Below, in pieces: positions 1-64,000 of a stretch of DNA of 64,000 nt. Position 1 is the first letter of the stretch; every line of letters begins with the position of its first letter. The stretch covers positions 976,063 to 1,040,062 of the forward strand of contig NW_003314299.1 in assembly GCF_000143415.4 (NCBI RefSeq), written 5' to 3'. The translations under genes were made by a program, and so were the position numbers. The stretch is from Selaginella moellendorffii (Eukaryota; Plantae; Lycopodiophyta). The notes beneath the pieces were generated by a model. The model worked only from the letters and a program-made list of their open reading frames with translations. It was not told where the DNA came from and did not search any database.

Positions 1-1354
1 TCATTTAAAAAATAGGGGTTTAAAGTAATAAATGATACGGGTTTGAAGCCGTGATTATACTGGCAGAGCTAAAGAGCCAATCCAGCTTTTCCTACATGCA
101 TTCTTCCAGAACAAAGAAGAGCATTCTCTTTTGTAGTCCAAGGCCCACGCGAAAGAAACAAATGGCCTAATGAGGAGGTTAAGGGCAAGCCCATACTGAA
201 CTAATACAATCTGGAGGACTTTTTTGTCCCACGTAGGTAGTATACAGGTTTCTTTAGAACTGTACAGACTACGTTAGCCACGTGGGTTTATCAATAAGAT
301 TCTTACCAAGAACTAAACTCGATCGGACGGTTGCCAATGGTGCGATCAATTTAATTAGTGCGTGAAGACCAGGGAATATAAATAGAATTAGATGCGAACT
401 CACAAAGCTATAGTGTGCAATTCGTAAAAGGGTGGAATTACAGCAGCGTATATCACTCACAATACAGTGTCTATGTGGCAGTTTTCTATTGGTTCAGCAT
501 AAAACCCCACCCCATAAGGTAGAAAAACATTTCATTTACAATCGCTAAAACTCTTTCTACCTCTACTCCATCCTCGCAGTGGGTATCGATATATCAAACA
601 ATGGGACAAACCCAACTCCTCCCCGAGGGCCATATAAATAAATATCCCCCATCCCCACTATGTTGCCTCTGTTTGGATCCCTCTCTCCCTCTCTCTTTTC
701 ACTCGTTTGATCCCATCTATCCAGTTCTTCTGTTTGTGAATTGCCAATCTTGAAGTGGAGGACAATGTGTTTTTCGAGTAGCAGCAGCAACGGTCTTGCT
801 CATCATGGCTTCTAGCTTTCACTCTTCTGGTCATCCATATCATGGGACTCTTTCTCTTGCATCAAGCCCGAAAGAGGTGACTTCCAAGCTCCACACAACT
901 CCACAGTTGATTCACACGCTCATCCACCAGTGCCCCATGCTTGTCATCTGTGCAAGCTCTTGCTGCGTGAGCCCAAGCATAGCATAGGCCATTGCTATGG
1001 GCATGAAGCCCCATCTGTGGCATAAGGATTGGATATTTGTGAAATATTTTATGCTTGTGTTTTTTCCACACTCATATTACATGTGGACCAATAGCAGCCA
1101 AACACGTATTATGAGTGAAATACACTTGTAATTTCCACTCTTTTCCGAATTGCACGCCATACCCTTCCACATGGAGAGCTGTAGCTCTGGAAAAGCTGGA
1201 AGAACTAAAAGCTATTTCCCGTGTACCACAACCATCATCTAGCATCGAACCAGGGCAGATTATTTACAACTTTCGTACTCGTCCTCCCTGGCTGCAAGTA
1301 AACAGCCAGTTGAGCTTATCCAGTGGGATATTCTGCGGGGAGGATCAAATACAA

Positions 1355-1427
1355 TTCCGTTGACGGGATTTGAACTAGGGTCGCCTGGATGAAAGCCAGG
1401 CATCTGACCGGAATAGACGACAACGGA
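1355..1427 (-). tRNA. tRNA-Glu(TTC) pseudogene
   Basis: Reverse complement reads TCCGTTG..CCTGG-CTTTCAT-CCAGG..GTTCAAATC..CAACGGA-A. The acceptor stem (7 bp) and anticodon stem are perfect and the anticodon is TTC, but the T-stem is mismatched (CCTAG/CCCGT). Confidence 0.75.
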
Positions 1428-1699
1428 TTAGAGACCTCAGATAAAATAACAGTATTTGTATTATCAGACAGAAGACGTAAGATTGATCGAAGTGTCCCTT
1501 CCTACAAGCACAGTACAAAGAGGCTCTGAGCGATTTTAGATTTTGATGGGAGTAAGTACCCGTCTCGTCCAGAATACATTGGCGAATAGTTGTAGATCAA
1601 TAGCTGCTCTTCTTCTTCCCAAGAAGCTGTGTGGCTTGACTTCAGAGCCTCGCTACTCAGACAAACAGTCGACAGTTTATCCTGTCTAATGAGAACTGA

Positions 1700-2400
1700 C
1701 GAAGAAGCTCGCAGCGCTCTGTGTAATTCGAACGGCATCCGGAGAGTGAGGTATTCCTTCATATCCCCATTCGAAAGCATTCTTCTGCAAAATCGAGAGA
1801 ATATCTAAACAAAGAGGTGAAAAACGAGAAAAGCTCTACCTCGGGATGCCATTGCACACTAGTTACTGGATACTTGCGTCCTTCAATCCTCGAAATATAT
1901 ATCTGAAAATCCAAAGGAACTGATGGCTCAAGAGATTTGGCACCGAGAATTACCTTTCCATTCAGGTCAGGAGTTGTAGTTAGCACGTCGAAGAAATCTC
2001 TAAGGCTCTGTGTGTCTCTCCAAGTCTGTGGAGATAGACCTTTCTGCAATCCAAGCCAAAGAAATGAGAAGAAGAAAACATAAAGTAAGTGCTGAGAACC
2101 TTACCATGTGATTCTGCATTGCAAGCTTCTCGTGCTCCACCTTATCCAGAATGTCCTTAGGAAACCTGGACAAAGAACATTTCACAAGCACATACAAAGA
2201 ACTGACTCGTTACCAGGTAAACATGCTGCGCTCTTTGGCCCAGTCGCCCACGAAGTTTAGCTCTCCAGCAGCTTTGTGTGCGTTGTAATCGTCCAGGATG
2301 GAATGGTTGCCACTGACGATCACGGCTAGAAGTTCCAGACCCAAGCACGTCCCAAAGACGGGAAAATAATCTCCCTTATCATTTGCTTCCAGTGCCCTCT
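1700..2400 (-). pseudogene. GGH: gamma-glutamyl hydrolase (peptidase C26) 3' exons, fragmented
   Basis: Short exons separated by ~55-60 nt GT-AG introns encode FPKDILDKVEHEKLAMQNH, GLSPQTW..LRDFFDVLTTTPDLNGK, YISRIEGRKYPVTSVQWHPE and (K)NAFEWG. The 5' part is missing or disrupted. Confidence 0.8.
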
Positions 2401-2599
2401 ACAAGATCAAACTAAACAATCAAAGACTCTAGTTGCAAAGTCACTAGCATGAATACTCCTGGAAAAAACAATGGACGAAGAACGAACAAGAAGCATTCCA
2501 AAGCTAAAGCAAGAGGGAAGAACAAAAAGCTTGACGGCGCGGTAGTAAGGACCATCTTGCAAGCTTGCGCTCCCACCAGCGAACAAAATGCCATTGATC

Positions 2600-3690
2600 A
2601 GCGAGAATTTCGAGTGGCGATGTCGCCACTGCCAAGGAGATCTTCGCCTCCTCCACGAACATCTTCTCGTGGACGACTGCGCAGGCTGGGAGCTTCGAGG
2701 ATTCGAGGGCGCTCTTCGATGAGATGGAGCAAAGAAACGCTGTGGCCTGGAACGCGCTCATCACGTCCTATCCGCTGGGGCGCCAGTGCGAGCTCGCGGA
2801 GCAGTGCTTCGCGAAGATCCCCTACTGGATGATCGTTTCCTGGGATACGATGCTCCAGGCTTACGGGGAGACCGGGTGCGCGGCCTCCACGAGAGGTCTC
2901 TTCGCAAAAATGCCCAAAAGAGATCTTATCTCGTGGAACATCCTCCTCACGGGAAGAGATCGATGGCATTACGCATTTGCCCATGCCGGGCATTTGCTGC
3001 GATCAAAGCGTTCCAAGACGCCACATCATTCTCAGGAGAATGGAGGAACAGATCTTCTGCTAGAAGAATCATACCCTTCTCTACGCATCCGGTGATCAAA
3101 ATAGTGTACGACACGACGCTTGCTTCCGGGACCCTCGCAAGAACAGATCTACCGTACAGAAAATCCCCTCCTTGGGCATGGATCTCGAGGGCGCAAGGCC
3201 GGACGGGATCACATTCGTGGGGATCCTTAGCACCCGCGCTGCCAGCGGCGATCTTGTTAGTGGTAGCTGATCCATCGCAGCGCTCTCGAGGGATCATCGC
3301 TAGACGATCCCGTGCTAGCCACCGCGCTCCTCGACATGTACAGCAAGGCCGGCGATCTGGGCGCGGCGATGGCGCAGAGGGACGTGACGGCCTGGAACGC
3401 GATCGTGGCGGCGTGCGCGCGCAACGGGCGATTCGACCGCGGGGAGCGCTTCTTCTGGGAAATGGCGGCCAGGGACCTGATCTCGTGGACGTCGATGATC
3501 GCGGCGCTGGCGCAGAGAGGGCAGATCGATCGTGCGCGCCTCGTCTTCGATGAGATGCCGATCTCGCGGCGTGGAACGCGATGATCTCGGCCCACGCCCA
3601 GCACGGCGATCCAAGGTCCGCGCTCAAGCTCTTCCGGCTCATGGACCTCGAGGGCGTCCACCCGGACGTTTGCGCGCTTGATTCGTGCTC
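2600..3690 (+). pseudogene. PLS-class PPR gene fragment
   Basis: PPR motifs (RNAVAWNALITSY, RDLISWN, RDVTAWNAIVAACARNG, RDLISWTSMIAALAQRG) are spread over several frames. Part of the segment (~2950-3120) is inverted relative to the paralog at 41-42 kb. Confidence 0.8.
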
Positions 3691-4899
3691 CTACTGCCGA
3701 ACAGTGATCTAGTTCGCCATAGCCAGGGCTTGCTCGTCACTCCCCACCCACCAGCCAAAGCTTCCATAGCGCTCAAAACCATGGATGATCGCTTGAATCA
3801 TCCTCACACTTCCACATTTTATCCAAGAATGCAGCCAGCGCTTAGCACCATCAAGCAAGATCCTTGGGGAGGGAAAATTGCCCTTATCTCCTTGAAGGCG
3901 AGATCCAGGCGGACCTGGAGCAGGTAGTGTTCAGAGACAAATGTGCGAGGGATCATCACCGGACCTTATGGAGACTTAGAATTTTTTCTTGGTTCATATT
4001 GTCTTGCCACATCATCCATTCCTATTTGCCACGAGGGCTTCCACGTTGCAAATCAGAATGAGTTTTAATGGAAGAAGTATGGACCTTCAATTTTCTTGGG
4101 ATATTTAGAAGGTATGAAAGAATATTGTTATTCCCAAGAGTAAAACTATTGGAAAGATGGGATATGCTCTTTGATGAGAGTAGTTGTACAAGGATTGCAC
4201 TGAAGTTCCTACTACTTTTGTGGAACTCCAAAGGGTAGACACATTTTAACTCCTCAAAGTCCTATTGCTGCCTCTTGCTCTTGGTGGTGGTAACATGGTT
4301 CAGCCTCTTCAGGGGGTCTCTTATCAATAATAGGTGTTGGCCTGGAAGCCATGGGGCGGTGCTGCACCCATGGGTGGGTCTTGCCGGTTGTATCTTTTTT
4401 TAGGGTTTAGGATTTACAGTTAATGGCATACAAATGCGGGGTTAGCTGGGCTTTCATTTATGGTAAGCATATGCTAAGCTGAGACAATAATAATCTTGAC
4501 TCAAAACATTGGCAAATATAGAGAGCTAAAAGCTCAAAGCCTTCATAGTCTAACACCTCATTCAGCAACTTTGCAAAAGAAAACTCTAATATAACTCCAA
4601 TTCATCTACTCTTGAAGTTAAAGTTTTGTTGGATAATCCAGTTTGACAGAGTATGACACTCAATAATCACACAACTCCAGTTCTCCAACAAGACCCACAA
4701 CTCATGCCTTTTGGCCTTCAAAAGAATTCTCATTAACAATAAGAACTCCTAAATAAAATTCTCTACACCCACAAAAGAGATAGGAACTTTTTTACCTCTT
4801 TGAGAAGTGAAAGTAAAGATATGGCCATGTCACTTGAGTAAAAAGGCATCACTTACATAAAAAACTTCAAGAATAAACATGAGAAAGCTAAAGATTTCT

Positions 4900-5260
4900 C
4901 TTTGTAAAAGAAAACATAAACATACTATGACTATTCTGGATTTTGTGTTATATAGATTTGTAAGAAACTTAGCAAAGGCTCCTAGCTTTACTCTTCCTTT
5001 CACCTCTAGCTGTTTGGGCCACACATCAAGCTTCATATCATGGTGTCCACTACCAAATCTAAATAAAACCACACTATCAATAACCTTGATGGTGATTGAG
5101 AAACTTCAAAACTTTCACTCTCAACTTTGTCGTTAGCACCACTCTCATTTGGAATCTTGTCGCGAATCAATTCATTTGCCGAGCAAACTCCATTAGCACC
5201 AACAACAAGATCCTTGACCTGCCCATATTCCTACAGCAATGCCATAGCATAGTGGTTGCC
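4900..5260 (-). pseudogene. SPOC-domain-like gene fragment (paralogous remnants at ~39900-40230 and ~52850-52950)
   Basis: DVWPKQLEVKGRVKLGAFAKFLTNLYNTKSRIVIV resembles the plant TFIIS-M/SPOC protein motif WPxxLEVKGRVRLxAFEKF. No intact ORF. Confidence 0.45.
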
Positions 5261-7349
5261 ACATGAAACCCTTATGAGATGAATTCTTGGGTATTACTAA
5301 TAACTTATACTATTCAGCATGAACTGGACCAAGAACTTGCCTCCCACAGAATTTGCAAAATGTGTGTACTGGTAAGTTAATTGTTTTTTTTTTAATCTTT
5401 GTGTTAAATTGTGGTATGGGGTGGCTTTTCTCTGAGCTGTGGCAACTAGGTTGCCCATGACAATGTGCATGTTTTGGACATGTCCATTATGTCACACTAC
5501 ACAATGCACTCTCATCTTTCCACTTTGCAAAATTTTTCACATTCTGTTTCATTGGCATAAGTTTAATTTTCTACAAAGACACTACAAAGTGTTTGGTTCA
5601 TCTTTTTCTGATTTTCCTGAGAAAAAAGGTGTTTTGGATTGTTATACCTTTATCCATTTTTATATAAATAATCTTACTTTAATACCAAAAAGGTATTAAC
5701 TCATTTAAGTTATAATTTTTATACATTTATATTCTTTGGTGGGTCCACAATATATAAGGATTTCCCAACCTCCCTTTTGTCGTCCATTTTCAGTTTGGGC
5801 TAGGTTTAGAAGAGTGTTGGTAGCTATGGTTTTGAGAAAAATGTTATGATGGTTTGGAAATACCAGCACAGCTTAGTTGGCAAGAATAGACAGAAACACT
5901 ATACATGTGGTTTGTTTCTTTATGACCTAATCAGCATTTCAATCTTGCAACAATAGTTGTTCAAGATTTAGGAGTTTATGAGGCTCCCCTAACCCTCAAA
6001 TCACATATTTGGACCAACCTTGGTTTCTATGGTTTTTAGAAAAATCAGGATGATCTTTTGCCTGCTAATAGGTGCACAACTGTTTTCAGGTTGTTGTGGT
6101 TACTTTCAGAACACACACACATAAACCCATTATCCATGGGGAGGATCATAACATCTTTGTTTGTTATTGGACAAAGCTCGGTAAGACACAAATATGACAA
6201 GTGCCTACTCTTGCATATGAGTCTGTGTTTGTATGATCAGTGAGAGTGAGCAAGAATGTGGCAATTAGAGATCTTGCAATTTCAAGACATCAATGCAAAT
6301 GGAGTATGTTAGGTAAATGAATTGATTTGTGAGGTAAGATCTCCCCATTCTTGATGTGATAAAAGAGTTCACATAGATTAGGTTATGTTAGCAGCTCTGT
6401 AAAGGTTTTGAGGCAAGTGGGCTGCAATAGCTATTCATCCATCTAGGGTATGATCAATTAGTGGTGGTGCTACCTCTCAAGCTTTTATCCTAAAACATAT
6501 GAATCCTTGGAATGGGGAGGGAGTTTTCTTGTGGTCATCACTACCTAGGGTTTTTATGGAGCAAAGTTTAGCACAAAGGTGATTTACTGAAACCCCAAAA
6601 GTACATATGAGGATGATAAATGTAAAAATGGATCTGGGGCAGTTAATAATGAAGAGCTTCAAAAGAGCTCCTTGTAATTCTTTTTCTTAGTCTAGGTCTT
6701 GAGAAGCTGGGAAAGAAAATTATGAACAACCTTTCACATCTAGACTCTAAAGTTTATGTAAGTCTCAAGCTCTCTTTATTCAAGTGTTTAAAGAATGTAC
6801 ATTATCATTATTAAACTATGTCCCAAAGAACTTTTGTTCTCTAGCTTGAAAGCCTCTTAACAGTTATTATCTAGAGTGAGCTATGAACCTAGAGAAATCA
6901 TATAGAGTACTTATTTTATTATGCATTTGCTCTGAATATATGTCTAGTTGTGTAATTAGTAAAGTGGTGTAAATAGTAAATAAGTAAACACTGAACTTTG
7001 CTATTGTCCTAGTTAGAATTGGTCATAAACCAAGTTCTTTCTTCTCTCAGATATAATTTGGCTGAGTTAATTAAGATTTTCTTTAATTTTAAATTAAATT
7101 TAATCTATGATAATATGCATTTGATTAATAACTTTACTAAGCATTGGTATAATTGATTGTTAAAAAATTCGTCCTAGAATGTTTTGGTAGCATAACAATC
7201 TATAATCATAAGGAGTTGCCAAACTTTTTGGACCATCAAATCTAGCCAATGGCATTTGTCTTATATGGGTAACTATCAAAGGGTTGTTTTTTAACCATGT
7301 CTTAATAAATATCAACTTTTTGGACTGTTCAATTTAGCCAATAAGGGTT

Positions 7350-7635
7350 ATTGCAATTGCAATCAAGAAATTGCCTCTTTTTTAGAAATAAGGTGTGCTA
7401 CATGTGGTATTCAAGAAAATGGCATGGGTTCAATTCTTATTAATTAGTGGCTAATTAAAATATAATATACTCTTGAGTAAGATATATTAAAAATTAAAAT
7501 CATATATATTAGGCATCCATGAGTGTCTTGTAGGACATCTATATGGAAGAAGGTCTCTATCATGGGACTATAAGATTGGTTGATTTAATGCAAAAATAAA
7601 GATGCTAATTCGCTTTTGCAAATAGGGGTTGTGAG
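7350..7635 (+). mobile_element. old degenerate TRIM, 5' half (3' half at 37696-37969)
   Basis: Matches the reverse complement of the TRIM at 34537-35210: LTR end ..ataaggtgtgctaca, PBS-like tggtatt, and the internal ggcatgggttcaattc..tataatatac..ttgag. Confidence 0.6.
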
Positions 7636-9022
7636 TAATGTAGAAACTATACTTGCGTTCTCACCCTTGCTTGCAAAACAGTGACAAACAAATAAAGACA
7701 AGAACATAGAAGAAGAGAAGATAGAAGAGAATAAAATGTAACTCAACCTCAAATTCTAAAGGCATGAGTAAGGATAAACATAAGTCACTCTCTCAACTTT
7801 ACTTTGCATTAACAATCATAGGCGGGAGAAAAAATGGTTAATTCAATGCAAATGTATATAATAGTGCAACACATCTAAGTGCTATTTATATATTATATGA
7901 TTTTATAACTATTTCTAACTACTTCTCAGCTAAGTCAAGTCTTTCTTTTTGAATGTTTAAACTTAGATATAACTCCATTTTACCTAAACTTCCTTCTTCT
8001 ATTCTGCTTAGGAAGATATACAAAATAAAACATTTACCTCTTCATCACTCCCCCACAACAAAGCTACTATCTATTCTCAAATAGTCAGATTCTCCAAATT
8101 CTACTCTAGGTTGCTGAGCTTGGTTTTCATAATGACAATCTCAACACTTTTGTGTAGATTGTCAAGTTCCTTACGCATGATTTGATTCTCCTAGTCGAGC
8201 ATAGTGATGCACTGGTCTTGGCAACTGATGTGCTTTGCATCAGTGGTTGTGGAAGTAGGGATTGTGCTCTTGAACTATTGAATTATGTGGTGCTGATGAT
8301 TTTGCTCACTTATGACTCCATCCATTTTCTTGGTGATTATTTTGAGGTAGCTCAAGACTTACATGTGGTACTTTATAGTTTCCTCATCTTTTACTGGCTG
8401 CATCAGCTCATTAACTGGCTACTTACCTCCCTTGATGTGTTGAGCAAGCTCCTCCATGAAGTTTTGGACTGTTAGCTGGCTAGGCTGACTCGCGGATTTA
8501 TGCGTGAAGGTGTGGCTAACCTTCATCTTATAGTGCTGCTGTGATGTCTGCTTGCAGATGCCTCATCTTGCTAGATTTGTTGGCCAAGGGAGTATTGCTA
8601 TTAGGTGCATAGGTGGACTAGAGAAAACTTAACTCGTACTCCTTCAATTCACTTAAACTCTTTTTTATAACCTCATCCTCTTTGTCTCATTGAGTTTCTT
8701 GGTTGTGATATTTTTGGCCTAAACTCTCCTCATTGGCTGTAAGTATAGCCAATGGTTTTGCAACATATGTAGTTACATCATGTATTGAACCTTGTGGCCT
8801 AAGTTTTAGAATTTCTTTCACATCTTTAACATCCATTGTTCACCTAGTGTTGTCCATTTATGTACTTGTCACTTCTCTGATGCTCAGAGAGATTTTTATA
8901 AGCATTGGATTTGTCTCTATAGACGTAGACAAGTTGCGACTCTGCTCTTGATCTAGGCATAGTGTTTTATCACCATACTTGTTGTGTCTAGCTTTTCTGT
9001 AGCATACTCGACCACTAGATTT

Positions 9023-9870
9023 CTATGAAACAAACCCTGAAGGTCTTATAGCTTGGATTTTTAGATCTAGTTGAAGTTTCTTTTTGAGGGAAGAATTTTC
9101 CTCTTTTGAATTTGTATTGTCAAGATTCTCCTCTATTTCCATATCCCTCGTTATCTCCCTTGGAGGAGATACTGGAGGTGGTGGCTCAATGGCAAGGAGA
9201 GATGCAATATCCACTTGAGTGGTGTAATGCTCATAGATGTGCCACAAAAAAATGAAGACTCCTGTCTTCAATTGCCTTCTTTTGCTTACTTGTAAAGCAA
9301 TATTTTTCATTTCGGCCACAAATCCATTATAGAGGAAATGAGCTATATTTATTTGCCATCCAGTCTCGATAGCTTCCAATAGGCAAGCTATCTTGATGCT
9401 AACATTTTGCACAATCATCCTCCTATCAATGATGGCATATAACACCTTAAGCCTAGCATGAAAGTTAAACTTTAAGTAAGTGAAGCTCCCTCCTCGTCTA
9501 GATGTGTAGTTTGGGAGGACGTATTATTCGGGTATGCGATCTTTCTTGCTTATTGTGATTATTTCACCCTCATTGTCTAAGCAAAAAATCTGAGCAAATT
9601 AGGTGAATCCAAAGAGATGGACTCATCCATGGAAAAGAAAATCATGCTCATTTGAGTACCACTTCTACATAAGCTCAATCCCCTGCTTGATTATTATTTC
9701 TCCTTTGAACAACTCTGTATAGGCAAATAACCCAAAGGCATTAAGCCAAAACTTGTCATAGAGAGAAAGCATAAACTCCCTAGACAACTTTATTTGGCCA
9801 CAATCCAACTTCTCATAATTGGATAAGATTTCCTCCACATACTCTCTTGCCTAGGCATTTTTGCCATCTG
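9023..9870 (-). pseudogene. additional 3' ORF remnant of the Athila-like element (env-like position)
   Basis: The 140-aa ORF (..GWQINIAHFLYNGFVAEMK..) and interrupted upstream coding-like sequence lie between the integrase and the PPT. Confidence 0.45.
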
Positions 9871-12800
9871 TGGAGATTTATAGGTGAAACACTCAGTGTT
9901 AGCTGACCGAGAGATGAAATGTGGTGCCAATGAAAGTGCCCAAGAGAGATTTTATATCAACAGTGCAAAAGTGGAGTTGATGGCTTGTGGTAATGGCATG
10001 AGGACAAATCCACTCCACTAAATTGAAAGTGCACTTAACCTAACTTTTTAGTAAAAATTACTCCTTTTTTCCAATTCCATTGAACTAGGTCTATAGGAAG
10101 ATAGAAACATTTGGAAATAAGATTTTGAGTGATTTTAATATCCTTTCCATCCATTTTGAAAATTAATTTTATAAGATTCTATAATTGAAGAACCAATTTA
10201 CCTTTTTGTGGTTCTACAAAGTTTGATGTCACTTTGTAAAATTTTTTTAAACCCTTATCCTTTATCCAGTTGGCCACTCTATCTATGCATTTATATAGCT
10301 CATCACAATAAATACTTGCGAGGGCTTTATCCACAAGTTTATCCATAGTTTTGTACTCTAAGATATAGACAATATTTATGCTTATATCTTCATGATATTT
10401 CTTTAAACAGTTTAAATTTACTATTGCAATATTGTCTTCGTTTAAGGTGTGCACTTCAACTGTTCTTGGAGTTGATATTTTAAACAAAATGAATGGACCA
10501 TTTTATTTTCTCTTAAATTTATTTCTAAAAGTATGCCTTGATATTAAAAGACTTTATTTCTTGGTTTAAGCTCACAAAAGATTTTCAATTGTCTTTCAGC
10601 CTTTTTGGCTTTTTAAATTGCATGCAAAGTCTAGATTACTCTAAGTTTAAGCTCATCTAAATTTTCTATTTTGGTAAGTCTTTGCTTAAGAACTTTTTTT
10701 TCATCTAAGCCATTTTTAATTGCAATATACAAAGAAGAAATTATAAATTTCATAAGCATTAAAGCTTTTTGGTCATAGGTGAGACAAAATGGTGTCATAC
10801 CTATGGATACTTTATATGCAATTCTATAAGTCTATAAAGTATATAAGATTTTCTCATCCTAGTTTTTTTTATTGTTCTTTACAATTTTTTTCAAGATATT
10901 TTTAAGCACTTTGTTAGTAGATTAAGCCTAACTATTCTCTTGTGGGTAATATGGCATGGACTTTTTATGCTTAAGGATGAATTCTTGTATCATTGTAAGA
11001 TTTAGTTTGCTTAAAGAAATTGTCACAGATATAGACACCCATTTCATCAATGAAAAAATAGAATAAAGGAATTTGATAGTATTAGCAATTAAGGCTTGTT
11101 TCATAGGCATAGCTTTTGCTCATTTAGTCATATAATCAATGACAACTAAAATGTATTTATTCCTTTTATTGCTTATTACTATAGAGCCCACAAAATCTAA
11201 TCTTTATTTATGAAATGCTTTATATGGATAAGTAGGATGTAGTTCGTGGATTTTCTTTTTAAAAAGAAGTTTATACTTTTGGCAAATGTCACAATTTTTG
11301 CAAAAAATTACTGTATCTTTCCAAAGAATAAGCCACAATAACCCTATTTATAAAACTTTTCTTAGCAATGATTTCATCTGCAAAATGGCCTCTTGATAGA
11401 TTAAGTGAACTTCCCTTAAAATTTCATTTCTTTTTTCATATCTATTAACACATTTCTTTAATGTTTTGTCGATGCCTAATTTATATAGGTGCTCCCCATG
11501 ACAAAATAAGGTCATATCCTCAAGACAAACAACTTCTTTTTCTTTGGCAAATTATAGTGAGGTGGAATTATGCCTGTCGAAAGATAAATTTGTATATCTT
11601 TCAACCAAGTGGTAAATAAAAAAATTGTAAATAAGTGAGCATCTAGGAGTTTATCTACCTTAGTATTAAGTGACTCTTCTGTAGTGATGCAGCTTAGGCA
11701 ATTGATTTGTTCATGGAATTTTCCAGATCTATATACTATTTCAAGATTATATTTTTGTAATAGTAAAAATTATTTAATTAGTTGAGCAAATATGCATGGT
11801 TTATTGATAAGATATAAAAGAGCTTTATGGTCAGCAAAGACAATAACTTTTGTTGCTAAAAAATAATGCTTAAATTTTGTAAGGTGTAAACTATATCTAA
11901 GGCTTCTTTTTCAGTCATTGTGTAGTTATGTTTAGTAGGATTTAAACATTTGTTAGCATAGTAGATAGGATAATCTTTTTTATCACCATGTGTTTAGGAT
12001 AATATTGTATCTATGGCTATATCAGAAAAATATCCATCTGTAGGTGAAACGCCTTTGTTCAGTTAAACTTAACAAATATAGATGCCTTTTTGAAGCAATG
12101 TTTAAACCTTAAAAATGCTTCTTAACAATTTTCATTCCATATAAATGGATTATCTTTCTTTAAAAGATTAGTAAGTGGTTTAGCAATTTTGCATAAGCTT
12201 TTATAAATCACTTATAATAGCCAACTTTGCCTAGAAAACAACAAAGATTTTAATCATNNNNNNNNNNNNNNNNNNNNNNNNNNNNNNNNNNNNNNNNNNN
12301 NNNNNNNNNNNNNNNNNNNNNNNNNNNNNNNNNNNNNNNNNNNNNNNNNNNNNNNNNNNNNNNNNNNNNNNNNNNNNNNNNNNNNNNNNNNNNNNNNNNN
12401 NNNNNNNNNNNNNNNNNNNNNNNNNNNNNNNNNNNNNNNNNNNNNNNNNNNNNNNNNNTAAAATAATCCATGAAAACTCTCATAAAATTAGTGAGATATT
12501 CTCTAAAAATGTCTATAACAACTTCTTGAAATGTAAATGTAGTATTGCATAAGCCAAAAGGCATTTTACAATAGGCATAAATTCCCTATAGGTTTATAAA
12601 AATTGTTTTGTATTTATTTTCAGATACTACTTTCACCTGATTATAACTAAAGAATCCATCTAAAAATGAATACATCTCTTGATCTGCTACTAAATCCAGA
12701 ATTTTGTTTGTGAAAGGAATAGGGAATTTTTATTTTTTTTTGCATCATTTAGTTTTTTATAATTCACACAAACTTGTAATTTGCCATTTTTCTTAAGCAC

Positions 12801-13447
12801 AATTATAAGTGGTGAAAGTCATTAAACATTTTGGATTGGATAGATGAATCCTACTTGAAGAAGTTTATCAATTTCTTCTTTGACTTTACTTTGGTAATTA
12901 AGATTCATTTTATAAAGCATTTGCATTTTAAGCATATTTTTTGAAAGTATATCAATATGGTGTGTATAGAGTTCTGGCAGGATACCTTTTAAATCTTTAT
13001 AAAACCAAACAAAAACGTCCTTATAGTCTTTTAGTAAATTTATGGCCTAATTGCAAAATTCACTTTGCAATCTTTGAGCAATTATGATAGTATGAAGATT
13101 ATTCTCATCTGCTAAATTGATTTGCTCAAGTGGTTGATCATAAGAAATATGTGAAATATAGTTTCTTTATTGATCAATTTTATTGGCAGAATCTTTTTTT
13201 AGGGATAAATCTCTTATAGCAATACTAATTTTTGATTTATGAACTTCTTGCCTAGATACTTCTTTGAGTATTGAATAGAGATTAACTTTTGAAATTGGCT
13301 CATTTTCAAAGAAAGCTTTTAAGCTTTGTTATTCTTAGAAATCATGTAAGCCTTCCTTCCAATCATAAGATTGAGTTTTGAAGGGTGATTTTTCCTTTCC
13401 AACTATATAGTGGAAGTAATGAGCATAGATCTTTTCTAGTTGCTTTG

Positions 13448-14225
13448 TGTAGCACACATGAATTTGGAGTTAAACTCCAAGCCCATTGCATTCAGATGGA
13501 GTTTGGCACAATTTTGGCATACTAGTGGCCTAATGCGAGAAAGAGGGTACCCCACCAACAAGAGCAGCATGGAACTTGGGCTTAGACCCAAGCCGGATGC
13601 AGAACAAGGAGCAACATAGCCCAACAAGAGCCAAACTAATGTCTCAAGTGGTTAAACATACATTCCAACCACTANNNNNNNNNNNNNNNNNNNNNNNNNN
13701 NNNNNNNNNNNNNNNNNNNNNNNNNNNNNNNNNNNNNNNNNNNNNNNNNNNNNNNNNNNNNNNNNNNNNNNNNNACGAGCTCTGACAATTGTTCAGGCTA
13801 ATTTTTACATTCCGTAGATATGCTAAATGAACGAATCTAGACACTATTCGTAAATAGCATTTGGGATTGAAATGAGACTTAACACAGTCGGGCGTGATAG
13901 TGAGGGTGTTTGGCAAACATGGTAAACTATCATCCGGCGATATTGAGGGACTAGTCTCAATATGCGAGAGTTCTTGCCAAGCCAATGCAAGACAGAGCAA
14001 AAAAGAACTAACAAGCCGGGCCAAGTATGTTTGGCTAAATAGACACTTAGGAATTCCTTCTTTATGCTCGCCCAAATGCTAAGTCCAATTTACTAACACT
14101 TGGACAAAAGGGGCTAATAAAGGGAACTAGTAGTACCGATCTCTTACTGTTGTGGCAGTAAGGAAAAAGTGCCTGTAAGGACTAGCCAACAAGTATCTTT
14201 TAATACCCGAAGTCACATCGCGACA
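13448..14225 (-). repeat. 3' LTR of the chromovirus (contains an N gap)
   Basis: TG..CA ends, adjacent PPT, and homology to 30180-31058 and 32029-33002. Confidence 0.8.
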
Positions 14226-15360
14226 CTCTCTCCCCCTTGGGGAAGATCGACGTCCTCATCGATGCATATTCGAGTTTAGCAAACCATCAAGGAAACAACT
14301 CCGAAAGTTAATGGAAAGCACACTATGTAGGAAACACACCGACTTAAATGAGTTATAAAACGACTTCTCCTCTACGTCCAAAGACATTAAGACTCAGACA
14401 CCCTCCGGCCGTCACTGACAAGGAAATGACTAACGGAGTTAGCCACCCTTGCTGCTCCGAGTACCACTTGGCTTACAAAGGAATGATACATCCCTGCCCG
14501 CAGGAACATAGGGAGAAGGCTAGAGGCCCACCTTCCCCTGAGCAAGAAATCAACCCTATTGGGAAGATTTAGACAACTATTATAAATTGGCAGATGAAGT
14601 TGTTTACACGACCACGCCCTTTTTCAAAAATGAGTCATCAAGAGAGAGGCGGGGACTTGTGATCAATCTATAATAGTGATCCCCATGGTTATAGATTGGA
14701 CCCATTCACTGAAGTGCTGAAGTAAGTTTGCCAAAACTGACCCAAGTACTAACGAACAAGAGAAATGACACTTTGATTTATAGAAATATATTACTTTATT
14801 AATTTTAAGATTTATTACAAGATTTACAAAAGCTAATCTTTATTATGATTCTCATACTCCGTGACAAACTTACGAGCATGTGTAAGATTCCTAAGAGGCT
14901 CCCAAGTTGATTCACAAAATGGGTAACCTTTCCACTTAATTAGATACTCTCGATGTTTGGCATGTTTAAGCTAATGTGTACCCAAAATAGCTTCCACTTC
15001 ATATTTTGGTTCACCATCCACAACGTCTGGTGGTGGACAAATCTCCACTTAACATGCATCATCCATAGTGTAAGGAGCCAAGAGATTGGCATGAAATACA
15101 TTATGAACATTGGACATCTCCGCAGGAAGATCCAACTGATACAATACATTACCAATACGCCTTAACACCCAATAGAGTTCAATATATCTCGGTAACAACT
15201 TTCGAGATAAAGATCCCTTAACACTCAAGTTCTAGGAAGATAGCCACACTTGATCTCCCACTTGATAGGATACATCCCAACGATATTGATCCTTATCACG
15301 TCGATACCTATCCTGAGCTTTGCCCATCGCCTCAGTAGCTCTAGACCAACCTTGGCATAG

Positions 15361-16146
15361 CTACTTCGCATAAGTCTTAATGGCCGGGAACAACACTTTG
15401 GATATTGGTTTCGGTACAACAATCTGTTGAGGCACCCCTCGAGCATTCCCTTGCAGCATCTCCCATAGAGAGCAGCCAATCATGCTGTGAAATGTGTTGT
15501 TATAACAAAATTCTGCTGTGTCTAAATGCTCAACCCAATTGCGTTGGTTCGCCGTGACATAGTACTGCAGATAATCCTCAACTTGAGCATTCACGTGTTC
15601 TGTCTGCCCATCAGTCTGAGGATGATAAGCTGTACTAAACTTCAACTTAGTACCGAACAACTGGAATAGTGTGCCCCAAAACTTCCCCATAAACCTCGAA
15701 TCTCTATTTGAGATCATCTCTTCGAGAAGATCACGAACCCGCACTACTTCATGGAAAAAGAGCTTTGCTGCTTGCTTCACATTCACTATTTCCACAGTTG
15801 GAATCAAGTGTGCAATTTTTGACAACCGATCCACAACCACCATCAAAGTATCATAACTCTTAGACTTCGGCAAGCAAGTGCCAAAATCAAGTGTCACACT
15901 TTGAAATGGCCATGCCGGTGCTAGAATGCATTGCAATTTTCCAGCTTGCTTCTCATTTTTGCACTTACATTGCTGACATATAGGGCAGGAACGGACATAG
16001 TCCGCTACATCACCTTCCATACCAGACCAAAAAAATCCCTTTTTCAATGAAGCTAGGGTATTTCGCTTCCTACCATGTCTTGCTGCTGAAACATCATGAT
16101 GTTCCCACAGAAACAACTGTTGTAGATCCTTAGAGGGAAGATACAA
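15361..16146 (-). pseudogene. gypsy integrase (zinc finger + core)
   Basis: HH..GH..W..CPICQQCK zinc finger; TLDF, VVDRLSK, SNRDSRF and HPQTDGQTE core motifs; frameshifted at the 3' end. Confidence 0.9.
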
Positions 16147-16734
16147 TCTTTCTTACTTATAGAATATAAGCCCATCCCAAACTGAGAAGTGAAGCTTCAT
16201 ATTGGTTCAACTAACTTTCACCACTTCACTACTAACGTTCTACTTTGACAACTCCGCAAAATGTAAGATTGCCTTCACCAATGGATCATTACCATACGAA
16301 GTCCAAACGTCCTCCAACCAGTCCGAACTGATTGCTGATATTGCCCGGAACTGAGACGGACGACTCAATGCATCTAGAACAATATTGTTTTTACTAGATT
16401 TATATATGATTTCAATATCATATCTAGCAAGCTTCTTTTGCTAATGAGCCTACTTCGGCGTAAGCTTAGGCTGAGTAGCAAAGTAGCTTAGTGTGTTATT
16501 ATCTGTATAAACCTTGGTATGTCTACCCAAGTAGTGTCTCCAATGTTCTAGGGCCAACACTATAGCAAACATCTCTTTCTTATGCATTGGCCATCTTTGT
16601 TGAGTTTTATCCAATTTCTTGGAATAGAATGCAATGGGATAACCATGTCGTCTTAGCGTAACACCCACTGCTTTGTCACAATCTTGCTGCAACACGGCAC
16701 TAATAACATAGCCAAATGCATCACAATGCACTTC

Positions 16735-16758
16735 ATGCTCTATTTCGTTAAAGTGGGA
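16735..16758 (+). repeat. left terminal inverted repeat
   Basis: ATGCTCTATTTCGTTAAAGTGGGA. Confidence 0.9.
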
Positions 16759-17394
16759 TTTATTCAGTAAAATGGGACTAGGTACAAATTTTCAAGTATT
16801 TGAAAATGACGTGAAATTATATGTTTTTTGTCCAGGGGCTAGACATATCTGGGGCATGGTGACTAGCGCGGTGACCTTATGTCCAGACTGAGTCCATCTA
16901 ATTGTATAATAAATCTCATTGTCAAGGTGAACAAGCCGAATCTGAAGCTAAAGAAGAGCGATGGCATGCGCGCACACACTATTTGTTTGTTCATTGAGCG
17001 TGTGGTGAGCTTTCCAAGATGAACATCATTCCTATTAGCCAGACATATAACTTAATGGTGAGAACATTTAGATATTATTCAATGTTATCTTTTTCTAACG
17101 AATCTAATTGTGAAGGTGTAGCAAGAGGCATTGCTAGTCTGGAGAAGTCATTTAACTCATTTGACCCTTAGTGTATTTTCATGAAACTAAATAACATTCA
17201 TATTATTAAGGAATTTCTCTAGTACCTTTTTTTTACGACATAGAGGCTTGCATTTCTTTCAAAGGTGATTTAGTAAAAGGCCTGAGGGCACATGCCATTC
17301 TATTTCTCAGACCGGTATTAAGATATACTAGTGCAAAGGGAAAAAGGTATTTGGTGATCAAGTAAATGGCATGAGGGCACACACCATTATAAGC

Positions 17395-17652
17395 CTAAGC
17401 GCTAGTGGACACCTCCTTTTTGGTACTCTCAGCGGTACTATCATCCTTTTCCGGGTCAATTGTTTTGCTTTGGATTGTTGTCTCTAACGTTACTGGGGCG
17501 TTCTCGATAGTTGTTAATGTTGCCGTTTGTTCAGAAAAATGATCACCTGGAGTATAGTACGGGGAGTTTGGAAGACTTATATATTCTACATCTTCACCTA
17601 TCTCCTTCTCCGTCTCCTTTTCTGCCTCACTTACAGATTTTGTGCTTGCCAT
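17395..17652 (-). CDS. small acidic/Thr-rich ORF (85 aa) inside the DNA transposon, function unknown
   Basis: ATG-initiated open frame MASTKSVSEAEKETEKEIGEDVEYISLPNSPYYTP.. lying between palindromes. No recognisable domain. Confidence 0.3.
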   Translation of the reverse strand: MASTKSVSEAEKETEKEIGEDVEYISLPNSPYYTPGDHFSEQTATLTTIENAPVTLETTIQSKTIDPEKDDSTAESTKKEVSTSA

Positions 17653-18363
17653 GAGAATGCTCTTCACCCTAAAATATGGAGTTCGTTGTGTTATAAAAGG
17701 AAACCAACACACACGCTGCAAGGGAATGATGGTACATAAAGCACGTAAGCCCACAATATGGGTTTATGTGCCATTAATATGGGCCACACGCCATATTATT
17801 AGATTTATGCACGTGTGATTGGTAAATGCATATGTCACATCATCTTTGTTTTACCTCACACACTATATCAGGCCTAATGAACCATATCACATGTGCGCAC
17901 ATGCTATATATATGGAGAAGTATTATGCAAGGATAGAAATTCAATGCATGATTGTGGAGAGCAATGGCATGAAGCCACATGCTAAATAACATTTTAGAGA
18001 AAGAATTAAAATAAAAACATGCAAACAGTACTAAGTGGACCAAGACTTAGAAGTGCACAATTGAATAAGGTATTTCTAATAAATACTTCACTCACCTCAT
18101 ATAGGAATGGCTACCACTCTCAAATGGCGTATCGCCTCATGCCATCACCTCGCAATTTGTTATAACAATCCGATGAATTCATATTCGGCTTGTTCACCTT
18201 GAACTTTAAGTAAGATTTGCTAGAACAACTAAGAATTTATACTTGTTATTTGTATCATCTCACCTAGGAATGGCGTAAGGCCACATGCCATCACGCCTCC
18301 TCTGATTCAGATTCGGATTGTTCACCTTGAAATAAAATACATTAGAAACTTAGTAAAGGAATA

Positions 18364-21300
18364 TTAATGAATCTCACCTTGAACCCGGGTTATGAATGCT
18401 CTTGCTGCATCTCTTGCATGGTCTGGCAAGGTGATGGTGGCACTCTGCTTCCGCATCCAACCATGCACAACATTATCCACCGATATGCTCATGCTGGGAT
18501 CCCTTGGATTCAGCACCCATCTCTTTTCTAGGCAATCGTTCGTATATCCGGAACTTGGCTTGAACCACTCCACAGTTACATTGAAGGAGTTAGTTTCCGC
18601 GTCCTCCTCTGCATCAGTGATGCAGCGCCCCACCCATATCATTTGTTTTTTATTACTGGGTCTGACAAGCACGACCATTCCTTTGCAGACCTGTACTGGA
18701 TTGAATGCTGAATCCGGCTTCTTGTTCCTCAGCCCACAATAGTGATCCTCAACATCGTTATCTGTCACTGCATTTCCAGAGGACATTGTTCCGCTACTAT
18801 CTGGTGCTCTGGGTTCTGGCCAAAAGGACTCTTCCAATTCTTCATATACAACCGGCCCATTTTGGATAGCAGATATAATCTTCTCCCAATATTCGAGCAA
18901 AGGCTTGCACCTCTGAAAATAGGATTCTCCACCAAACACCAACCCCCTCTTCCAGAAGGCAATATGCTGTCTAATCCCGGCCACTATACTTTCCTGGTCT
19001 TTGAGTCCATCCGGGTGCATCGGCCGTGGGGAACCCTGAGGAATCATAGGTTCCCCAGTTATGGGATCTCTCTTGAAGAGTTCAATGCCGTCCACTGGCA
19101 GCCACACTGTGTCCCATTCTCTCATCTTGTACCTCATCACTGGAGCACCGTCACACATACTGAAATGAAATTGAAGAGGCTTGGAGTGGCCAATCAGCGT
19201 TTCGGATCCGTCCCTGATGTAGCCTCTTACAAACCCCTTAAAGTTTGGAACCTCTGTCAGAAGTGCAGCTTCAACAGTGCCTTTGATGCAATTTTGGAAT
19301 TCATCGTAGAGTTGTGGGAGGGTGAGGACATTGGATCGCCGGAGGGACTCTGCCAGGTGACTGAACATGGCATCGACGTCTTCATGAGTGTGCCCAACCA
19401 TGAGAAAGCCAAGTGTAACCGTTTCAAATATGCCTTTGGCAACAAGCATCGCCAAGTACGCGAAGACGTACATGTTTTTGTTCTCACTGCCAGCATTGTT
19501 TGTTTGGAGCAGAAGATGGGGTGGAAGGCCACATCGGCCGCAAGAACTTCCTTGAGATTCTGCTTCGTTTGGATGAGGCTGTGCATTCACCGGGCGACCA
19601 GCCTCGTCGGAATGGCATGAGGCCTCACGTGATAACCCTACAATCTGACGGCCAACATATTCACTGGGATGGCATGGGGCCCCACGCGATACTGCAAGCC
19701 TTTGCTCCTCCTCCAGCTGAACCCTGTATGGGGTTCGATCGACAAGGGCCTTATGCAAGGGTTGGCCGTTCAGCTCAGTCTGCGCACTTTGCAGAGACCT
19801 TAAGTGTTTTGCTAGGGACGCAATCATCATGTTTGCACCCCCGCCACCCCATAGAGGTACAAAGAAGTTCCCATAGTTCTGGGCACCATGCCCATGAGCG
19901 ATTATGCCAAACAGAGACACAGGCAGCTGCATGGATGAAGAGATTGCCTTGGGGGCAGGATTGAGTCGAGGTAAGCACGTCTTTTTCTGGTCCATTTTGT
20001 CGTGGATGATGCAGAGGTAAGAGTCAGGTCTTTCCATGGAGAGAATCCTGTTATGATAATATGCAGTCCTGCAGCTTCTCTGCTCGATGTTGTGGTCGAG
20101 CCGCCTTCTAACCAACGTCTCTCGCTCTTGAGCGCTGCAAGAATTCTTCGACAAAGCCATTTTGATAGCAGTGCACTCGTCACACTTTGAAAAGCTGGAG
20201 TACTTTCCTATACTCACATCCCTGAACCTGTTGCTCCACAATCTACTAAATCTAGATTGGCTCAGTTTCCTGTAGCCATTACTCTGGAGTTCCCGATTCA
20301 CATCTTCCAATATGGCCCCCTTGGTATACATGGAAGGGAGAACTCGTTGGGTGTCTCAAGTTCCATCTTCCAAGAGGCGGGTTTTATGTGGTTGTTGCTC
20401 GCTACATGTCTCGACAAACCTCTTGAAGATTGCCTCTCCATATACAACATGACCCCTGGTTTTGTGAGTACTATCGTTCCCATGGACTGCCTGTTGAACC
20501 CTTTGTTCCTCGAACTCAGTTTTGATTCTGTAGAATGTGGTTCGAGGGACTCCATAAATGATTCTCCATGCCTTCATGCAGACCAAACCCCTCTGGAAGA
20601 CCATGCCCCCCACCTGATGTTCTGAAGCATCAACAGATGACTGTAATGCCTCATACACAAAATTGCGAGCTGCCTTCCAGGACAATGTCTTGTATCTTGC
20701 TCTCTCCTCTTCAATAGCATCCCAATCAGCATGTTGACAGCACCTCCTCTTGCAACAAGCAACTGTCGAGACCATTCGAACCTCCATCGCCATTTTCTGC
20801 CTTTTCGGTTCGTTGCTCAGATCCCTTTGGCTGCGCTTTAGGAAGGTGTACTTTCTTTTCCCATGAAGAGATGTTCTGTCATCAGTTGTAGTGGTGTTTG
20901 ATTGTGAATCCTTCACATTCTCAAACACTAAGTGCCTCAATTTCCACCGCACAATGCTTCCAATAGTCAGACTGTTTTCTTCTGTGTCAACAACCTCTAA
21001 AATCGCAACTCCAATATCATCCCAGCCCAATTCTTGATTAGCAACCACATCTCTTGGATCGACAACTGTGGCTAAGCCCTCAGCTACCACCTCGCCCTCG
21101 GGGTTGTTTAGAAACACTTTTGCCTGAATCCATGTAGCACGGTTCTTAAGATCCACGGAGGGAACATGCGTCGCACTTGCGCTGTCCCCAACATCTGCTT
21201 TCTTCTGAAGATTTTTCAAGGCAACAACAACATTTACCCCGACGACCATCTCTCCTCGTTCAATAGCGACCACATTCCCATCGAAGACAGTCTCTACTGA

Positions 21301-21432
21301 TACAGCAGCATTGCCTTCCCCAAGCCTTTGACAGTGTATAACAAAGTTCCGATCCATAGACACAAGGGTCCCTTTTGCAACTCTCTTCCCACCATTCAAA
21401 ATGTAAACCTTTTCCCCAACCCTGAAGGCCAT
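18364..21432 (-). pseudogene. Sola-like DDD transposase, ~1022 codons, one premature stop
   Basis: ORFs 20356-21432 and 18364-20331 are in the same frame and separated by a single TGA (20356-20358; DGT*DTQRVLPSMYTK). Core motifs: CDEC, IIHDKMDQKK, LQT(N)NAGSENKN, FLMVGHTHEDVDAMFS. Two N-terminal TNP1/En-Spm-like beta repeats (VAKGTLVS..LGEGNAAVSV; VVAEG..LGWDDIGVAI) and a C-terminal Tudor/BAH-like beta module. Confidence 0.8.
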
Positions 21433-22297
21433 TCTGAAAGTGCAGAAAAGAAGTTAAGACCATACAAAAAATGATTGGAGAATGGCCTAAATCATAACAT
21501 ACCAAACAACCTCAATAGCATGAGGCCACATGCCATTATTCAAACATGCTATTGACACCCACGTGAAATTTCGCATTCACAAAATTGGCATGAGGCCTCA
21601 TGCCATCTTGATATACACACAGCTGCAGGCAAGTAAAAACATACATGACAATACGCTAGCCATGAAATTGCAAGGGCCCAAGATGGCATGTGGCCTCATG
21701 CCATTTCTAAATGTGGTCCTAAGCCATTCCATGGTGAACATACCAGGAAGCACAAGTGCCGAATATCAAGAGGAAGCGGTAGCCACACCAAAGACAGTGC
21801 CGCTCGCAACACCGCAACTACTCGTAGCGCCGCTCGCAACACCGCAACTGCTCGTAGCGCCGCTCGCACAAACTGCCACTCGCATAAACTGCCGCTCGCA
21901 ATGGCGCTCGCAATGCCGCAACCGCTCGTAGACGCATAAACCACAGCCCACAACGCCGCTTACACAAGCAGCGCTCACTGCGCTCAGCGGAACCAAGAAC
22001 ACGGCGCACAAAAATGATAGACCTAGGAATGAGTTCGAGAATTCAAAAATAACACACGCTTGAACGTCACATCAAATCCTCTGACAAACCAGATCTTATG
22101 ATTCCTCTGGCAAATTTCAAACTGAGTAGCTTCTAGACTTTGCTGTCGGAGGTTGAACTTTGTCACATCATGTCCTTGCCTCGATCCAGCTGTGCCATGT
22201 CAGTGATTCGAACTTTGCCATGCCATGTCAGCGATCCGCGCCAAGATTATTCGCCGTGTAAAGGAATAATTATGCTGTGTGTGTACGTCCATTTATG

Positions 22298-22407
22298 GCA
22301 ATATAAGGCCACACGCCATTCAAAGAATAATGCTCGACATAAGGCCACACGCCATTCAAAGAATAATGCTCGACATAAGGCCACACGCCATTCAAAGAAT
22401 AATGCTA
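22298..22407 (+). repeat. 33-bp tandem repeat x3 (ataaggccacacgccattcaaagaataatgctcgac)
   Basis: Read directly; each unit carries a half-palindrome. Confidence 0.9.
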
Positions 22408-22799
22408 GTCGAGCATTTTTTGGTGCATTTTTGGGTTCAAAATTGCATGAGCCCACATGCTATAAAGTTTACCTGTACCAAAAATAGAAACAGCTTTATT
22501 TACTTGGGAATTTAAGTGGTTGAGGCATTTTTAAACTTACAAACACATGCCCTACTTACATTCCTTTGGTTGCCTAAAATTCAAAAATATTATAAACCTT
22601 TCTTTTTGCATTTTCAATGTTTTCAATTATGGTTTTTGATTTTCGCAGGACCAGCCTAGTAATCTATTTGCATCCCGTCATGTTTATAGCTAGCTTTCGT
22701 TTGTCCCTTTTGCTAGCCTGAGATACATCTGCTCGGCATCTGCCTCTTACAGCATTTGCCCAGAAAGGGCATCTTTCTTCACGCAGCATTTGCCACATG

Positions 22800-22825
22800 T
22801 TTAGGGTTTAGGGTTTAGGGTTTAG
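22800..22825 (+). promoter_or_regulatory. (TTTAGGG)3 telo-box/interstitial telomeric repeat in the divergent promoter region
   Basis: tttagggtttagggtttagggtttag. Confidence 0.6.
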
Positions 22826-24422
22826 CAATTCAGTAGCTTGATAAACATGCAAATACAGAACTTGATGCAAAATCCTTTGATATGTCACAATGCCCCTAGG
22901 ACCATAAACACATTTCAATAGAGAGGGTCCTTTCATTTCATAACTCCTTACGTAGATCTTGGTGAAACCAGAGTTAGTGAAGTTAGTTTCTTGTGATCCT
23001 GCATCTGATTGTGATGTCCCTTTGCAGTGTCGATGGAAAGGTCAATGCACACCAAATTGTAAAATCTTGGAGCAAAATAACGGTCGGATCTATGGCAAAT
23101 GCCCCTGAAACATTGTAAGGCTCGTGTGGTCTCATGTGGTGTCCGATCGAGATACTTCTTTGCAGGGTCATCAAGAAAGACATTGTATACCATTCTGTAA
23201 AATCTAGTTGCGATCTAACGGTTGGATCTCCAGAAAACTCAAAAAAATCTCGCGCGTGTCAGAATATCCTAGGAATATACTCCTATGTGCCCCTGAAAAT
23301 GGCATGCGGCCCCACGCCATTCAAGAGATAATGCCAGATGACGCCGAGAATTTTTTGGTGCATTTCTTGGGTTCAAAATTGCATGAGCCCACACGCTATA
23401 AAGTTTATTTTTGCCAAATAGAGAAAAGTTTATCTGTGTCATGTGAGGTAGTTACAGTCCTTTGTGCTCGGCATCTGCCTCTTGCAGCATTTGCACTGAA
23501 AAGGAATTTTTCTCCATTCAGCATTTGGCCCTGAAAATGGCATGCGCCCACACGCCATTGAAGGAATAACGCCACAGGACGCCTGGATTTTTGGGTTTAA
23601 AATGTTTAGGGTTTTTTGGGTTTTTTCAAAATATTTTGGGTCCAACGTTTTTTGGGTTTCTTTGGTTCAAAATTGCATGAGCCCACACGCTATAATATTG
23701 ATTTGAGAGAAAAATAGAAACAGATAGAATTTCTTTATTTAGCTGAACATCTGCCATTTTTGGAAATACAAGATGCTTTAGAATATCCAATCATGCATGG
23801 TATAAATATAGCGAGGGTATTAAATGATATCCCAATCATGATCTTTCTTTTGGATTTCGCGTGCATGCAATCCGAGGAATGATGACATTGCGGATTTCTT
23901 TTGGATTTTGCGTGCTTGCATGCGCGCGGCAATCCAGAAATTAATGGTGGCGCCCAAGTCCGAGGAATGATGACGTGGCGGGATTACCAACCGTTGTGAC
24001 ATTTCGCGCGTGTGAAGTTAGGTTTTGCATTTTGCTTTGTACTCGCGCTCGCACACTCGCGCTCGCGCTCGCATCACACTCGCGCTCCCGCTCGCATCGC
24101 GCTCCCACTCGCGATCACGCTCACTTCTCTACAGGTTTCTCGTGTGCATCGGCGTCCACTTGCGCTTGCATCACACTCGCGCTCGCATCGCGCTCGTGTG
24201 CATCGGCGTCCACTTCAAGACACACCCAGTTTGTAACTTCGCCGCCAACTCTGCCGCCCACTCCGCCACCCACACGCAGCCCACTTGGCGTCCCGGGAGA
24301 TTTCAGCGCCACTCTCCAACTGTAAGTGGCAGAGTAGCCTTGCTGCTACGATCCGCTGCACACACAGTGCACATTCGCCAGCGAGTCCGGCCTCGATTGT
24401 CACGGCCTCCATTCGGCTTCAA

Positions 24423-27400
24423 ATGGTAAGTCTTTTAGACGAAGTAGAAAATGGCATGAGGCCACATGCCATTCAGTAGCAACATTGGCATGCACCGATT
24501 GGGCTCTCGAGTGCAGTCCGGTTACAGATGGCGTGTAGCCTCACGCCATCTTAGGATGCAGCCTCAAGACATCTGATGCAGTGGTGAATGGCGTGTGGCC
24601 TCACGTTATTTCCAGCTGCTAGCTTTTCATCTGTCAGCTCTAATTGTTGTGCATTTCTGAACAGGCGAGGAATTGCGTTCTTCTTCCAGCCACTGTCAAT
24701 GTGGATGCAGAGAAGGGGGAGGAGCTCACCAGTTGGACTTTCGGGATGGAAGGCGAGGATCTGATGCTGTACAACATAGATGGTGGGAGAAAAGAATGCA
24801 TGGGGATCCTCATCCAAGTGACAGACACTCCATGCAGTTCCATGCAAGAATATGGACTGGCACTTGTGGTAGAGACAGCGTCCGCCTTCAAGATCCACCT
24901 TGCACATCCTAGCGGCTTCCCGGAGGGGGGCAGCGGCTATGAGGAATTCCTAGAGGGAGCTAGGGAGAGGTTGTCCAGGAGGCCCACAATTTCAAAGACG
25001 CTGCGGGTCTATGGAATCCACGGACCTCACCTACGGCGATGTTCAAAAACTATATTCCAACATTGAGCCGTTGAGAGTGCCTCCAATTTGCGAAGCGAAG
25101 GGGAAGGGGGTCGATTTGGAAACTACCCCGAAGCAGAAAAGGGTGGTCAAGCTCAAGCCGACGTCCGACTCTGCTGCTCCAAAACAGAAGCTACTCGGTG
25201 ATGCCATTGCCTCGGGTTCGAACACTACACCCACCAAAAAGAAGAGCCGCAAAGAGCAGAAAGAGCAAGAAGAGGCAGCAAAAATCGTCGCAGATAATAG
25301 TACTTGTTACTATTCCAACAAAGTATATACAATCGACGTGAGCCGTATCGAGATCCAAAGCAAATACAACCACAGGCTAGTATCTGATGAGTGGGTGGAG
25401 AAACTGAAGCAGAAGATGCTGGCAAGTCCAGTAACACCCGACATCGCAGACGTGATCCCCTACTACCGAACAATGAAGGGCGAGACGAGGTTTCCAGACT
25501 TGATCAATAGGAAGGTGTTGGACGATCAGAACATCCGGTTCTATGCCGTCTCTGGGCAGCATTCTAGCTTGGCGATGCAACAGATAGTTGTGGATATTAT
25601 GGTGGGCGAGGAGGTGAAGAAAGTCTTCAAGACAAGAGTTGTCCGCCTGATAAAAGGCAACTCGCCCCTCCGATCTATCATATACATCTCCCACACGCAG
25701 AATGTCAAGCAAGAAACGTGCTACAAATCGGGTTTGCACGAGACATTGGCACGAACACGGAAGCTCTGGGTTCAACTAAAGAAGCCACAAAAACCAGGAC
25801 AAGGACGTGCACTAGCAACTAGCGCCTGGCAGGTAAGCCTCGTTGCATGTGGCATAGCATGTGGCCTCACGCCATTTCCATTGCAGGAATTCTCGAGTCT
25901 TCTCTCGAAAACACTAGGGGTCAATGACACACTCAGCATCCATAACATTCTACTCGCGACAAAAGTTGTTTTTGACAAATGGGTAGATGTGCTAAGGAGG
26001 TACCATGACGGGGAGTTGCTAAACTCAATGGGTGTGGAGGACGGCCGGAAGCCCAATGATTTGAAGCTCAACGCCTTGCGTTTCTCGCGGTCTCTAGACG
26101 ACGACGACCTTCTGACAGTGGCTAATGCTCTTCTACGTGGTGAGGTAGTCTTCAACAAGACCAAAATGACTCCCGGCCATATTGTGACATACGAGGACTT
26201 GTGCACGACTCTGAGAGCTCGTGCGCTATTGAAGGATTGGATCTTCGAGCAAGTGGCCGTGGCGAGGGTGAGCATCGACACCACGCAAGAGATGATGGAA
26301 GAGCTGGACTTGTCAAATGAAGACATCGACGAGTACGTGAAGGGGGCCCCCAAGTTCATCGATCTGCTGCGGGATGCCACGAAAAGTAAAGCTGAGAAGT
26401 TGGATCAGTATCCAAATTTCATTAAGAGGGATGTCGACCGCCGGCTTCAGAAACAGCTCGACCCTGCAGCAGAGGCCTATCGAGAACCTTACCGGGTATA
26501 CGTGAATTCGAATGAGGATTAAAGGTGGAGGAGCATCGTTTGCTCATGCCATTCATTGCAGATCAAGGGCTGAGTGAAAGGAGCCAATCACCACCTTCTG
26601 ACTCAGATTCCTATGGCGGACTCCCCTTCCCCAATCTCAATGGAGAGGTACAATGGATGAGGGATGCTTTTCAAGTCAGGGCCACGTTTTTCTCATCTCG
26701 TCGTCTTCGAAGGGTGCAAGAACGTGCAGAAACCATGTTAAGACAGTCGGGTGAGGATACGGTCCTAGGTCACGCACTAAAACAGGCTATGGATGTCTTG
26801 TATTTTGAGATGGAGACTCGGCCAGATGATTTTTCCAAGATGGTCCTGGAAAAACAAGCAATCCAGCCTGAGCAGCCTATGGAAGAAATGCAAGAGGGGG
26901 ATGAGGAGCCAGAGAAAGATAATGAGCAGGAAGAGCAGAAGGACGAAGAGGAGGACGAAGAAGAGGAGGACGAAGAAGAGGAGGATGAAGAAGAGGAGGA
27001 CGAAGAGGACTTGGATGGTCCTCACAATGGTGACGATCACAATAACGACGATGACGATGATGACGACGATGGCCAGCCTGAGGTGGCCAAAGAGCAGCGG
27101 AGGAAGGTCATACAAGACAAACCATCAGGTAAATAATAGTACATCCATTCCTAACCTTTTACCATTTCTAACATTGTCCATGTAGGTCGCAGAAGAAATG
27201 GTAAGTAGAGATTATTCAGTTGAATTAAGATACAAACTCTAGCCTTTAGTGTCGAGGAAGGATAGTGCCAAGCAAGGGTCGAAACGTATGTCCAATCCTT
27301 CAGAATCAGCAGTGCGCCCAAGTGATATCGGTCCTAGTTCCTCAATAGTAGTTGATGGTAAATACAGTATAGTCGATTCAATGTGCTAATGAGTTTGTTT

Positions 27401-28890
27401 TTAGTAGCACGGGAGGATACCATCTCAATCGAAGGGAGATATTTGGACATGCATATGGATCCGCCAGTGGACTCTACTTGCCTGCAAGAGTCATCAGAGC
27501 TGGTGGAGGCTACTATCCATATCAACGCCAAGCAAGCTGACCACGCTCCACTTGATGCTGCCCATACCACTGAGTCAATCTTGTCCACGTATCCAACTGA
27601 CGGTGACCAGGCGCCATTGGACCCGCATGAGGCCGCCCCAGCCGCCGAGCCGGTCGTATCCTCATTTCTAACGTGTGCCCAATCGTCTGACTACGCGCCG
27701 TTGGAACCTCCCTACACCGCCCCTGCTGCCTGTTCGGTCATGTCCACTTTGCCAACGGAGGCACCAGCTGAAATGGCGTGTGATCACACGCCATCGGAAC
27801 CACCCCATGCCACTGTTGAGCCAGTTGTACCAGAGTCTACAGCTGAAATGGCATGTGCCCACACGCCATCGGATGCGATTGACCCCACATTGCAGAGGAG
27901 AGTATTTCCGCCCTTCACGTTTCCTCGACCAAAACCCTCTCAACGACCATCGGGAGCACCATTCGCTAATATTGTAGATGGTAAAATTGACTTGTACCAT
28001 TTTTTATGCTGACGCATTTCATTTCAGAGTCACGGCGAAAGTACTGTATCGTTTTTGATCTGAACGGTGTCCTTTTCTCCCATGAGCGTGGCTCGTCCTC
28101 GAATGTCACTGCACCCTCCAAAGCCTGCTGTCGCAAGTTGGTCAAAAGAGACAGATTCACATTAATCACACGGGAGAAACTGCGGGATCTAATAATGACC
28201 ATGCGACACTTAAAACAGAGGGCCGGGTTCAATTTGCAATTGGGAGTTTGGACATCTATGATGCGCCACAATGCATTAACGTTGCTACAGATGATGCACG
28301 ATCAGACGCGAGTAATATTACCATTTGACTTTCTCCTAACGCAGGAGGATTGCTTGACTATGGTCCATGTGAGGGGTAGCAAGCCCATCTTCGTCAAGGC
28401 AGAGGCTGTAGTGATGAACCGGACTGCTAGGTCAAGTGAAATCCTCATCATCGATGACTCGCCGATTAAAACTGCAGCGAACACGCACACATATGCAGTG
28501 CACCCCATCTCTTGCAGTATGGAAACTAGGGAGAAGAAACCGTATGTTCTGGGGGACCTTGCAAAACGGCTTGAAGCGATGGTGATAGAGAACCGGCCAG
28601 TCCAGGAGGTGGCTGCAGAAATCAACCAAATGGCAGATGGAACGGTATATCAGAAGCCATTTGATCGGACAGACACCAGTCATCATTTATGGCATGTATA
28701 TTGTCTAGCCAAGCACTATCCGCATCTCCATAATCTGCTCAACCGGATGGGTTCTTCGACCACTGAACATGAGCGTGGACGTATTAGAGAAGAGATGGCA
28801 TTACTATTGGGTTTAAATCCTGATAGTGTGGAGAGTGATGAAATTCCAAGATTATTGTATAGGCGTTGGAGGCAAAAAATAACAGTCTGA
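24423..28890 (+). pseudogene. transposon cargo gene: ParB/Srx-like domain + acidic tract + FCP1/NIF-type HAD phosphatase (~1280 aa spliced; one frameshift and one stop in this copy)
   Basis: The model uses GT-AG introns 24426-24664, 25833-25886, 26496-26561, 26648-26712, 27129-27185, 27201-27249, 27358-27404 and 27981-28027, all phase-compatible. It has a +1 frameshift between 24954 and 25063 and a TGA at 26571-26573. ParB-like motif: YNHRLVSDEWVEKLKQKM..FYAVSGQHSSLA. HAD motifs: VFDLNGVL, VWTSMM..N, IIDDSPIK. Confidence 0.7.
28028..28890 (+). CDS. last exon: FCP1-homology (NIF) HAD phosphatase domain
   Basis: KYCIVFDLNGVLF (motif I, DLNG variant), LGVWTSMMRHNA (motif II), PIFVK, ILIIDDSPIKTAAN (motif IV). 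Confidence 0.8.
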
Positions 28891-29308
28891 GATGGCATGT
28901 ATTTATTTAAAAATGTAACTTATTATGGCATGGGGTTCCATGCCATTGTATTAATATTAAAAGACAATTCTTTGAGAGGATTTGCATTATACTAGAAGTG
29001 TTACAGCATGTTATTGGAAGTCTACGAAGTTGTTTTATTAATAAGGGGAAAGTAAAGATTGAATGGGGACTTGGGCTCCACCTAGACTCGGAGCAACTGA
29101 GCCAATATTAAAAGGATGGAAAGAAATTGGACGACGATGACAAGGAGAAGAGAAAGGTGAAGCAGTGGCAGGGGGAGGAGAAGTGATTGAGTAGACATTT
29201 CCTTGTTTAAAATAAAATGGCATGTGCCTCAATGCAGTTGAATTTTGTTATATTTATATACTATATAAAGGTTTGGAAACCTTATTTTACAAGTGGGATA
29301 ATGACAAT

Positions 29309-29332
29309 TCCCACTTTAACAAAATAGAGCTT
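29309..29332 (-). repeat. right terminal inverted repeat
   Basis: TCCCACTTTAACAAAATAGAGCTT. Confidence 0.9.
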
Positions 29333-30025
29333 ACTTCGAAGGGTTTATCAAAATCTGGGATCCTGAGAATAAGAACTGTAGTCAAGATCTCCTTCAACCG
29401 TACAAAAGCACTCTGACAAGCCGATGTCCAATGAAATGGAATACTACTATTTGTCAACTCAGTCAATGGAAGAGCAATTCTTGCAAAATTGCACACAAAC
29501 TTGCTATAGTATCCCGCCAAACCAAGAAAGGAATGAACATTTGATACAGTGGTCGGGACTTCCCAGGACTTCATTGCTTCCACTTTTTTTGGATCGACCT
29601 CAATTATGCCACCACTGACTATATGTCTGAGAAAGTTTACGTGCAATTGTCCAAAAGCGCATTTACTTTCCTTAACATACAATTGGTGTTCACGCAATTT
29701 CTAAAACACCAACTCCAAGTGTTTCAAATGATCCTCCAATGTTTCACTAAAGACTAGAACATTGTCGATATATAGGACAACAAATGTGTCTAAATAATCT
29801 CCGAATATTCTATCCATCATAGTGTTGAACGTTGCTAGAGCATTGCATAACCCAAACGGCATAACAAGGAACTCATAAGATCTGTACAGAGTCTTAAAGG
29901 TTATCTTCTCCACATCCTAATTCACCACCCGTATCTGATGATACCCAAACCGCAAATCAAGTCGCATAAAATACTTAGCCTTTAAGAGTTGGTCAAACAA
30001 GTCATCAATGTGAGGTAAAGGATAA
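29333..30025 (-). pseudogene. gypsy reverse transcriptase / RNase H start
   Basis: DLRFGYHQIRV, MPFGLCNALATF, YIDNVLVFS, FLGLAGYY, LRIPDFDKPFEV; several stops. Confidence 0.9.
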
Positions 30026-30179
30026 TTGTTTTTGACTGTGATTTTGTTGAATGCCTGGCAGTTTTAGAACTTCATCGTCCTCAGAACTTGAAAAGGAGTC
30101 CAATTGCTTAGGCTTTGCTAGTTTAGCTGCCTCAGCTTCTTTCTTCCTCTTCTTGTTCTCTTTCTTCAATTTGCAAATC

Positions 30180-31058
30180 TGTTGCAAATGTGACTTCGGG
30201 TATCAAAAGATACTTGTCAGCTAATCCTTATAGACACTCTTTCCTTACTGCCATAACGGCAGGAGATCGGTACAGTTGAATCCCTTTGGTAACCCCTCTT
30301 GTGCTAGTGGAGTTAACTGGGCATTTCGAATATACTTAGACCGGACGAGCATAAGGACAAAATTCCTACGTGCTATTAGCTAAGTATACTTAGCTCAGTT
30401 CTGGTTATGTCCTGTACTGGCTAGTGACAAGAACCCTCACGTATTGAGATTAGTCCCTCAATATTGCTGGATGATAGCTTATTGTGTCTGCCAAACACCT
30501 TTGCTATCATGCCCTTTGTGTTAGTCTCATTTCAGTCCCAAATGCTAATTATGGGAAGTGGCTCTGACATATCTAAGAAATGTAGAGATTGACTTGAACA
30601 AATGTGTCTAAATTTGCAATTTAGTGCCATTCCATATTTAGTAAGTTTCAAGCTTGTCCCAGAGACTAACTCTTAATACTAAAGGAGGCTTGGGGTGAAA
30701 GCCCAAAGCATGTGTTCCTCAAGGGGGGCGGGTTATGGGGGGTTTCAAATGTATAATAGGGATAGTGGTTAGAATGTATGTCCAACCATCTGAAACATTA
30801 ATTTGGCTTTCACTGGGCTATGTCGCTCCTTGTTCTGTGTCCGGCTTGGGTTTAAGCCCAAGCTCCACACTACTTTAGTTGGTGGGGTACCCTCCTCACA
30901 TTAGGCCACCAATATGTCAAAATTGTGCCAGACTCTGTTTAACACCATTTTGCATGTAGATGCTGAATATGGGGAGCTGGTGCTTGTGGGATTGTACCGG
31001 ACCCTCGTTTCGTAGCGCAACAAGCTTGGAGTCCGACTCCAAATTCAAGTGCACTACA
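30180..31058 (+). mobile_element. solo LTR of the chromovirus family
   Basis: TGTTGCAAATGTGAC..CACTACA, flanked by AAATC/GAATC (TSD with one mismatch). Confidence 0.8.
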
Positions 31059-32028
31059 GAATCTCTCCATAAATTCTTGATCGCGACTTCCTAAGTTGTA
31101 CGCTGTTATGCCGTAGCATCTAGCTCTTCCTCTTCCAACTCAACCTCAACCTCTTCCGCAACATCTTTAGCAGGAGTTTCCTCCTTTTGATTCGCCCGTC
31201 TAGAGGTTTCAGCATCATCAGCACAGTTCATTTTCACCATCCCGTTAGCTGCATGCATGCTTCTATCAATAACTGAACATGCATACAACGTTCTTACCAA
31301 GTGGTGCAATGCAACTAATCCTACACATGTCACTTCAGATCTACTAGAAAAGTTTCTACGTATGCAACTTGAGTCAAAAAATCCAACAAAAGTTGGATAG
31401 GAATTGTTAAGACGAGGGTCCAGTACAATCCCATGAGCACCAGCTCCCTGTATCCAGCACCTGCACACAAAATGGTGTCAGACAAAGTCTGGCACAATTT
31501 TGGCATACCGGTGGCCTAACTCGAGGAAGAGGGTACCCCACTGACAAGAGTAGCGTGGAGCTTGGGCTTAGACCCAATCCGAACGCAGAACAAGGAGTGA
31601 CACAGCTTAGTGGGAGCCAAACTAATATCTCAGATAGTCAGACATGCATTCTAACTACTATCCCTACTATACATTTGAAACCCCCTATAACCTGCCCCCC
31701 TTGAGGAACACACACTTTGGGCTTTCATCCCAAGCCTCCCTTAGTACCAAGAGTTAGTCTTTGGGACAAGTTTAAAACTTACTAAATATGGAATGTCCTT
31801 AAATTGCGAATTTAGACATTAGACGAACACCATTATGTTCAAGCCAATCTTTACTGAGAAATTAACCTAGAGTGAATGTAATTCTAGCATTTAAATGCCT
31901 TTCACTACCATTTTTTCATCTTTGCCATCTAGTTTTAGTATAGGATTTTCCTTTTGCGCTAGTAGTGAATTTGTATTAGCCTGGAAAGGTGTGAGACTTT
32001 TTGTGTTAGAATCACCATCCTCTAAATC

Positions 32029-33002
32029 TGTAGCACACTTGATTTTAGAGCCAAACTCCAAGCCTGTTGCACTACGAAACGAGGGTCCAGTACAATCCCA
32101 CGAGCACTAGCTCCCTATATCCAACACTTATATACAAAATGGTGTTAGACGGAGTCTAGCACAATTTTGGCATACTGGTGGTTTAATGTGAGGATGAGGG
32201 TACCCCACCGATTAGAGTAGCGTGGAGCTTGAGCTTACACTCAAGCTAAATGCAGAACAAGGAGTGACACAGCCCAATGGGAGCCAAATTAATATCTCAG
32301 GTGGTCAGACATGCATTCCAACCACTATCCCTATTATACACTTATAACCCTTTATAGCCCCCTTTCCCCCCCCCCCCCCCTGCCCCTTTAAGGAACATAT
32401 ACTTTGGGCTTTCCCCCACCCCCCATGAGGAACACACACTTTGGGTTTTCACCCCAAACCTCCTTTAGTACTAGGAGTTAGTCTTTGGGACAAGCTTGAA
32501 ACTTACTAACTATGGAATATCCTTAAATTGTGAATTTGGACACGGGACAAACACCATTGTGTTCAAGCCAATCTCTACATTCCGTAGATATGCCAAATAA
32601 GTGAATCTAGATATTTTCCATAAATAGAATTTGAGACCAAAATGAGATTAATACAAAGGGCATGATAGCGAGGGTGTTTGGCAGACACGATAAGTTATCA
32701 TTTAATAAATATTGAGGAATCAATCTCAATATCGTGGGGGTTCTTGATACTAGCAAGTGCAAGCTAATGACACGAGTTTCTCAAACTAGGCCGAGTATGC
32801 TTAGTAAAAAACACATAAAGTTCCTACCTTATATTTATCCAATTTAAGTGCAAGGTCATTGATTAGTTTTTCAACTAGCTCAAGTGGGAACGATAAAGGG
32901 AACCAATTGTACCGACTTCTTGCCGTTATGGTAGTAAGGAAAGAGTGTTCGTAAGGACTGGCAAACAAGTATCTTTCGATACCCGAAGTCACATTCACAA
33001 CA
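32029..33002 (-). mobile_element. solo LTR of the chromovirus family
   Basis: TGTAGCACAC..GTCACATTCACAACA on the plus strand, with a perfect AAATC TSD (32024-32028, 33003-33007). Confidence 0.85.
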
Positions 33003-34536
33003 AAATCGACTTATGGTTGCAAATCTTGAAGTTGAATGATTTTTGCACTAATCTTTTTCTTTTAATGCCATTAAGAGTTAGGGATAATTTTTACCCTTCA
33101 TCTTGGCTTTCAAATTTAACTCTTATTTGTTAGCCTCTAGTTATGACACAAACACTAGGTAACTTTTCTATATTTGACTATTCTACTTTAAAATACCTAA
33201 TTATAGATTGTGTATCCTTAGAGGGCCTATTATTTTTGCTTGATGATTCAACTTGATTATATAACCTAGGATAGCAAGTAATAATCTTAGCTTAATTATA
33301 CTCTTTTAGTCTTTTATATTCTCTAGGCCTATTATAGCCTTTTGGCTGATTGTATTCTCTAGGTCAATTATAGTCTCTAGGCCTATTTTCCTCATAGTTA
33401 GGTTGATAATTTTGAAAATTACCTTTAGGTAGATAATCTTGATGGTCATCTTGCATTTCAACATGTGGGTATTCATGTTTGGCACTTTGATTATCATTGT
33501 AATCGTTCTTTCTATGATAACTTCTATCATCAAATGGATAGTTTTGTTATTTTATTAACTCAAGTTGTGTATTAGTCTCCTGATTATTTAAACAAGGTTC
33601 TACATTCCTTAGTTATATGCCCCTCTTTTTTATAAATTTGGCACTTGATCAACTAGAGTTTGCATTTTTTCTTGCTATGGCCTTCATTTTTGCATTTGGT
33701 ACACCAAATCCTTTATTTGATATTAGTTTGCAATTTAAGGCCTTTATATACGACTAATTTCCTTGTCTATAAGGGGTTATTTTTTCATCTAACTTCACCA
33801 TATTTACCATGTCATATTATTTTATAAGATCTTGATAGGCAATTATAGTTTTTTTCAAGTTATCAAAATCTATATAAGCTCTCTTTTTTGCATGTTCACA
33901 ATAAATTTTCTTGAGGCCTTGTATATATAAGTGTAGATGCATTTTGTCTTACACTAAGTTTTTATAATATTTATAATGCTTGTTGAATCAAGTTGTATAT
34001 TTCTCGATTGTTTTAAATTTTCCTTAATGAAGTTTCTGGAACTCATCATAGTTTTCTCTTGAGTTTGTTTCTATAGAGAAAGCTTTAAGGAAAAACTTTA
34101 TTTGCTCATCAAATGTGCCAAACTTTTTTACATCATTATCATAGTACCAGTCTTTGCCTTTATTTTTGAGTATATAGGAGAAAAGACTCTTTTCTTGCCT
34201 ATCTACTTGATTGAGCTTGATTAATTTTGTGTATTACTCAATATGTAGTTGTGGGTTTTCTTCTTTAATTCCAGAAAATGATGGATATATGATGACAATG
34301 CTTATTGATGTTTCTGCAATTGCTATCATGCTCATTGCAATTTGATAGGAAATGCTCTATTTTGCAACTAGTATAAGCAAAACAATTGTTTGGTTCGTAA
34401 AGTACAGTAAAGGGTAAGGGTTATAAATTTAGCTCTTTTTCCTTTTTTGGGGAATGATTTTAGTTGTTTTGTATTCCATTATTCTTAGCTAAAATAGAAG
34501 AATTTTCTATATGCCAATGCTGCCAAAGAGGAGTAG

Positions 34537-35210
34537 TGTAGCGCACCTTATCTCTCTCCCCTTAACCCAACTGGAAAAGGGGCAATTGCTTGATGAGAGA
34601 GCCCTTAGTGGCTATTTTATCCCCATTTATCCCCCAAGGTTCTAAGGATCCACGGTGACAGTATATCCAAATCTCATCCCATGATCACATGCGCTACACT
34701 CACCCCCCTTTCAGAGATGTCAATGTCCTCATTGACTATTGACTAACAACCCCTACTAAGCCAAGGGGAACCAGCACCTCCATTTCCGCACTCAATCTAC
34801 CAATCCTTCCATTGTGTAGACTAGCTATTCCATGTGAGGCAACTAGTCATCCACTCGTACCGCAGTCCCACGGTGGATACCTTCGTCCGTGGATACTCCA
34901 CACAAGAGGAAGGACGTACGCATGGATGCCCAATACGTACGATTTCAAATTTAGGGGTAGGATTATACCTTGCTCAAGGGTATATTATACTTTTAAGTAG
35001 TCACTAATCAATGGGAATCGAACCTGTGCCATTTACTCCAATACCAACTGTAGCGCACTTTATCTCTCTCCCCTTAACCCAACTGGAAAAGGGGCAATTG
35101 TTTGATGAGAGAGCCCTTAGTGGCTATTTTATCCCCATTTATCCCCCAAGATTCCAAGGATCCACGGTGACAATATATCCAAATCTCATCCCATGATCAC
35201 ATGCGCTACA
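34537..35210 (-). mobile_element. complete TRIM (miniature non-autonomous LTR element), 674 bp
   Basis: Near-identical 162-bp LTRs (34537-34698, 35049-35210) with TGTAGCGCA..TGCGCTACA ends. TSD AGTAG. PBS-like TGGTATTGGAG and PPT AAAGGGGGGTGAG on the minus strand. No coding capacity. Confidence 0.92.
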
Positions 35211-37695
35211 AGTAGCATATGGATTCACGTATTTTGAACAACTGTTAAAGTCATATTAGGATTTCTGATCTCCTCTTCATTAAAGTGTACCCAATATGCT
35301 TTTAGTTCACTCTCTTTTAAGATTTTCTTTAGTTTGGTTGAGCAATGATTTAGTTTGTTTTGAAGGGAAGTTAAAATTGCAAATATCATGAGCAAGTGCT
35401 TGGTAATCTCATTCTAGATCTTGTAAATACTTCTTTTCAAACTACTTTCCGCCCATTAAATTGTGAGGGAAATATTGTATATTTATTACCTTATTTGATA
35501 TAGACAATGACAATTTTATGTATAGGGACTATTCCCTCTAAAGCTTTATAGGTAAAATCAATTATTAGTCTATATTTATATATTTTGAGGTCTATTAGCA
35601 TTGCTATTATGGCAAGTTTGGTTATTATGCCTTGTTTATGGAATGAATGGTACATGGTTTTGGTATGTAATGTATTCTTCTTGTAAATTAACCTATCAGT
35701 CACTCTTAGAAACAAACACCTAACTTCCCAATCAATTTTGAAATGGGGATGGTTTTCCTTTAGAGGCCAAATATCTAGGATATTTCTTATATGAAAATCC
35801 TAGAAATTTCTCGAGTAACAAATGTTATTTTTCATAATGTATTTGTTTTGCTCAAATATGGTTCATCTTAAAAGATTTTTACTCCACAAAATTTTGTTAC
35901 TTATTAATTCAAATTTGGGATTGATTCAACATCTATTAGCCCAATTATCAACAAGCATATTTCTACCATGGGTATCCAAGCTTTATTGTGGACCGTTAAA
36001 GTTTCTATAATAACTTTTTTGCCTAAAATTGCATAAAATTGTGGCAATTGTTTAGTAGGCAGAATTTTATAAATCTTTTGCAGGTTTTAATATTCAAGAT
36101 TTGCGTTTAGCTTGGATAAGTAGACTATCTCTCTATCTAGGAAAAATCCTGATACTATTTTCTTTTTGTAAAGGTAACTCCACAGATATAAATTTCATTT
36201 CTATTGTGTATATACAAAATAATCTAAATGTATTATCACACTTTCTTTGACAATAGTAATGGTACCAAGAGTTAGATTTCCATATACTTTAATATTTCTA
36301 AACTTGTTTTAGTTCTTTAGAGATTAAAGTGATGGTAGTAGTGTCTCCAAGACTAATGTCTACATCTAGCAACAAGCTCTACAGTTTTCTATTCCATGTT
36401 TAAATAAATAAAAAATGAGTTTTGATCAATTCATCTAAATGTACCAAGCGTAGAACAGTTTAAACGGTTAGAGTGGTTTGTGATAACTGTTTTTGAATTT
36501 TCAAATTGTGAGTTTTGTTTAAGTCTTATAAGCTCTTGTAGTATGTGTAGGAGAGTTAAACTCGAGACAAGTCTACTCTCAAACTGTGTCTAAGTAGTAG
36601 TCCAAAATAAAGGACTTTAGGTCAAAGCTTTGAGACAGCACAATATTCTAATTATGATTCTACCTTTGTTAAAGCTTTGTAAGATTTGAGTGAAGAATTC
36701 CCTAATTTGTTCTTCACTAAGGTTAGCTTTAGCTCTCTTTAAGTTAGAGTAAAAAACAAGAGTTATAAATACTTAATTTTCCTATTTGTGTATGCTTAGA
36801 AAAATTGTGATACACTGTTGAAAAATGTATCCTTTAAAAACTCAAATGGAAACTTCCTTAGAAGGAAAGAATTCTAGAGTAATTGATTGTGTTTTCCATA
36901 TCAAATAAACCCCATTCCTTTTTCTTTTGGATTTTTCTTAAGAAATTGCTAGCAAAGTAATTTAAACTTGAGCTTCTTAGCAATGTATGCCGTATTTCAT
37001 TTCAAATTCATCCCATGCTCTAGACGGTTGAAAATTATTTTTTTTGCGTTATCTGGGCATTAAACCATTACAATCGCAAAAAAAGCTTCTTTGTTCAGTG
37101 TTGTCTGGGCTTAAATCCTCTACAATCACTAAAGAAATTTACTTATGATTCCTGATGTTGGGCACGTTTGGAATTCATAAGCAATTTTCTCCCAGTTATT
37201 TTTCAAACCAAAGAGTGATAATTTATCCCACTATACTTGCCAAAAGTGAATAAGGCTTTTTTTGCCCGCACTCGTGTTCTCGCCACTACCTACAAAATAA
37301 TGGTAAACAAACAGAGACAAGAATGTAAAAGAAGATGAGAAGAAGAGAAGATAAAAAAAGAATAGAATATAATTCAGCCTCAAACCCTAAAGGCGTGAGT
37401 AAAGACAAGCATATATCATTCTCTTAACTCTACTTTGCACTAACAGTCATATGTGGGAAAAAAAATGGTTAATTCAATGCAAATGCACACAATAGTGAAT
37501 GGATGTTACTTTCTAATACGTCTAAGTGCTATTTATAAACTATATAATTTTATAACCATTCCTAACTGCTTCTCGCTTAAGTTGGGTTTTTCTTCTTTGG
37601 ATGCTTAAACTTAGGCATAACTCCATTTCGTCTAAGCTTCCTTCTTTTGCTCTACTTAGGAAGATATACAAGATAAAACATTTACCTCTTCATCA

Positions 37696-37969
37696 TGTTA
37701 TTAATCGATGGTGAATGAGAAAATTGACATATCTGAAAGGTGGTTTCCCTTGGTTCAATAGGGGTTGAAAAGGTTGTTAATTGATGGTTAATGAAGGCAT
37801 TAACATCTCTAAAAGGTAATTCCCCTTGGTTTAATAGGGGTTGTTAATTGATGGTCAATAAAGACATTTGAAAGGGGATATAGGGAAAAAATAGTTATTA
37901 AGGGCTTTCTTTTCTAACAATTACCCCTTTTTTAATTAGCTTAAGAGGATAGAAATAAAATGTGTTACA
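37696..37969 (+). mobile_element. old degenerate TRIM, 3' half
   Basis: AT-shifted match to the TRIM internal/PPT region and LTR, ending ..ataaaatgtgttaca. Confidence 0.6.
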
Positions 37970-40900
37970 AAATTGTACTATAATATTGTAGGAAGTAATT
38001 AATTTTATAATATTTTATTTATATGTATGTAATGGGATTTTGTAACTATATATACTCTGGCTTCTAGGATTTAATAGTTTTCTCTAAGGAAATACATGCT
38101 TATAGTTACCTTATCAATTTTTCTTTAGATCATGTTAAAATGGAATATAATATTTGTTATTTTGATACTATTCTAATTTAGTTCTCAATTTGATAATTTT
38201 GTTGATTGGGTAGCATATACTACACAATTGCTAGTAAAATACTAAGGTAAGCCTCAACTGGCTATGAGATCTGAGGCCTAGAATTCTCTCAATTACTTGG
38301 TTTTAGTAAAAATTGGATTGATGTATTAGCCACCAATGTGAGACAACACAACTTGTATTGTTATTAAATGATGCAAGACAGAATTGTAACATATATAACA
38401 TACATGGTTTAGGGTTTTATCACTCATGCTAAGGAGCTCTTGATTCCTGAGGGTATTTGTGCATTGCAAATTAAACTTGGAGTTTTCAATAAGATTCCAT
38501 CACAAAGATGATTGTTTCCCATTTTGGGTAAGCTATTTATTTTCCTAGATAGTTTTCTATGGAGGAAGAAGATGATATATTTTCTCTTATCTTTTTAAAT
38601 AAAGATTAGTCATTTCAACTTAAGTTTTAAGTATTTTCAGAGATTGGAGAATGAGTCTTGGCAATGTGTGTTTTGCTAGAGTTCCACTATCTCAAATCAT
38701 CATCTAATGAAAAACAATTACCCATGCTCTAGGATGCGAGCATTTATAATGTGTTACATTGCACTAGATAAGAGACTAGAGGAAGCTTAAAAAAAAGGAA
38801 GGATTGATGGCATAGCCATTTTGGTTGTGATGTTTTGTCCATTGATTAAGTTTGTATTGATTATTTTTAAGATTATTATTGTAATTAAAATTATCACTTT
38901 AACTTTAGCACTATCTAAATGTGCTTTCTTGATTTCTTGTGAATAAACATTGGTATTCTTTTGACCATTTAAGAAAATTGAGAAAACAATTACTTTATTT
39001 TTACTTTTTATAAAGTGTACAATCTTTAATAAATGAAGTCTTTGTGTTGATGGTGAAAGGCTTTGCCAACCACCTAGCATTTGCTCTAAGAAGAAGAAGT
39101 GTCATAAATTCAAAGGCTGAACCTTCAAGTTTCTTAGGATATTTAAAAAATATTGTTATTCTCTCAGACTCTATTGGAAAGACAAGATGTGCTCTTTAGT
39201 TGTATGAGGATTGCACTGAATTTCCCACTCTTACTTTTGTGGAATTTCAAAGGATAGACACACTTAACTCCTCAAAGTCCTATTGCTGCCTCTTGCTTCA
39301 GGTGGTTGTAACATGGTTCCTACCTTCTTACTGGTGATTTAGCCCATTCCGCTCTGTTCAGGGTTTAGGGTTTACAGTCAAATCAAGAAAAGATTAGATC
39401 AAATGAAATGGGAAACTTGCCAAATACATGATGTATGGATGCACTATTTGTTACCTAGAGAATGAAGGAGGCTTTTATTTAGGAAAAGCATGCTAAGCTG
39501 AGACAATAACAATCTTGACTCAAAACATTGGCAAATCTAGAGAGCTAAAAGTTCAAAGCCTTTGTAATTTAACACTTCTATTCAGCATTGTAATTAATAA
39601 AATATTCAGCAACTTTGATAAAAAAAACTCTAATAAAAGTTCAATTCATCGACTCTTGAAGCTGAAGTTATGTTGGACAATCCAGTTTAACAAAATCACT
39701 CAATAATCATATAGCTCCAATTCTGCAATAACACCTACACTGCTTTTCTCGTTAACAATAATAACTCCTAAGTAAAGTTCTCTACACCCTCTTTAAGAAG
39801 TGAAAGTAAAGACATGGCCATGTCACTTGAGTAAAAGGGCATCACTTATATAACAAATATGAGAAAGCTTTCCAACCTAAAGATCTCTCTTTGTAAAAGC
39901 AAACACAAATATTCTATGACTACTTTAGATTTTATGTTACACAGATCTATAAGAAACTTAGCAAGGGCACTCTTCCTTTCACCTCTAGCTGCTTGGGCTA
40001 CACATCAAGCTTCATGTCATGATGTCCACTACCAAATCCAAATGAAACCACAGTCTCAATAACCTTGATGGTGATTGAGAAACTTCAAAAATTTCACTCT
40101 CAACTTTGTCATCAGCACCACTCTCATTTGAAGTTTTGTCATGAATCAATTCATTTGCCTAGAAAACTCCATTAGCACTAACAACAAGATTTTTGATCTG
40201 CCCATATTCCTACAGCAAAGCCATAACATAGAGCAGACACTTATCACATTTGTGCCTTCCTTTGCTCTGTCCAATAACAAACAAAAATGTGTTATAATCC
40301 CATTGGTAGAAAAAACATCATCCTGATTTTCCTAGGTACCATGGAAACCGAGGCTGCCTTGGACCTATGATCTAATAGTTGCAAAATGCTAGGCAATCAA
40401 GTTTACTATTATAGATTCTTATTCCTAAATTTCACCCATATAAATATACTTTACTCCATTATTTAACATGGTATAACCCAAGTCAAATAAAGAACAAAGA
40501 TAAACTGGTTTCCCACCATCCTTACTATACCTAAATTCAAAGAGTACAATAAATTTCTAGCTTGTGCAACGGGTTTGGAGTTTGGCTCCAAATTCAGGTG
40601 CACTACATTTGATATCAAAAATACAAACACCTATCTATATGCTCATTAAGTTGCTTCATGACCAAGCCATCCTAGCCAACAATAGATTATTATAGCTCAC
40701 TAGTTGTTTTGGTTAGGCAGGTGACATCTATTCATTGCATTAGGTGTTAGTGGTTAGGACAATGGTTACAAAAACAGTTTTAATATTTTCTCTTGATGAC
40801 TCAGCATGGCTCAGACCTATGTTAATCTCATAAGACTTTAATCTACTTGCTTGTTGTGAAACTTCTTGCTTCATATTAAGATTTTTGTCAAGGTAATAAC

Positions 40901-41039
40901 ATTGGTTGACCAATCACTCCCACCACCTTCTATTCACAACAACCAAGAAAACAACATTTGACATACTTAATCCCTCAATCTTGTTCATCTCATGCATGCT
41001 TAACCTACTTGAAGGAGAGAGAGAGAGAGAGAGATTGGA

Positions 41040-42020
41040 TCGTGGGCTGAGATCATCGCATTCCACGCCACAAGATCCTTGTCCGGCATCTCATTGAAGA
41101 CGAGGCATGCATGATCAATCTGCCCGCTCTGTGCCTGTGCCGTGATCATTGACATCCACAAGATCACGTCCCTGGCCGCCATTACCCAGAAGAAGCACTC
41201 TGCACGGTCGAATCGCCTGTTGCGCACACACGCTGCCATGATCGCATTCCAGTCACGTCCCTCTGCGCCATTGCCACGAAGATCGCCGTCGCCACGCCCA
41301 GATCGCTGGCCTTGCTGTACATGTCCAGGAGCACGGTGGCCAGCACAGGATTGTCTAGCGATGATCCCTCAAGAGCGCTGTGATGGATCAGCTTACCAGT
41401 AGCAAGATCGCCGCTGATAGCGTAGGCACTAAGGATCCCCACGAATGTGATCCCGTCCGGCCTCGCACCCTTGAGATCCATGCGCTTGAAGAGATCGATG
41501 TAATTACGCATTTGCCCGTGCCGGGCATTTGCTGCAATCAAAGCGTTCCAAGACGCCACATCATTCTCAGGAGAATAGAGGAACTGATCTTCCTCTAAAA
41601 GAATTATATCCTTCTTTTCGCATGCGATGATCAAAATAGTGTATGACACGACGCTTTCTTGAGGGATCCTCGCAAGAACAGATCTACCATACAGCAAATC
41701 CCCGCCTTGGGCAGTTGCTGTGAGGAGGATGTCGCGGAGGCCGTGCGTCCGGTTTCCCCGTAAGCCTGGAGCATCGCATTCCAGGATACGATCGTCCAGT
41801 AGGGGATCTTCGCGAAGCACTGCTCCACGATCGCACTGGCGCCCCAGCGCATAGGACGTGATGAGCGCGTTCCAGGCCACAGCGTTGCGCTGCTCCATCT
41901 CATCGAAGAGCACCCTCGAATCGCCGAGGCTCTGAGCCTGCGCACACGCCGCCAGGAGGATCGTCCATGAGAAGATGTTCGTGGAGGGCATCCAGGCGAA
42001 GATCTCCTCGGCAGTGGCGA
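41040..42020 (-). pseudogene. PLS-class PPR gene fragment
   Basis: NIFSWTILLAACAQ, DVASWNALIAANARHGQ..PDGITFVGILSA, LATVLLDMYSK; frameshifts. Confidence 0.85.
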
Positions 42021-42329
42021 GTCTCGGTGAAAGCCTGCGCGATCGAGTTCCATGGAGTGTTCGTGTATGCCGGGAGGACCGAGTTCTTCAACGAGGAGTC
42101 CCCCGAGGCAATGCGGAGATTGATCGGTGCGCTCTCGCTCGCTACAAAGGCTTTAGGGAGTTATAGCTTATCTTAGTAGTGTTCTTGGTCTTGCGGTGGA
42201 GAAGATCACGAGCAAGGATAGCGGACGCGGGAGCTGGATCGATCACCATAACTTCTTCTGGCTCTTGGCGGCGCTCGTCGCCATTGATCTTGGCTTGTTT
42301 CTTGTGTGTGTCCACTGCTCTAGCAATTG

Positions 42330-42970
42330 ATGCGGGAACCATTGTAGCGAACTTCCTCGCGCTCGCTGTGATCGCCGCCGCTAGGATCATCCAGCTACCC
42401 GAAGAATCCCGAGAGAAGCGGCCGCTGATTGGGATTCTCAGGAGCTACATCAACAGGCTGGAGCCCGGCGATCCCAGGCGCTCCAGCATATCTTACATCG
42501 CTGCCTCGTATGTGAAATTCGTCGGGGCCGGGGGTGCTCGCGCCGTTCCTTTGCTTTACAACGAGCCTTGGGAGACGCTAGCTGGAACTTCTAGCCGTGA
42601 TCGTCAGTAGCAACCATTCCATCCTCGACTGTTACAACGCACACAAAGCTGCTGGAGCGCTAAACTTCGCGGGCGACTGGGCCAAAGAGCGCAGCATGTT
42701 TACCTGGTAACGAGTCAGTTCTTTGTATGTGCTTGTGAAATGTTCTTGGTCCAGGTTTCCTAAGGACATTCTGGATAAGGTGGAGCACGAGAAGCTTGCA
42801 ATGCAGAATCACATTGTAAGGTTCTCAGCACTTACTTTGTGTTTTCTTCTTCTCATTTCTTTGGCTTGAATTGCAGAAAGGTCTATCTCCACAGACTTGG
42901 AGAAACACACAGAGCCTTAGAGATTTCTTTGACGTGCTAACTACAACTCTTGACCTGAATGGGAAGGTAA
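42330..42970 (+). pseudogene. GGH: gamma-glutamyl hydrolase, internally deleted copy
   Basis: EKRPLIGIL..SYIAASYVKFVGAGGARAVPLLYNEP, followed by downstream exons matching the inverse of 1960-2340. The catalytic middle exon(s) are not evident. Confidence 0.8.
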
Positions 42971-43039
42971 CTCTCAGTGCCAAATCTCTTGAGCCATCTT
43001 TGATAATACAACTACTATTATTTTAGCTGAGGTCTGTAA

Positions 43040-43113
43040 TCCGTCGCCGTCAAGTCCGGTCAGGATGCATGGCTTTCACCGAGGCGACCCTGGTTCAAAT
43101 CCCAGCAACGGAA
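43040..43113 (+). tRNA. tRNA-Glu(TTC) pseudogene (paralog of 1355-1427)
   Basis: TCCGTCG..TGG-CTTTCAC-CGAGG..GGTTCAAATCCCAGCAACGGA with mismatched stems; lies inside the inverted duplication. Confidence 0.65.
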
Positions 43114-43749
43114 TTGTATTTGATCCTCCCCACCTCAAAAAAAGGATGTGCACACTTTTCACAAGGGCAGAATACCCCACTGAATAATCTCAACTGGCTG
43201 CCCACTTGCAGGCAGGGATGATATTGCAAGTTGTAAGTAATCTGCCCTGGTGGCAGGCGAGTACGATGCTGAGAGGTGTTATTAGAAGTGATGATTGTGG
43301 TATACGGGAAAAAGCTTTCACCTGATGCTTTTCCAGAGCTACAGCTCTCGATGTGGAACCCATAGCTTTGTGAGTTCGCATCTAATTCTATTGTTAAATT
43401 GATCGCACCTGTCCAATCGAGTTTAGTTCTTGGTAACAATCTTATTGATAAACCCACGTGGCTAACGTGGTCTGTAGAAACCTGTATACTACTTACGTCG
43501 AACAAAACAGTCCTCCAAGTTCAGTACAAGCATGCCTACGGGCTTGCCCTAACCTCTTCATTAAGCCATTTGTTTCTTTCCACTACGAAAGAGAATGCTC
43601 TTCTTTGTGCTGGAAAATAATCGGGAGCTCTGTGAGAATAATCAACCTGTATCATTTTTTACTTTAAACACCTTTATTTAGATGATTAACATAACTAATG
43701 AAAATGCAAAACTAAATTCAAGATAAAACAATAAATATAAACACCTTTA

Positions 43750-44940
43750 CCCACATCTCCTTTGAGAATTACACCAAGCAAGTCTACTATTTCCCGCCAT
43801 CTAGCAGGGATGATCTTGTCGCGAGCTTGAGAGCTTCGCTGTCCAGAGTGCTTGTCCCGTTTTATGTCTTGGCAGGGCGGGTGCGCAGGGCGGAAGATGG
43901 TCACAAGCTGGAGGTGGATTGCAACGATGCTGGCATCTTGTTTGTGGAGGCGAGTGCCCCTGATGCCAGCTTCAGCGATTGGAAAAACATGGCGTTTTGC
44001 TCCATCGAGCAGCATCTCAATCCTTCAGAAGTGGCCATTACGGATCCAGACACTGCTCCGATCTTCAAAGTTCAAGCAGGTTTCTTGATATCGCAGTTAA
44101 TTCCTAAATATTCATGGAATTCCTGAATCTAGGTGACGAAGTTCAAGTGTGGTGGGATAGCATTGGGGATCTTAGTGGCCGAAGTGGTGCTGGATGGATC
44201 CTCATTCTTTGCGTTTGTGAACGCTTGGTCCGAAATCCACCGAGGCCTACCGCTTTTGAGGCCTCCGGTATTTGCCTCTAACATTTTCCAGGCCAGGCAG
44301 CCCCCAGAGATCATTCTGCCAGTCCGCGACTACTACTCCTCTCCGGTCTATAACACTCACTCGGCCAAGTAACATCCGAGTACGCAGTGAAGATGTTTGA
44401 GGGATCCTGACCAAGTCGACGATCTTACCCGAGACGTTCACAGTGGTCCGTACAGCTATGGCCGCCCTCCAACCTCGTTCGGAAAGCCATCACTGAGGCC
44501 AGAGATCCAAGACTCAATCATCACAAGCTATGTCTATGTGATCTCTCTCAAGGGCAAGAACCGCTGGAACCTCCCAGTCCCAGCCTCATACATTGGCAAC
44601 AGCATCCACTCACCATGCCTCACTGCCAAGGCCGGGGACATTAAATCCCGCCATCTCTCCTATGCTGTCAGGCTCTTCCACGAGGATCTATTTGTTACTC
44701 CAGGTAATCGAGGAGGAGGTATTGGTGCGTTTGCCAGCAGCGTTTCTACACACCCACGTATCCTAAGCACCACTCAAGAACACATGCAATCCACCATCGA
44801 CTGGATGGAGATGGAGCTGTGCAGAGGAAGGAAGATCAATCTAAATGGTGATTTTGTGTCAGGGACTAGGATCTACAGCACGAGCTTGCAAGTTTCCCTG
44901 TGTATAGTGTTGATTTTGGATGGGGAAAGGTTGTACTATA
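43750..44940 (+). pseudogene. BAHD acyltransferase pseudogene
   Basis: Close paralog of 57741-59157. It lacks the 5' end, has small frameshifting deletions and a 72-nt insertion, and is truncated after DFGWG. Confidence 0.9.
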
Positions 44941-46450
44941 CTTAAGGTTTGATTACACTCCCCGCAAGCACAAGGAGCCAAGCACACATAAGGAACTGTG
45001 CAAACTTGTGCTATCGATCTTAGTCCCCGACACAAAATCACTATTTAGAATTGGTGTTGGTAATAGATTTATTTGTAAGCTTATTTTACTCTATATATAT
45101 TATTTGTTTTCTTTTAGAGATTTTCTATGCAATGAACCAATCAAATTATACTTCAACTGTCATCTTTGGGGCCAGAGTGAAGTCTTTTGCTCTTGGCCAA
45201 TAGGACACCTGCAAACCATTTTGCTAGAGAAGAACAAAGTGCAACATGTATCTTGGGCAATGAGCTGGGGGAGCAACAGCTGTCACACTCTCATAGGACT
45301 GCTCAAGGGCAATTGGCTGTGAATTATATTGGCCAAAGACACAATTGGCATGATTTTTTATGTTTGTGGTGTTTCTCATGCTCAAGTTTTTGCCTTGTAG
45401 ACTTCTTTAGATCCGTGCCAATTGTCATTTATGGTTGCCACATGAATATGAGATGAATTCTTGGGTATTACCAATAACTCATACTATTCAGCATGAACTG
45501 AACCAAGAACTTCACCTCCCACAGAATTTGCAAAATGTGTGTATTAGTAAGGTTATTGTTTTTTTTTTTTTATCTTTGTGTTAAATTGTGCTATGAGGGT
45601 GGCTTTTCTCTGAGCTGTGGCAACTATGTCACCCATGACAATGTGCATGTCTTGGACATGTCCATTACGTCATTACACAATGCATTCTTAGCTTTCCATT
45701 TTGCAAAATTTTTCACATTCTGTTTCATTGGCATAAGTTTAATTTTCTACAAAAGTAATATTAGAAACTTCATCTTTTTTCAATATTCCTGAGAAAAAAG
45801 GTGTTTTAGATTCTTATACCTTTATCCCTTTCTATATAAATAATCTTACTTTAATACCAAAAAGGTATTTACTCATTTAAGTTTGCATAGAATATTTTGA
45901 ATTTTTATACATTTGTATTCACCTAGTGGGTCCAGGATTTCCCAACCTCCCTTTGCTGTTCATTTTCAGTTTGGGCTAGGTTTAAAAGAGTGTTAGTAGC
46001 TATGGTTTTGAGAAAAATTGTTGTGATGGTTTGGAAATAATAGTATAGCTTAGCTTGCAAGAATAGACAGAAACACTTATGTAGTTTGTTTCTCTATGGT
46101 CTAATTAGTATTTCATTTTGCAATGGCAGTTGTTTGAGATCTAGAAGTTTAGGAGGCTCCCCCAACCCTCAAATTGCATATCTAGACCAACTTTGGTTTC
46201 CATGGTTTTTGGAAAAATCAAGATGATCTTTTGCTTGCCAATGGGTGCATGACTGTTTTTAGGTTGTTGTGGTTGCTCCAAAACACAACAAGCCCATCAT
46301 CCATGGGGAGGATCACAACATTTTTGTTTGTTATTAGGTAAAACACAAATATGACAAATGCCTGCTCTTGTGTATGGGTTTGTGTTTGTGTGATCAATGA
46401 GAGTGAGCAGGAATGTGGCAGTCAGAGATCTTGCAATTTCAGGACATTAA

Positions 46451-49400
46451 TGTCAAGACCCCCCAACAAAATCAAGACTGGAAAATGCAAAAGACAAAGA
46501 GAAAAGCTAGTGGAAACAAAGAAAAGGCCTTAGACTGGCGTTGATTCAGATTGTGGAGAAATGGAACAAGGCTAACCTATATATACTATAGGTTGATGAA
46601 GCTCCACCACTCTTGGATCGAGGACGGCCTAAATATAGCTGATGTCAAGGAGGTGCCACATCAATATCAGGAATGTGGCTCGAGACTCAGGAATTGTACA
46701 GGAAATCAGAGAGTCAGGAATAGGGAAGTGTCTCGAGAGTCAGGAATAGGGAAGTGTCTCGAGAGTCAGGAATAGGGAAGTGTCTCGAGAGTCAGAAATA
46801 GGGAAGTGTCTCGAGAATCAAGAATGTGGTTTGCAGGTCAGGAATCTGGCGAGAGTCAGGAATGTGGCAAGAATTGGGGGATTCCTGACAGCACCCCCTC
46901 CTCAAGAACAAGTGGAACGAGGATGTGAATGAGAACGACGAGGAGGATGAGATGAGCGGCGAGGGATGGGAGATGGAGAAAAAGAATGAGGACTGGGACG
47001 AGAAGGATAGCGATGGTGGAAGTTTTGAACAAGGTTAGAAGAATGAATCAGGTTGTCCGCAGGTTCCCAAGTGCGTTCTTCAGGCCCGTAACCCTTCTAG
47101 TCGACTAGATAGTAGAGTTTAGACTGTGAAATCTTGGAATCAAGGATGTCCTAAACCTTGTACTCAGACCCATCTTTGAACTGCACTGGTGGAGGTGGAG
47201 GAATGACCCGATTGGGAATAGGACTGAGAATATAAAGCTCAAGGAGAGAGGAATGAAAAACGGGGTGAATTTGATATGAGGAGGGAAGTGCAAAGCAATA
47301 AGTGATAGGATTAATGATGGCAGTGATAGGGAAAGGACCGAGGCGTTTGAAATCAAGTTTTGGACAGAGCCTGATGGTGGAGATATTTCACCTAAGGAGC
47401 CAAACTTTATCCCCGATATTGTAAGGGGGACAATCCTGACGATGGACATTGGCAAATGTTTTGTGAGATTCCTGAGCACAATGGAGGTGGAAGGAGATGG
47501 AGTTGTGGATTTCTTGGAAGTTGGAGACAAATGACTCAGAGCGGGGATTTGAATAAGAGGATTCGGATGGAGAAGGAAGTGAGAGATTGAATTGGGGATT
47601 TCGACCAGAGTTTGCAAAGAAGGGGGATATTTGAAGAGAGGAGTGAACAGAGTTGTTATAGGAGAACTCAGCAAGGGGAAGGATATTGAACCAGTTATCC
47701 TGATGATAGTTGATGAAGCACCTCAAGAATTGTTCCAACATCTGAATCATTCGCTCGGACTGCCCATCAGTTTGAAGATGATATGCCGAAGAGAGGTTGG
47801 CCTTCACTCCAAGCAGCTGCAAAAACCGTTGCCAGAAATGAGAGATGAACTGAGGCCCCCGATCCGAAACCACATCTGTAGGAATCCCATGAAGTCGAAA
47901 AATTTCCCTAAATACCAGTTTTGCCATCTCCTCACCCGAAAACTCCTTGGTACATGGCAAGAAGTGCGCCATCTTTGTGAAGTGATCCACCACAACTAAA
48001 ATGTTGTTGAAGCCTCCAGAACTCGGAAGATCACTCAAGAAATCCATGGAGATGGATTCCCAAGGACCTGAAGGGATCGGAAGGGAACAAAGCAAACCTA
48101 AAGGAAGGTGGCGAGGTACCTTATTCCGGACGCAAGTGTCACAGGAGGTAACAAAAGCTTTGATGTAGTCGTTCATGTGAAGCCACCAAAAGTCCCATGC
48201 AACTAGCTCATAGGTTTTCACAATGCCGAAGTGACCAGCAGTCAGGCTATCGTGGCACACCATCAGGACCAACCTTCGAGCATCACCTTCAGGAACATAA
48301 AGCTGCTCCCCATGGTATAATAAGCCATCTAAGAACTCGAACTCGTCAAATCGCCGGCAGTCGGGAGTCACAAGGTGTCCAGCCTGAAGATGGGGGAAAA
48401 TGTCGCTGGCGAGATCATCGGATTGAAGATCGTTTTTGATTGCATCCATCAAGGAGGAGTCCTGAGGGGCCAGGGAAATTGCCATAACTTGAAGCCGATT
48501 AAGACCAAGGATAACTTGATCCTGTTGATCGAAGGCAGGATTACCAGGCTTGAGACTGAGATAAGAGCGCCTTGAAAGAGCATCAGGAAGGCCTTGAAAC
48601 TTTCCAGGTCTGTACTTAATAACAAAGTCAAACCGACTTAGGAATTGTGCCCACCTTGCTTGACGACGGCTTAAAACTTGGGAAGTGGCAAAGTACTCAA
48701 GATTTTTGTGATCTGTCCAGACTGTTGTTTGATGGCCTGCCCCCTCCAAAAAACGGCGCCACTCTCCAAAGGAATCCACAATGGCAAGGAGCTCCTTGTC
48801 GTGGATTTCATAATTAATCTCCGCAGGCTGGAATTTCCGAGAATGGAAAGCGACCGGATGAAGTTCTTGATCCGCTCCGAGTTGAGACAGCACAGCACCG
48901 ATGGCAAAGTCGGAGGCGTCAGCCTCGATGAAGAAAGGTTGTGAGGAATCAGCATGGGTCAAAACGGGAGCAGAACTGAAGGCTGCCTTGAGTGTGTCGA
49001 AGGCGTGCTAGGCAGCAGCAGACCAAGAGAAGGGAACATCCTTGCGAGTGAGATGCGTGAGAGGAAGGACAATGTCAGAGTAGTGATCAATGAATTTGCG
49101 GTAGAAGTTGGCAAAGCCAAGGAAAACTTGAACATCCGACATTGATTGTGGAGGCTCCCACTTGAGAATAGTCTTGACTTTGGCAGGATCCATCGTGATA
49201 CCCTCAGGAGTGACAATGTACCCAAGGAACTCCACAAACTGCTGATCGAAGGAACATTTCTCAAGCTTCGCGTATAGGCCGTGTTCTCGCAGCTTCGCCA
49301 GCACCTTGCGTACATGTTAGTCGTGCTCCTCCTAAGTTTTTGAGTAGATGAGGATGTCATTGAGGTAGACAATCACCATCTGATCAAGAAACTCCCGAAA

Positions 49401-52106
49401 GATGTCGTTCGCCATGTGTTGGAAAACTGCTAGAGCATTTGTCAAGCCAAATGGCATGACAGTGTACTCGAAGTGGCCATAGCGGGTTCGGAACGCAGTC
49501 TTCCATTCATCACCAGGCCGGATCCGGATCAGGTTGTATGCGCCACGAAGATCAATCTTGGTGAAGAAGCGGGCACCGCCGAGGCGTTCCAACAGGTCCG
49601 AGATCAGGGGCAGCGGATAACGGTTCTGAATAGTCACCTTGTTCAAACCTCGGTAATCAATTACTAGCCGCAAACTCTCATCCTTCTTCTTGACAAAGAA
49701 GACAGGCGCTCTAGCCAGGGACCGCGAATGCTGAATGTACCCCGAGGCAAGGTTCTCATCCACTTACTCTTTGAGGGCCTTAAGCTCGGACGGGGATAAC
49801 CCGTAGATAGGCCCCCACGGAGGTGACGCTCCTTTCTGTAAATCAATGGGACAGTCATAAGGCCAATGAACAGGCAGTACACTAGCTTTTTTCTTGTCAA
49901 ACACATCCCCAAAATCATGATACTTCTCAAGAAGACTAACAAGAAAAACATGCAAAGCAAAAAGGAAAATAGGTTCTTCATGAAGGAGTTCTTTCATAAT
50001 GATTATGGAGATAGGAGGAGGTGTACGACTAAATGGAATGATGAAATGAGGATACTGTCCAGTGTAAGATGGAGGAGAGGAAAAAGAAGAGGGTGAAAAC
50101 TTCATAGAGTCAGGAACAAAACCCTAATTTGAGTTTAGGGAACTTTTCCTGATTCAAACTCGATGAACAGCAGGGGAAGCCATGGGAGATGGTGATGTGG
50201 GAGAGATGAGCTGTAATTCCTTCTAACAAATCTGAGGCTGATGTAGTTGGAACCAAGGAAGACCGAGCACCACAAAGGAGGACTTGTTGTTAATGATGTT
50301 GAAGGCGATATCGGTGACGGTGGACTCAATATGTACTCGAATGGGCAACGTTTCCCTAAGTCCAGAAGATGGAGACACAAAATGCCCGCCGATTGCCTTC
50401 AACCCTCAGATCCCGTATGGTAGGAGAAAAAGGAACGTGATGTCGGGCAACAAAGTCCATGTTCATGAAGCAGGAAGTTGCACCCGAGTCCAGTAGCGCC
50501 AAAGCCTTGAGTCCTAATTGTTTGGTGAAAGAAAGGAGACATGGGACACAGAAGTTGCAGGAATTGGTGGTGGCTTTGATGAAAGGTGGTGAGGAGCTTG
50601 ATAAAGAAGAAAAATGATTTTTATTTAGAGAGTCCAAACAGACAGCTCCTACTCTGTTTAGACAGGGTCGTTTCCCAACTGCAACAGAGGTGGACTTTGA
50701 GGCAGAGTGAACTCGAGCAGTCGGGGAGGCTTCTTGGGACACACAGCTGCTTTGTGATTAGGATCAACACAGTAGAGGCAAAGGTTATGAGATATTCGAC
50801 ATTGCTTCTCAACATGACTCAACTTCCCTCTAATGAGTCAAGGAGTACCAGAAATATCCATCGGGACCGGAGCAGTAGGTTTAGGAGTATGCCCCGAAGA
50901 CTCAAGCTGGGATTCCTGAGTCTGGGACGGAAAAACAGTGGCACGGCGACTTTCCTGACGACGTTCAAAGAGACGATTGTCACATCGAATAGCTTTGTTG
51001 ATGGTGTCCGACAAGTCCTTGGGATCCTCCATGGTGAGCAACAAATCCTTGACACCGTTGTTGAGGCCGAAACAAAATTGGTCAATCAAGGCTCGCTCAT
51101 CCCACTAAGTGTCCAAGGCAAGGAGTTGGAACTCTATAGCATAGATCGAGGTAGGACAAGACCTCTGAGAGAGACGTCTCATCTTTGTGGTAGTAGCCCG
51201 AACCCAATCCGTCGCGCCAAAACATGCTTCGAGCTTCTCTTTGAACAATTGAAGATCCATCAGCTCCGGAACCACAACCCCTTTCATGCTCTTCTCCAGA
51301 AGAGGAGAAAACCATGACAAAGTTGCACCTTCGAGCAACGTCCCAATCGCACCGATTTGAGACTCGGGAGTGGGGTACCGCCAATATTGAAGTGCAAAGA
51401 TCAGCTCCATTTGGTTCAAAAATCTGCGAAGCTCCGAACGCTTGCCTGAAAATTTCACCGGGAAACTCACTTTCGGTTCAGGAACTTTGCTGGATCCTTG
51501 AGCCGAAAGTGAAGCAAGCTCCTGCTGCATGCGAAGAAGGGTCACCTTCAGCTCAGTATTCTCAAACTGGATTTTTGCAAGGACTTCGGCAAAGAAATCA
51601 AGATGGCTTGGAGACTCCATCAGCAAAAAGAAAGAAAAAAAAAGGGGGAAAAAGATAAAGGCAATCAAATAATCAAAATGAGCTAAAGCAAAAGCAAAAA
51701 GCACAATCTGAATCAAATTGTCAGGACCCCCCAACAAAATCAAGACTGGAAAATGCAAAAGACAAAGAGAAAAACTAGTGGAAACAAAGAAGAGGCCTTA
51801 GACTGGCATTGATTCAGATTGTGGAGAAATGAAACAAGGCTAACTTATATATATTATAGGTTGATGAAGGTCCACCACTTTTGGATCGAGGACGGCCTAA
51901 ATATAGCTGAGGTCGAGGAGGCGCCACATCAATATCAGGAATGTGGCTCGAGACTCAGGAATCGTATAGGAAATTAGAGAGTCAAGAATAGGGAAGTGTC
52001 TCGAGAGTCAGGAATAGGGAAGTGTCTCAAGAATCAGGAATGTGGTCTACAGGTCAGAAATCCGGCGAGAGTCAGGAATGTGGCAAGAATTAGGGGATTC
52101 CTAACA
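46451..52106 (-). mobile_element. full-length chromovirus (Ty3/gypsy, Tf1/Tcn1-like), 5656 bp, decayed
   Basis: LTRs 46451-46890 and 51719-52106 (TG..CA), perfect TSD ATTAA, PPT GAGGAGGGGGTGC. Gag at ~50700-51620; protease LLDSGATSCF at ~50480-50510; RT 49000-49900; RNase H-integrase 47388-48962; chromodomain (YYLVD*KGYGPEERTWEP) at ~47010-47180. Stops and frameshifts present. Confidence 0.95.
47388..48962 (-). CDS. gypsy RNase H + integrase portion of pol
   Basis: EADASDFAIGAVL, YEIHDKELLAIV, TDHKNL, CHD..GHFG..CDTC, SMDF, SDRG, QTDGQSER. Confidence 0.9.
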   Translation of the reverse strand: MTHADSSQPFFIEADASDFAIGAVLSQLGADQELHPVAFHSRKFQPAEINYEIHDKELLAIVDSFGEWRRFLEGAGHQTTVWTDHKNLEYFATSQVLSRRQARWAQFLSRFDFVIKYRPGKFQGLPDALSRRSYLSLKPGNPAFDQQDQVILGLNRLQVMAISLAPQDSSLMDAIKNDLQSDDLASDIFPHLQAGHLVTPDCRRFDEFEFLDGLLYHGEQLYVPEGDARRLVLMVCHDSLTAGHFGIVKTYELVAWDFWWLHMNDYIKAFVTSCDTCVRNKVPRHLPLGLLCSLPIPSGPWESISMDFLSDLPSSGGFNNILVVVDHFTKMAHFLPCTKEFSGEEMAKLVFREIFRLHGIPTDVVSDRGPQFISHFWQRFLQLLGVKANLSSAYHLQTDGQSERMIQMLEQFLRCFINYHQDNWFNILPLAEFSYNNSVHSSLQISPFFANSGRNPQFNLSLPSPSESSYSNPRSESFVSNFQEIHNSISFHLHCAQESHKTFANVHRQDCPPYNIGDKVWLLR

Positions 52107-54439
52107 ATTAACACAGATGGAGTGTGCTAGATAGATGAATTGGTTTGTGAGGTAAGATCTTCCCATTCTTAATGCAATGAAAAAGTTCACACAGATTAGG
52201 TCATATTAGCAACTTCTTCAGTTGCAAAGGTTCTGAAAGATTCTCTTTTACTGCAGCTAGGCTACAATAGCTATCCTAATGCTTTTCTTCTCAAGTTCAT
52301 CCATCTAGGGTATGATCAATTAGTGGTGGTGCTACCTCTCACACTTTTGTCCTAAAACATGTGAATCCTTAGAATGGTGAGTTGAGGGAGTTTTCTTGAG
52401 TGGTGGTCATCACTGCCTAGAGTTATTATGGAACAAAGTTTAGCACGAAGGTATGGTGTGATTTGCTGGTAAGGATTCTGGGAATTCTCACTATTCACTA
52501 GTTTTTTTTTCTCACATATGCAGTTTGTCCTTTCCAAGTGCAGTGGTATGAATTTTGTCCGAAAAGAAAAATGCTGGCAATGCAATATCCATCAAACTTG
52601 GTGCTGGATAAAATACATGTATTGTCTCTTTTATTCTCTCTCTCTCCAAGTTTATATCAATTTGTTAACAATAAGAACTCCTAAGTAAAGTTCTATACAC
52701 CCACAAAAGAGATGGGAACTTCTTTACCTCTTTGAGAAGTGAAAGTAAAGACATCATCATGTCAATTGAGTAAAATGGCATCACTTAGATAACAAACTAC
52801 AAAAACAAACATGAGAAAGATTTTGAACCTAAAGATCTCTCTTTGTAAAAGCAAACACAAACATACTATGCAATTCATTTTCTTAGAAAACTCCATCAGC
52901 ACCAACAACAAGATTTTTTATCTGCCCACATTCCTACAGCAATGCCATAGCATAGAGTAGACACTTATCACATTTGTGCCTTCCTTTGCTCTGTTCAATA
53001 ACAAACAAAGATGTCCTATAATCCCATTAGTAGATAAAACATCATCTGAATTTTCCCAGGTACTATGGAAACCAAGGGTGCCTTGGACCTACAACCTGAC
53101 AAGCTAGACAGTAGAGTTTACTATTATAGATTCTTATTCTTAAATTTTATATAAATATACTTTATGGATATAGGTAGCATGGTATAGAGTTTGGTTTTAG
53201 ATCCAAGTCAAACAAAGAACAGAGATAAACATGCCCAATGAGGAGGTAAAACATATCTCAAATTGGTTTCCCACTATCCTTACTATACTTAAATTCAAAG
53301 AGTACAATAGTTGAATTTCTAGCTTTAAGAGGATACATACAAACACCTCTGTATATGCTCATCAGGTTGCTCCATGACCAAAACCAAGAGGCCACCCTAG
53401 CCAACAATAGATTATTGCAGCTCACTAGTTGTCTTGGGTTAGGTAGGTGACACTCATTAAAAATACCCTTCTCATTCATTGCATTAGGCAACTATTCATA
53501 CCAGTGTCAGTGGTTACAAAAGGGTAATATTAATGGTAATGGTAATATTTTCTCTTGATGACTCAGCATGGCTCAGATATTCCTGTGTTAATCTCATAGG
53601 ACTTTGGAAGATTCTGGTGGGATCTTGGCCGATCATTGAGAAACCCAAGAAAATTGTGCTGGAAAATATGTTCTAAAAATACCTTAATTAGCACTTTCTT
53701 GTTGTACTCAAAATAAACTTCTTGCTTAGTCCATAACAACATTGGACCACCTTCTATTCACAACATCTTAGAGCACCAAGAAAACAATGTACAGAAGGCA
53801 TTTAACATGCTTACTTAACCCCTCAATCTTGTTCATCTTAAGCATGGTTAACCTACTTGAAGAACCATACACACACACAGAGAACAAAATTCAAAAGTTC
53901 CTGAAGATGGTGGAACATAGAAAACACAAAATACATTTAGTCTACTATGATTTGAAGTTGTTATCTTTTCATGAGATCTATTTTTTTCTAATTAAAAAAT
54001 CTAGAGAAGTTAACTTTCTAAATGTTCTAAATGTATTCTCATGTTAGTCCACTAGAACTAGTAAAATTCTTGATCACCACAAAGCTTTGTAGTTCACAAA
54101 ATAGAGAACATTAGCTAATTGAGTCAGATATAAGATAAAATCAAAATTTTGCATGAACAGGTTGATCCAATCAGTTGTCTGTAAAGTTTTGGACTTACAT
54201 TAAAAGTTAAAGAAAAAAGAAATACACATTGTCTTGCTAAATTTTGCAATGTAGTTGGTGAAATGGCTTCAAGTGGGTGCCTTGAAGGTTGCATTAGTTG
54301 TTGAGACAGCCAAGTCCTTGGACCAGTCGAGGAGATTAGAGCAAACTGATTAAGAGACGTGCAAGAGTTGTGATTAAGGAGTGGTTACAAAGCCATTCTT
54401 TCTCTAGATAAATACCTCCTCTTTTGCAGAAAGGGTGGC

Positions 54440-54945
54440 TATGACAATGAGATGAGAAAGAGCTGCAAACTCACAGCCAACAACGCTCATGTTTGGTTTT
54501 CAGAAACTCAGTACAAGCTGCAATCAAGGAGTGTTTGGGATGTGGCGACTAGCAATCTCACAGTTCCTAAGGACTGCATCTGTGAAGGAGGTGGAGGAGC
54601 ACAGCAAGGCAGCCTTGGCATATCGTGTTACTGATGCCAAAGCAAGGAGTCTCATCAATCTGGAGCATATCATAGGGAACAAAGTTGGATTACAAGCTCA
54701 AATGGATATCTGGGTGTTTTAAATTGCTTGGCAGCAAGAAAAAACCAATGGTGGCTGTGAAGCAGAATATATGGCCATGGCTGCTGCTACAAAAGAAGGA
54801 AGCTCTTTGGGCTGGAAGGCTTGTTGAGGACCTAAGAGTGACACAGCAAGCACCGACTCAACTTCTCAGCGACAACACAGCTTGTGTCCAGGTAACCCAC
54901 AATCCAGTTCTCTACGGGACAACTAAGCACATTGTGAGTCGGGAT
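54440..54945 (+). pseudogene. Ty1/copia RT-RNase H fragment
   Basis: AEYMAMAAATKEALW..LLSDNTACVQVTHNPV..TKHI across frames. Confidence 0.75.
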
Positions 54946-54949
54946 CACA

Positions 54950-55100
54950 ATGCAAGTGGTCTGAACTGCAATGCCATCTCTGGCGAGCTTCCTACGTTGG
55001 GGTTTTGCAACCTTACTCCAAGGAGAGATCCTGAGTTTATCAAACTTGCAAGTCCTTGATCTGTCCAGGGACAGCTTGAGTGGCACGATTCCCTGGGTGG
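54950..55100 (+). pseudogene. plant LRR fragment
   Basis: LNCNAISGELP and SLDLSRDSLSGTIP are plant extracellular LRR motifs. Confidence 0.5.
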
Positions 55101-55167
55101 ATCTTTCATGAGTGTTTGATCAGCTCAATGTAAATTTATCTTGGCATTTTACCAGCTCTCCTTTGCT

Positions 55168-56850
55168 CTACACTGAATTGTTAGAGAGGAGAACGTATGG
55201 CGATGAGTTACAAGGATCAAGCTTGAGAACCGACGTTCCAGCTCGTCCTCCTCGTGATCTATCCTTGTGGCTGCTACACGCTGATAACAGCGTCATCCAC
55301 GCCACATCGTTGGGCTCCACGGGCATGGCGTAGATCAGCTCCTCGGCATCCCGCGCCCAGATCGCCCGAGAAGATTGATCATGCAGATGAAGTGCAGCAG
55401 CAATGGAGCGCAATCGAAATCACCCATCATCCACGCGAGGTATTTGATCGCCATCTCCAGCGACCCAGCGTGGCTGGATCCAAACAGCACGCACTGGAAC
55501 GTAATATGATCCACGCGCGCGCCATCTTGGATCATGACAGCAAACAGATCGAATGCCTCGACTGGATGCCCGTTCTGGGCATATGCTGCAATCATCGCGT
55601 TCCACGAGACACCACTGGGATTGGTGATCCGATCGAAGAGCGATCGTGAGCGATGGAGCTGGCTGCACTTGGCATACATGCGGAGCAGCGCAGTAGTCAC
55701 GACGACGCTCGCGAATTCCAGCCCATTGGCGGAGAGATCGTCGTGGATGCTCTTTCCCGCGCTGGGCGACGCGAGGGTGGAGCACGAATCAAGCGCGCAA
55801 ACGTATGTGATCTCGTCCGGGTGAACGCCCTCGAGATCCATGAGCCAGAAGAGCTTGAGCGCGGACCCTGGATCGCCGGGCTGGAACGTGCATCGCGTTC
55901 CACGCCGCGAGATCCTCGTCCTGCATCTCATCGAAGATGAGGCACGCGCGATCGATCTGCCCGCTCTGCGCCAGCGCCGCGATCATCGGCGTCCACGAGA
56001 TCACGTCCCTGGCTCATTACCCAGAAGAAACGCTCCATCGCCTGTTGCGCGCGCACGCCGCCACGATCGCGTTCCAGGCCGTCATGTCCCTCTGCGCCAT
56101 CGCCGTGAAGATCGCCATCAGATCGCCGGCCTTGCTGTACATGTCGAGGAGCGTGGTGGCCAGCACGGGATCGTCTAGCGATGATCCCTCGAGAGCACTG
56201 TGATGGATCAGCTTACCAGTAGCAAGATCGCCGCTGGTAGCGCAGGCGCTAAGGATCCCCACGAATGTGATCCCGTCCGGCCTCGCACCCTGGAGATCCA
56301 TGCGCTTGAAGAGATCGATGGCATTACGCATTTGCCCATGCCCTGCATTTGCTGCAATCAAAGCGTTCCAAGACGCCACATCATTCTCAGGAGAATAGAG
56401 GAACAGATCTTCTGCTAGAAGAATCATACCATTCTCTGCGCATGCGATGATCAAAAGATAGTGTATGACACGACGCTTGCTCCGGGGATCCTCGCAAGAA
56501 CAGATCTACCATACAGAAAATCCCCGCCTTGGGCAGTTGCTGTGAGGAGGATTGTTCCATGAGATAAGATCTCTTTTGGGCATTTTGGCGAAGAGATCTC
56601 TCGCGCAGGCCGGTCTCCCCGTAAGCCTGGAGCATCGCATTTAAGGAAACGATCGTCCAGTCGGGGATCTTCGCGAAGCAATGCTCCGCGAGCTCGCACT
56701 GGCGCCGCGCTGCTCCATGTCATCGAAGAGGCCCTCGAATCCTCGAAGCTCCCAGCCTGCGCACACGCCGCCAGGACGATCGTCCACAAGAAGATGTTCG
56801 TGGAGGGCATCCAGGCGAAGATCTCCTTGGCAGTGGCGAGATCGCCACTC
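55168..56850 (-). pseudogene. PLS-E class PPR gene, frameshifted
   Basis: Several PPR motifs plus the E-domain start AEELIYAMPVEPNDVAWMTLLSAC..PCNSSPYVLLSN, distributed over several frames. Confidence 0.85.
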
Positions 56851-57740
56851 TCAGCGAAAGCCTGCGCGATCGAGTTCCATGGGTGTTCGCATATGCCGGG
56901 AGGACCGAGTTCTTCAACGAGGAGTCCCCCGAGGCAGTGCGGAGATTTCTTTGCCCTTATTTGTTTGCACAGAAATTCTCGCTGATGTGCAATCGCAAAA
57001 GCTTTTTTCGCTTTTCATCTCTTTGATTTTACATTCCCTCGATTTTGCAGAAGAATGCATTCGAATGGGAATACGAAGGAATACACCACTCCCCGGATGC
57101 CATTCGAATTACACAGAGCACTGCCAGATTAGATTTGAAACTTTACCATCGTCCCTTCATCTCCATCGACTGTTTGTCTGAGTACCGAGTCAAGCCACTT
57201 GGGAAGACTCCGTGGTCGTCTAACCCAGACGACCCAACTGCGCCACAATAGACCATGCACCCGTCGACTCCACTGGCCGCGAAAAAAAGAAATTTCATGA
57301 TCAAATACGATACCATTGCTGAGATTTGAACCCTTGCCCGGCAGCACAGAAGGAAGACGTCGACTTAGACACGGCACTGAGGACAGCTGCTTTTACTACA
57401 GGACTAAGCCCACGGGACGCGGAAGAATTTTGTTAACTATTGTCATGAGAGGGTAGAATGCTTAGTTTTTGTATTAAAGACATTAAAGAATGTATATACA
57501 CATTTCATTGAATCCTTGCGGCAAAACAGCGACAGAGTGGAGTTGATAAAATTTTCCCTCTATATATTTTATACTAGGGTGGGTGCCAACTCTAATCTTT
57601 GAGCCTCACAGTGAACGTGCAAAACATGTACACAAGATCCTTGTCATGATCGAGCCTTGGTGGTTATGGATCACAACCAAGCAGGCTTTGCATCCCATTA
57701 TATATATTATTAGGTTGTACATATGTTTCTCTCATCAACA

Positions 57741-59157
57741 ATGGCCAGTGTTGTGACCGTGTTGGGGTCTTGGACTGTCAAGCCCGAAACTCCGACTCCA
57801 CAACCCCGGACTCACAAGCTCTCCAATCTCGACTTCCACATCTCCTTTGAGAATTACACCAAGCAAGTCTACTATTTCCCGCCATCTAGCAGGGATGATC
57901 TTGTCGCGAGCTTGAGAACTTCGCTGTCCGGAGTGCTTGTCCCGTTTTATGTCTTGGCAGGGCGGGTGCGCAGGGCGGAAGATGGTCACAAGCTGGAGGT
58001 GGATTGCAACGACGCTGGCGTCTCGTTTGTGGAGGCGAGTGCCCCCGATGCCAGCTTCAGCGATTGGAAAAACATGGCGTTTTGCTCCATCGAGCAGCAT
58101 CTCAATCCTTCGGAAGTGGCCATTACGGATCCAGACACTGCTCCGATCTTCAAAGTTCAGGCAGGTTTCTTGATATCGCAGTTAATTCTTCAATATTTCA
58201 TGGAATTCCTGAATCTAGGTGACGAAGTTCAAGTGTGGTGGGATCGCATTAGGGATCTTAACGGCCGAAGTGGTGCTGGATGGATCCTCATTCTTTGCGT
58301 TTGTGAATGCTTGGTCCGAAATCCACCGAGGCCTGCCGCTTTCGAGGCCTCCGGTATTTGCCTCTAACATTTTCCAGGCCAGGCAGCCCCCAGCGATCAT
58401 TCTGCCAGTCCGCGACTACTACTCCTCTCCGATCTATAACACTCACTCGGCCAAAGCAACCGACGTAACATCCGAGTACGCAGTGAAGATGTTTGAGATG
58501 GATCCTGACCAAGTCGACGATCTTATCCGTGACGTTCACAGTGGTCCGTACAGCTATGGCCGCCCTCCAACCTCGTTCGAGGCAACGAGCGCCATGATCT
58601 GGAAAGCTATCACCGAGGCCAGAGATCTCCAAGACTCGATCATCACAAGCTACGTCTATGCGATCTCTCTCAAGGGCAAGAACCGCTGGAACCCCCCAGT
58701 CCCAGCCTCGTACATTGGCAACAGCATCCACTCGCCATGCCTCACTGCCAAGGCCGGGGACATCAAATCCCGCCATCTCTCCTACGCTGCGAGGCTCTTC
58801 CACGAGGATATCCTAAGCACCACTCAAGAACACATGCAATCCGCCATCGATTGGATGGAGATGGAGCTGGGCAGAGGAAGGAAGATCAATCTAAATGGTG
58901 ATTTTGTGTCGGGGACTGGGATCTACAGCACGAGCTTGCACAGTTTCCCTGTGTACAGCGTTGATTTTGGATGGGGAAAGACTGTACACTACTCTCTGGT
59001 AATGCAGCCGCCGTGGTATGGGAACGGTGTCACGGTGATTCTCCCCAGCCCGAGAGGAGGAAGGCACCGGCGGCTGCTCATCTCGCTACCTGCAATCCAT
59101 ATGAAGAAGCTCGTGAACCATGAATTCTTCCGCAAGTATACTACTCTGGGATCGTAG
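57741..59157 (+). CDS. BAHD acyltransferase family protein (452 aa; exons 57741-58160 and 58219-59157)
   Basis: LSNLD, FY.LAGR, VDCNDAGV.FVEA, QVTKFKCGG, YIGN and DFGWG motifs. The conserved Q-position intron is GC-AG. The HxxxD motif reads EVVLD. An alternative start exists at 57723. Confidence 0.88.
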
Positions 59158-59925
59158 GAAAGATCACTGGTTCATATCTATGGGGTTTGAGAATTGGTGT
59201 TGGTAATTTATTTATTTGTAACCTTATGCAACGAACCAATCAAATATTACTGCAACTGTCGGATCTTTGGACCGGGGCCGGGAGTGAAGTCTTTTGCTTT
59301 TGGCCAATAGGACCATTTAGCAAGAGAAGAAAAAATTGCAACATGTATCTTGGGGTAAATATAGTGTTTTTACGGTGATGAGCTGGGGGAGCAACAGCTC
59401 TCACATGGCAGCTCAAGGGCAATTGCCTGTGAATTATATTAGCCAAAGACATAATTGGCACGATTTTTTATGTTTGCGAATCTCAATAACGTTTGCAGTC
59501 TTTCTCATGCTCAAGTTTTTGCCTTTGAGACTTCTTTAGATCAGTGCCAATTGATATTTATGGTTGCCACATGAAACCCTTATGAAATGAATTCTTGGGT
59601 ACTATCAATTACTTGTGCTATTGAGCATGAACTGGACCAAGAACTTGCCTCCCACAGAATTTGCAAAATGTGTGTATTGGTAAGGTAATTAATTTTTTTT
59701 TATCTTTGTGTTAAATTGTGGAATGAGGGTGGCTTTTCTCTGAGCTGTGGCAAATAGGTCGCCCATGACAATGTGTATGTGTTGGATATGTCCAATACGT
59801 TGCACTACACCACGCACTCTCAGCTTTCCATTTTGCAAAATTTTTCACATTTTGTTTCTTTGGCATAAGTTTAATTTTTTACAAAAGTAATATTAAAAAC
59901 TACAAAGTATTTGGTTCATCTTTTT

Positions 59926-60230
59926 GGTTTGCTTAAGTAAACCTGTGGTAGTGGATATACCTAGAATATATTTGGATATTTTAGGATATTCTACCATCTA
60001 ATGGTTATTTTTCATTTAGATTAATCTTGTATTTATAATTTATAACCATTTATAAACTTTATTAAACCCTTTCTAGTATATTCTTTTTTATTCTACCATC
60101 TAATGGTTGATATGCAATAAGATTAATCGTGTGTTTATAAATTACAAACATGTTTATAATTATAATTTTATTTGATCAATTGGATTAATAAGTAGGAATA
60201 ACACTACTACATGCAACATATAGCAAATTA
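59926..60230. mobile_element. ~300-bp AT-rich MITE-like insertion
   Basis: Absent from the paralogous block at ~5600. Imperfect inverted ends (tttgct..tgtggtagtg / cactactaca..agcaaa). Confidence 0.4.
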
Positions 60231-63200
60231 TTTTGATTTTCCTTAGAAAAAAAGGTTTTTTGGATTGTTATACCTTTATCCCTTTTTATATGAATAATCT
60301 TACTTTAATACCAAAAAGGTATTTACTCATTTAAGTTATGTGATGCATAGAATATTTTTAATTTTTATACATTTTTATTTATCCACCCTTTGGTGGGTCC
60401 ACAATATGATTTCTCAACCTCCCTATTTTGAGTTCATGCTAGGTTTAGAAGAGTGTTGGTACCTATGGTTTTGAGAAAAATGGTTTGGAAATACCAGCAC
60501 ATCTTAGCTTGCAAGAATAGACAAAAACGCTATATGTGTGGTTTGTTTCTCTATGACCTAATCAACATTTCATCTTGCAACAGCAATTGTTTGAGATCCA
60601 GGAGTCTAGGAGGCTCCCCCAACTCTCAAATCACATGTTTGGACCAACTTTGGTTTCCATGGTTTTTGGAAAAATTAGGATGATCATTTGCTTGTCAATA
60701 AGTGCATGATTGTTTTTAGGTTGTTGTGGTTGCTCTAGAACACACACACACAAGCCCATCATCTACAAGGAGGATCACAACATCTTTATTTGTTATTGGA
60801 CAAAGCAAGGTAAGACACAAATGTGGCAAATGTTTGCTCTCATATATAGGTCTATGTTTGTATGAACAATGAGAGTGAGCAAGAATGTAATAGTCAAAGA
60901 TCTTGCAGTTTCAAGACATCAATGTAGATGAAGTGTGCTAGGTAGATGAATTGGTTTGTGAGGTAAGATCTCCTTGTCTTGATGCAATGAAAGAGTTCGC
61001 ACAGATTGGGTCATGTTGGCAGCTCCTTCAGTTGCAAAGGTTTCTACCTCTTGAGCAGGAGAAAAAAAAAATTTAGTTCCAAGAGATTCTCTTTTATTGC
61101 AGCTGGGTTGCAACAGCTATCCTAATGCTTTTCTTCTCAGGTTCATCCATCCAGGGCATGATCAATTAGTGGTGGTGCTGCCTCTCATGTTTGTCCTGTT
61201 AAACATGTGAATTTTTGGAATGGGGTTTTCTTGAGTGGTCATCACTGCCTAGGGTTTTTATGGGACAAAGTTAACATGAAGGTAGGGTGTGATTTCTTGG
61301 TAAGGATTCTGGGAATTCTCATTTCTCACTAGTTTTTTTCTCTCACATATGTAATTTGTCCTTTCTAGATGCAACAGCATGTAGTTTCTCAGAAAATAAA
61401 ATGCTGGCATTGCAATATCCATCAAACTTGGTGCTGGATAAATACATGTATTATCTCTTTTATTTTATCTCTCTCCAAGTTTATATTAATTTGTTATGTA
61501 GGCAGTCTATATAGCAAATGCTCAAGTTGGAAGTCTAGAGAGACTATTACCCCAAAATCTATAAAGTGAAGCTCCAAAAGTATATATAGAGTAGGATGAT
61601 AAATGTGAAGATGGATCTAGGGCAGCTAATAATGAAGAGCTTTGAGTGAAATCCTTGCAAATTTTTTTTTAGTCTAGGCCTTGGGAAGCTGGGAAAGAAA
61701 ATTGTGAACAACCTTTCACATTTTGACTCTAAAGTTTTATGTGAGTCTCAAGCCAGTAAAGTGGTGTAAATAGTAAATATTAAACTTTGTGTTGCTATTC
61801 CCTAGGAAGGTGAATATTGTCCTAGATAAAATTGGTCATAAACCAAGTTCTTTCTTCTCCTGGAATTATCAGAAATTAAATTAAATTTAAAATTAAATAA
61901 CTTCTGAATGAACTCAAGTTAATTAGTAAAATCTACAGCCAAATTATTATGTTTTTGATTAATAATTTTACTAAGAGTTGGTATAATTGATTGTAAACAA
62001 TTTCGTCCTAGATTTTTTTGGGCAATACTAAAATAATAATCTATAACCATAAGGAGGAGTTGCTAATTGTTAGATCCAGCCAATGGCATGGGTAACTATC
62101 AAAGGGTTATTTGTTAACTATGTCTTACTGAATAATACTATAGAGGGAGGTTGCTGATTGTCTAGGCGAGATAAGAAGTTGTTATAGCACATGTCATAGG
62201 CATGTGTTAACTGGGATTGACACTCAACTTTTTAAACTGTCAATCCAGCCAATGAAGGTCATTTTTTTAACCATGTTTTAGCTAATTTCTATCCTAAAAG
62301 AAAAATTGCACTTACTTGGGCAAGATGGGGATTCTAGGGCATTTTCTATGGGTGTGCAATGGCATCATAAGTGAAGGAGTATATTAATATTTATGCTCAG
62401 GAAAATTAGTGATGTCAAGTTAATCAAGTCAATGGTATCTCCTAGTTCCCCATAATGCTCAAACTCATTGACTTTAAAAGATTGGTTTCAAGCTAAATTT
62501 TAAGTATTTTCAAAGATTGGAAAATGAGTCTTAGCAATGTGTGTTTTGTTAGAGTTCACTGGCTCAAAATCATCATCTAATCAAAAGCAATTACCCATGC
62601 TCTAGGATGGGCACTTATGATGTGTTACATTGCAGTAGATAAGAGACTAGAGGAAGCTCAAAGAAAAGAAAGGATTGATGGCATAGCAATTTTGATGGTG
62701 ATGTTTTGGTATATTGATTAGTTTAAATATTATTATTGTGATTAAAATTATCACTTTAACTTTAGCACTATCAAAAATTTCTTGATTTTCTATAAATGGA
62801 TATTGGTATTCTCTTGACCATTTAAGAAAATTGAAAACCAATTACTTTATTTTTACCTTTTCTAAGATGTATAATCTTAAAAAAAGAAGTCTTTGTGTTA
62901 GTGGTGGAAGGCTTTGCCAACCACCCAATATTTACTAGGAAATTGCTAATATTTATATAGGTAAAATTTAAGAATAAGAATCTATGCCTTTTGCAACTAT
63001 CAGATTGCAAGTCCAAGCCAGCCTTAGTTTCTATAGTACCTAGGAAAATTAGGATGATGTTTGTCTACCAATGGAATTCTAGCACATCTTTGTTTGTTAT
63101 TGGATAGAGCAAGGGAAGGCACAAATATGATGAGACCATAAGGGACAATTGGCACTAAACTAAAGAAGTCTCCAACACAAAAACTTTGAGCATGAGAAAG

Positions 63201-63512
63201 ACCACAAAAAGATATTGAGATTCCCAAACATAAAAAATCGTGCCAATTGTGTCTTTGGCCAATATAATTCACAGCCAATTGCCCTTGAGCTGCCCTATGA
63301 GAGCATGACAGCTGTTGCTCACCCAGCTCATCGCCCAAGATACATGTTGCACTTTGTTCTTCTCTGGCAAAATGGTCTGCAAAGATTTGATTGGTTCATT
63401 GCATAGAAAATCTCTAAAAGAAAACAAATAATATATAAAGAGTAAAATAAGGTTACAAATAAATAAATTACCAACACCAATTCTCAAACCCCATATGAAC
63501 CAGTGATCATTC

Positions 63513-64000
63513 CTACGATCCCAGAGTAGTATACTTGCAGAAGAATTCATGGTTTACAAGCTTCTTCATATGGATTGCAGGTAGCGAGATGAGCAGCCGC
63601 CGGTGCCTTCCTCCTCTTGGGCTGGGGAGAATCACCGTCACACCGTTCCCATACCACGGCGGCTGCATTACCAGAGAGTAGTGTACAGTCTTTCCCCATC
63701 CAAAATCAACGCTGTACACAGGGAAACTGTGCAAGCTCGTGCTGTAGATCCCAGTCCCCGACACAAAATCACCATTTAGATTGATCTTCCTTCCTCTGCC
63801 CAGCTCCATCTCCATCCAATCGATGGCGGATTGCATGTGTTCTTGAGTGGTGCTTAGGATATCCTCGTGGAAGAGCCTCGCAGCGTAGGAGAGATGGCGG
63901 GATTTGATGTCCCCGGCCTTGGCAGTGAGGCATGGCGAGTGGATGCTGTTGCCAATGTACGAGGCTGGGACTGGGGGGTTCCAGCGGTTCTTGCCCTTGA
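63513..64000 (-). CDS. BAHD acyltransferase paralog, 3' part (continues beyond the window)
   Basis: Near-identical to 58670-59157 in inverted orientation; DFGWG motif and the same stop. Confidence 0.88.
   Translation of the reverse strand, partial: KGKNRWNPPVPASYIGNSIHSPCLTAKAGDIKSRHLSYAARLFHEDILSTTQEHMQSAIDWMEMELGRGRKINLNGDFVSGTGIYSTSLHSFPVYSVDFGWGKTVHYSLVMQPPWYGNGVTVILPSPRGGRHRRLLISLPAIHMKKLVNHEFFCKYTTLGS

Follow-up and report, generated by a model that had tools for sequence, protein, structure and literature searches.

A decayed two-gene, Sola1-like transposon of a land plant with a ParB-fold partner gene and a lineage-specific palindrome array

In the window (the whole 64-kb stretch of Selaginella moellendorffii DNA analyzed), we found that positions 16735-29332 are occupied by a decayed member of a two-gene family of cut-and-paste transposons that is very abundant in a land plant. 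Motifs and ends assign the transposase (Pfam DUF7869) to the Sola1 type, and the product of the second gene has a ParB-type N-terminal fold, a helical domain, an acidic disordered linker and a NIF/CTD-phosphatase-like domain (Table 1). The element also carries an array of palindromes, which are probably the dimer sites of an element-encoded protein and a private recognition code of this Sola1-type transposon. Taken together, the second gene and the private palindromes look like a means, so far undescribed, by which a transposon marks and recognizes its own DNA.

The left end (16735-16758) reads ATGCTCTATTTCGTTAAAGTGGGA and the right end (29309-29332), once reverse-complemented, reads AAGCTCTATTTTGTTAAAGTGGGA, and the 22-nt core of these TIRs occurred twice in the window, at the two element ends, with 0.00 occurrences expected. 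When the element and one ACTTC were removed, the minus strand was rejoined as ...IPDFDKPFEVHCDAFGYVISAVLQQ..., and the Pfam RT_RNaseH_2 profile matched the interrupted host domain, the upstream half accounting for profile positions 1-31 and the downstream half for 33-96. Since this match is split across the element, the insertion point is exact, and since the bases beyond ACTTC differ, the duplication is exactly 5 bp long. The exact ends and the restoration of the host frame on excision, both claimed in the earlier note, were thus confirmed, as was the divergent arrangement of the two genes of a TIR transposon. The distinct 5-bp-TSD lineage claimed in that note was overstated, the 5-bp duplication being known from a single copy. 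A TIR-pattern search of metagenome contigs for further copies and their TSD lengths found none, and the ends of the Riccia elements described below were looked for and none were definable. A second copy, on Logan contig L001, lies at another genomic site, is 97-98% identical to the element with internal deletions, and terminates in the same ...AGAGCTT followed by unrelated DNA (flank AAAGA at one end). The family is highly repeated, and 5 kb of the element are covered by 24,391 contigs from a single DNA run. The copy in the window is inactivated by the TGA stop and the catalytic D-to-N change in the transposase and by deletions in the second gene.

Table 1. Positions of the features of the element and its insertion host in the window
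Feature	Position	Strand	Remark
Ty3/gypsy RNase H domain, downstream half	16450..16734	-	insertion host, interrupted
Left TSD copy, ACTTC	16730..16734	.	same 5 bases after right end; adjoining bases differ
Left TIR, 24 bp	16735..16758	+	22/24 match to right end; AAAGTGG at positions 16-22
Left subterminal region	16961..18291	.	6 palindrome sites, some within a longer unit of ~62 nt
Transposase gene, intronless	18364..21432	-	1023 codons; Pfam DUF7869, E 7.6e-41
Transposase motif GHTHEDVD	19372-19395	-	
Transposase motif QTNNAGSENKN	19474-19506	-	
Asn replacing second catalytic Asp	19498..19500	-	D in 11/11 aligned relatives; N also in L001
Two in-frame palindromes in variable linker of transposase	19612..19690	.	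between first and second catalytic motifs
Transposase motif HDKMDQ	19987-20004	-	
Premature TGA stop in transposase	20356..20358	-	Arg in 97%-identical copy P0001
Transposase HTH-like stretch	20524-20571	-	AWRIIYGVPRTTFYRI
Divergent intergenic region	21433..24953	.	11 palindrome sites
Palindrome triplet upstream of transposase	21515/21585/21683		
Three tandem 36-bp half-site units	22297-22410		within intergenic region
Palindrome triplet upstream of second gene	24451/24528/24588		
Second gene overall	about 24954 to 28890	+	multi-exon; divergent from transposase
First large exon	24954..26519	+	ATG 25011; basic N-terminus, ParB_N-fold domain, helical middle domain
ParB/Srx N-terminal-domain fold	25320..25721	+	conserved motif F.A(I/V)SGQHS..A; model pLDDT 74.7
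In-frame palindrome in 16-residue insert	25854..25875	.	ParB-like/middle-domain junction; insert absent from homologues
Exon with acidic E/D-rich tract	26516..27128	+	
Break in second gene	26520..26545	+	stop and frame change; deletion breakpoint near 26541
Predicted micro-exon, 15 nt	27186..27200	+	between GT-AG introns 27129-27185 and 27201-27404
P/A/T/E-rich linker exon	27405..27980	+	two in-frame palindromes (27773, 27848)
Last exon	28028..28890	+	NIF (FCP1/SCP1-type) phosphatase-like domain; IIDDSP motif kept
NIF motif I, DLNGV	28057-28071	+	
Right-most good palindrome site	28925..28946	.	
Subterminal copy of end motif	29280..29298	+	TTATTTTACAAGTGGGA, facing right TIR
Right TIR, 24 bp	29309..29332	-	22/24 match to left end
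Right TSD copy, ACTTC	29333..29337	.	pairs with left copy
Ty3/gypsy RNase H domain, upstream half	29338-29697	-	insertion host, interrupted

The Sola-type motifs that had been noticed in the transposase are present, and comparison with Sola1-3 cores made them more precisely Sola1-like. The family alignment, in which the relatives have D..MDQ.KT..P, LQ.DNCG.ENKN and GHTHED.D, was compared by eye with the catalytic cores of Sola1-1_AP, Sola2-1_HM and Sola3-1_HM (Majorek 2014 supplement). In these cores, Sola1-1_AP has FDLEK..TP, YSDNCGGQNRN and GHTQS, Sola2 has DGCAGQYKN and SHG, and Sola2 and Sola3 are unlike the Sola1 pattern; by eye, the family best fits Sola1 with the core D ... DNxxGQN(R/K)N ... 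GH(T/S) ... D. Moreover, the element end is identical at 13/24 ungapped positions to one published insect Sola1 sequence, the MITE TIR GGACCGTTTATTTTGAAAGTGG (PMC3845634), AAAGTGG occupying positions 16-22 of either sequence. DUF7869 can be linked to Sola1-type transposases. The published hallmark of Sola1 is a 4-bp AWWT TSD (Bao, Jurka & Kapitonov 2009, as cited in PMC3845634 and PMC9033089), and what we found in this one copy is an exact 5-bp ACTTC. Sola1 is listed from Physcomitrella in PMC9033089, and the descriptions in PMC3845634 and PMC10294476 name a transposase alone and lengths of ~2-5.5 kb. Plant transposases of the present family have an extra N-terminal region that includes the HTH-like stretch, and Pfam DUF8039 was found in relatives, the plant ones only.

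Compared with most other copies, the second gene has a deletion breakpoint near 26541, the position at which X1 and X18 show loose ends, and a segment that P0071 and Riccia retain is missing there. The micro-exon of Table 1 was predicted because splice sites flank it and the reading frame is restored. Among the runs that hold the second gene, none was recorded as RNA in the run search, and the contigs of three possible RNA runs were co-linear with the DNA, without splice joints. Word-indexed protein searches with the ParB-like and NIF ORFs returned nothing or one weak match, and an exhaustive HMMER search returned 20 weak relatives, two of which were spurious low-complexity matches (P0055, P0062). 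In the liverwort Riccia, loci L002 and L008 possess, beside a related transposase, a divergent gene in which HMMs detected the ParB-like domain (E 2e-38 and 2e-43, respectively) as well as the middle domain (E 1e-22 and 2e-18), and one locus of a third genome (L004) holds the ParB-like, middle and NIF domains together. Conserved in this way beside related transposases, the second gene is no one-off capture, the outcome that would have spoken against the earlier note. The contrasting DUF7869 loci in Mytilus and Tribonema (animal and alga), which may not be intact transposons, lacked the partner gene as well as any palindrome array.

When the AF2 model of the ParB-like domain was compared with the PDB, the top ~48 Foldseek matches were all ParB, Noc, PadC, Srx, SbnI and KorB, and the fit to M. 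xanthus ParB 37-132 gave Z 11.7 and rmsd 1.9 A over 95 residues (VIA-align); against Atlas ParB_N clusters the TM was 0.52-0.55. The structural alignment places model residues 45-178 onto ParB 37-132, i.e. the N-terminal nucleotide-binding domain only, and the helix-turn-helix domain with which ParB reads parS was not found, as the alignments end at residue 178 and residues 180-230 match nothing meaningful. The GxxRxxA box is without its arginines, reading (S/D)GQH(S/T)xxA in 14/14 aligned homologues, and Pfam ParB_N (PF02195) matched neither the ORF nor any of these homologues at E up to 1; sequence profile search with the ParB-like ORF gave nothing in Pfam, NCBIfam or PDB. Because no HTH was found and the box arginines are absent, the ParB-type fold alone is no ground for palindrome binding. 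The helical middle domain is folded in the model (pLDDT 77) and had no convincing match in PDB or Atlas, so no DNA-binding domain can be named in the partner protein, and structure comparison identified none. A protein-language-model search placed DUF3723 clusters at 0.96 similarity to the ParB-like domain, which is a lead only; neither Pfam nor structure search confirmed it, PF12520 matching none of the 14 homologues and DUF3723 being absent from the structure-based Atlas list.

The NIF domain scored 27.3 bits against the Pfam gathering cut-off of 21.8 (E 3.3e-6) and was also found in P0071 (E 5.8e-17) and Riccia L002 (E 4.7e-13). At the catalytic DxDx(T/V), P0071 has DLNGL and Riccia DIEGL, and in all of them, this copy included, the first Asp is conserved whereas another residue replaces the second. 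Phosphatase activity is doubtful, because the motif here is DLNGV instead of DxDxT. Of the ParB-like/CTD-phosphatase gene described in the earlier note, the ParB/Srx fold and the NIF domain are supported.

Twenty-three sites match ATGGCRTGNGNCCNCAYGCCAT with <=3 mismatches, all within 16961-28946 (0.01 expected in 64 kb), and none is located elsewhere in the window, which holds other transposons and genes. They occupy both subterminal regions, form triplets ahead of each gene and are translated in frame within disordered linkers of the two proteins. If a degenerate palindrome at 29216-29237 and the three tandem half-sites at 22297-22410 join the 23, the previous count of at least 25 is a fair one, and the confinement to the element that went with it also holds. 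Among 241 million metagenome records the exact palindrome occurred in only 3, isolated, on unrelated high-GC contigs. Related lineages have palindromes of their own, 22-24 bp in length: AATGGCRTGNGGCCNCAYGCCATT here, GCTTCGGGACGCGTCCCGAAGC in Riccia, and ACCCTATGGCTATGTGGCCATAGGGT in L003. Riccia L002 and L008 hold 29 and 27 sites of one palindrome, respectively, while their transposases are 58% identical and their non-coding DNA is unalignable; because the same palindrome was kept despite this, we consider it to be under constraint. In 3/3 elements (this one, L002 and L008) a palindrome or an array is located at the ParB-like/middle-domain junction of the partner gene. Tandem structure was also observed, with periods of 27-61 bp in the Riccia arrays and 36- and 75-bp duplications in this element. 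Correspondence between an array in the Riccia transposase intron and the two transposase palindromes here was rejected on position (~residue 142 versus 214-240).

We presume that the transposase would recognize the conserved 24-bp ends, in which AAAGTGG is as far from the tip as it is in insect Sola1 elements, and that the palindromes would be bound by a dimer of an element-encoded protein, giving the family its private recognition code. Such a code may regulate the two promoters of the element, may set its chromatin or silencing state, and may help an element of 13 kb to be assembled when it transposes; its mode would be like the TnpA sites of En/Spm or the VANC motifs of VANDAL and unlike bacterial ParB/parS partitioning. 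Either protein of the element is a candidate binder, and we favor the partner protein as the more likely of the two. That the accessory protein binds the palindromes and has an anti-silencing role, as the earlier note supposed, we only infer.

It is possible, though we would not expect it, that the transposase itself binds the palindromes through its plant-specific N-terminal region, the sites acting as internal or subterminal synapsis enhancers or as autoregulatory operators, and that the partner protein does something else, e.g. acts on RNA polymerase via its phosphatase-like domain or binds nucleotides. The HTH-like stretch at 20524-20571, the extra DUF8039 region in plant relatives only, the co-occurrence of the N-terminal region with the palindromes, which is as good as that of the partner gene, and a partner protein without an identified DNA-binding domain are all consistent with this, and many TIR transposons (Ac, Mutator, P) carry repeated transposase-binding motifs. 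However, the ends are conserved across kingdoms, from insects to plant, whereas the palindromes vary between plant lineages and have nothing in common with the ends, which argues against the palindromes being the sites by which the transposase recognizes the ends; furthermore, the sites are dispersed across the whole element including exons, with no concentration at the ends. A true ParB/parS analogue, in which the palindromes would be loading sites for the partner protein as a nucleotide-gated clamp that compacts or segregates the element by spreading or bridging, is improbable: the fold matches CTP-bound ParB structures (Z 11.7) and the sites are palindromic, of about parS-like size and many per element, but the GxxRxxA arginines are replaced by an SGQHSxxA-type motif throughout, ParB cannot be aligned past its N-terminal domain, no member matches Pfam ParB_N, and ParB/Srx N-domains are also found in kinases, sulfiredoxin, GmrSD and methylase fusions, so that parS-type behavior does not follow from the fold. 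We give hardly any credence to palindromes that have no protein partner and were multiplied inside the element as self-propagating or slippage-prone repeats (cf. the in-frame Rickettsia palindromic elements), since the in-frame sites in coding linkers, the periodic Riccia arrays and the 36-/75-bp duplications here would agree with them, but the confinement of the sites to one element in 64 kb with other transposons and genes, the same 22-mer in two Riccia elements with otherwise unalignable non-coding DNA, and the triplets before both genes would not.

To our knowledge, sequence-specific self-recognition by transposons is known from few systems, VANC/VANDAL and TnpA/En/Spm; if a private code read by an element-encoded protein is true here, it would be a third, unrelated case. 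It is unusual that the partner protein joins a polymerase-CTD-phosphatase-like domain to a ParB N-domain of bacterial type, that the palindrome code differs between lineages and is constant within a lineage, and that palindromes are tolerated in frame within the proteins of the element. Such a code would bear on how very large DNA transposons gain high copy number in non-seed plants, and the palindromes offer a simple diagnostic for annotating the family. A wider and rather doubtful idea is that in a widespread lineage of plant Sola1 transposons, and perhaps in other large eukaryotic transposons such as Starships with DUF3723, an element-encoded ParB_N-fold protein reads a private, rapidly evolving palindrome code spread across the element and its exons, and brings in a CTD-phosphatase-like module, which would reprogram the transcription or silencing of only that family; this would be a new class of self-recognition system among transposons.

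The TnpA protein of En/Spm (CACTA) binds 12-bp subterminal motifs with roles in transposition, promoter and methylation control, and alternative splicing of a single transcript yields the two En/Spm proteins. Like En/Spm, the present element is a two-gene DNA transposon with repeated motifs, and binding by the second protein is known there and proposed here; however, the TnpA sites are subterminal only, there is no homology, and two divergent genes are found here instead of one spliced transcript. With Sola1 the family shares the pattern D...DNxxG(Q/E)N(R/K)N...GH(T/S)...D, AAAGTGG at TIR positions 16-22 and a cut-and-paste element with short TIRs, whereas the TSD is 4-bp AWWT there and 5-bp ACTTC in this single copy, and members of the present family are 12.6-13.7 kb long and carry an array of palindromes besides the second gene, which is conserved. 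Bacterial ParB, Noc and KorB have a similar N-terminal fold (Z 9.8-11.7) and palindromic cis sites, but here the CTP-box arginines are absent, no HTH or dimerization domain was found, and the fold is fused to a NIF-type domain in a eukaryotic context. Starships with DUF3723 (Gluck-Thaler et al., bioRxiv 10.1101/2021.12.13.472469) also have a conserved accessory gene in large eukaryotic transposons, but a Starship moves by a tyrosine recombinase. According to Hosaka et al. 2017 (PMC5735166) and PMC10398659, the VANC motifs are short, dispersed, often tandem, and differ between related VANDAL families. The Arabidopsis VANDAL/VANC anti-silencing system is thus similar in having an accessory protein and dispersed lineage-specific motifs, of which the cis-side pattern alone is seen here; VANDAL belongs to the Mutator-like superfamily, the partner protein has no shown sequence or fold relation to VANC, and the VANC motifs are short non-palindromic non-coding words, whereas those of the present family are 22-24-bp palindromes that are also located in exons.

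The element at 16735-29332 is bounded by 24-bp ends that are identical at 22/24 positions and whose 22-nt core is present in the 64-kb window at these two ends and nowhere else. ACTTC stands on either side and the bases beyond it differ between the sides, which sets the direct repeat at exactly 5 bp. Excision of the element with one ACTTC restores ...PDFDKPFEVHCDAFGYVISAVLQQ... (minus strand), and the insertion point is certain because the flanking pieces continue a single Pfam RT_RNaseH_2 match (profile positions 1-31 and 33-96); the exact ends and the restored host frame described in the earlier note are thus confirmed. The interrupted Ty3/gypsy copy carries several stops of its own. The window, which is from a land plant, also contains a PPR gene, a BAHD acyltransferase and Ty3/gypsy polyproteins, and in the region around the second pol fragment both GC and AT skew are strong. 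At the right end (29280-29332) the end motif is repeated in an inward orientation (AAGTGGGA ... TCCCACTT), which allows the tip to fold into a short hairpin, whereas the left end has a second AAAATGGGA in direct orientation. Another copy on a Logan contig, L001, is 97-98% identical to the element, has two internal deletions and terminates in the same ...AGAGCTT, followed by unrelated DNA. In one DNA run from the same organism, contigs covered a 5-kb stretch of this transposon 24,391 times, and the family is therefore very abundant.

The transposase gene is interrupted by one TGA, at which a 97%-identical copy (P0001) encodes Arg, and its second catalytic Asp is replaced by Asn both here and in L001; with these two changes the transposase of the window copy is inactive. 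The product matches Pfam DUF7869 (E 7.6e-41), its relatives being proteins of 37-42% identity and many proteins of the liverwort Riccia sorocarpa, with remoter ones in cnidarians, molluscs, sponges, amphioxus and one stramenopile alga. The motifs HDKMDQ.KT..P, LQ.DN...ENKN and GHTHED.D are invariant in the alignment. Among the RNase H-like cores that Majorek et al. 2014 give as supplementary data they come nearest to Sola1-1_AP (FDLEK..TP, YSDNCGGQNRN, GHTQS), while Sola2-1_HM (DFAENYT, DGCAGQYKN, SHG) and Sola3, which differs from both, are unlike them; the Sola-type assignment holds, and Sola1 fits best. The TIR of insect Sola1 MITEs, GGACCGTTTATTTTGAAAGTGG (PMC3845634), is identical to the element end at 13/24 positions without gaps, with AAAGTGG at positions 16-22 in both, and this pattern, from one published TIR, may count as independent support for kinship with Sola1 and for the tip as placed here. 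A Sola1 element has been recorded in a moss (PMC9033089), and a 4-bp AWWT duplication is given as the hallmark of Sola1 (PMC3845634), whereas the duplication here is 5 bp in a single copy, L001 offering one flank only. The exact 5-bp repeat proposed earlier is real, but one copy does not carry a distinct 5-bp lineage. Toward both termini (~21432-21000 and 18700-18400) the plant transposases hold short beta-rich segments that are conserved among relatives, e.g. FVLVRP...YPIWLGVA...IQYWAP, and that may resemble small chromatin-reader-type barrels.

The large first exon of the second gene had no Pfam or NCBIfam match, and about 18 credible weak relatives, sharing the motif F.A(I/V)SGQHS..A, were found among 1.8 billion cluster representatives. 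The AlphaFold model built from their alignment (pLDDT 74.7) has the fold of the N-terminal domain of ParB/Srx proteins: in the PDB the top ~48 Foldseek matches were ParB, Noc, PadC, sulfiredoxin, SbnI or KorB, VIA-align superposed 95 residues on M. xanthus ParB 37-132 (Z 11.7, rmsd 1.9 A), and Atlas clusters bearing ParB_N reached TM 0.52-0.55 to the model. A language-model search from this domain points to DUF3723, an unexplained accessory gene of fungal Starships, a lead only that neither Pfam nor structure search confirms. The helical domain that follows has a confident fold (pLDDT 77) and no match in structure searches. Further downstream, removal of three predicted introns with canonical splice sites joins four exons in one 688-codon frame ending in a NIF/FCP1-type domain (27.3 bits, cut-off 21.8). 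Its motif I reads DLNGV; the third residue is N in the relative P0071 as well and E in Riccia, so that classical phosphatase chemistry is doubtful. Of the ParB-like and CTD-phosphatase cargo first suggested, the N-terminal fold and the NIF domain remain; the similarity to ParB stops at the N-terminal domain, the GxxRxxA-box arginines are missing, a ParB-type helix-turn-helix was looked for in the product and not found, and catalytic motif I is altered. The gene is damaged in the window copy, with a stop and frame change at 26520. Compared with most other copies it also has a deletion with its breakpoint near 26541 and minor losses at 24123, 25010 and 27669; a segment that P0071 and Riccia have after the helical domain and before the acidic tract is lost.

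The palindrome ATGGCRTGNGNCCNCAYGCCAT occurs at 23 sites with <=3 mismatches (16961-28946; 0.01 expected by chance), and none was found at that tolerance in the remaining 51 kb of the window; the confinement noted before is upheld, and the count of at least 25 becomes 23 full sites, half-sites being extra. In 241 million metagenome records, a search for the exact pattern returned three isolated matches, all on unrelated high-GC contigs. All five coding palindromes are free of stop codons and located in disordered or variable linkers. Across the sites the R and Y positions vary like CpG decaying to TpG or CpA, which suggests that CpG methylation acted on the sites of this silent copy and that a functional site has two CpGs; the ancestral site was probably AATGGCGTGNGGCCNCACGCCATT. 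At the left end (16922-16983, 18178-18202, 18269-18331) three palindromes have a 25-nt motif (TCAAGGTGAACAAGCCGAATCTGAA and complement) beside them, forming with it a longer ~62-nt unit in inverted and direct orientation.

Features of the element and of its neighbourhood in the window
Feature	Coordinates	Strand	Remarks
Integrase zinc-binding domain of host Ty3/gypsy	15361-16146	minus	downstream of RNase H
Interrupted Ty3/gypsy RNase H domain	16450-16734 + 29338-29697	minus	host of insertion
Transposase gene	21432-18364	minus	single 1023-codon frame, one TGA at 20356-20358
Second gene, large first exon	24954-26519	plus	
Second gene, predicted GT-AG introns	27129-27185, 27201-27404, 27981-28027	plus	
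Palindromes, left subterminal region			six sites
Palindromes directly upstream of transposase start			three sites
Palindromes upstream of second gene			three sites
Palindromes, rest of 3.5-kb divergent intergenic region			five more, and three tandem half-sites
Palindromes near right end			one to two
Palindromes within open reading frames			five sites
Coding, transposase			two, between first and second catalytic motifs
Coding, second gene			one, in 16-residue insert between ParB-like and helical domains; homologues without insert
Coding, P/A/T/E-rich exon			two, within duplicated 75-bp unit
PPR-repeat protein gene	41182-41991	minus	ordinary plant gene
Second Ty3/gypsy pol fragment	47388-48962	minus	RNase H, integrase H2C2, rve
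BAHD-type acyltransferase gene	58219-59157	plus	Pfam Transferase, E 4e-46

In Riccia sorocarpa, the transposases of two elements, L002 and L008, are 30-35% identical to that of the window copy. Each element also has a divergently oriented gene in which the profiles detect both a ParB-like domain (E 2e-38 and 2e-43) and a helical one (E 1e-22 and 2e-18), with a 3' NIF domain as well in L002 (E 4.7e-13). In a third genome the three domains are consecutive (L004; gene at 8843-13896 in GCA_022343405.2, JAKNSL020009680.1), and this locus, which lacks a palindrome array and has no transposase nearer than 10 kb, may represent either a decayed element or a partner gene retained by the host. With these domains recurring, the second gene is not a one-off capture. 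The DUF7869 loci of Mytilus and Tribonema, possibly not intact transposons, have neither second gene nor palindrome array. Each lineage has its own palindrome: in Riccia it is GCTTCGGGACGCGTCCCGAAGC, often in arrays with 27-61-bp periods, and on contig L003 it is ACCCTATGGCTATGTGGCCATAGGGT, of which ~20 copies stand upstream of a transposase that shares 36% identity with the window copy's. There (1-4700) the palindrome lies within a 153-bp tandem repeat (8 units) beside long (GA)n and (GT)n tracts. L002 and L008 share 58% transposase identity and 66-76% coding DNA identity, and their non-coding DNA is unalignable save for short matches at palindrome sites; both nevertheless keep the same 22-mer (29 and 27 sites), which has the signature of a constrained cis element. 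Where the ParB-like domain of the partner gene meets the helical one, a palindrome or array is present in the window element, L002 and L008.

The palindromes would be sites for a dimeric protein encoded by the element. We favour the partner protein as the binder, on evidence that is not decisive. Array and partner gene co-occur; the sites run through the entire element and cluster ahead of each gene, a layout that points to regulation or marking more than to recognition of the ends; and the ends, as natural transposase sites, have no likeness to the palindromes and are conserved from insects to the window plant, whereas the palindromes change among plant lineages. Binding by the transposase through the additional N-terminal region of the plant proteins, which has an HTH-like stretch, is less likely; in its favour, searches of the partner protein revealed no DNA-binding domain. 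A true ParB clamp at the palindromes is very improbable, since both the GxxRxxA arginines and a DNA-binding domain are missing from the partner protein.

We found no literature report linking a ParB-like protein to a plant transposon, nor one mentioning DUF7869, and we rate the element as a Sola1-type transposon whose accessory module is probably undescribed; Repbase entries may include ones with two ORFs. The ParB/parS and anti-silencing readings are hypotheses. En/Spm TnpA is an analogous element-encoded protein with its own sites. Together with VANC, a transposon protein paired with motif arrays (PMC5735166), it would be the nearest functional analogy, and bacterial partitioning would not be among them.
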